Below, piece after piece: positions 1 through 32,000 of a stretch of 32,000 nt of DNA. Under the pieces are notes generated by a model. That model was not told the DNA's origin. It saw only the letters and a program-made list of their open reading frames with translations, and searched no databases. This DNA comes from Edaphobacter aggregans. GTDB lineage: Bacteria > Acidobacteriota > Terriglobia > Terriglobales > Acidobacteriaceae. The position numbers were made by a program, and so were the translations under genes. Numbering within the stretch: position 1 is the first letter of the stretch; every line of letters begins with the position of its first letter. The stretch spans positions 5,910,001 to 5,942,000 of the forward strand of contig NZ_RSDW01000001.1 of the NCBI RefSeq assembly GCF_003945235.1, read 5' to 3'.

Positions 1-1
1 G

Positions 2-1048
2 ACGATACTGCTTTGCCTGCGGCGAGCGATTTGGCGGCGTATGGCTTATAAGCGCTATCGAGCTGGAATTGAGACGCGCAATGTACTGATCGTCGGAGCG
101 GGGCGCGTTGGGCAGGCTTTACGCAATCATCTGGATTCGCTGGAGCACCTTGGATTCCGGTTCAAGGGCTTTGTAGCGCTGACAGAGCGGGAGGCAGAGT
201 CGGGGGACGCGGACGTGATCGGCGATGTGCGGAACTGCCTTTCTCTAGCACGGTCTCTGTTTGTCGACGAGATTTTCTTCTCCGTGCCGGGGGACAAGAG
301 GCTGGTTATCGGCATGGTGGAGGAGGCGCGAATGTTCGGCATCGATGTGCGCGTGGTGCCGGACTTGTATGACGGGCTGGCCTGGAATGCTCCGGTGGAG
401 TATATCGGTCAGTTTCCGACGATTCCACTGCATCGACGGGAGTTCCCGATTGGGGCGTTTCTGTTGAAGCGTGTGCTGGATATTACCATCTCGTCGATTG
501 CATTGCTGGTGGGGGCGCCGGCGATGCTGGCGACGGCGATCGCGGTACGAATGGATTCAGAGGGATCGATTTTCTACAGGGCGCAACGGATTGGAAGGAA
601 GGGGCGCACATTCGCCTGCTACAAGTTCCGCACGATGGTGCAGGATGCAGACAAGCGCAAGGCGGACCTTGAGCATATGAACGAGCGGGATGGCGTGCTG
701 TTCAAGATCGCGAATGATCCAAGGATTACGCGTGTAGGGGCTTGGTTGCGGAAGTATTCGCTGGACGAGCTGCCGCAGTTCTACAACGTTCTGAAGGGCG
801 ATATGAGTCTCGTTGGCCCGCGGCCTCCGGTGGCCTCCGAGGTGGAGCAGTATGATCTGGCGCATCTACGTCGCCTGAATGTGCTGCCCGGAATTACGGG
901 GCTTTGGCAGGTAGAGGCGCGGCAGGACCCCTCGTTTGACAGCTATATTTCGCTGGATACGGCGTATGTGGAGAATTGGAGCTTCTGGCTCGATTTGAAG
1001 ATTCTGGCACGAACGGTAAGTGTGGTGTTGAACGGTACGGGCACCTAA
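2..1048 (+). CDS. Polyprenyl glycosylphosphotransferase (EPS-priming bacterial sugar transferase, WbaP/EpsB-like); 5' partial
   Basis: The frame of ORF 41..1048 stays open back to nt 2, so the N-terminal TM region lies outside the window. It has a Rossmann-like VLIVGAGRVGQ segment, then a TM helix, then sugar-transferase motifs (SIFYRAQRIGRKGRTFACYKFRTM; DPRITRVGAWLRKYSLDELPQFYNVLKGDMSLVGPRP). Confidence 0.85.
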   Translation, partial: TILLCLRRAIWRRMAYKRYRAGIETRNVLIVGAGRVGQALRNHLDSLEHLGFRFKGFVALTEREAESGDADVIGDVRNCLSLARSLFVDEIFFSVPGDKRLVIGMVEEARMFGIDVRVVPDLYDGLAWNAPVEYIGQFPTIPLHRREFPIGAFLLKRVLDITISSIALLVGAPAMLATAIAVRMDSEGSIFYRAQRIGRKGRTFACYKFRTMVQDADKRKADLEHMNERDGVLFKIANDPRITRVGAWLRKYSLDELPQFYNVLKGDMSLVGPRPPVASEVEQYDLAHLRRLNVLPGITGLWQVEARQDPSFDSYISLDTAYVENWSFWLDLKILARTVSVVLNGTGT

Positions 1049-1064
1049 GCGGTAGACTTAAAGC

Positions 1065-2744
1065 GTGAAGATAGCTCTTGCGCAGATCAACCCGACGGTC
1101 GGAGACTTCGTCGGGAACACAAAGAAGATTCTTGAGTTTGCGGGCCGTGCTGCAGAGTTGGGCGCGGAACTTGTGGTCTTTCCTGAACTGGCGGTGTGCG
1201 GGTATCCACCGGCGGATTTCCTGGAGAAGAAGGTGTTCATCGCCAGGGCAGAGAAGGCCGTTGCGGAGATTGCGGCGTGGGCGGCAGCGGGGGGACGACC
1301 GGCGATTCTGTGTGGGACGGTCATGCCGGCTGCGTCACCGGTAGGCAAGCATGTGCGGAATGTTGCGGCGCTCTTGAGCGGCGGCACTGTGAGCTTCGTG
1401 CAGCAGAAGATGCTGCTTCCGTTTTATGACGTGTTCGATGAGCAACGGTACTTTGAGCCGGCTGCTCATCAGACGCTGACCTGTGTTGCTGGGGAGCCAC
1501 TGGCGATTACGGTTTGCGAGGATGCGTGGAACGATAAGAGCTTCTGGCCACGGCCCATCTATAAGATCGATCCGGTCGAAGTGTTGATGCGCGAGTGGGA
1601 CGCGCAGCCGAAGGAGCTTGCGGGGCGGCAACGCATCATTCTGAACATCTCTGCTTCGCCATACTGGCAGGGCAAGCCGGAAGTGCGGCAGAGGATGCTG
1701 GCTGCGCTGGCGGAGCGGCACGGCGCTTATGTGGCGATGGTGAATCAGGTGGGAGGCAACGACAGCCTGGTATTCGATGGTTCATCGCTGGTGATTCGGC
1801 CTGATGGGGAGGTTGTGGCACGGGCGGCCTCGTTCGCCGAGGACCTTGTGATCTTCGACGTAAAGGAAACAGCTCCGGTTGCGCCGGACGCTGCCGTAGA
1901 TGAGGTCGCGGCTATGTGGAACGCGTTGGTGCTGGGGACGCGCGACTATGTGTTGAAGTGCGGCTTCAAGAAGGTGCTGGTCGGGTTGAGCGGAGGCATC
2001 GATTCGGCGCTGGTGGCGGCGATTGCGGTTGAGGCGCTAGGCGCGGAGAACGTCCTTGGCGTGGGGATGCCGAGCGAGTACTCGTCGCTGGGATCGATTG
2101 AGGATGCTCGGCTTCTGGCGAAGAATCTTGGGATTCGGTTTGAGATGCTGCCGATTCATGATGTGTTTGCGCAGTACCAAAGCGTGCTGAAACCGCTGTT
2201 TGTGGGGACGCCGTTTGGTCTGGCGGAGGAGAATCTGCAGTCGCGGATTCGAGGTGCGCTATTGATGGCGTTGTCGAACAAATTTGGCGCGCTGGTGCTG
2301 ACGACGGGCAACAAGAGCGAGATGTCGACCGGCTATTGCACCCTGTATGGGGATATGGTCGGGGCGCTGGCGGTGATCGGCGATGTGATGAAGACGCAGG
2401 TCTATGAGTTGAGCCGATATGCGAACCGGCAGCATGAGGTGATTCCGCAGGCGACGCTGGAAAAGCCGCCCTCGGCTGAGTTACGGCCCGAGCAGCGGGA
2501 TACGGACTCGCTGCCGCCTTATGAGGTGTTGGATCCGATACTTGAGGCTTATGTTGAGCGTTACTGTTCCGCCGAGCAGATCGCTGAGGATCAAGGGGTT
2601 GACGTTGCGCTGGTGCGATCCGTCATACAGCTGGTGGAGCGAAGTGAGTACAAACGCCAGCAGGCGGCACCGGTACTGAAGGTGACGCGTAAGTCGTTCG
2701 GAATGGGAAGACGGTTTCCCATTGCGGTCAAAGTTCAGGTGTAA
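1065..2744 (+). CDS. nadE: Glutamine-dependent NAD+ synthetase
   Basis: 559 aa with a GTG start. The N-terminal nitrilase/CN-hydrolase domain reads MKIALAQINPTVGDF...VVFPELAVCGYPP...ITVCEDAW. The C-terminal NAD synthase domain carries the PP-loop (VLVGLSGGIDSALVAA) and TTGNKSE. Confidence 0.95.
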   Translation: MKIALAQINPTVGDFVGNTKKILEFAGRAAELGAELVVFPELAVCGYPPADFLEKKVFIARAEKAVAEIAAWAAAGGRPAILCGTVMPAASPVGKHVRNVAALLSGGTVSFVQQKMLLPFYDVFDEQRYFEPAAHQTLTCVAGEPLAITVCEDAWNDKSFWPRPIYKIDPVEVLMREWDAQPKELAGRQRIILNISASPYWQGKPEVRQRMLAALAERHGAYVAMVNQVGGNDSLVFDGSSLVIRPDGEVVARAASFAEDLVIFDVKETAPVAPDAAVDEVAAMWNALVLGTRDYVLKCGFKKVLVGLSGGIDSALVAAIAVEALGAENVLGVGMPSEYSSLGSIEDARLLAKNLGIRFEMLPIHDVFAQYQSVLKPLFVGTPFGLAEENLQSRIRGALLMALSNKFGALVLTTGNKSEMSTGYCTLYGDMVGALAVIGDVMKTQVYELSRYANRQHEVIPQATLEKPPSAELRPEQRDTDSLPPYEVLDPILEAYVERYCSAEQIAEDQGVDVALVRSVIQLVERSEYKRQQAAPVLKVTRKSFGMGRRFPIAVKVQV

Positions 2745-2805
2745 TAGAAGTGCTGGGCGCGGAGAGCGACGGCGGAGGAAGGATTCTTTGAAGATTACGA
2801 ATTGG

Positions 2806-3840
2806 ATGTTGGCAGGATTGGCGTCGGTTCTCGGCGTGACGGCGATCGCGGGAGCACAGACGAGCACAGGTGGGACGAACCAGGCAGCACCGGCACCGCC
2901 GCAGTTGCAGATACATTCGCTCGATCCGTCGAGCCACCCAGATCCGTTCCCTCCGGTGGATCAGAAGTTTTTTACGGCGACGACACCGACTGTCGATACG
3001 GTGAACAGCTTCCTGAAGGCACTGTGGGGGTATGACCCGAACCGCATCTGGCGGGTGGAGGCGATCCAGACGACGAAGGCTCCGGGCGTGAGCAAGGTGG
3101 TCGTATTCGTTTCGGAGAAGACAGCAAATGCGAAGGTGCAGTCGTCGGCATTCTTTGTGACGCCGGATGGTCACTATGCGATTGCTGACTCTTCGGGCGT
3201 GATTCCGTTTGGTGCGACGCCGTTTGCTGAGACACGCAAGCTGCTGCAGGACCACGCAGATGGAGCTTCGCGTGGAGCGTCGAGCAAGGACTTGATGTTG
3301 GTGGAGTTTGCCGATATGCAGTGCCCGCATTGCAAGGACGCCCAGTCAACAATGGACCAGCTTGCGAAGGATTTCCCGAATGCACGGATCGTCTTTCAGA
3401 GCTTTCCGTTGACGGCAGTCCATCCGTTTGCGTTCAAGGCGGCTGCTTATGGTTACTGCGTCCAGAAACAGAAGAACGATGCGTTCTTCCCCTTTGCGGC
3501 TGCGGTATTTGACGCGCAGGCCGCCCTGACGCCGGAGACGGGCGACGCGACGTTGAAGGCTGCTGTGACCAAGGTCGGGCTTGATCCTGCGGCGATCGAT
3601 GCTTGCGCGGCCACGCAGGTGATCCAGGATCAGGTGAACGCCTCGATCAAGCTGGCGACGGAAGCGGGTATTGACCAGACTCCAATACTCGCGGTGAATG
3701 GGCATCTGCTGCCGCTTACGCAGGTTCCGTATGAGACGCTGAAGAACATTGTGGCGTATCAGGCGATGTTGGATGGAGTAAGCTCCGGAGCAGCTCCGGC
3801 CGACGCCACTACGTCAAAACCACCTAGTCTGTTGAAGTAG
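2806..3840 (+). CDS. Secreted DsbA-like thiol:disulfide oxidoreductase (thioredoxin fold)
   Basis: CPHC active-site motif in LVEFADMQCPHCKD. I moved the start to ATG 2806, which gives a Sec signal (MLAGLASVLGVTAIAGAQ). The ORF-track start at 2722 adds an Arg-rich, non-signal extension. Confidence 0.8.
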   Translation: MLAGLASVLGVTAIAGAQTSTGGTNQAAPAPPQLQIHSLDPSSHPDPFPPVDQKFFTATTPTVDTVNSFLKALWGYDPNRIWRVEAIQTTKAPGVSKVVVFVSEKTANAKVQSSAFFVTPDGHYAIADSSGVIPFGATPFAETRKLLQDHADGASRGASSKDLMLVEFADMQCPHCKDAQSTMDQLAKDFPNARIVFQSFPLTAVHPFAFKAAAYGYCVQKQKNDAFFPFAAAVFDAQAALTPETGDATLKAAVTKVGLDPAAIDACAATQVIQDQVNASIKLATEAGIDQTPILAVNGHLLPLTQVPYETLKNIVAYQAMLDGVSSGAAPADATTSKPPSLLK

Positions 3841-3861
3841 TTTCTTAGCGATAGGTAGGGA

Positions 3862-3898
3862 GGGCGCATCCGGATTGGGTGCGCCCTTTTTCTTTTTT
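3862..3898 (+). terminator. Rho-independent terminator after the DsbA-like gene
   Basis: Stem GGGCGCA (3862-3868) pairs with TGCGCCC (3880-3886) around an 11-nt loop, followed by TTTTTCTTTTTT (3887-3898). The T-tract overlaps the stop codon of the convergent permease gene. Confidence 0.7.
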
Positions 3899-5210
3899 AC
3901 GAATGGGCGATGTAGACGAAGCGCAGGAAGAAGAGAGCTGCCAGTAGGTAAAGCATCCAGTCCTGGCGGCGTGCGCGGCCAGTGAGCAGTTGCAGCGCGG
4001 CGTAGCTGGTGAGGCCGAAGCTTAGGCCGTCGGCGATGGACCAGGTGAGCGGGATGGTGGAGACAGTGAGGAAGGCGGGGATGCCGATCTGGGGATCGTC
4101 CCACTCGATTTGACCGAGGCCCGTAAGCATGAGGCCGCCGACGAGGATGAGTGCGGGTGAGGTGGCGAAGCTGGGGATGGCTCCGACGAGCGGGGCGATG
4201 AAGAGAGAGACGAAGAAGAGCAGCCCGGTGACGATGGCGGTGACGCCGGTGCGTCCGCCTGCGGCTACTCCGGCGGAGGATTCGACGTAGCTGGTGACGG
4301 TGCTGGTTCCGGCGAGCGAGCCGACGATCGTGGCGGTAGCGTCGGCGAAGAAGATGCGGTTCAGACGCGGGATGGTGTGGTCGGGGGAGATGAGCCCGGC
4401 GCGTTGGGTGACGGCGACAAGGGTGCCGATGTTGTCGAAGAGATCGACGAAGAGGAAGACGAAGATGATCTCGAAGGCGCCGATGTGGAGAGCCCCGCGA
4501 ATATCGAGCTGGAAGGCGGTGGCTCGGATGGCGGAGAGGCTGTAATGAACAGGCTGCCAGTGGACCTGATGGAAAAGCACTCCGAGGAACATCGTGCCGA
4601 GGACGCCGATGAGCATGGAGGCTCGGACGCGAAGTACTTGCAGGATGGCGATGAAGAGAAGCCCGAAGAGAGCAAGAGCGGTGTGGGGGGCGCGGACGTT
4701 ACCGAGGGTGACGACGGTCGTGGCGCTGGGCACGATGATGCCTGCGTTGCGGAATCCGATGAAGGCGATGAAGAGGCCGATGCCTCCTCCGACAGCTGCG
4801 TGAAGTTGATGCGGGATAGCACCAACGAGGCGTTGGCGGATGCCGGTGTAGGTAAGGGCAAGGAAGATGGCCCCGGAGAGAAATACGGCTCCGAGGGCGG
4901 TTTGCCAGGGGACACCCATGCCTTTGACTACGGTGTAGGTGAAGTAGGCGTTGAGGCCCATACCGGGCGCGAGGGCGATGGGATAGTTGGCGAGTCCACC
5001 CATGAGGATGCTGCCGAAGGCCGCGCAGAGGCATGTCGCGGCTGTGACCGCGGCCAGTGGCATACCTGTCTCCGAGAGAATGGCCGGGTTCACGAAGATG
5101 ATGTAGGCCATCGTGATGAAGGTGGTGAGGCCGGCGAGGATCTCGGTGCGCCAGTTAGTGCGGTGTGCAGTGAATTGGAAGTAGCGTTCGAGGCGTTTGC
5201 GCGTCGTCAA
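3897..5210 (-). CDS. NCS2-family nucleobase permease (AzgA-like adenine/guanine/hypoxanthine permease)
   Basis: 437 aa, polytopic membrane protein. The N-terminus is typical of the family (RYFQFTAHRTNWRTEILAGLTTFITMAYIIFVNPAILSETGMP). The apparent start is TTG; there is no upstream in-frame ATG. Confidence 0.9.
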   Translation of the reverse strand: MTTRKRLERYFQFTAHRTNWRTEILAGLTTFITMAYIIFVNPAILSETGMPLAAVTAATCLCAAFGSILMGGLANYPIALAPGMGLNAYFTYTVVKGMGVPWQTALGAVFLSGAIFLALTYTGIRQRLVGAIPHQLHAAVGGGIGLFIAFIGFRNAGIIVPSATTVVTLGNVRAPHTALALFGLLFIAILQVLRVRASMLIGVLGTMFLGVLFHQVHWQPVHYSLSAIRATAFQLDIRGALHIGAFEIIFVFLFVDLFDNIGTLVAVTQRAGLISPDHTIPRLNRIFFADATATIVGSLAGTSTVTSYVESSAGVAAGGRTGVTAIVTGLLFFVSLFIAPLVGAIPSFATSPALILVGGLMLTGLGQIEWDDPQIGIPAFLTVSTIPLTWSIADGLSFGLTSYAALQLLTGRARRQDWMLYLLAALFFLRFVYIAHS

Positions 5211-5274
5211 CGTTTGGGCTCGCTGGAAACTAGAATGAGAGGAATTGTGTACAGAATAGCTTGAGAGGGTGCAA

Positions 5275-5781
5275 ATGACCGCAGAAGATGTAAAGAAACT
5301 GCTGGGACTCGTACCGCATCCGCGCGAGGGAGGGTGGTATGTGCGGACGTATGAAGCTGCCGAGACTGTTGCAGCGGAGGCTTTTGGAGATGCGCGGTAT
5401 CCAAGCGCGCGGCGGATGGGGACGGCAATCTACTATCTGCTGGAGCCAGGGACGTTCAGCGAGATGCATCGGCTGAAGAGCGATGAGGTATTTCATTTTT
5501 ATGTGGGCGATGCAGTGGAGATGCTGCAGTTGCTGGCCGATGGCAGTGGGAGGACAGTGGTGATAGGGAACGATCTTGCCTCTGGGCAGAGACCTCAGGT
5601 TGTGGTGGAGCGGAATGTCTGGCAGGGTTCGCGCCTGGTTAGAGGAGGGAAGTGGGCGCTGCTCGGTTGTACGGTGAGTCCGGGGTTTGAGTTCGAGGAT
5701 TATGACGCAGGGGGCCGTGCGTCACTGAGCGAGGGGTGGCCGGAGTTTGCTGAAATGATTGCGGCTCTGACGCGAGACTGA
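5275..5781 (+). CDS. Cupin-fold protein, DUF985 (cupin_5) family
   Basis: The sequence LGLVPHPREGGWYVRTYE...IYYLLEPGTFSEMHRLKSDEVFHFY...LLGCTVSPGFEFEDYD matches the DUF985 cupin pattern. ATG 5275 is preferred over GTG 5269 because GAGAGGG sits about 6 nt upstream of it. Confidence 0.8.
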   Translation: MTAEDVKKLLGLVPHPREGGWYVRTYEAAETVAAEAFGDARYPSARRMGTAIYYLLEPGTFSEMHRLKSDEVFHFYVGDAVEMLQLLADGSGRTVVIGNDLASGQRPQVVVERNVWQGSRLVRGGKWALLGCTVSPGFEFEDYDAGGRASLSEGWPEFAEMIAALTRD

Positions 5782-5856
5782 TGTGCTGGATGGGGGAGAC
5801 ACGCTGCTATAAAGTGGCGCGCGTCCCTATGAGTTTTGTGCTGAGTTCAACCCGGC

Positions 5857-6195
5857 TTAGCGATGATAGAAGGACTGATCGTAGCCGCGTAGGTAGGCAC
5901 TCCGGAAGGCATCGCGATAAGGCCCGAAGGGTCCCAATGCCGGATCGTAGCCGGGCGTGTCGTGATATTTGCGGTCACGTCGCGGTTGATGGCCGAAGCC
6001 GTTATAAGCATCGCGTGCTCCATCTTCAGCGCCAGCGCGGAATCCCTCGTGGTCGGCTCTTGCGATGAGCGGAGGAACGCTGGCGTAAGGCGGTGGGGGA
6101 GGCCCCTGAGCATAGTAGTAGGGGTGCGAGGCGCAACCTGCTGCGAAAAGAGTGGCCGCAGTGATCAGAGGGAGAGCAACACGGGAGAATTTCAT
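5857..6195 (-). CDS. Small Pro/Tyr-rich lipoprotein, unknown function
   Basis: Starting at ATG 6195 gives the signal peptide and lipobox MKFSRVALPLITAATLFAAGC, with GAGGA upstream. The mature part is rich in P, Y, G, R and D (GPPPPPY, YDPALGPFGPY). I recognise no family. Confidence 0.6.
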   Translation of the reverse strand: MKFSRVALPLITAATLFAAGCASHPYYYAQGPPPPPYASVPPLIARADHEGFRAGAEDGARDAYNGFGHQPRRDRKYHDTPGYDPALGPFGPYRDAFRSAYLRGYDQSFYHR

Positions 6196-6294
6196 AGAGT
6201 CCTCACTATCGATTCGCACGACCATCATTGGCGTGCGTTCGTATAGATAAACGCTCAATGCGAAAAAATGTTGCCCTTGTGATTACGTGTCTCG

Positions 6295-7890
6295 TTAGCC
6301 GCGGATTTGTTTCGCGATGCGTTCGATGGCGTGGTGGGCGGAGAGTGCGGCTCCTTCCTGCCAGCCAACGAGATGTGAGAGATAGTCTCCGGCGAAGTAC
6401 GTTCGGCCCTGGGGTTTTTCGAGCTGGGCATAAGCAGGCTCGCTGCTTTCGAGGTGATTGTTCGCAAAGCAGCCGAGGGAGTAGGGGATCTTCGACCAGC
6501 TGACGTAGATAGGTTTGGCGAGCAGGTGGGAGCGGCCGGGGTGGAGCGCTTCGACAGCGGTACGCGAGGCATCGAATTTGGCTTCCATGGTCGGCAGAGA
6601 GCCGAAGGGTGTGGGTTTGCCGTTGGAGGTGCCGCCGAGGCCCATGCCACCGACGTCATTGCGCTCGGAGCCGAAGCCAGCGACCACGACTCCCGTTGGT
6701 GAGAAGAGTTTGTCGGTGGGATACCAGACGAGGTCGACGACGTTGTGGAGAAAGGAGATGCCGCCGTAGATGTTATTTTCCCTTTCCCAGAAACGCGGCG
6801 ATTCCCAGCCGATTTTGTAGAGCGCTGTCATGGGCATGCCAGTGAAGGCCTTCTGGGTTTCGGGGGAGAAGTTGTTCTTCGTTTTGGCGAGGACGGAGAT
6901 GGGCATCGTACAGATGCAGAAGTCTGCCGTGAGAGTCTGGGGCGTGCCGGATTTGGCGTAGGCGATGGTGACGCCGGCGTCGGAGGTGGTGATCTCGCTG
7001 ACGGGAGAATCGTGGTGGATCATCTCGGCGGGAAGGGCGCGGGCGAAGCCGTAGGGGATGCGGTCCATGCCGCCGATGGGCTGGAACATGGTGGCCTGCC
7101 AGTCGATTTGTTCCTCGTAGAATTCGCCCGTGGAGAAGTCGGCGGCAAGAAGCTCGGAGAATTTGAGGGGTTCGTGCAAGGCTGATTTAGTGAGGCCAGC
7201 ACCTCGCGCAACGGTAAAGCCCGCGCGTGGGGTGCCGACATATTTGCCTTTATCGTTGAGGTCGCCGAAGCCAGAGAGGAAGTCGAGGAGACGGGCGCTG
7301 TCTTCTTTGGATAGCGCGTCGTCAAGCGTGTGCTGATTGATGGCTTTGGCTAGGAGCTCGGCAAGGTAGCCGCGGGTGTCGTGGATGACTTGGCGCTGCT
7401 GAACAGGCTTGCCGCCATTGAGGAGCGGCGATTGCATGAGGGCAGAGCGGGAGGTGTTGACTTCGACTTCGAGAGGGACGCCGAGGTCGTGACAGTAGTT
7501 GAGGATAGTGGTGTGGATGGAAGGAATGCGCGCGGGACCGGCGTTGAGGTATCCGTCGTTTTGCCAACTGCAGGTTTGGACGGTGCCGTCGGTGAACTCG
7601 ACCTTGCTGCCGTCGCGGACGGACCACGCACGGCCACCAGGGCGATTGCGGGCTTCGATGATAGTGCAGTCGAAGCCTGCTTTGCAGAGCTCGTATGCGG
7701 AGACGAGACCGGCGATGCCGGCGCCGAGGATGACAATTTTTTTGCCTTTGCCAAAGTCGGCAGGGAGTTGGGGAAGGAGAGAGGCTTCGGCTGTGGGTAC
7801 GAGTCCGAGAGCCTGCATGGTGACGAACGCGGCAGAGTAGCCGCCGATCTGGGCCATGCGCTGGATCAATGCACGACGGGTGAGGCTCAT
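6295..7890 (-). CDS. Tat-exported FAD-dependent amine oxidase (flavin monoamine oxidase family)
   Basis: Starting at ATG 7890 gives a twin-arginine signal (MSLTRRALIQRMAQIGGYSAAFV). The FAD-binding dinucleotide fold reads KKIVILGAGIAGLVSAYELCKAGFDCTIIEARNRPGGR. The C-terminus (FAGDYLSHLVGWQEGA) is typical of amine oxidases. Confidence 0.8.
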   Translation of the reverse strand: MSLTRRALIQRMAQIGGYSAAFVTMQALGLVPTAEASLLPQLPADFGKGKKIVILGAGIAGLVSAYELCKAGFDCTIIEARNRPGGRAWSVRDGSKVEFTDGTVQTCSWQNDGYLNAGPARIPSIHTTILNYCHDLGVPLEVEVNTSRSALMQSPLLNGGKPVQQRQVIHDTRGYLAELLAKAINQHTLDDALSKEDSARLLDFLSGFGDLNDKGKYVGTPRAGFTVARGAGLTKSALHEPLKFSELLAADFSTGEFYEEQIDWQATMFQPIGGMDRIPYGFARALPAEMIHHDSPVSEITTSDAGVTIAYAKSGTPQTLTADFCICTMPISVLAKTKNNFSPETQKAFTGMPMTALYKIGWESPRFWERENNIYGGISFLHNVVDLVWYPTDKLFSPTGVVVAGFGSERNDVGGMGLGGTSNGKPTPFGSLPTMEAKFDASRTAVEALHPGRSHLLAKPIYVSWSKIPYSLGCFANNHLESSEPAYAQLEKPQGRTYFAGDYLSHLVGWQEGAALSAHHAIERIAKQIRG

Positions 7891-8030
7891 AGTGAGGACT
7901 CCGCGTGTGATGGATTGTGAGGGACTTTTTGCAAGTGTGGAGCGAAAGGGGCCGCATTGCAAGAAGAAAGTGATGAGTTGGCGTGGTTGTGGATGGTTTG
8001 TAGTGAAGTGCTTAGACTGGTTGTCAGGTT

Positions 8031-9302
8031 TTGCGGGAGGGAGTTATCAGCTACGAAACCGAAGTTGCCAGGCGGAGTTTTTTGAAGAGTGCGTTGGCAT
8101 TGGGCGCTGTTTCAACTGTGCCGGCGCTGGCGATGGAGCAGATATCAGAGGCCGCTGGCGGAGATCGGGCTTATTGGATTGAGGTTGTGCGGCGAGTATC
8201 TGATCCGGTGCTGGAGGCTGTAAGCAAAGGGCAACTGCGGGCGAAGATGCCGGTTGAGGCAGGCGCTGGGCTGGTAGAAGCTCGGAGTAAGTCGACGCAT
8301 CTGGAGGCGTTTGGGCGGTTGATTTCTGGTTTAGGGCCGTGGCTGGAGAGCGCAGAGATGAGCGGCGCGGAAGGTGAGTTGCAGGCTAAATATCGCGAGT
8401 GGGCGCGGGCGGGGATTCGGTATGGAACTGATCCGGCTTCGGCGGATTACATGAACTTTGGTTTGACGCCGCAGTCAGTGGTCGATGCGGCTTTTTTGGT
8501 GTTGGGGATTCTGCGGGCTCCGAAGCAGTTGTGGGAGCCGTTGGATAAAGCAACGAAGGCGAATCTGGTGAAGGCGCTGCAGGCTACGCGTTCGGTGTTG
8601 CCGGGGCAGTCGAACTGGCTGCTGTTTTCGGCGATGGTGGAAGCTGGTCTTTGCTTCATGGGGGAGTGGTGGGATTCAATGCGTGTGGACTACGCAATCC
8701 AGATGCATAAGCTGTGGTTCGTGGGTGATGGCACCTATGGCGATGGCCCACACTTTCATTGGGATTACTACAACAGCTTTGTAATTCAGCCGATGTTGAT
8801 GAAGGTGCTGGAGATCGTGCCGGCGAAGTCGGTGGCGTGGAGTGCGCTGAAGCCGGTGGCGTTGGAGCGAGCGCAACGGTACGCGGCGATACAAGAGCGG
8901 ATGATCAGTCCGGAGGCTACGTTTCCTGCGATCGGGCGGTCACTGACTTATCGGTTTGGAGCATTTCACCTTCTGAGCGACATCAGTCTTCGGAGAGAGC
9001 TACCGCAAGGTGTGTCGCCGGAGCAGGTGCGGTGCGCTCTGACGGCGGTGATGCGAAGGATGATCGAGCGGCCGGGGACGTTTGATGCGAAAGGCTGGTT
9101 GACGATTGGGTTTGCTGGGCATCAGCCTTCAATGGGCGAGCCGTATATTTCGACGGGGAGTTTGTATCTGTGTGCTGCGGCGTGGTTGCCGCTGGGACTA
9201 TCTGCGAGCGATGTCTTCTGGTCGGGCCCTGCAAAGCCATGGACAGCCCAGAGAATTTGGGGCGGAGAAAACATGATGGCTGATCATGCCTCCTCCGCCT
9301 AG
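8031..9302 (+). CDS. Tat-exported DUF2264 family protein
   Basis: Near-consensus Tat signal ARRSFLKSALALGAVSTVPALA; the start is TTG 8031, and no ATG lies upstream of the signal. DUF2264-like blocks are present: HLEAFGRL, GTDP, QSNWLLFSAMVE, GDGTYGDGPHFHWDYYNSFVIQP. Confidence 0.7.
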   Translation: MREGVISYETEVARRSFLKSALALGAVSTVPALAMEQISEAAGGDRAYWIEVVRRVSDPVLEAVSKGQLRAKMPVEAGAGLVEARSKSTHLEAFGRLISGLGPWLESAEMSGAEGELQAKYREWARAGIRYGTDPASADYMNFGLTPQSVVDAAFLVLGILRAPKQLWEPLDKATKANLVKALQATRSVLPGQSNWLLFSAMVEAGLCFMGEWWDSMRVDYAIQMHKLWFVGDGTYGDGPHFHWDYYNSFVIQPMLMKVLEIVPAKSVAWSALKPVALERAQRYAAIQERMISPEATFPAIGRSLTYRFGAFHLLSDISLRRELPQGVSPEQVRCALTAVMRRMIERPGTFDAKGWLTIGFAGHQPSMGEPYISTGSLYLCAAAWLPLGLSASDVFWSGPAKPWTAQRIWGGENMMADHASSA

Positions 9303-9313
9303 TTGGGTTCGAG

Positions 9314-11176
9314 TTATTCGGCTTTTCCTACACCATTGTTCTTGTAGGCCTTCTGGAGTACGGAGAAGGCCTGCTTCTTTTCGCCCTTTTCAGAGACCAG
9401 CCCCTTGCGGTTGAAGCCGTCCTGAATTTCGGGAAGGACGCGTCGTGGAGAGCGGAAGTCCATGAGGATCCAGGGGCTCATACCACGCAGCTGCGGGATG
9501 TTGTTGAGCATGATCAGCTGCTGGGTGAAGACGTTGGCCTGGAATTCTTCGGTCCAGCGCTTGTCGGCCGGGCCATGAAGGCCGAATTTAGCATCGGCTC
9601 CGAACTCGCTGATGATGAGCGGTTTCTGGTAGTCGATCTGCCATTTGGTCTGGGCGATATCGGATGGTTCGTGCTCGTACCAGCCGACATACTCGTTCGC
9701 GCCGATGACGTCGAGTGCTTTGCCAAGGGGATCGTCGACGATCTTGGTCATGCCGTTGGTGCGGACGAGAAGAGCAGCGGTGATGAGGCGCGTGGGATCG
9801 TATTCGCGGGCATCATTTGCGAGCGTGGTGAGGAACTTGGTGCGCTCGGGATTGTTCGGCGTCTCGTTGGCGACAGACCAGAGGATGACGGAGGCCTTGT
9901 TACGGTCGCGCCGAATCATCTCGTGAAGTTGGCTCTGCGCCAGGGCGAGGGTGTTCGGGTCGCCGAAATGACAGGCCCAGTAGACGGGGATCTCCGACCA
10001 GATGAGGACGCCGAGACGGTCGGCGGTGCGGGTCATGCGCTGATCGTGCGGGTAATGGGCAAGACGGGCATAGTTGCCGCCTAGCTCCTTGACCCAGCCG
10101 AGGAGGGTGTCGGCGTCTTCCTGGGTGTAAGCGCGGCCAGTACGAATGGGCGCTTCGGCGTGAATGCTGACGCCGTGAAGAAAAATGGGTTTGCCGTTGA
10201 GCAGAATCTGCGTGCCGCGAACTTCTACTGTGCGGAAGCCCATCTCGTCATCGAGAGTGTCTTCGCCTGTCTTCAGCTGGACCTTGTATAGGCGCGGATG
10301 ATCGGGCGACCAGAGCTCAAGGCCTCCGGGGTATAGCTGGATGGCAGCGCGTCCGTTGGCATCGACGGTGGCTTCGACTGTGGTCGGCGTGGGGGTTGCG
10401 ATGGAGACGCTAACTTTGTCTCCCGCGCTGGCGCCGATGACGTGAACGTAGCCGTCTATCTGATTCGTGGTGCCGCGGACGAGATGAAGATCGTAATCGT
10501 CGATGAAGCGGGTGGGGACTTCAACGAGTGCGACGTCGCGCGTGAGACCGCCGTAGTTGAACCAGTCCGTCTGAAGAGTGGGAACGCCTTCGGCGAGACG
10601 GGTCGCGTCTACAGCGATGACGACGAAGTTATCGCCGTCGTGGAGCAGGTCAGTGGCGTCGCAGTCATATGGAGTGAAGCCGCCCTCATGCTGGCAGGCG
10701 AATTTGCCATTGACCCAGACGAAGCTGCGGTAGTTGGCAGCGCCGACGTGGAAGAAGGTCCGCTGGTTCGCCTTCTTCTGGTAGGTGAAGTCGCGCTGAT
10801 ACCAGAGGGGGCCTTCATAGAAATGGAGCAACTCGCGCTGGGTGTTCCAGTCGCCAGGAACCTTGAGGGTGGGAGACTTGCTGAAATCGTACTCGGTGTT
10901 GTCTTTGTGCTCGTTGAGGAAGTAGCCGTCTTTGCGAAGCTCGTTGTGGAAGGTGTAGAGACCGGAGCCGTAGGGATCGATGATGGTGTGCCAGTCGCCG
11001 TCGAGACTGATTTGCTTGCGGTGATCGACGTTCACGAGGAGAGTCTTGTAGGTCCCTTCGTCGAGCTTTGTCTGGGCGATAGCGCGATGCTGAGCGGGTC
11101 CGATGAGGGTGGTGAGAGCGGCGACAGAAAAGAGTGTGGAGTGAAAGAGCTTTTGAGCGTGATTAGCAATGTGCAT
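9314..11176 (-). CDS. Secreted glycoside hydrolase family 2, beta-glucuronidase-like
   Basis: GH2 blocks align with E. coli GUS: CQHEGGFTPYDCDATD, DWFNYGGLTRDV, ARLAHYPHD, ILWSVANETP (acid/base Glu) and LIISEFGADA (nucleophile Glu). Starting at ATG 11176 gives a Sec signal, with AGAGGAA upstream. Confidence 0.9.
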   Translation of the reverse strand: MHIANHAQKLFHSTLFSVAALTTLIGPAQHRAIAQTKLDEGTYKTLLVNVDHRKQISLDGDWHTIIDPYGSGLYTFHNELRKDGYFLNEHKDNTEYDFSKSPTLKVPGDWNTQRELLHFYEGPLWYQRDFTYQKKANQRTFFHVGAANYRSFVWVNGKFACQHEGGFTPYDCDATDLLHDGDNFVVIAVDATRLAEGVPTLQTDWFNYGGLTRDVALVEVPTRFIDDYDLHLVRGTTNQIDGYVHVIGASAGDKVSVSIATPTPTTVEATVDANGRAAIQLYPGGLELWSPDHPRLYKVQLKTGEDTLDDEMGFRTVEVRGTQILLNGKPIFLHGVSIHAEAPIRTGRAYTQEDADTLLGWVKELGGNYARLAHYPHDQRMTRTADRLGVLIWSEIPVYWACHFGDPNTLALAQSQLHEMIRRDRNKASVILWSVANETPNNPERTKFLTTLANDAREYDPTRLITAALLVRTNGMTKIVDDPLGKALDVIGANEYVGWYEHEPSDIAQTKWQIDYQKPLIISEFGADAKFGLHGPADKRWTEEFQANVFTQQLIMLNNIPQLRGMSPWILMDFRSPRRVLPEIQDGFNRKGLVSEKGEKKQAFSVLQKAYKNNGVGKAE

Positions 11177-11209
11177 CGAGTTCCTCTGATGTCCCTGTGG
11201 ACATGTCCC

Positions 11210-11226
11210 TTTTATTGTCAATAAAA
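11210..11226. promoter_or_regulatory. Perfect 17-bp AT-rich palindrome; candidate operator upstream of the GH2 gene
   Basis: TTTTATTG-T-CAATAAAA lies 34-50 nt upstream of the GH2 ATG and contains TTGACA on the gene strand. A second perfect palindrome, GGACATGTCC (11199-11208), is adjacent. The function is inferred only. Confidence 0.3.
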
Positions 11227-11265
11227 ATGGCCCACTGTGCGCACCAATTTGTTGTTACATGAAAT

Positions 11266-12294
11266 TTATTGTTGGCGCGGAGGCAGGGACGCTCGAATGA
11301 GCTGGGAGAAATCCGGAGAATCTCCGGCAGCTAACGCGGCATCGTTGATACGCGAACGCCGGCGGAGTTCATTAAACGGCAGTGTCGTGTCCAGGAAACC
11401 ATGGTCGTAGAGATACCTGTCGGACCAACCATTGAGGAGATAACGGATATCCAATCGATTCGGTTTGCCGACAAGCCTCGCATAACGAACGATGTTGAGC
11501 GTGCAGTTGCTGACCAGCAGGTTATAAAATTCTGGCCTTTTGTAGAGTTCGTTGATCCGGTCAAGGTAGACAAGGAAAAGAGCTTGCGAACTTGCAGGAG
11601 GAACGTTGAGGGGATAAAAAAATACATCTTCGTTTCGGAAATTGGTGCGCACCCGTATGACATCGCGTTCATCGGCTACAACGTAGATCAATTCGAATGT
11701 CCTGAACATGGAGGGAAGGGGCGAGAAGCCTCCACCCATCTCGGGACGCGCTTCGATGGAGATGCTGAGAGGAGGCGCGTTATCGAAATTAAAACTCAGG
11801 AAGGTATGGGCTACAGGTCCAGGCATCCAGTAAGAGATGATGAAGTCCACCGAGGTCAGATGTGAGACCAGCACCTCGCGATCTTCGTATCGCACCGTGA
11901 AGTCATCTCTGCTGCGGTATTCAAAATCGCGGACGTCGGTGATTCGCACACGGTCTCCGTCGATGGTCACCCGGGGCATCACCGCGACATCGGTTCGCCA
12001 GTTACGATCATGCGTGGGTCGGAGTGAAAGGAACCATATCAGCACGAAGAGAGCCAGTCCCGCGTACACCAGATACATACGAGGTCTGCGGGCGCGCCAA
12101 AAGACCCAGCCGCTGAACACCATAAAAGCCAGCGCCAGTATCATTCGCAGCCAGAACCCTGGAAGTCTGGAGTAATAAATCGCCAGGGTTGGCCATGCGA
12201 TGAGTACCAATTGGCATAGAAATATCAGCCCCTTCAAGAGTCCACGGAGCAATTTTGAGAACCAGAAAGCCAGGGAATTGGGTCGCGGTTCCAT
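11266..12294 (-). CDS. DUF4105 (Lnb N-terminal periplasmic domain-like) membrane protein
   Basis: 342 aa. Three N-terminal hydrophobic helices are followed by RPTHDRNWRTDVAVMPRVTIDGDRVRITDVRDFEYRS...LTSVDFIISYW, which matches the DUF4105 pattern as I recall it. Confidence 0.7.
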   Translation of the reverse strand: MEPRPNSLAFWFSKLLRGLLKGLIFLCQLVLIAWPTLAIYYSRLPGFWLRMILALAFMVFSGWVFWRARRPRMYLVYAGLALFVLIWFLSLRPTHDRNWRTDVAVMPRVTIDGDRVRITDVRDFEYRSRDDFTVRYEDREVLVSHLTSVDFIISYWMPGPVAHTFLSFNFDNAPPLSISIEARPEMGGGFSPLPSMFRTFELIYVVADERDVIRVRTNFRNEDVFFYPLNVPPASSQALFLVYLDRINELYKRPEFYNLLVSNCTLNIVRYARLVGKPNRLDIRYLLNGWSDRYLYDHGFLDTTLPFNELRRRSRINDAALAAGDSPDFSQLIRASLPPRQQ

Positions 12295-12719
12295 AGAGAT
12301 CTCTCTTCCGTAACCTTGGTCCTCACTTTGAGTGAGAGCGGCGCTGAAATGGTGGGATCCCGGAATTGCGCGATGCTACTGAGAGATGAGCCTGAAAAGT
12401 GTCCGACGGCTAACTGCTGGAATTTGGAGGTGCGGGTCAGGATCAAACCCGCTCGCACTATCGACTGCAAGGCAAGTTATTGATTCTAAAGCATCATGTA
12501 GCAAACCAAAATTACATGAATTACAGGGGCCTAGCACAAATTAGCAGAAAAAGCCTGAGAAAGAGACTCGCGGCTTTACGCGAAGAAGCGTTCGTGGACG
12601 CGCCTCCAGAAGCCGTCATCAGCATACTATGGGCGCCGGGACACATCGATCTTTTTATGCCGTTTTCGTCAATCCGACGAATACACGGAAACCTAAGAAG
12701 TACACCGAAAAGCTGACCG

Positions 12720-13048
12720 ACCGAGAAGCGTTTCATCGCCTACCTGGTTGGCCAAGGCCGGCCGCGAAGTGAGTATCCGGTTGGTGTTTGGCGCTGCGCC
12801 GGCGAACATCATGACACTTATCGTTCGCGGCGGAAGGACCTGGCTTTCTGGGGAGTCTGTATCGGCATCGGGGGTGCGCTGGTAGTCAGCCGCCTGATGC
12901 GCTCACTGCTTTTCGATGTAGGAGTCACCGATGCTGTAATGTTTTCTCTGTTCCCACTCTTCTAGTTTGTATTGCTTTCTTTGCAAGCTACATTCCAGCG
13001 CGACGCGCTTCGCGCATTGATCCCAGCACTTCGTTACGATGCGAATAG
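12720..13048 (+). pseudogene. 5'-truncated, frameshifted C-terminal remnant of an ADOP/MacB-type FtsX permease
   Basis: Homology is split over three frames: FIAYLVGQGRPR / EVSIRLVFGAAPANIMTLIVRGG / LAFWGVCIGIGGALVVSRLMRSLLFDVGVTD / ASYIPARRASRIDPSTSLRCE-stop. This corresponds to the canonical permease tail (...QRTREIGIRMALGA...SLLFGVSPTD...YIPARRA.RIDP..ALR.E). Nothing upstream corresponds to the N-terminal part of such a protein. Confidence 0.75.
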
Positions 13049-13125
13049 GAGAACGCGGCTGACGGAGTGGCCTTCACAAGATATCGGGCGCTATCCTCTT
13101 CGGTCCGCCACCCTGCGAACCAGGG

Positions 13126-14688
13126 TCAATGCCCGGGTGCAGCGCAGGTAAAGCTGGCCGAGTCATTCGGATCACCGTTGCCGTTGTATTTCGCAACCTG
13201 AGGATACGGGCATATCGGCCGCGTCATCTCCACTTTCCTGGCAGGGCCGTATTTGGTCGCGATGATCGAGCCCGGCGCAGTGCCCAGCTCTTCCCATTTT
13301 TCGAGCGCGTCGAAGACGCCGTACTCTGGCCCCTTCGCTGTGGTCAAACCAAGTTGTCCAAAAGTCGCTGCCCCTGTCCCCCCGGCGCAATGGCCCATTC
13401 CAGGAACCATGTACAGGCGTATGAACTCTGCTGTCTTCTTGTCGCCCATCTTCATCTGCACCTGCTCATAGTATTGGATGGTGTTCAGAGGCGAGATCGC
13501 CGGATCGTTCCAGCCGTGATACAAGATCAGCTTGCCGCCGCGCGCTACGAAACGGCTAAGATCGGGATCGGTCGCGTCCAGTGCCTGCGCGGTCTTTGTA
13601 TCGGCTGCATGTACAGCCGCATCCGTGTTGGCGGTCAAAGCGTTCCAGCTCGGATCGTCAAACACCATGTAGCGGAAGTAGTTCTGCGTATATAGGCTCA
13701 CGTTGGGTCCGTCGCCTACGAGCCAGTTCTTCCATAGATGCACCTCGTCCCCAGGCATCAGGCCAGGAAATATCATGTGCCCCTCATCATCGGTTCCGCC
13801 GGCGTAAATCTTCTTGAGAGAGGCTATCTGAGGCGCGGTCAGGCAACTCAACTCGTCGCCCAGTTTGCACAACAGGGTTGCGGGATCAAAATGGCAGGTC
13901 CGCGGATCGTTAAGGATGCCGTCTTTCAACCCGTCCTGCGCATCGCACTGAGCCAGTACCGCTGCAGTAATTGCAGGGAGCTTGATGCTTGGGATATATC
14001 CCTCCGGGTTACCTATGAAGACCTTCGTCACATCCACCGTGGCTGCGATCAACTTTGTCCAGTTGTTGGCGGGTGCGCCGGCCAGAATCCCGTCGTAGTC
14101 GGCAGGGAACCGCTGCGCCTCCATCAGCGCTTCACGGCCACCGTCGGAGCAAGCGTCGAAATACGACTTCGTCGGAGGTTCGCCGTAGAACGTGTTGATG
14201 ATGGTTTTGGCACGCTCGGCGGTGAGGTGGACCGCCCGATAGCCGAAGTCCGTAATCTTCTCAGGATGCTGATAGGCCCAGCTCGCGTCTTGCGCGTCTG
14301 CCTGATGGCCAGCGTCAGTACCAGCCGTCGCGAAGCCGCGCTGGAGGCTGTTTCCGAGTTGGCCATAGTAGATAGAGCCCGCAAACCCTCCGTTGCCGAC
14401 TCCGAGAAAGCGATGGTTCCAACCTTTCTCCGGCATCCAGACCTCAAACCGAATGACGGAATCCGAGGTCGGATGAAGAACTCCGCTCACACGGCAAAAT
14501 GAGGGTAATCCCGTCAGGGGTGCGCCATAGGGTGGAGTAAAGCTTCCTCCACTGACCAGCTCGGCTGTCAAAATCTTGGTGTCGGGCCACGCGCTTTGGG
14601 TGAGCGCGTGGCAGTCGGCGACTTCTGCGGGAGCTGAGAAGGCGGCGACGGCGAGAAGGATAGCGAGCAGAAAAAGAAGGTTTCGCAC
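13126..14688 (-). CDS. Secreted tannase/feruloyl esterase family alpha/beta hydrolase
   Basis: 520 aa with a GTG start and a signal peptide. Family blocks: LPSFCRVSGVLHPTSDSVIRFEVWMPEKGWNHRFLGVGNGGFAG, GFATAGTDAGH, and YFDACSDGGREALMEAQRFPADYDGILAGAPA, which contains the nucleophile Ser. Confidence 0.9.
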   Translation of the reverse strand: MRNLLFLLAILLAVAAFSAPAEVADCHALTQSAWPDTKILTAELVSGGSFTPPYGAPLTGLPSFCRVSGVLHPTSDSVIRFEVWMPEKGWNHRFLGVGNGGFAGSIYYGQLGNSLQRGFATAGTDAGHQADAQDASWAYQHPEKITDFGYRAVHLTAERAKTIINTFYGEPPTKSYFDACSDGGREALMEAQRFPADYDGILAGAPANNWTKLIAATVDVTKVFIGNPEGYIPSIKLPAITAAVLAQCDAQDGLKDGILNDPRTCHFDPATLLCKLGDELSCLTAPQIASLKKIYAGGTDDEGHMIFPGLMPGDEVHLWKNWLVGDGPNVSLYTQNYFRYMVFDDPSWNALTANTDAAVHAADTKTAQALDATDPDLSRFVARGGKLILYHGWNDPAISPLNTIQYYEQVQMKMGDKKTAEFIRLYMVPGMGHCAGGTGAATFGQLGLTTAKGPEYGVFDALEKWEELGTAPGSIIATKYGPARKVEMTRPICPYPQVAKYNGNGDPNDSASFTCAAPGH

Positions 14689-14902
14689 CGGTTGCCGAAG
14701 AGTATCATTCTGCCTGCCGCAAGACCAGACTACAAATTCCGCCTAGGTGTAGGGAGTAGTCTCTCACCCAGGAAGAAACCAGGACCGAATATTCGAAGAC
14801 AGGCCCCGGCTGGATCGACAGGCCTGCAGATTAGCAGGGGATTGCGTCCGAGATAATCCTCAAATGTCCGATGAATTGGGTCAAGGAACCTCGATGCGCC
14901 CG

Positions 14903-14935
14903 AAAAGGCTAGCAGCAGTTATCTTGCTGCCAGCC
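14903..14935 (-). terminator. Rho-independent terminator after the CE8-like gene
   Basis: On the minus strand, GGCTGGCAGCA-agataac-TGCTGCTAGCC forms an 11-bp stem with one mismatch, followed by TTTT. It lies 18 nt downstream of the stop codon at 14953. Confidence 0.6.
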
Positions 14936-14952
14936 CTTGGTTTGCTGCGGTA

Positions 14953-17733
14953 TCACGGGAGTTTAGCGCGGATGCTGCCCCCGAACGTGCCTCCTGCATA
15001 AGTCCCAGCAAATTTCTCCACCACCGCGGATCCTGGAACCCCCGCTAATGACGGGAAGATCACAGTGACCGAGTTGGATGCTCCAGGCGCAAGATCCCCG
15101 AGCGATGCTGTGGGAATCGTTCCACTGACAGTGCCGAGGGTTGCCATATTCAACTGCACATTTTGAGCAGTACCGGTGCCGGTGCTCGTTACTGTTACGA
15201 CAGCCTGATAACCACCAGCGACTTCGCTGAGTTGCGAGGTGGTCACGAGTTGGATCGTTGGATGAGAGATCTGGAAAAAGCTATAGGCATTGCTGTTTCC
15301 AGACGGAACGGTTCCGCTCCAGCGTGTGCCGGATCCCCCATAACTGTTCGGACTTACCGTTCCTTGCAGGAACAATGTATCGGAATCAACCGTGTTGTAA
15401 CCGGTGGCTGTAAATGTGTTTCCTATGATCGACAGCGTTATGTAGGTGTTGGGTTTGAACACGCCCGTCAACTCTGAGTTTGTGTCTATGGGTGAGCTCA
15501 CGCCGTTGATGTGCTGATACAACTGGAACATCACTTCGGTAGCCGATTGGGTAGTTCTCCAGAACCGCAACGAATATCCATTGCCTGAACGTGGATCATA
15601 CTTGATGTAAATATCCGCATTTTGAATAGTGTTTCCCGGGGTTGAATCTTCTCCAGTACCAGGACTTCCAAATCCCTGGCCGGCCGTCTTCTCAGGCGTC
15701 ATCACGACGGAGACCTGCTCATCTCCGGCCGGGGTATCTGTCTGATAGAGAAGTGCTGCTCCCTGGGAGGAAGCCCTGAGTCCCCAGTTATTGACGAAAG
15801 TTCCTCCGATAGGCGTCGGTTCCGAAGTCCAGGTACCGAGAACGGTCCAGTACCCGCTGATGTATGCGCTCTCCGGATTGGGTGGAAAGTTCAGGAAATT
15901 GGGGGAGACAGTCGTCGACACGATGTTCAAGATCGAAATGGGTGTCGTCGTGATCGTGGTTGCTGTCGCACCCGGATTACTGATGTCCCACTTCGGTTGA
16001 ATTGTTGCTTCCAGATAATTACCGACGTCTCCTCCTTGGAGCGTGTACACCTGCAGGGGGATATTGCCATTGCTTATTCCCACAATTCGCGGATTACTGC
16101 AGGACGGGTCGGCGCAGCTATACCAGGTAATGATCGACTGGTCTGTCCGGTTCGGCACTGGATTCAAAGTGTAGTTGAGACTAATGGTCCCATTAATGGG
16201 GGCGCCGATTGTGGGCTGCGATGCAAACGTCGGAGGACTTATAAATGGTGGCTGCACAAAGACCCAGGCGGTTATGTAAAAGCCATCGGATGCGGTAGCG
16301 TTGATGGGCACGTACTGGGAAACACCTGTGTTGTTCGTGCCGCTTACGATGACGCTCGAACCCGACGACTGGTTGAGGGTAACGAGGGGGGAGGAGGTTG
16401 ACCAGGTTATGGTACTCGGCGCGCGGGCAGGAAAGACCGTTGCGCTGATTGTAGCTGTACTTTGATTGGTAATGATCGACGGAGAGCCATTGGTGATTCC
16501 CATTCCAAAAGGCAAATTCCCCTGTCCTGCGGCATTCGTGGCCGCGAGCCCTGGAACTGTCTGTCCAGTATAAGAGGCCAAAAAGCCAGCTGGATCCCAG
16601 CTATCCTGCACGCCAGTTGGAGTGGCGCTCAGGATATTTCCCGGAGTAAAAGCTGCCGCCTCTTGCGCGGACAACTCTCTCGATAAATTATGAGTAATTG
16701 GCCCCTGCGAAGCGTCGGCAATTAAGACAGGATTACCGTTGGTGTCGACATTGTTGTACGTAAGTGAATAAAGGTTCTGGTGAGCAGTTGGCGCAAAGCC
16801 GACAATCCACGAAATTGTGTTACCCGCCGTATTTTCAGGGAGTATGCAATTGATAAGAACGGCCGGGAGCGTCGAGCCTTCGGGGTAGGCGCCTCCCGAT
16901 GTTGGGCCCTTGTAGAACTGAAATTGTCCTCCGCTTGGCACGGTAAACGTGGTATTGACGAAGACCGTTCCTGTTACAGTTCCTTCTCCACTTCCTGTGG
17001 GGAAATTGAGCACGGAATTTTCCCAGACGCTTTCAGTTCCACCACCTATGAAGTCGTTTGTGCCTTCGATGTAGACGCTGTTAAAGTAGGCACGCGTGCT
17101 CTGGATAAACGTCGTATCGAGCCTGCTCAGCAGCGCGACGTGATCGAGGATTTCTTTGTCGCCGGAGATTTGGAAGGCCACTGCTTGTGTGATTACAGGC
17201 GATCGCTCCGTTAGATTTAGAGCGGCGTTACCGGGATATTCATAATTAAGATTGCAATAATTGAGGATTGTAAGATTGACCGCGGTAAACCCAGTTGCGT
17301 TGACGATCATGACATATCCGTTATAGGAAGCCGTCGGGCTGCCTGCCCCCTCTTGGTTACCCAGATTGCCTGCGAGCACTACATTACGGTGGTCATTAGT
17401 AAGCCCCAGCAAGGTAATGTAATTTTTCGTGATCATGATGCCAGGCGTGGACACACCGCCATTCAAGTTGTAGACATTGGGTTTAATTCCGATCACTGTC
17501 GGATTGGTGGGCGTTCCTGCCGGAGCGGCTGCATAAGCTGCCTGCAAGGTCGAGTACTGATTGAGAGCAGGATTATCCTGTGCAAGCGAGCCGTCAACAA
17601 GTATGTTGTACGGCATATTAGTGGTATCCAAGGCGGAGAGAGGCGAGGGTCCGTTTGAATCCTGCGCGTACGCCATAGAGCCGACGGCCGCTATGACGAT
17701 GACGAAAAAGCGGAACACTATGCGGTTGAACAT
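14953..17733 (-). CDS. Secreted 926-aa multidomain protein with an N-terminal pectinesterase-like (CE8-like) beta-helix
   Basis: Signal peptide MFNRIVFRFFVIVIAAVGSMAYAQ. CE8-like motifs are present: QAVAFQISGD, LDTTF (in place of QDTLY) and GTNDFIGGG (in place of GTVDFIFG). These are followed by a Big_2-like segment (ITWSTSSPLVTLN...), a possible lectin/glucanase-like region, and the shared C-terminal module. Confidence 0.65.
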   Translation of the reverse strand: MFNRIVFRFFVIVIAAVGSMAYAQDSNGPSPLSALDTTNMPYNILVDGSLAQDNPALNQYSTLQAAYAAAPAGTPTNPTVIGIKPNVYNLNGGVSTPGIMITKNYITLLGLTNDHRNVVLAGNLGNQEGAGSPTASYNGYVMIVNATGFTAVNLTILNYCNLNYEYPGNAALNLTERSPVITQAVAFQISGDKEILDHVALLSRLDTTFIQSTRAYFNSVYIEGTNDFIGGGTESVWENSVLNFPTGSGEGTVTGTVFVNTTFTVPSGGQFQFYKGPTSGGAYPEGSTLPAVLINCILPENTAGNTISWIVGFAPTAHQNLYSLTYNNVDTNGNPVLIADASQGPITHNLSRELSAQEAAAFTPGNILSATPTGVQDSWDPAGFLASYTGQTVPGLAATNAAGQGNLPFGMGITNGSPSIITNQSTATISATVFPARAPSTITWSTSSPLVTLNQSSGSSVIVSGTNNTGVSQYVPINATASDGFYITAWVFVQPPFISPPTFASQPTIGAPINGTISLNYTLNPVPNRTDQSIITWYSCADPSCSNPRIVGISNGNIPLQVYTLQGGDVGNYLEATIQPKWDISNPGATATTITTTPISILNIVSTTVSPNFLNFPPNPESAYISGYWTVLGTWTSEPTPIGGTFVNNWGLRASSQGAALLYQTDTPAGDEQVSVVMTPEKTAGQGFGSPGTGEDSTPGNTIQNADIYIKYDPRSGNGYSLRFWRTTQSATEVMFQLYQHINGVSSPIDTNSELTGVFKPNTYITLSIIGNTFTATGYNTVDSDTLFLQGTVSPNSYGGSGTRWSGTVPSGNSNAYSFFQISHPTIQLVTTSQLSEVAGGYQAVVTVTSTGTGTAQNVQLNMATLGTVSGTIPTASLGDLAPGASNSVTVIFPSLAGVPGSAVVEKFAGTYAGGTFGGSIRAKLP
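14956..15258 (-). repeat. Shared C-terminal module, copy 1 (last 101 aa of the CE8-like protein)
   Basis: TIQLVTTSQLSEVAGGYQAVVTVTSTGTGTAQNVQLNMATLG...VEKFAGTYAGGTFGGSIRAKLP-stop. It aligns end to end with copy 2. A 22-nt run (14975-14996) is identical to 17818-17839. Confidence 0.85.
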
Positions 17734-17795
17734 GGAAATGGACCTTTCAATTGTGATGATGTTGTTGTCTGAAGAAACGAAGCTGGCATCGAACT

Positions 17796-19874
17796 CTACG
17801 GCAATGATGCGCGGATACTGCCCCCGAACGTGCCTCCTGTGTATGTCCCGGTGTATCGTTCCGCAGCAGGGGCACCATCAGCGGCCGCCGAGGACGAGAA
17901 GGTTAACGTGACCATCGCCGTTCCCCCGCCATGTGGGATGTTGCCCAGCGATACTGGAACCAAAGCGCTCGCTGCGCCCAGAGTCGCTCCGGTCAACTGC
18001 ACGTTCTGCGCCGTGCCCGTTCCGTTATTGGTAACGGTAACGACTGCCTGGTACCCTCCACCGCTCAACTTGCTTAGCACCGCCGTGGTGATTAGCTGTA
18101 CGGTTCCCGCGAGCGCGCCTGAACCGGTCAAATTCACCGTCTGAGGACTGCTCGACGACCAATCCGACAAGCTCAGGGTGCCTGTGCGTGTTCCTTCCGC
18201 GGTTGGAGAAAAGTTAACCGAGACGCTGCAGGAACTGCCGCCCGCCAACGAACCTACGCAACTGTTGCCGCCTACGGAAAAGTCGCCTGTAGCCGTCACC
18301 GTGTTGATCAACAGTACGCCTGCTCCTTGAGCATTGCTCAAGGTCACCGTCTCGGTACTGCTGCTTCCCTCAATTACTGTGCCAAACACGGGGGCGGCCC
18401 CAACACTAGGCGACGCAACTGCACCGGAGAGCACCAGCGCCGGGACATCCTGGGTCGCATCCGGCGTGGACATCCGCAGCGTTGGGGTCCAAAAGCTGCA
18501 ACTCGGCACCAGCGGCGTAGTTCCTGCGGCTGCCGCCGCCGCGAGGGTCGAAGCGACAGAGATTCCAGTTGCACTTACGGTGTTGGTTGATGGCCACGAT
18601 GCAATCGCGGCGTTAGCCAACGCAACCGGATCCACAGTGGTATCCGGATTATTCCACCGCGCATCCAAGACACAGACCGCAGGCTGCGTCAGGTTGCCGT
18701 AGTCATAGACGATATGACTGGGAGAGTAGAAGTTTCCTGGATCAGTGAAGGCATTGTTCTGCGCGTAGATATGCGAGGACACACCCGCGCCCCAGCTATA
18801 CACATACGCACCGTATCCGAGTGGATGATTGATGGAATAGTAGTTGTCGTATAGGTCGATCTCGCCATAGCGGACCCGCGGCGAGCGTTCTTCCGCGTTG
18901 AGCCACATGTTGTGGTGAAAGGTTGTCCGCAGATGCCCGTTGTCCGAAGTAGTGCCGTCGCCGCCGCCGATCAGGTTGGTTTTGCCATGATTCGCAAAGA
19001 TCGTCCAGGAAACCGTTCCCAGGTCGGAGCCACTGGTAATGTCCAGTTCTCCATCGTGCCACTGATAGGGGCGGTTGAAAAAGATCGGCTGCGTATCGTC
19101 GGTGTCGGGCTCATCGGTAAAGGTGCAATGGTCGACCCACCAGTTCTTCCCGCCCAGGACGCTGATCAAGTCGAAGCTCGAGTTGAAGTTGCCGGGGAAG
19201 GAGCTGTTCGCTGCCTGATAGAACGGGTTGACGGGATTCATGTCAGTAAAGGTCCAAACTGGGTAGCAATCGATCGCGTCCGCGAACGTGATATTGCGGA
19301 TAATGACATTGCTCACCCCGCTCCCGATGGTCAAGTTGATGCCTTTGATGGTGGCAAGGCTCCCCACTCCGACGATGGTGGTGTTCGAACCCACCGCGAG
19401 CACTACGTGAGGGTTATATGCGGTCTCGGATTTCGATAATGCCGATGTCTGCGCGGCGCTGGGCGCGGAAAACTCGGTGGCCGATGCGATGTAATCTGCC
19501 TCTGTGTACGGCGCTACGTCGAAATTCGGGCAAGGCGGCGCACCCGCTAGTACATTGTTGTTCGCATCGACGACCCCGGTGATCGTGCCTGCCACGTTGA
19601 TGATCTTCGAGGTGGAACTCTTGTTGTTCAGCGCGGCAGCGAGCTGGGCCATGGTTGACACCGTATAGATATTGGCGGGAAGGGCAGCCGAACCGCCCGT
19701 TGTCCCGGGCGCCGTCGCGGCCCAGCCGTCATTGGCAGGAAGCACCTGCGTTGCGAGGTCAGGAGGAGGGGTACGGAAGGGGCCAGCTTGCGCCCGAGCG
19801 GTTATCGTCAGGCCCACGGGCGCGACCGCGCACACGGCACACAGCAACAGCCCGGCAACAATGTGATTGCTCAT
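17796..19874 (-). CDS. Secreted pectate lyase, polysaccharide lyase family 1
   Basis: PL1 blocks: NVIIRNITF, NWWVDHCTF, HDGELDITSGSDLGTVSWTIFANHGKTNLIGGGD and ERSPRVRYGEIDLYDNYY. Starting at ATG 19874 gives the signal MSNHIVAGLLLCAVCAVAPVGLTITARAQA, with GGAGA upstream. The C-terminus carries a choice-of-anchor-D-like domain and then the shared module. Confidence 0.9.
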   Translation of the reverse strand: MSNHIVAGLLLCAVCAVAPVGLTITARAQAGPFRTPPPDLATQVLPANDGWAATAPGTTGGSAALPANIYTVSTMAQLAAALNNKSSTSKIINVAGTITGVVDANNNVLAGAPPCPNFDVAPYTEADYIASATEFSAPSAAQTSALSKSETAYNPHVVLAVGSNTTIVGVGSLATIKGINLTIGSGVSNVIIRNITFADAIDCYPVWTFTDMNPVNPFYQAANSSFPGNFNSSFDLISVLGGKNWWVDHCTFTDEPDTDDTQPIFFNRPYQWHDGELDITSGSDLGTVSWTIFANHGKTNLIGGGDGTTSDNGHLRTTFHHNMWLNAEERSPRVRYGEIDLYDNYYSINHPLGYGAYVYSWGAGVSSHIYAQNNAFTDPGNFYSPSHIVYDYGNLTQPAVCVLDARWNNPDTTVDPVALANAAIASWPSTNTVSATGISVASTLAAAAAAGTTPLVPSCSFWTPTLRMSTPDATQDVPALVLSGAVASPSVGAAPVFGTVIEGSSSTETVTLSNAQGAGVLLINTVTATGDFSVGGNSCVGSLAGGSSCSVSVNFSPTAEGTRTGTLSLSDWSSSSPQTVNLTGSGALAGTVQLITTAVLSKLSGGGYQAVVTVTNNGTGTAQNVQLTGATLGAASALVPVSLGNIPHGGGTAMVTLTFSSSAAADGAPAAERYTGTYTGGTFGGSIRASLP
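17799..18104 (-). repeat. Shared C-terminal module, copy 2 (last 102 aa of the PL1 lyase)
   Basis: TVQLITTAVLSKLSGGGYQAVVTVTNNGTGTAQNVQLTGATLG...AERYTGTYTGGTFGGSIRASLP-stop. Confidence 0.85.
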
Positions 19875-20050
19875 CGCAATGTCTCCAATTGTGAAGTTGC
19901 TGAAGCACACAAAGGGCCCTAAAGCTCGGTCATTCTGCTCGTCATGGTTCAACCAAACTGTTCGATACGATGAGATAGTCAGACCACAGGAAAGCCAAAT
20001 TCAAGCCACCTTCCAATTGCGAGGTGGCTAACCCGACGAAAATCGAACAA

Positions 20051-20080
20051 AAAATACGCTGCGAATCACCTCGCCGTCAA
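20051..20080 (-). promoter_or_regulatory. Candidate sigma70-type promoter for the PL1/CE8-like gene pair
   Basis: On the minus strand, TTGACG (20080-20075) is followed by an 18-nt spacer and TATTTT (20056-20051). This would give a leader of about 170 nt. It is a motif match only. Confidence 0.25.
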
Positions 20081-20637
20081 CTGAAAATCAAACGACAATG
20101 CACACCCTCTTGATTTTCACCATCAAGGACTGTTGTGCCTGGGTCAAAATTCAAATCTGGGTGCAAAGTGGAATTAATTCCCAAACCCGGGTGCAGTTTT
20201 TGAGAGGAATATCTGGAAAAGGTCGTACCGGTGAGATGGGCAGTGTCTCTTGGTCTAGACCAAAGTGTCGGGGTTCGATGCCTCCCCCGATCATTTTTCC
20301 AGGTCAGCACCTTTGGTATTGACTTGTCGAAATCGCTTCGGGAGTGCCGGCTAGTTGACCTTAGGCATTCACCTAGAGTGCAGTGGCCCAAGTTCTCACT
20401 ATGCTCATCGACGGGCGGGCAGATTACTGGGAACTGACAGAGAAGAGGGAAATACGGGAATTATCGTTCCAGCAAATCGTCCTTCGGTGTACGGCAGGTT
20501 CGTCCAATGAAGTGTGCATCATGCCAAAAAACCAGGCCCAACTGGATAAATAGCCCGTTGCGCACAATCGCACCTATAAACATACGCGGATGCTATCTGG
20601 TTAACTGCATCAAAAGCAGCCCTCTCCTCAGCATGTA

Positions 20638-21033
20638 TCAACCGTTCTTTGGATAACGATCGCCACTGTGTTCAGCTTGAGCGTCAGGTTCGGGGAAGTC
20701 GGTGTCGTTATCCTTCAACATCTCATCTTGATCCCGGTGACCGAGTTGGCCTGCCAGAGAGACATTCTCAGGATCGCGTTTGTCCTTCGGCTGAGCATTG
20801 CCTTCCACGGCGCCCTTGTTTACCCACGAGTCACGCGAAGTGTTCTCTGCAGCTTCGGGAATGCCTGGGCCTACTTCGTCTATGGCCTCCACGACGCTGT
20901 CATCGGTTGCGGGCCGGCCATCGCGAACGCTCTCGGCACCGAGGGAATTCTCGCTGCCAGCAGGAGCTTTACGGTCGATCTTACTGAGTTCCTCGGCGGT
21001 TTCCTTAATGGTCTCGCGTGGGAGCATGTTCAT
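20638..21033 (-). CDS. Small acidic, low-complexity (probably disordered) protein, unknown function
   Basis: 131 aa from ATG 21033, with a strong GAGGAGGG about 9 nt upstream. It is rich in D, E, P, G and S, has no hydrophobic core or signal peptide, and its codon pattern resembles that of neighbouring genes. The ORF-track start at 21156 is probably a spurious extension. Confidence 0.6.
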   Translation of the reverse strand: MNMLPRETIKETAEELSKIDRKAPAGSENSLGAESVRDGRPATDDSVVEAIDEVGPGIPEAAENTSRDSWVNKGAVEGNAQPKDKRDPENVSLAGQLGHRDQDEMLKDNDTDFPEPDAQAEHSGDRYPKNG

Positions 21034-21174
21034 CGTGTCGTCCCTCCTCTTGAGAGGTAGGATGCAGGAAATAACTCCATGGTCGTTGGGAGCCAGGCTG
21101 TTCTCCGCTATGAGTGGAACTCCATGTGTTGGCACATCGGTGAAGGCGGCATACACGCAAGAATGAGGGTGACG

Positions 21175-21198
21175 ATCGCCTCCCTTGCGGGAGGCGAT
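21175..21198. terminator. Perfect 10-bp GC-rich stem-loop just downstream of htpG
   Basis: ATCGCCTCCC-ttgc-GGGAGGCGAT lies 26 nt after the htpG stop. The T-tract (TTGTTTTG) follows it only on the + strand, so on the htpG strand it would act as a U-tract-less terminator. Confidence 0.4.
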
Positions 21199-21223
21199 TT
21201 GTTTTGCTGCTAGTGTTTTGGAT

Positions 21224-23113
21224 CTAGATGGATTGGTTCAGCACTCGGTTTAGGCGCTGGACGAAGGTGGCGGGGTCTTTCAGCTGCACGCCTTCGAGTA
21301 TCAACGCCTGGTCGAAGAGGAGCCATGCAGCGTCTTCTACTTTGCTATTACTTGGGTCGGCGAGCAGCTTTCTGATGATCTCGTGATCGGGGTTGATCTC
21401 GAGTGTGGGTTGCAGTACAGGCAGGTTCTTCTGGCCCATGGCCTGCATCATCTGGCGCATGCGGGCTGAGGGCTCGTCCTCATCGGATACGATGACAGAA
21501 GGGCTGTTGGCGAGGCGGGACGAGGCGCGAACCTCTTTGACAGCCGCGCCGATCGTAGCCTTGATCTTATCGAGCAGAGGTTGGAGTTCTTCGGCCTTCT
21601 CGGGCGTGGAGTCGTCCTTGAGGTCTTCAGAGGTGGAGGACTTGTTGACGGCCTTGAGATCAGTGTCGCCGTAGCTAGTGACGGTCGAGAAGACGATCTC
21701 ATCGACATCGTCGTCGAGGATGAAGACCTCGATGCCCTTCTTCTTATAGATCTCAAGGAGGGGTGAGTTGCGAAGCATGGATTCGGAGCCGCCGGTGATG
21801 TAATAGAGCGCCTTTTGCTCGGGCTGCATGCGCTCCTTGACCTCGGCGAGCGAGGTGAGTCCTTCAACCTTGGTGGACTTGAAGCGGATGAGGTCGAGCA
21901 GCATCTCGCGGTTGGCGTAGTCGCCGTAGAGACCTTCCTTAAGTGGACGGTTGTACTCGGCGATGAACCGCGAATATTTCTCAGGATCGTTGGTGGCGAT
22001 GGTCTTCAGCTCGGAGAGGATCTTTTTGACGCTGGCGGTTTTGATGCTGGTGAGTACCTTATTCTGCTGCAGTATCTCGCGCGAGACGTTGAGCGGGAGA
22101 TCTTCGGAGTCGATGATGCCGCGAACGAAGCGAAGGTACTGCGGGAGCAGGTCCTTGGAGTCGTCCATGATGAAGACGCGCTTGACGTAGAGCTTGACGC
22201 CGCCTTTGTAGTCGGCCTGATAGAGATCGAGCGGCGCTTTGGCCGGGATGTAGAAGAGAGTGGTGTACTCGAGTGTGCCTTCGGCGCGGGTGTGGAACCA
22301 GAAAAGAGGGTCTTCCCATCCGCCGGTGAGCGATTTGTAGAGTTCTTTGTAATCGTCATCGCTGAGCTCGGACTTAGAGCGTCTCCACATGGCGCTGGCG
22401 GCGTTGATCTGTTCGGTGGTGCGGGTCTTGACGGATTCTTTCTTCTCTGCGTCCCAGTCGGCCTTGTCGTAAGTGAGGAAGATGGGGAAGGCGATGTGAT
22501 TGGAATACTTCCTGACGATCTCCTGCAGGCGCCAGCCGTTGGCGTACTGCGCGCCTTCGTCATTGAAGTGGATGAGAATGGTGGTTCCTGCGGTCTTACG
22601 CGCATTGGCGCCGGAGACTTCTTCGATGTCGAAGCCGGTTTCGCCATCGCTTGTCCACTTGAAGGTCTTGTCATCGCCGGCCTTGCGGGAGAAGACCTCG
22701 ACCTTGTCGGCGACCATGAAGGCGGAGTAGAAGCCAACGCCGAACTGTCCGATGAGGTTGGAGTCCTTGCGGGCATCGCCGGAGAGCTGTGTGAGGAAGT
22801 TCTTGGTGCCTGAGCGCGCGATGGTGCCAAGGTGCGAGACGAGGTCTTCCTCATTCATGCCGATGCCCGTGTCGGAGACGGTGAGAGTCTTGTTGGCTTC
22901 GTCGAGTTCGAGATCGATGCGCGGCGAGTCGATGCCATTACCGACAAGGGCTTTGTACTCGTCGTCGGTAAGGCTGAGATGGCGCAGCTTGTCGAGCGCG
23001 TCGGAGGAGTTAGAGATGAGTTCGCGGAGAAAGATTTCGGGATGCGAGTAGAGAGAGTGAACGATCAGCTGCAGGAGCTGGGAGACTTCGGTCTGGAATT
23101 GTTGCTTGGACAT
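21224..23113 (-). CDS. htpG: Molecular chaperone HtpG (Hsp90)
   Basis: 629 aa from ATG 23113. The canonical N-terminus reads MSKQQFQTEVSQLLQLIVHSLYSHPEIFLRELISNSSDALDKLR, with GxxGxG-type IGQFGVGFYSAFMVA, and the protein is Hsp90-like over its full length. The upstream 50 codons of the ORF track do not match the family. Confidence 0.97.
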   Translation of the reverse strand: MSKQQFQTEVSQLLQLIVHSLYSHPEIFLRELISNSSDALDKLRHLSLTDDEYKALVGNGIDSPRIDLELDEANKTLTVSDTGIGMNEEDLVSHLGTIARSGTKNFLTQLSGDARKDSNLIGQFGVGFYSAFMVADKVEVFSRKAGDDKTFKWTSDGETGFDIEEVSGANARKTAGTTILIHFNDEGAQYANGWRLQEIVRKYSNHIAFPIFLTYDKADWDAEKKESVKTRTTEQINAASAMWRRSKSELSDDDYKELYKSLTGGWEDPLFWFHTRAEGTLEYTTLFYIPAKAPLDLYQADYKGGVKLYVKRVFIMDDSKDLLPQYLRFVRGIIDSEDLPLNVSREILQQNKVLTSIKTASVKKILSELKTIATNDPEKYSRFIAEYNRPLKEGLYGDYANREMLLDLIRFKSTKVEGLTSLAEVKERMQPEQKALYYITGGSESMLRNSPLLEIYKKKGIEVFILDDDVDEIVFSTVTSYGDTDLKAVNKSSTSEDLKDDSTPEKAEELQPLLDKIKATIGAAVKEVRASSRLANSPSVIVSDEDEPSARMRQMMQAMGQKNLPVLQPTLEINPDHEIIRKLLADPSNSKVEDAAWLLFDQALILEGVQLKDPATFVQRLNRVLNQSI

Positions 23114-23478
23114 AACACCATTATTGCCTATTGCCAAAACGGGAGCGAGATGAAGATGGGTCGAGGTGGCGTCGCTGGAGTGAGGGGCAATCCGGAGCTT
23201 GAGCGTCAGTAGGCGCCCATAGGGCTTCGCACTCATTGCGCGACTCGACGATTTGGCATCCATCAGTCGCTTTCGTTACTCGTACACTGATCTCGGAAGA
23301 GCTGATGAACCTGTCGAGTAGCATCGGTCTAAAGTAGGGACAGGTCGTAATGACGTGTGCAGAAACAGAGCAGCGATTTCGATCAGTTCACAACTTTTTG
23401 CAATTTGTTGCGTTCTTGTGACATGTCGCTGCGAGCTACTCCCTTATTCTTCAGTCTGATGAAGTGAGGCACGCACAT

Positions 23479-25152
23479 ATGTTGAAGCCTCAAGTTCGAC
23501 GTTGGTCCGAGCGGTCACGAGTCCTGGTACTCATGCTCGCAGTCATGATCCCCGCGTCCGCTCTCATCTTAGTCAGCGCATACCATCTTAGGACCATTCA
23601 GCGCGAGAAGGCGATTGAGGCCGTCATTCAAAGGGACTATCAACAGGTCTTAGCGATAGCGGAAAAGCGGATTGTTGAGCGTGCTTATGAGATGACGGAG
23701 GAAGCCAGGAAACAATTCCCCGATATGGATCATTCCGATGGGCTCGGGACTTTCCTAACGACACATCCGGAAATCGCACATGCGTTCGTGTGGACCGGGA
23801 AAGGCGATCTTGATTTTCAATCACAATCCAGTCGTATGAGCGATCCTGAATTTATCGGAGAAGGTAAAAAGATTTCCTGGGATTTAAGGAATTGGTTTGA
23901 CGAAGATTCCAAAGAATACATCTCCAAGCTGAAAAAGATTGAGGCGACAGAAGGACGACGCGTTTACATGACTGACCATTGGGTGCCCAGGGGCGACAAA
24001 TGGCAGTATCAGACTCTGGTGCTGTTCGTACCTCAGGGGTCGACTCCTGAACGTCCCGCACTGTCAGGGTTCATCTATGACACCGACTATTTGAAAAGCA
24101 CGTTTTTCCCGCAGGCGCTGAACGACGTTTTGCCGAATCAGAATCCGAGCGATGCGTCCCATCCTCAACCGGCTATCATGGTCCTGACGGGTAAAGACCA
24201 GTCCCCTCTGGCTGCTTCGACTTGTTGGGATGGGGGGCCGCCCGAAGTGGAACGTGCCTTCGAGAGTGTTTTCCCTGGACTGATTCTGGGGATCAATCTG
24301 CATGGGACCACGATTGCGAGCATCAGCAACCGCTTTTTGCGAAGCGAATTCCTGATCCTCTGCGCGCTTTCGTTGCTGATGGGTGGAGGAATGATCCTTA
24401 CCTATCGCAATGTGGCGCGTGAACTTGCCCTCGCCAAGCTCAAGTCTGATTTCGTGTCTAACGTTTCGCATGAATTGAGAACGCCTCTGGCGCTCATCCG
24501 CCTTTACGCAGAGACTCTGGAACTGGGACGCATCTCCAACCCGGGAAAACAGCAGGAATACTACAAGATCATTCGCAAAGAGAGCGAAAGATTGACTTCT
24601 CTTATCAACAACATTCTTGACTTCTCTCGTATCGAGTCCGGCAAGCGTGAGTACAGCTTCCGCGAAACCGACGTGGCCGATTTAGTGCGGAGCACGCTGG
24701 ACTCTTATCGTTTTGAAATCGAGCAGAACGGGTTCGAGTTCGAACAGAAGATCGACAATAATCTGCCGCAACTACGTGTGGATCGCGAAGCGATTGCCCG
24801 ATCGCTGCTGAATCTGGTGAACAACGCAGTGAAATACTCGGCGACAGAGAAATACCTCGGAGTACATCTTTACCGGAACAATTCCGTTGTCAATCTTGAG
24901 GTCGTCGATCACGGGATCGGCATTGCACCTAAGGAGCAGCCCAAGATCTTCGAAAAGTTTTATCGAGTGGGCGATCCTCTGGTGCATAACACCAAGGGTA
25001 GCGGACTAGGGTTGTCTCTCGTACGCCACATTGTGCAGGCTCATGGAGGCGAAGTTGCGGTTGAGAGCGCACCCGGACGGGGGAGCAAGTTCATCATTAC
25101 CTTGCCGGTACAAAACCTAGCGGCCCAGCCGGAGGAGGGGGTGTCAGCATGA
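23479..25152 (+). CDS. Sensor histidine kinase (two TM helices, ~260-aa periplasmic domain, HisKA + HATPase_c, no HAMP)
   Basis: H-box SDFVSNVSHELRTPL. N box LLNLVNNAVKYS. G boxes DHGIGI and GSGLGLSLV. TM1 is VLVLMLAVMIPASALILVSAY and TM2 is FLILCALSLLMGGGMILTY. ATG 23479 has GTGAGG 9 nt upstream. Confidence 0.92.
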   Translation: MLKPQVRRWSERSRVLVLMLAVMIPASALILVSAYHLRTIQREKAIEAVIQRDYQQVLAIAEKRIVERAYEMTEEARKQFPDMDHSDGLGTFLTTHPEIAHAFVWTGKGDLDFQSQSSRMSDPEFIGEGKKISWDLRNWFDEDSKEYISKLKKIEATEGRRVYMTDHWVPRGDKWQYQTLVLFVPQGSTPERPALSGFIYDTDYLKSTFFPQALNDVLPNQNPSDASHPQPAIMVLTGKDQSPLAASTCWDGGPPEVERAFESVFPGLILGINLHGTTIASISNRFLRSEFLILCALSLLMGGGMILTYRNVARELALAKLKSDFVSNVSHELRTPLALIRLYAETLELGRISNPGKQQEYYKIIRKESERLTSLINNILDFSRIESGKREYSFRETDVADLVRSTLDSYRFEIEQNGFEFEQKIDNNLPQLRVDREAIARSLLNLVNNAVKYSATEKYLGVHLYRNNSVVNLEVVDHGIGIAPKEQPKIFEKFYRVGDPLVHNTKGSGLGLSLVRHIVQAHGGEVAVESAPGRGSKFIITLPVQNLAAQPEEGVSA

Positions 25153-25871
25153 AGCAGGAAACAAAGGCAAATTCAACAGAGGCGCAGAGCCCACCGAAGA
25201 TTCTTGTGGTGGAGGACGAGCCCAACATGGTAGCTGGACTTCGCGACAATTTCGAGTTTGAAGGCTACAAAGTGATCACGGCGAGCGATGGAATTGAAGG
25301 ACTGCGGCTGGCACTGGAAGAGTCTCCGGATCTTGTAGTCCTTGATGTCATGATGCCCCGGATGAGCGGGCTGGAGGTATGCAAGCAGTTACGCGTCAAA
25401 CGAGGATCCATCCCGATCATCATGCTGACTGCCCGCGGCCAGGAATTGGATAAAGTAGTGGGTCTCGAACTAGGCGCGGACGACTACGTGACCAAGCCAT
25501 TCTCTATTCGCGAGTTGCTGGCGCGAGTCAAAGCAGTGCTGCGACGCACGGCGGTCCTTCCGAAACACGAGGAGCAGCATTCCTTTGGCGATGTGGAGGT
25601 GGATCTCCGCCGTCACCGGGTGCTCCGCTCGGGGAAAGTCCTGGATGTCTCCTCTAAAGAATTCGAGCTGCTGAAGTACTTCATCTGTCACGCTGGTGAA
25701 CCGCTCAGTCGCGACCGGCTCCTTGAAGAAGTTTGGGGATACGAAAATTACCCGACGACGCGCACGGTGGATACTCATCTGGTGCGCCTGCGTCAAAAGC
25801 TTGAACCGGATCCGGAACAACCACAGTACTTCCTGACTGTGCATGGAACGGGTTACCAGTTTGTCGGTTAG
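25149..25871 (+). CDS. OmpR/PhoB-family response regulator (receiver + winged-helix)
   Basis: Receiver domain KILVVEDEP...DLVVLDVMMP...MLTARG...KPF. C-terminal wHTH EVWGYENYPTTRTVDTHLVRLRQKLE...TVHGTGYQF. The start overlaps the kinase stop codon (ATGA at 25149-25152). Confidence 0.95.
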   Translation: MKQETKANSTEAQSPPKILVVEDEPNMVAGLRDNFEFEGYKVITASDGIEGLRLALEESPDLVVLDVMMPRMSGLEVCKQLRVKRGSIPIIMLTARGQELDKVVGLELGADDYVTKPFSIRELLARVKAVLRRTAVLPKHEEQHSFGDVEVDLRRHRVLRSGKVLDVSSKEFELLKYFICHAGEPLSRDRLLEEVWGYENYPTTRTVDTHLVRLRQKLEPDPEQPQYFLTVHGTGYQFVG

Positions 25872-25889
25872 ACGGTATGGAGAGAAGTC

Positions 25890-26762
25890 ATGCTAAGAAA
25901 TATTGGCAACCTGCAATCCACTCGTAGCCGCCGAAATTCCAGCACGGTGCGATCCGCGATCATGTCATCCATGGCGTCGCCGTCATCGAGTGAGCTGCTG
26001 CGGCACGAGATCGACTCACTGGCACGAGAGAAGCTTGATCTTCATTCGCAACTGTTTGAGGCGGCCCGCATCCAGCGCAAACTCAGCGGCCCGCGTATGT
26101 TCCGCAACGTCAACTTACAGTTTGCCAGCGAAGTCTTTGCAGCTCGCTATCTTTCAGGTGACTTCACAACGTTCTCGCAAGACGGTTCCAGGGTTCTCGT
26201 AGTGCTCGGAGACATTGCTGGAAAAGGCATTGCTGCTGGCATGTGGTTCACGAACATGGCAGGACTCCTGCAAAGTTACGGTGGACCGAACGCAAACCCG
26301 TCAATGATTGCTACACAAGTGAATCGCCACCTCTGCGAACTGCGGCCGGTTGCACCGTTCGTCACCGCATTTCTCGCGCAGATTGACTGCGATCTCGGGT
26401 TGATCGACTACTGCAACGCCGGCCATTTTCCGCCGATACTGCTTCACTCGGATGGCCGAGCTGATTTGCTCCAGATCGGCGGCCCACTCCTGGGTGCGAT
26501 CGAACCTGCAGCGTTTCAAACAGGCAGGGTGGTTCTCCAACCCGGCGATGCACTGGTTGCATACTCCGATGGCATCCTTGAATGCCGTAATGCTTCAGGA
26601 GAAGAGTTCGGAACGGACCGCCTGATAGCGGCACTAAAAGGAATCGAAAAGCAATCCGCCCAAACCACACTCATGATGCTCCTTGCCGTTGTACAGGACT
26701 ACGCCAATGGCCTTCCACTTTGCGACGACGTCAGCTTGACAGTGATTCAGTACGCGCATTGA
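25890..26762 (+). CDS. PP2C-type (SpoIIE/RsbU-like) serine phosphatase
   Basis: AARIQRKL...SGDFTTF...VVLGDIAGKGIAAGMW...CNAGHFPPILL...LVAYSDGILE...DDVSLTVIQY is typical of the PF07228 family. The gene begins 18 nt after the regulator stop, with GGAGAG 5 nt upstream of the ATG. Confidence 0.88.
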   Translation: MLRNIGNLQSTRSRRNSSTVRSAIMSSMASPSSSELLRHEIDSLAREKLDLHSQLFEAARIQRKLSGPRMFRNVNLQFASEVFAARYLSGDFTTFSQDGSRVLVVLGDIAGKGIAAGMWFTNMAGLLQSYGGPNANPSMIATQVNRHLCELRPVAPFVTAFLAQIDCDLGLIDYCNAGHFPPILLHSDGRADLLQIGGPLLGAIEPAAFQTGRVVLQPGDALVAYSDGILECRNASGEEFGTDRLIAALKGIEKQSAQTTLMMLLAVVQDYANGLPLCDDVSLTVIQYAH

Positions 26763-27089
26763 GCCGAACGTGACGCGATCCGGCAAGGAACGTGATCGCC
26801 CCAACTGGCCAGACGACGAATCTGCTACCGCATGTCGTTTCGGGATTGTTGCCCGAAGTTTTATAAGCCGAAAATTCAGCTTCTCCACAGGTCTGGCCGC
26901 AAAAGATACAGCAATAGTCCACGTATTGAAATATATTGGACGATTACAGTGATCGCCTCGCGCTTCAGATCAAACTGGATGATCCAGACGTGTGTAAGTG
27001 GGTTTTGAATACAAATGTTTCCCGTTTATACGACTCTTGCGTCCCTTCAAGAGTAGTGAATCTGTTCCGAGACGATCGAACTTTTCTCT

Positions 27090-27119
27090 TTGACATCCTT
27101 CACGTTCAGGAAATATATT
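27090..27119 (+). promoter_or_regulatory. Candidate sigma70-type promoter for the GH30 gene, with an overlapping palindrome
   Basis: TTGACA (27090-27095) is followed by an 18-nt spacer and TATATT (27114-27119), about 120 nt upstream of ATG 27241. The perfect palindrome GAAATATATTTC (27110-27121) covers the -10 element. It is a motif match only. Confidence 0.35.
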
Positions 27120-27240
27120 TCTGATCGCAAATAATTCGAAATTGTTCGGAACGTCGTGCTGAATGCTTACTCGGTTCCCGGGCCCCCTGCAGACAGTAGT
27201 TCTCCTTAACAGGTCAGGCCAACCCAAGAGAGGAACGGAA

Positions 27241-29229
27241 ATGAAAGCACTGATATCAGTTCGTCAACTGTTTGCATTGCCAACACTGGCAATGCTACTT
27301 GCCCCGGCAGCGCTTGCGCAGACGCTCACAGGCAATGTGAATTTCACCTCGAAGCTCCAGCAGATCGATGGATTTGGTGTTGCTGCTACTTTTGGCAGGC
27401 CCACCTACATCCAGACAGCGACTGGCAACGTTCCAAGCCAGATCGTCGACATGCTCTTCAATCCAAAGACGGGTGCTGGCCTCTCCATGTTGCGGATGGG
27501 CATAGATGACGTCGTATCCTCCAACGCCACGGATGTCAGTAATGCGGCAGGTATCGCGAACTCAGGCATTTTCATTGTGAACACCCCTCCTAATTCGTGC
27601 AGCGAAACTCCCACCTATACCTGGGACCATTCTGCCGGTGGAGAGATCTGGATAGGTCAACAAGCCGTAAAGTACGGCGTCAATCGCTTCTATGCTGATT
27701 CCTGGGGCGCTCCCGGCTACATGAAGACGAACAACAACGCGAATTCCGGTGGAGTCATCTGCGATGGAACCGCCAGCACCCAGGGGACGGGAAGCCACTG
27801 CCTTGCCAATGGATTCTCGGACTGCCGCGCGGCCTATGCCAACTACCTGGTGCAGTACGTCAAGGACTACCAGGGAGATGGCGTTCCCATCAGCGACCTC
27901 GGTTGGATCAACGAGCCAAACACAAATCAACCCGCCTACGCTTCCATGACACCCACCTCAGCCCAAGCGATCACCTTTCAGGATGTTTACGGGCCTATCC
28001 TGCGAGGATCCGGCCTCAAGGTGAATCTGGTATGTTGCGATGTCTTTAACTGGAGCACTGCGAACACCTATGACACTGCCATCGTTAACGACCCAACGGC
28101 TGATTCCTTCGTGGATATCTACTCCGCGCACGAATACGGGCAGGTTGCGAACTTCGTGCAGACAACGGCGACGGCCGGCAACCCGATCAAGAAAAACTGG
28201 ATGACCGAATGGGGTCCGCAATCTCCAGTAGCGTGGAATCCGTATTGGGATTCAAGCTTTGCCGGCACATCAACCAATTTCAACGACGGCATGTTCATCG
28301 CCAACGATATCTCCAATGCGCTCAATTTGGGCCACATCAGCTCCTATCTTTATTGGTATGCCGATTCCACATCGACCACGGGAGCCATGGTTGAAATAGG
28401 CGGTCCCTATGTCTCCGGTCAAACCTACCAGTCCTGGCCGTACTTCACCTATACGGTTCCGGCACGCTTTTACGCGCTTGCCCAATTCTCCCGCTTCGTA
28501 CGCCCGGGGGCTTACGAGGTCACGATGAATACGAACACGTCTGCCTGCTCAAGAATCACTCAAGGTGTAGGCAATTGCCTTGCGACGACCGCCTTCGTTA
28601 GTCCCGATGGCTCCAAGGTCATCAACGTCGTGAACAATTACACCTCGGGCGCCCAAACGCTCAACCTGACTCTTGATGCAGGGTCCGCCGACTGGATACC
28701 GACTGCCTATATCACCGACGCGGATACCATCCCCAACTCCGTTGCTAACTCCGCCTCGCCCGAACCGCTGAACACTGCGATTGCAAATACTTCCGGCGTA
28801 GCATCGGTAAGCGGAACGACGCTGACGGCAACCTTCCCGATCCGGTCGATGACGACTATTGTTCTTACCCCACCGGTCACGGCCGGTCCCGTGCAGCTGG
28901 TTGTCACGCCGTCGCATTTTGCCGAAGGCGATGGCACCGTTCTCTCCACACTAACAGTTACTAACAACGGCACAGGCACCGCGCAGAACGTACAAGTGAC
29001 GAGCGCGAGTCTCGGTACGTCCGTAGGAACCACGATGCCGACAGGTCCGCTTCCCTTTATGGTCGGCACCATCGCTCCGGGAAGCTCGGCGGTCGTGTAC
29101 GTCAACTATGCAGCCGGTCAAACGCCTGGAGCAACAGCGATCGAGAAGATTACGGGAACCTATACGAGCAGCAGCGGCAATGGCAACTTCGGCGCTTCCT
29201 TCCGTGCCGTTGTTCCGGCTCTTCCATAA
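27241..29229 (+). CDS. Secreted glycoside hydrolase family 30, specificity not resolvable
   Basis: Starting at ATG 27241 (GAGAGGAA upstream) gives the signal MKALISVRQLFALPTLAMLLAPAALAQ. GH30 blocks: QQIDGFGVAATFG, LSMLRMGID, ADSWGAPGYMKTN, YANYLVQYVKDYQGDGVPISDLGWINEPN (acid/base Glu) and WMTEWG (nucleophile Glu). It ends in the shared C-terminal module. Confidence 0.88.
   Translation: MKALISVRQLFALPTLAMLLAPAALAQTLTGNVNFTSKLQQIDGFGVAATFGRPTYIQTATGNVPSQIVDMLFNPKTGAGLSMLRMGIDDVVSSNATDVSNAAGIANSGIFIVNTPPNSCSETPTYTWDHSAGGEIWIGQQAVKYGVNRFYADSWGAPGYMKTNNNANSGGVICDGTASTQGTGSHCLANGFSDCRAAYANYLVQYVKDYQGDGVPISDLGWINEPNTNQPAYASMTPTSAQAITFQDVYGPILRGSGLKVNLVCCDVFNWSTANTYDTAIVNDPTADSFVDIYSAHEYGQVANFVQTTATAGNPIKKNWMTEWGPQSPVAWNPYWDSSFAGTSTNFNDGMFIANDISNALNLGHISSYLYWYADSTSTTGAMVEIGGPYVSGQTYQSWPYFTYTVPARFYALAQFSRFVRPGAYEVTMNTNTSACSRITQGVGNCLATTAFVSPDGSKVINVVNNYTSGAQTLNLTLDAGSADWIPTAYITDADTIPNSVANSASPEPLNTAIANTSGVASVSGTTLTATFPIRSMTTIVLTPPVTAGPVQLVVTPSHFAEGDGTVLSTLTVTNNGTGTAQNVQVTSASLGTSVGTTMPTGPLPFMVGTIAPGSSAVVYVNYAAGQTPGATAIEKITGTYTSSSGNGNFGASFRAVVPALP
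28888..29226 (+). repeat. Shared C-terminal module, copy 3 (last 113 aa of GH30; more divergent)
   Basis: PVQLVVTPSHFAEGDGTVLSTLTVTNNGTGTAQNVQVTSASLG...IEKITGTYTSSSGNGNFGASFRAVVPALP-stop. It has the same block order as copies 1 and 2, with mostly synonymous DNA differences in the TNNGTGTAQNVQ block. Confidence 0.8.
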
Positions 29230-29230
29230 C

Positions 29231-29266
29231 AAAGGGTGAGGCTTAGACCTCCCCCTTTTGTTGTTC
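29231..29266 (+). terminator. Rho-independent terminator after the GH30 gene
   Basis: AAAGGGTGAGG (29231-29241), loop cttaga, then CCTCCCCCTTT (one mismatch), followed by TTTTGTTGTT. It starts immediately after the stop codon. Confidence 0.7.
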
Positions 29267-29635
29267 GCGGAGCTTTCGTTATTTTTTTTAGAGGCTCGGG
29301 GGGTTGGGATGCGAGGCAGCAGATCCAGACTGGTCGCTGCGTTGTAGGCAAAACATGCCTCGGTCAGATATCTAGGTGCATTACGTCCACCACGACCAAA
29401 TCTTTCTTCTCGTAGCGTGTGGCGCGGTGACAATCAGTGGTTCATCGATTGGTTGGTGTGGGGAATCCGGAACATTCGCGGTCGTTGCGTTGACTTTCCC
29501 CCACGGTTGGGCAAAACTTCCGGATTGCCGACAATACATCCACTTCGCGCTCAATGAGCGCATTGCACTGAAGTTGTCAGTCGAGATCGTTACTTCCGAG
29601 TAGCCGGTGATACTGGGCTGGAAGGTGAGGTGAAG

Positions 29636-30751
29636 TCACCGTCCGCGCTGGCTAACGAACTGGCGTGCGGCGAGGAGAACAGTGGCGCATCCCATGAGCG
29701 TGAGGACCAGGGCGTTGAACCAGAGATCGGGGAAACCGGCGCCGCGCAGGATGATGCCGCGCAGGATCTGGATGTAGTAGGTCGCGGGGATAATACGGCT
29801 GATCGCGCGAAAGATTGGCGGCATGGTGTCGATGAGAAAGATGTAGCCGGAGAGGAAGACTGAGGGCAGAACAGTGCCCATGGAGAGTTGAAAGGCTTCG
29901 GCCTGAGTGCGGGCTTTTGTGGAGATGAAGAGACCGACTCCGAGGACAGTAAGCAGGAACGGTAGCGACATTGCGAGCAGGACGAAGACGTTGCCGTGGA
30001 TGGGCACCTGAAAGACGACACGCATAATGGTGAGAATGAGGCAGAGTTCTGCGAAGCCGAGAACGCCGTAGGGGATCATCTTGCCGACCATAAGGCCGAG
30101 GGGAGCGACGGGAGTCATGGTGAGTTGCTCCAGTGTGCCGCGCTCGCGTTCGCGGACCAGGCTGAGGGCGATGAGCAGGATGATCATGACTTGCAGAAGA
30201 ACGGCGATGAGGCCTGGCACGAAGAAGTTCGCCGAGCGAGTGGCGGGGTTGTAGAGGACGGATGGGCGCACCTCAATGGGCATCTGCGATGAACCGAGGA
30301 TGCGGCGGAGGGATTGTTCGAGGGCGACTCCGGTAGAGGCATTGACGGCTTGTGCGGCGACGGTGGTGTCGGAGCCGTCGATGAGGACGAGGACGGTGGC
30401 GGTTGCACCGCTTTGGAGTTGGCGGGCGTAGTCATAGGGAATTTTGATTGCGACGCGCGCTTTGCCTGCGCGCATGGCGGTGTACATGTCTGCGTTGGAT
30501 TGAACGGTAACGGCGAGGCGGAAGGTGTCGGATGCCGCGAAGCTCTCGAGTAGCTGGCGGCTCTGCTGGGTGTGGGATTCATCAAGGACGACGGTTGGGA
30601 TTTGCCTGATGTTGGTGTCGACTGCGAAGCCGAAGAGAAATAACTGGATGAGTGGGATGACGAGTGCGAAGAAGAGGGTACCGGGGTCGCGAACGATATG
30701 GGTGAACTCTTTGCGGCAGACGGGCAGGAGACCGTAGAAAAGTGACTTCAT
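29636..30751 (-). CDS. ABC-2 type transporter permease (YbhR/YbhS/YhhJ-like)
   Basis: 371 aa. One N-terminal TM helix and a large extracytoplasmic loop are followed by five C-terminal TM helices, which is the ABC-2 architecture. The start overlaps the ATPase stop codon by 4 nt. Confidence 0.88.
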
Positions 30752-31677
30752 TTCGCGGCCTCCATGATCTGGTAGGTCAGGGTGACGAAGACATCTTCGA
30801 GCGAAGGCACAATGGGTTGGATCTTAGCTTGAGGGAACTGCGTGCGGAGGGAGTCCATCTTCGTGGTCTCAACGAGAGAGTGAATGGAGCGGCCGAAGAT
30901 AGTGGCTTCGCGTACGCCGGGTTGTTTGCGCAATGCTGCCAGGATTGTGGAGGTGTCAGGCGTTTCGATCTCTACGCGTGATGTGCCGGCGGGATTGGCT
31001 TCGGGCAGATGCTGGAGTTCGCCGATGGTGCCGAGAGCGACCAGCTTTGACATGTAGATGTAGCCGACACGGCCGCAACGCTCGGCTTCGTCCATGTAGT
31101 GAGTGGTGACGAAGAAGGTGACGCCCTGTCCGGAGAGGAGGAAAAAAAGATCCCAGAGAGAGCGGCGTGCGACGGGGTCGATGCCGGCGGTGGGCTCGTC
31201 GAGGAAGACGACCTCAGGCGAATGGATGATGGCACAGCCGAGAGCGAGGCGCTGTTTCCAACCGCCGGAGAGAGCGTTGACTCGGCGGTGAAGGTAGGGC
31301 TGGAGGCCGGTGAGGGCGAGGATCTCCTGGATGCGCTGCGTCGCGCGGGGGCCGGTGATGCCGTAGACGCCGGAGTAGAAGCCGAGGTTCTCGGATACGG
31401 TGAGATCTTCGTAGAGGCCGAATTCTTGCGACATGTAGCCGACGTGCCGTTTGATTTCGGCGGCGTCTTTGCGGATGTCCATGCCGAGGATGGTGCCGGT
31501 ACCTTCGTTAGGTGGAATGAGTCCGCAGAGGGCTTTGATGATGGTGGTTTTGCCCGAGCCGTTGGGGCCGAGGAAGCCGAAGAGCTCTCCTTTGTTGATC
31601 TCGAAGGAGACGTCGCTGACTGCGGTGAAGTCTCCGAAGCGGATGGTGAGGTGGTCGGCGGTGATGACTGGAGTCAT
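30748..31677 (-). CDS. ABC transporter ATP-binding protein (single NBD)
   Basis: Walker [11 protein letters not shown]-loop YMSQE, signature LSGGWKQR, Walker [14 protein letters not shown]-loop TTHYMDEA. It overlaps both neighbouring genes by 4 nt. Confidence 0.95.
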
Positions 31678-32000
31678 TGCAGCCGCACCGTTGCGGACAT
31701 ACCGGATTTCAGGACGCCGTCTGGATTGTCAACGCGGACTTTGACACCAAAGACCTGATGCTGGCGGTCGTCGGGAGTCTGGACGTTTCGCGGAAGGAAC
31801 TCTGCCTGGGCGGCGATCTCCTGAATGTGGCCGGTGAAGGGACGTCCGTGAAGGGAGTCAACCTCGACGTGCGTGGATTGGCCAACACGGACCGCGGCGA
31901 GATCGGTTTCCGGAACGTAGACCTTGACCCAGAGCTGTGAGGATTCGAGCATGGTGACAACGATCCTTCCGGGGCCGACGAGGTCGCCGGTGCGCACGCT
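31674..32000 (-). CDS. HlyD-family periplasmic adaptor (YbhG-like); only the C-terminal part is in the window
   Basis: The frame is open to the window end. The C-terminal beta-barrel region reads [85 protein letters not shown], typical of HlyD adaptors encoded upstream of ABC-2 exporters. Confidence 0.8.

Follow-up and report, generated by a model that had tools for sequence, protein, structure and literature searches.

Secreted enzymes of Edaphobacter aggregans share a C-terminal Ig-like module whose frequent pairing with a PEP-CTERM gene suggests a two-part means of keeping enzymes at the cell surface

Among the closest described counterparts of the protein module reported here are the C-terminal domains (CTDs) of the T9SS, a system that has been reported only from FCB-group phyla (PMC11285876) and that no paper we found links to Acidobacteriota. 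With these CTDs the module shares a size of 70-100 aa, a fold of seven strands in an Ig-like sandwich, a place at the very C-terminal end of Sec-exported enzymes and adhesins, a conserved basic residue on the last strand, a conserved Gly-containing loop, a tolerance of short C-terminal extensions, many paralogues and unrelated passengers. It differs from them in having no match to the CTD models (TIGR04183/PF18962, TIGR04131), in being linked to a small PEP-CTERM gene, which T9SS cargo is not, and in its rare N-terminal copies. The logic that we propose for the module resembles that of cohesin and dockerin, in that a C-terminal module on diverse polysaccharide-degrading enzymes would dock non-covalently to a separate cell-anchored partner. 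However, dockerin is helical and binds Ca2+, whereas here both parts are predicted to be single beta-sandwiches and their binding is what we infer; cohesins are found in multi-site scaffoldins common to many enzymes, whereas here an enzyme gene is mostly paired with a single partner gene within an operon; and the anchor here would be PEP-CTERM in a diderm, as opposed to SLH or sortase in a monoderm.

Three further groups of domains invite comparison. The PEP-CTERM/exosortase system, in which the action of exosortase on PEP-CTERM proteins is only partly established (PMC1569441), is represented by the downstream partner and by several passenger families that are named for a PEP-CTERM or GlyGly-CTERM anchor, but the enzymes themselves have no PEP-CTERM. 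CLIPPER (DUF11, PF01345), CLIPPER_2 (DUF7507) and CARDB are the best sequence matches of the module, below every gathering threshold. Many CLIPPER/DUF11 members hold an intramolecular Lys-Asn isopeptide with a catalytic Asp/Glu (PMC12617251) and these domains are usually arranged in tandem in the central parts of fibrillar adhesins, whereas the module is single and nearly always terminal, has neither a conserved Lys-Asn-Asp isopeptide triad nor Cys, and ends in an R-x-x-L-P hairpin of its own. Lastly, choice-of-anchor domains of NCBIfam (types D, Q, X and GloVer) are located directly upstream of the module, where their names imply an anchor; these families describe the passenger region and not the anchor, and the module matches none of them. 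In the literature that we searched, nothing relevant was found on an acidobacterial C-terminal sorting domain or PEP-CTERM adaptor, nor was there a description of sorting through association with a cognate PEP-CTERM adaptor.

The module came to attention in a window of 32,000 nucleotides from the soil bacterium E. aggregans (contig NZ_RSDW01000001.1, positions 5,910,001 to 5,942,000), in which three genes for secreted enzymes of plant-cell-wall breakdown carry it (Table 1). In the product of the first of these, CDS A, a Sec signal peptide is followed by a pectinesterase domain (Pfam Pectinesterase at aa 58-242, E 7.8e-10), by approximately 450 aa without a family match and by the C-terminal module. 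The product of CDS B comprises a signal peptide, a pectate lyase domain (Pfam Pectate_lyase_4, E 1.5e-32), a choice-of-anchor D Ig-like domain (NCBIfam choice_anch_D, 58.6 bits with a cutoff of 45) and the module. The start of CDS B, whose initial ORF was 718 aa, was fixed from the orthologue P0135 together with the exact database match, and the start of CDS C was fixed so that its length agrees with that of RSL19319.1. CDS C has Pfam matches to Glyco_hydro_30, GH30C and GH59.

Table 1. Positions of the module-bearing genes and their parts, counted from the first nucleotide of the window
Feature	Position	Strand	Basis or remark
CDS A, CE8 pectinesterase-family protein, 926 aa	14953..17733	-	Exact match to RSL19311.1 (Edaphobacter aggregans)
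Predicted Sec signal peptide of CDS A, MFNRIVFRFFVIVIAAVGSMAYA ahead of QD	17665..17733	-	By-eye reading of the translation
Module copy A, final 101 aa, TIQLVTT...GGTFGGSIRAKLP, up to the stop codon	14956..15258	-	BLASTP against copy B; module profile E 1.3e-43
22-nt run, copy 1	14975..14996		Encodes (A/T)GGTFGGS of the conserved last hairpin
PL1-to-CE8 intergenic spacer, 62 bp, without a partner gene	17734..17795	-	
CDS B, PL1 pectate lyase, 692 aa	17796..19874	-	Exact match to RSL19312.1
Module copy B, final 102 aa, TVQLITT...GGTFGGSIRASLP	17799..18104	-	BLASTP against copy A; module profile E 2.3e-43
22-nt run, copy 2, identical to copy 1	17818..17839		
Choice-of-anchor D / ASH-type Ig-like domain, directly upstream of module copy B	18153..18419	-	NCBIfam NF012200, aa 512-600 of the 718-aa ORF; Pfam ASH, HYDIN_VesB Ig
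CDS C, GH30-family glycoside hydrolase with C-terminal module, 662 aa	27241..29229	+	Exact match to RSL19319.1
Signal peptide of CDS C, MKALISVRQLFALPTLAMLLAPAALA ahead of Q	N-terminus of 27241..29229	+	
Module copy C, final 113 aa, ending ...FRAVVPALP	28888..29226	+	tblastn E 8e-20; module profile E 1.8e-34

An earlier note on this DNA, made by reading the letters and translations, had claimed that the CE8-like protein and the PL1 lyase end in the same module of about 100 aa while their remainders are unrelated, and BLASTP bore out both statements: 59 of the last 103 residues of copies A and B are identical (57%, E 7e-16), and no further significant alignment was obtained between the two proteins outside the module. 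The third copy to which the note alluded proved to be the end of the GH30-like ORF; it is 43% identical, with two insertions of 4 residues each and a terminus that extends 3 residues beyond those of copies A and B.

The module was modelled as a 7-strand Ig-like beta-sandwich with high confidence (AF2, pLDDT 94). A likeness to CARDB had been suggested for it from its strand pattern, of which the Ig-like sandwich stands, but similarity to CARDB, DUF11 and DUF7507 is only sub-threshold. When the isolated modules were compared with Pfam and NCBIfam at E<=10, these three families were the only ones to appear and no curated model was matched: CARDB (PF07705) gave 14.9 and 17.5 bits, under its threshold of 22.7, and DUF11 gave 21.6 bits for copy C, 13.0 for copy B and no match for copy A, with a Pfam gathering threshold of 24.6. 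The module is distantly related to the CLIPPER/DUF11/CARDB domains while falling under every curated threshold. A module profile search of PDB sequences found no relative (best E 0.066), and Foldseek searches with both the module and the partner described below returned only generic Ig-like sandwiches (GAE/adaptin ears, TRAP-beta, the GH123 N-domain and macroglobulin domains).

The best-conserved segment of the module is its last hairpin, for which the family-specific pattern is G-T-Y-x-G-G-T-F-x-x-S-x-R-x-x-L-P. Consistent with the conserved terminal motif that had been noticed in the window, every one of the 189 sequences has the terminal Pro, and 97% have the Arg that precedes it by four residues. 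The module is almost without charge except for an invariant Glu and this Arg, and has no conserved Lys position (Lys 1.6% and Cys 0.1% overall); since neither Lys nor Cys is conserved, a CLIPPER-type isopeptide bond is not expected. The absence of any known tag of its own (PEP, LPXTG or a TM/Arg tail) was likewise upheld, in that there was no match to PEP-CTERM models (TIGR02595 / PF07589) in the module, which ends in ...GGTFGGSIRAxLP without a hydrophobic helix. There was no match to dockerin either, and the all-beta prediction for the module is at odds with the duplicated Ca2+-binding helical segment of that domain.

A search with the module profile yielded 2,442 cluster representatives, whose named sources are almost all Terriglobia. 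Of 125 single-copy representatives, 120 have the end of the module within 0-6 residues of the C-terminus, in 101 cases exactly at the last residue, and the module is C-terminal in all 27 genome ORFs, in agreement with the claim that it abuts the stop codon. Tandem copies were found only in 12 giant proteins that match the core of the profile alone, and this core cross-matches stalk repeats that giant adhesins carry in tandem. Sec signal peptides are visible in the sequences of all carriers, and the passengers are unrelated, with 57 Pfam families among 58 proteins, so that the module is, as had been anticipated, borne by Sec-signal proteins with many different passenger domains. These include PL1, CE8, GH30, GH28, GH10, CE15, nucleases, NHL, Big_3_5 and MBG, as well as the choice-of-anchor D, Q, X, GloVer, ExeM and ScyF types, the curated names of which refer to GlyGly-CTERM or PEP-CTERM anchors. 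Because the passengers are unrelated, a substrate-specific binding role of the module is unlikely. Rare N-terminal copies also occur, as in P0143, a conserved GH10 architecture; no partner gene was found near this exception on its 4.3-kb contig.

A small gene commonly follows the module genes. Among 32 module genes outside the window, picked by the module alone, 24 are followed on the same strand, after 27-132 bp, by this partner gene, a pattern that spans at least 14 distinct passenger families. In E. aggregans DSM 19364, for example, a nuclease gene with the tail is followed by its partner (L012). The linkage also holds in reverse: overall, 36 of 38 partner genes are located behind a module gene, including 30 of 32 in metagenome loci seeded with the partner, while the partner proteins on long contigs were behind a module gene in 6 of 6 cases, in all 7 loci returned, and a scan of 354 kb found all 32 partner ORFs in that position. 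The remaining module genes, approximately 25% outside the window, are orphans whose modules are intact. The partner product is about 175 aa long and combines a signal peptide, a beta-sandwich that is acidic and nearly free of Lys and Arg (the body contains 8.7% Asp, 0.2% Lys and 0% Arg) with conserved Asp clusters (LNGDSF and DDSGF), and a PEP-CTERM signal. TIGR02595 matched all six partners examined at 18.3-24.4 bits (cutoff 16) and P-E-P, which is invariant in the alignments, is present in 119 of 120 partner matches. In the structure model of the partner, a signal-peptide helix precedes a beta-sandwich, and a C-terminal TM helix occupies residues 151-176. These predicted features (a signal peptide, P-E-P, a TM helix and a basic cluster) make the partner a genuine PEP-CTERM protein as the class is defined in the literature.

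The divergence of the module is correlated with that of the partner body (Mantel r 0.64, P<1e-4, n=28), although genes that are simply inherited together as neighbours will likewise show operon linkage and co-divergence. The two domains themselves show no homology to one another (hhalign probability 0.3%). Two other arrangements were considered and set aside: the sole case of a natural fusion of module and partner, P0166, was a frameshift artefact, and a pair of loci that might have indicated a mobile 3' cassette of module and partner (L002 and L008) represents whole-gene duplication. Hints of shuffling of the 3' cassette were weak, for instance between L033 and each of L003 and L004.

No partner gene is located beside any of the three module genes of the window. 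In a close relative (L031), whose flanks are collinear with the window at 88-91% identity (blastn), a partner ORF lies within approximately 700 extra bp (6546-7246 of L031) between the PL1 and CE8 genes, which the window does not have. An unannotated ORF of 172 aa at 20638..21156 is not a partner, and there is none on the downstream side of the GH30 gene. No candidate for sorting machinery was recognized among the annotated genes of the window, which further encode a sugar transferase, NAD synthase, a DsbA-like protein, a permease, an amine oxidase, DUF2264, GH2, Lnb_N, a tannase, HtpG, a two-component system, a SpoIIE phosphatase and an ABC-2 transporter. No exosortase gene lies within the window, and the only related gene is that of the sugar transferase, which is of the EPS type (41..1048; TIGR03025, 363 bits with a cutoff of 296). 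Given that these three genes and the orphans elsewhere are without an adjacent partner, the partner is not needed in cis.

What was observed is the domain itself, where it sits in proteins and in which organisms it occurs, a gene linkage that holds both ways, the co-divergence, and a partner that is a PEP-CTERM protein. On this basis the module is best read as a putative docking domain, C-terminal, Ig-like and lineage-restricted. We lean, by a modest degree, towards the view that it would dock enzymes onto an exosortase-sorted adaptor. The enzyme and the small partner, whose gene usually lies 30-130 bp further downstream within one operon, would both be exported by Sec, after which the PEP-CTERM helix would keep the partner at the inner membrane until exosortase processes it. 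The tail of the enzyme would bind the acidic domain of the partner, probably via the invariant Arg and the free ...R-x-x-L-P terminus, and the enzyme, which would need no sorting signal of its own, may thereby be sorted or retained in trans on the cell surface or within the exopolysaccharide matrix. Supporting docking is the predicted charge complementarity between the acidic partner body and the nearly uncharged module with its invariant Glu and Arg, as is the partner beside the PL1 orthologue of L031, and the two-way operon linkage and co-divergence support a putative dockerin-like binding to a separately encoded, anchored partner. The module genes of the window and the orphans elsewhere, none with an adjacent partner, and the N-terminal GH10 copy count against this reading. 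The three enzymes of E. aggregans would have kept the tail with no partner adjacent, and as such they would need partners encoded elsewhere in the genome. The suggestion in the earlier note of an undescribed C-terminal tag can thus be kept in part: the module is C-terminal and uncatalogued, but it does not appear to be self-sufficient, as the partner that lies directly downstream of most module genes in other genomes points to a link in trans with PEP-CTERM/exosortase.

It is possible, but in our judgement unlikely, that the module is instead a self-sufficient C-terminal signal for outer-membrane export or attachment, which would be read by an as yet unknown translocon or sortase in the manner of a T9SS CTD, with the downstream PEP-CTERM protein as an accessory shuttle or irrelevant. 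The 7-strand Ig-like sandwich at the extreme C-terminus, the basic residue on its last strand and the Gly-rich loop agree with the T9SS CTDs as described in PMC11285876, every carrier has a Sec signal peptide, and the orphan modules are intact without a neighbouring partner. Yet neither the isolated modules nor the whole proteins gave a T9SS CTD / Por_Secre_tail match at E<=10, no other curated sorting model was matched at that level, and no T9SS CTD was among the top 50 structural matches. Membership of the T9SS was rejected on sequence and on taxonomy, the latter in view of the restriction of reports of that system to FCB-group phyla. The lack of candidate machinery in the window also counts against such a signal, the N-terminal copies are not predicted by a strict C-terminal export signal, and the near-obligate two-way linkage with the PEP-CTERM gene would be left unexplained.

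We regard as similarly improbable that the module is a passive Ig-like spacer, a stabiliser or a general polymer-binding domain of the CLIPPER/CARDB superfamily, without a sorting role and with a PEP-CTERM neighbour that is merely co-regulated. The sub-threshold likeness to DUF11/CLIPPER, DUF7507 and CARDB, the matches of the profile core to adhesin stalk repeats, the generic Ig folds that were all that Foldseek yielded and the possibility of an N-terminal module would each fit a spacer. An extreme-terminal location in 96%, always as a single copy and with an invariant final Pro and an Arg in 97%, would be unexpected for a spacer, however, and the module has no Trp or surface aromatic clusters of the kind typical of carbohydrate-binding modules. 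Furthermore, the passengers act on unrelated substrates, DNA included, the isopeptide bond of CLIPPER domains is excluded by the composition of the module, and co-regulation alone predicts neither a partner family that occurs only behind module genes nor co-divergence.

Less probable again is an interaction of module and partner that serves some other end, with the partner as a periplasmic chaperone or holdase of the upstream protein or with the pair as a two-chain lectin for the cell's own exopolysaccharide or for plant polymers. The same linkage and co-divergence data would accommodate this, and the Asp clusters of the partner could bind Ca2+ or sugars. A chaperone would have no need of the PEP-CTERM sorting signal that nearly all partners possess, and we found nothing that sets a lectin role apart from an anchoring role.

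The remaining explanation concerns only the two adjacent pectin genes. The earlier note had pointed out that a run of 22 nt is identical in both, which is correct (0 matches were expected in shuffles), and had offered spread by local duplication as an alternative, which did not hold. The run spans the invariant GGTFGGS motif and exceeds the length obtained in 99% of codon-resampled simulations, and is thus only mildly unusual for the codon usage (P~0.01); the modules around it are 62% identical in DNA, with the same codon at only 37% of identical residues and synonymous sites near saturation. It therefore provides no evidence of recent duplication. In other genomes, the orthologues of the PL1 and GH30 proteins keep their own module variants at levels of conservation that resemble those of the bodies (module 90% versus body 91% for PL1, and 87% versus 86% for GH30). 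A recent local duplication or gene conversion of the 3' segment, in spite of the adjoining genes and the identical run, is accordingly very improbable and was rejected on the codon comparison and the orthologue conservation, and the module family, moreover, extends to thousands of cluster representatives.

Acidobacteriota, which rank with the most abundant bacteria of soils, are major degraders of plant polymers, and we know of no account of how they hold their exoenzymes near the cell. The gene pairing described here hints at an undescribed two-part means of keeping enzymes at the cell surface. We would put at about even the chance that Terriglobia (Acidobacteriota) possess an undescribed two-gene display cassette by which thousands of secreted enzymes and adhesin-like proteins would be tethered via a cognate PEP-CTERM adaptor encoded downstream. 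Both domains are unnamed in Pfam and NCBIfam and merit curated family models, as the carrier proteins are at present annotated by their catalytic parts only, and a cognate pair of beta-sandwiches could serve as a tool for protein display or ligation. If docking is true, it would provide a route for the retention of pectinases, xylanases, esterases, nucleases and adhesins at the surface or in the matrix, and the exosortase sorting system would gain indirect clients that lack a sorting signal of their own, so that motif searches would greatly underestimate the number of proteins that are sorted.

The earlier note held that two adjacent pectin-enzyme genes end in the same module, a C-terminal domain of about 100 aa, and this was confirmed by BLASTP, in which the last 103 residues of the CE8 (ORF A) and PL1 (ORF B) proteins were the sole aligned part (59/103 identities, E 7e-16). 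A 22-nt string that it had reported does have the same letters at 14975-14996 and 17818-17839, and a third copy of the module was located by a six-frame search at the end of a GH30-family ORF (ORF C). The longest-ORF starts of B (17796-19952) and C (27163-29229) are too far upstream, and orthologues and NCBI proteins support the starts tabulated below. The three proteins have exact matches among Edaphobacter aggregans entries (see table), which places the window in this species; by inspection, each starts with a classical Sec signal peptide. In ORF B, the Pectate_lyase_4 domain is followed by an Ig-like domain above the NCBIfam choice-of-anchor D cutoff. The roughly 450 residues of the CE8 protein that link the pectinesterase domain to the module (aa ~380-825) had no Pfam match at E<=0.01, and this region is kept in orthologues (body 82% identity to the profile-matching protein P0158).

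Coordinates of the module genes, the third module copy, neighbouring genes of the window and the partner loci outside it
Feature	Position	Strand	Description
ORF A, CE8	14953..17733	-	926 aa; Pfam Pectinesterase domain; exact match to RSL19311.1
ORF B, PL1	17796-19874	-	692 aa; start 19874 (MSNHIVAG...); exact match to RSL19312.1
ORF C, GH30 family	27241-29229	+	662 aa; start 27241 (MKALISV...); exact match to RSL19319.1
Module copy C	28888..29226	+	C-terminus of the GH30-family ORF
DUF2264	8031..9302		with TAT signal
GH2	9314..11221		beta-glucuronidase-like gene
Lnb_N	11266..12294
Tannase/feruloyl esterase	13126..14688		followed by CE8, then PL1
Partner genes	L001-L004, L006-L008, L010-L017, L020-L024, L026-L028, L031-L038, L040-L074		about 30-130 bp past each module gene

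The note's plain alternative was a binding or spacer Ig-like domain spread by local duplication. A recent duplication was rejected because the A and B modules share only 62% DNA identity and use the same codon at only 37% of identical residues, and because in other genomes each enzyme's orthologues retain their own module variant, conserved about as well as the body (body and module identities of 91% and 90% for PL1, 86% and 87% for GH30, and 82% and 63% for CE8). Codon-resampled simulations equalled or surpassed the 22-nt run, which falls on the invariant GGTFGGS motif, about 1% of the time.

No Pfam or NCBIfam model matched the isolated module at threshold, the best curated scores being those of DUF11/CLIPPER (21.6 bits versus 24.6), DUF7507 (20.0 versus 27) and CARDB (17.5 versus 22.7), and a profile search of PDB sequences gave no match. 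The AlphaFold2 model, from a 48-sequence alignment, is a seven-strand beta-sandwich (mean pLDDT 94) for which Foldseek returned generic Ig-like folds only (best E 1.7e-3, TM about 0.6). The initial guess of a CARDB/Ig-like fold therefore stands at the superfamily level but not as membership of a curated family. The module begins 3-6 residues past the preceding domain, with no long linker, and is nearly uncharged except for an invariant Glu and an invariant Arg near the C-terminus. Its most conserved part is the last hairpin (G-T-Y-x-G-G-T-F-x-x-S-x-R-x-x-L-P), in which the final Pro was present in 189/189 sequences and the Arg in 97%.

An exhaustive profile search over 1.84 billion cluster representatives matched 2,442 proteins at E<=1e-3 and 938 at E<=1e-10. 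A single module copy was present in 125 of the 137 best matches, and, in agreement with the claim that the module abuts the stop codon, its end was the exact C-terminus in 101 of these 125 and lay 1-6 residues short of it in 19 more (120/125 within 6 residues) and 13 residues short in one. Likewise, species-representative genomes (Edaphobacter, Granulicella, Terracidiphilus, Bryocella, uncultured Acidobacteriaceae, Bryobacterales and a single Verrucomicrobiae-labelled MAG) supplied 26 loci, in which each of the 27 module-bearing ORFs stops 0-6 residues past the module. The other 12 of the 137 best matches are giant proteins (1.5-6.3 thousand aa) in which only the profile core (positions ~12-105) is matched, by 5-45 tandem copies; these proteins (P0117, P0118, P0123, P0145, P0187, P0189 and others) never match the last ~15 profile positions, and their tails are LPXTG-like, T9SS-like or other. 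Their tandem copies belong to the ordinary CLIPPER-type stalk repeats that PMC12617251 describes. The real positional exceptions are P0141 and P0143, in which the module is N-terminal and sits directly behind the signal peptide of a GH10 xylanase. This architecture (locus L039, 1239-3989) is conserved, with the module still ending ...RAVLP before the protein continues, and no partner gene was found on its 4.3-kb contig. Two further candidates were discarded, P0166 as a frameshift fusion and P0193 as a giant repeat protein with a profile-core match only. The MAG labelled 'uncultured Verrucomicrobiae' has one module gene without a partner (L009, CAWCJK010000009.1) and one with it (L014, CAWCJK010000008.1), which reflects either horizontal transfer or a genome that was labelled or binned wrongly.

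This partner is encoded by a 165-200-aa ORF that begins a few tens of bp past the module-gene stop in most of the 26 genome loci. It consists of a signal peptide, a beta-rich body of ~110 aa (...LNGDSF...DDSGF..FPLSL.PG...G.Y.G.F.I.GG...) and a V-P-E-P-G/S...LL.TGL...RR tail, which was above the PEP-CTERM cutoff in all six proteins tested (TIGR02595, 18-24 bits versus 16; also Pfam PF07589). The body matched no curated family. In the AlphaFold2 model (42-sequence alignment), a signal-peptide helix is followed by a beta-sandwich (core pLDDT about 95) and, at the C-terminus, a TM helix. A database search gave at least 247 clusters (162-206 aa), of which those few with a source name are called 'hypothetical protein' or 'PEP-CTERM motif', and P-E-P occurred in 119 of the 120 matches listed. 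The body is acidic and Ig-like, with 8.7% Asp, 0.2% Lys and no Arg. Module and partner domains are not homologous (hhalign probability 0.3%), and a CLIPPER-type isopeptide is excluded because neither has a conserved Lys or Cys. At L022 (4796-6303), two more ORFs downstream of the partner gene match the partner profile by the PEP-CTERM tail only, which suggests a local cluster of PEP-CTERM proteins.

The linkage of the two genes holds in both directions. Among 32 module genes outside the window, at loci picked by the module alone, 24 were followed at 27-132 bp by a partner on the same strand; these 24 span at least 14 distinct passenger (upstream-domain) families, and the clusters were all paired (11), mixed (3) or all orphan, meaning that they lack an adjacent partner (5). 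Conversely, 6/6 partner proteins on long contigs sit behind a module-ending gene (7/7 loci returned), and a partner-seeded metagenome scan found such a gene 29-101 bp upstream in 30 of 32 loci whose upstream DNA was long enough, the two exceptions being the most distant partner relatives. All 32 partner ORFs in the first 354 kb scanned lie behind a module gene, and pairwise distances of module and partner body correlate (Mantel r 0.64, P<1e-4, n=28).

Upstream of the module, 57 different Pfam families were identified in 58 apparently full-length proteins, a list extended by further per-protein and NCBIfam scans. Passengers include carbohydrate-active domains (CE15 glucuronyl esterase, CBM9, GH30, PL1, GH28, GH10 and an alpha-1,3-glucanase domain), repeats (MBG_2, Big_3_5, NHL and cadherin-like), ExeM/NucH nucleases, and alginate-lyase-like, F5/8-type-C and Kelch domains; NCBIfam added choice-of-anchor D (8 proteins), Q and X, GloVer repeat, ExeM and ScyF-like NHL proteins, several of these families having GlyGly-CTERM or PEP-CTERM anchors in their curated names. 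Since the substrates of these passengers are unrelated and include DNA, a substrate-binding role of the module is disfavoured.

None of the window's three module genes has a partner beside it. The PL1-CE8 locus aligns collinearly, at 88-91% DNA identity, with the metagenomic contig L031, which carries about 700 extra bp (6546-7246), containing a partner gene, precisely in the gap that separates the PL1 stop from the CE8 start; there the window has about 3 bp (within 17734-17795). Frameshifts affect every gene on that assembly and break this partner gene too. The PL1 enzyme is therefore paired in a relative, and the window genome cleanly lacks this pairing. The species does encode partners, as E. 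aggregans DSM 19364 carries a paired cassette at another locus (L012). No sorting machinery was found in the remainder of the window. An exopolysaccharide-type polyprenyl glycosylphosphotransferase clipped by the window start (41-1048, plus strand; TIGR03025, 363 bits versus a cutoff of 296) was under the cutoff for the XrtA/PEP-CTERM-associated subfamily TIGR03013. Module genes lie within a run of plant-cell-wall and uronic-acid genes (8031-19874) suggestive of a locus for pectin/rhamnogalacturonan utilisation. An acidic 172-aa ORF (20638-21156, minus strand) that lies upstream of PL1 and has no Pfam match, signal peptide or PEP-CTERM may not be a real gene. The region separating the pectin genes from GH30 (21224-26762) encodes HtpG (Hsp90), a histidine kinase, a response regulator of the OmpR type and a SpoIIE-family phosphatase, none with an evident tie to the module.

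The module has the traits of a sorting-related C-terminal domain: it is strictly terminal, single-copy, lineage-restricted and present in multiple paralogues, occurs on unrelated Sec-exported passengers and ends in a conserved motif that is exposed. PEP-CTERM has been proposed to target proteins of EPS-producing diderms to the outer membrane or across it (PMC1569441), and the two-way operon linkage ties the module to the exosortase system in trans. The best reading, and a somewhat probable one, is that the module is a docking domain that would bind its cognate PEP-CTERM adaptor and so be retained at the surface or in the matrix; here we infer the binding, its interface, the exosortase dependence and the destination. 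Such docking would resemble cohesin-dockerin in logic, and the module resembles the T9SS CTD in shape and position, but it is a member of neither. An adjacent partner is not required, as is clear from the orphan modules, all three in the window among them, and from the rare N-terminal copy; this keeps other readings in play. The undescribed C-terminal tag first proposed was right in that the module is uncatalogued, terminal and on Sec-signal proteins; an autonomous signal is nevertheless unlikely, given that the module has no sorting motif of its own and the linkage points to the partner in trans. We consider a passive Ig domain improbable to a similar degree. That module and partner serve another joint function is less probable still.

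Neither Pfam (2025 copy) nor NCBIfam release 20 has a curated model for the module or the partner domain, public annotations name only the catalytic parts or 'PEP-CTERM sorting domain-containing protein', and our literature searches turned up no account of the module, of the partner family or of the two-gene cassette. Sorting and anchoring of proteins via the PEP-CTERM system is known; the new element would be the split, two-gene arrangement, in which docking onto the adaptor would retain the passengers.
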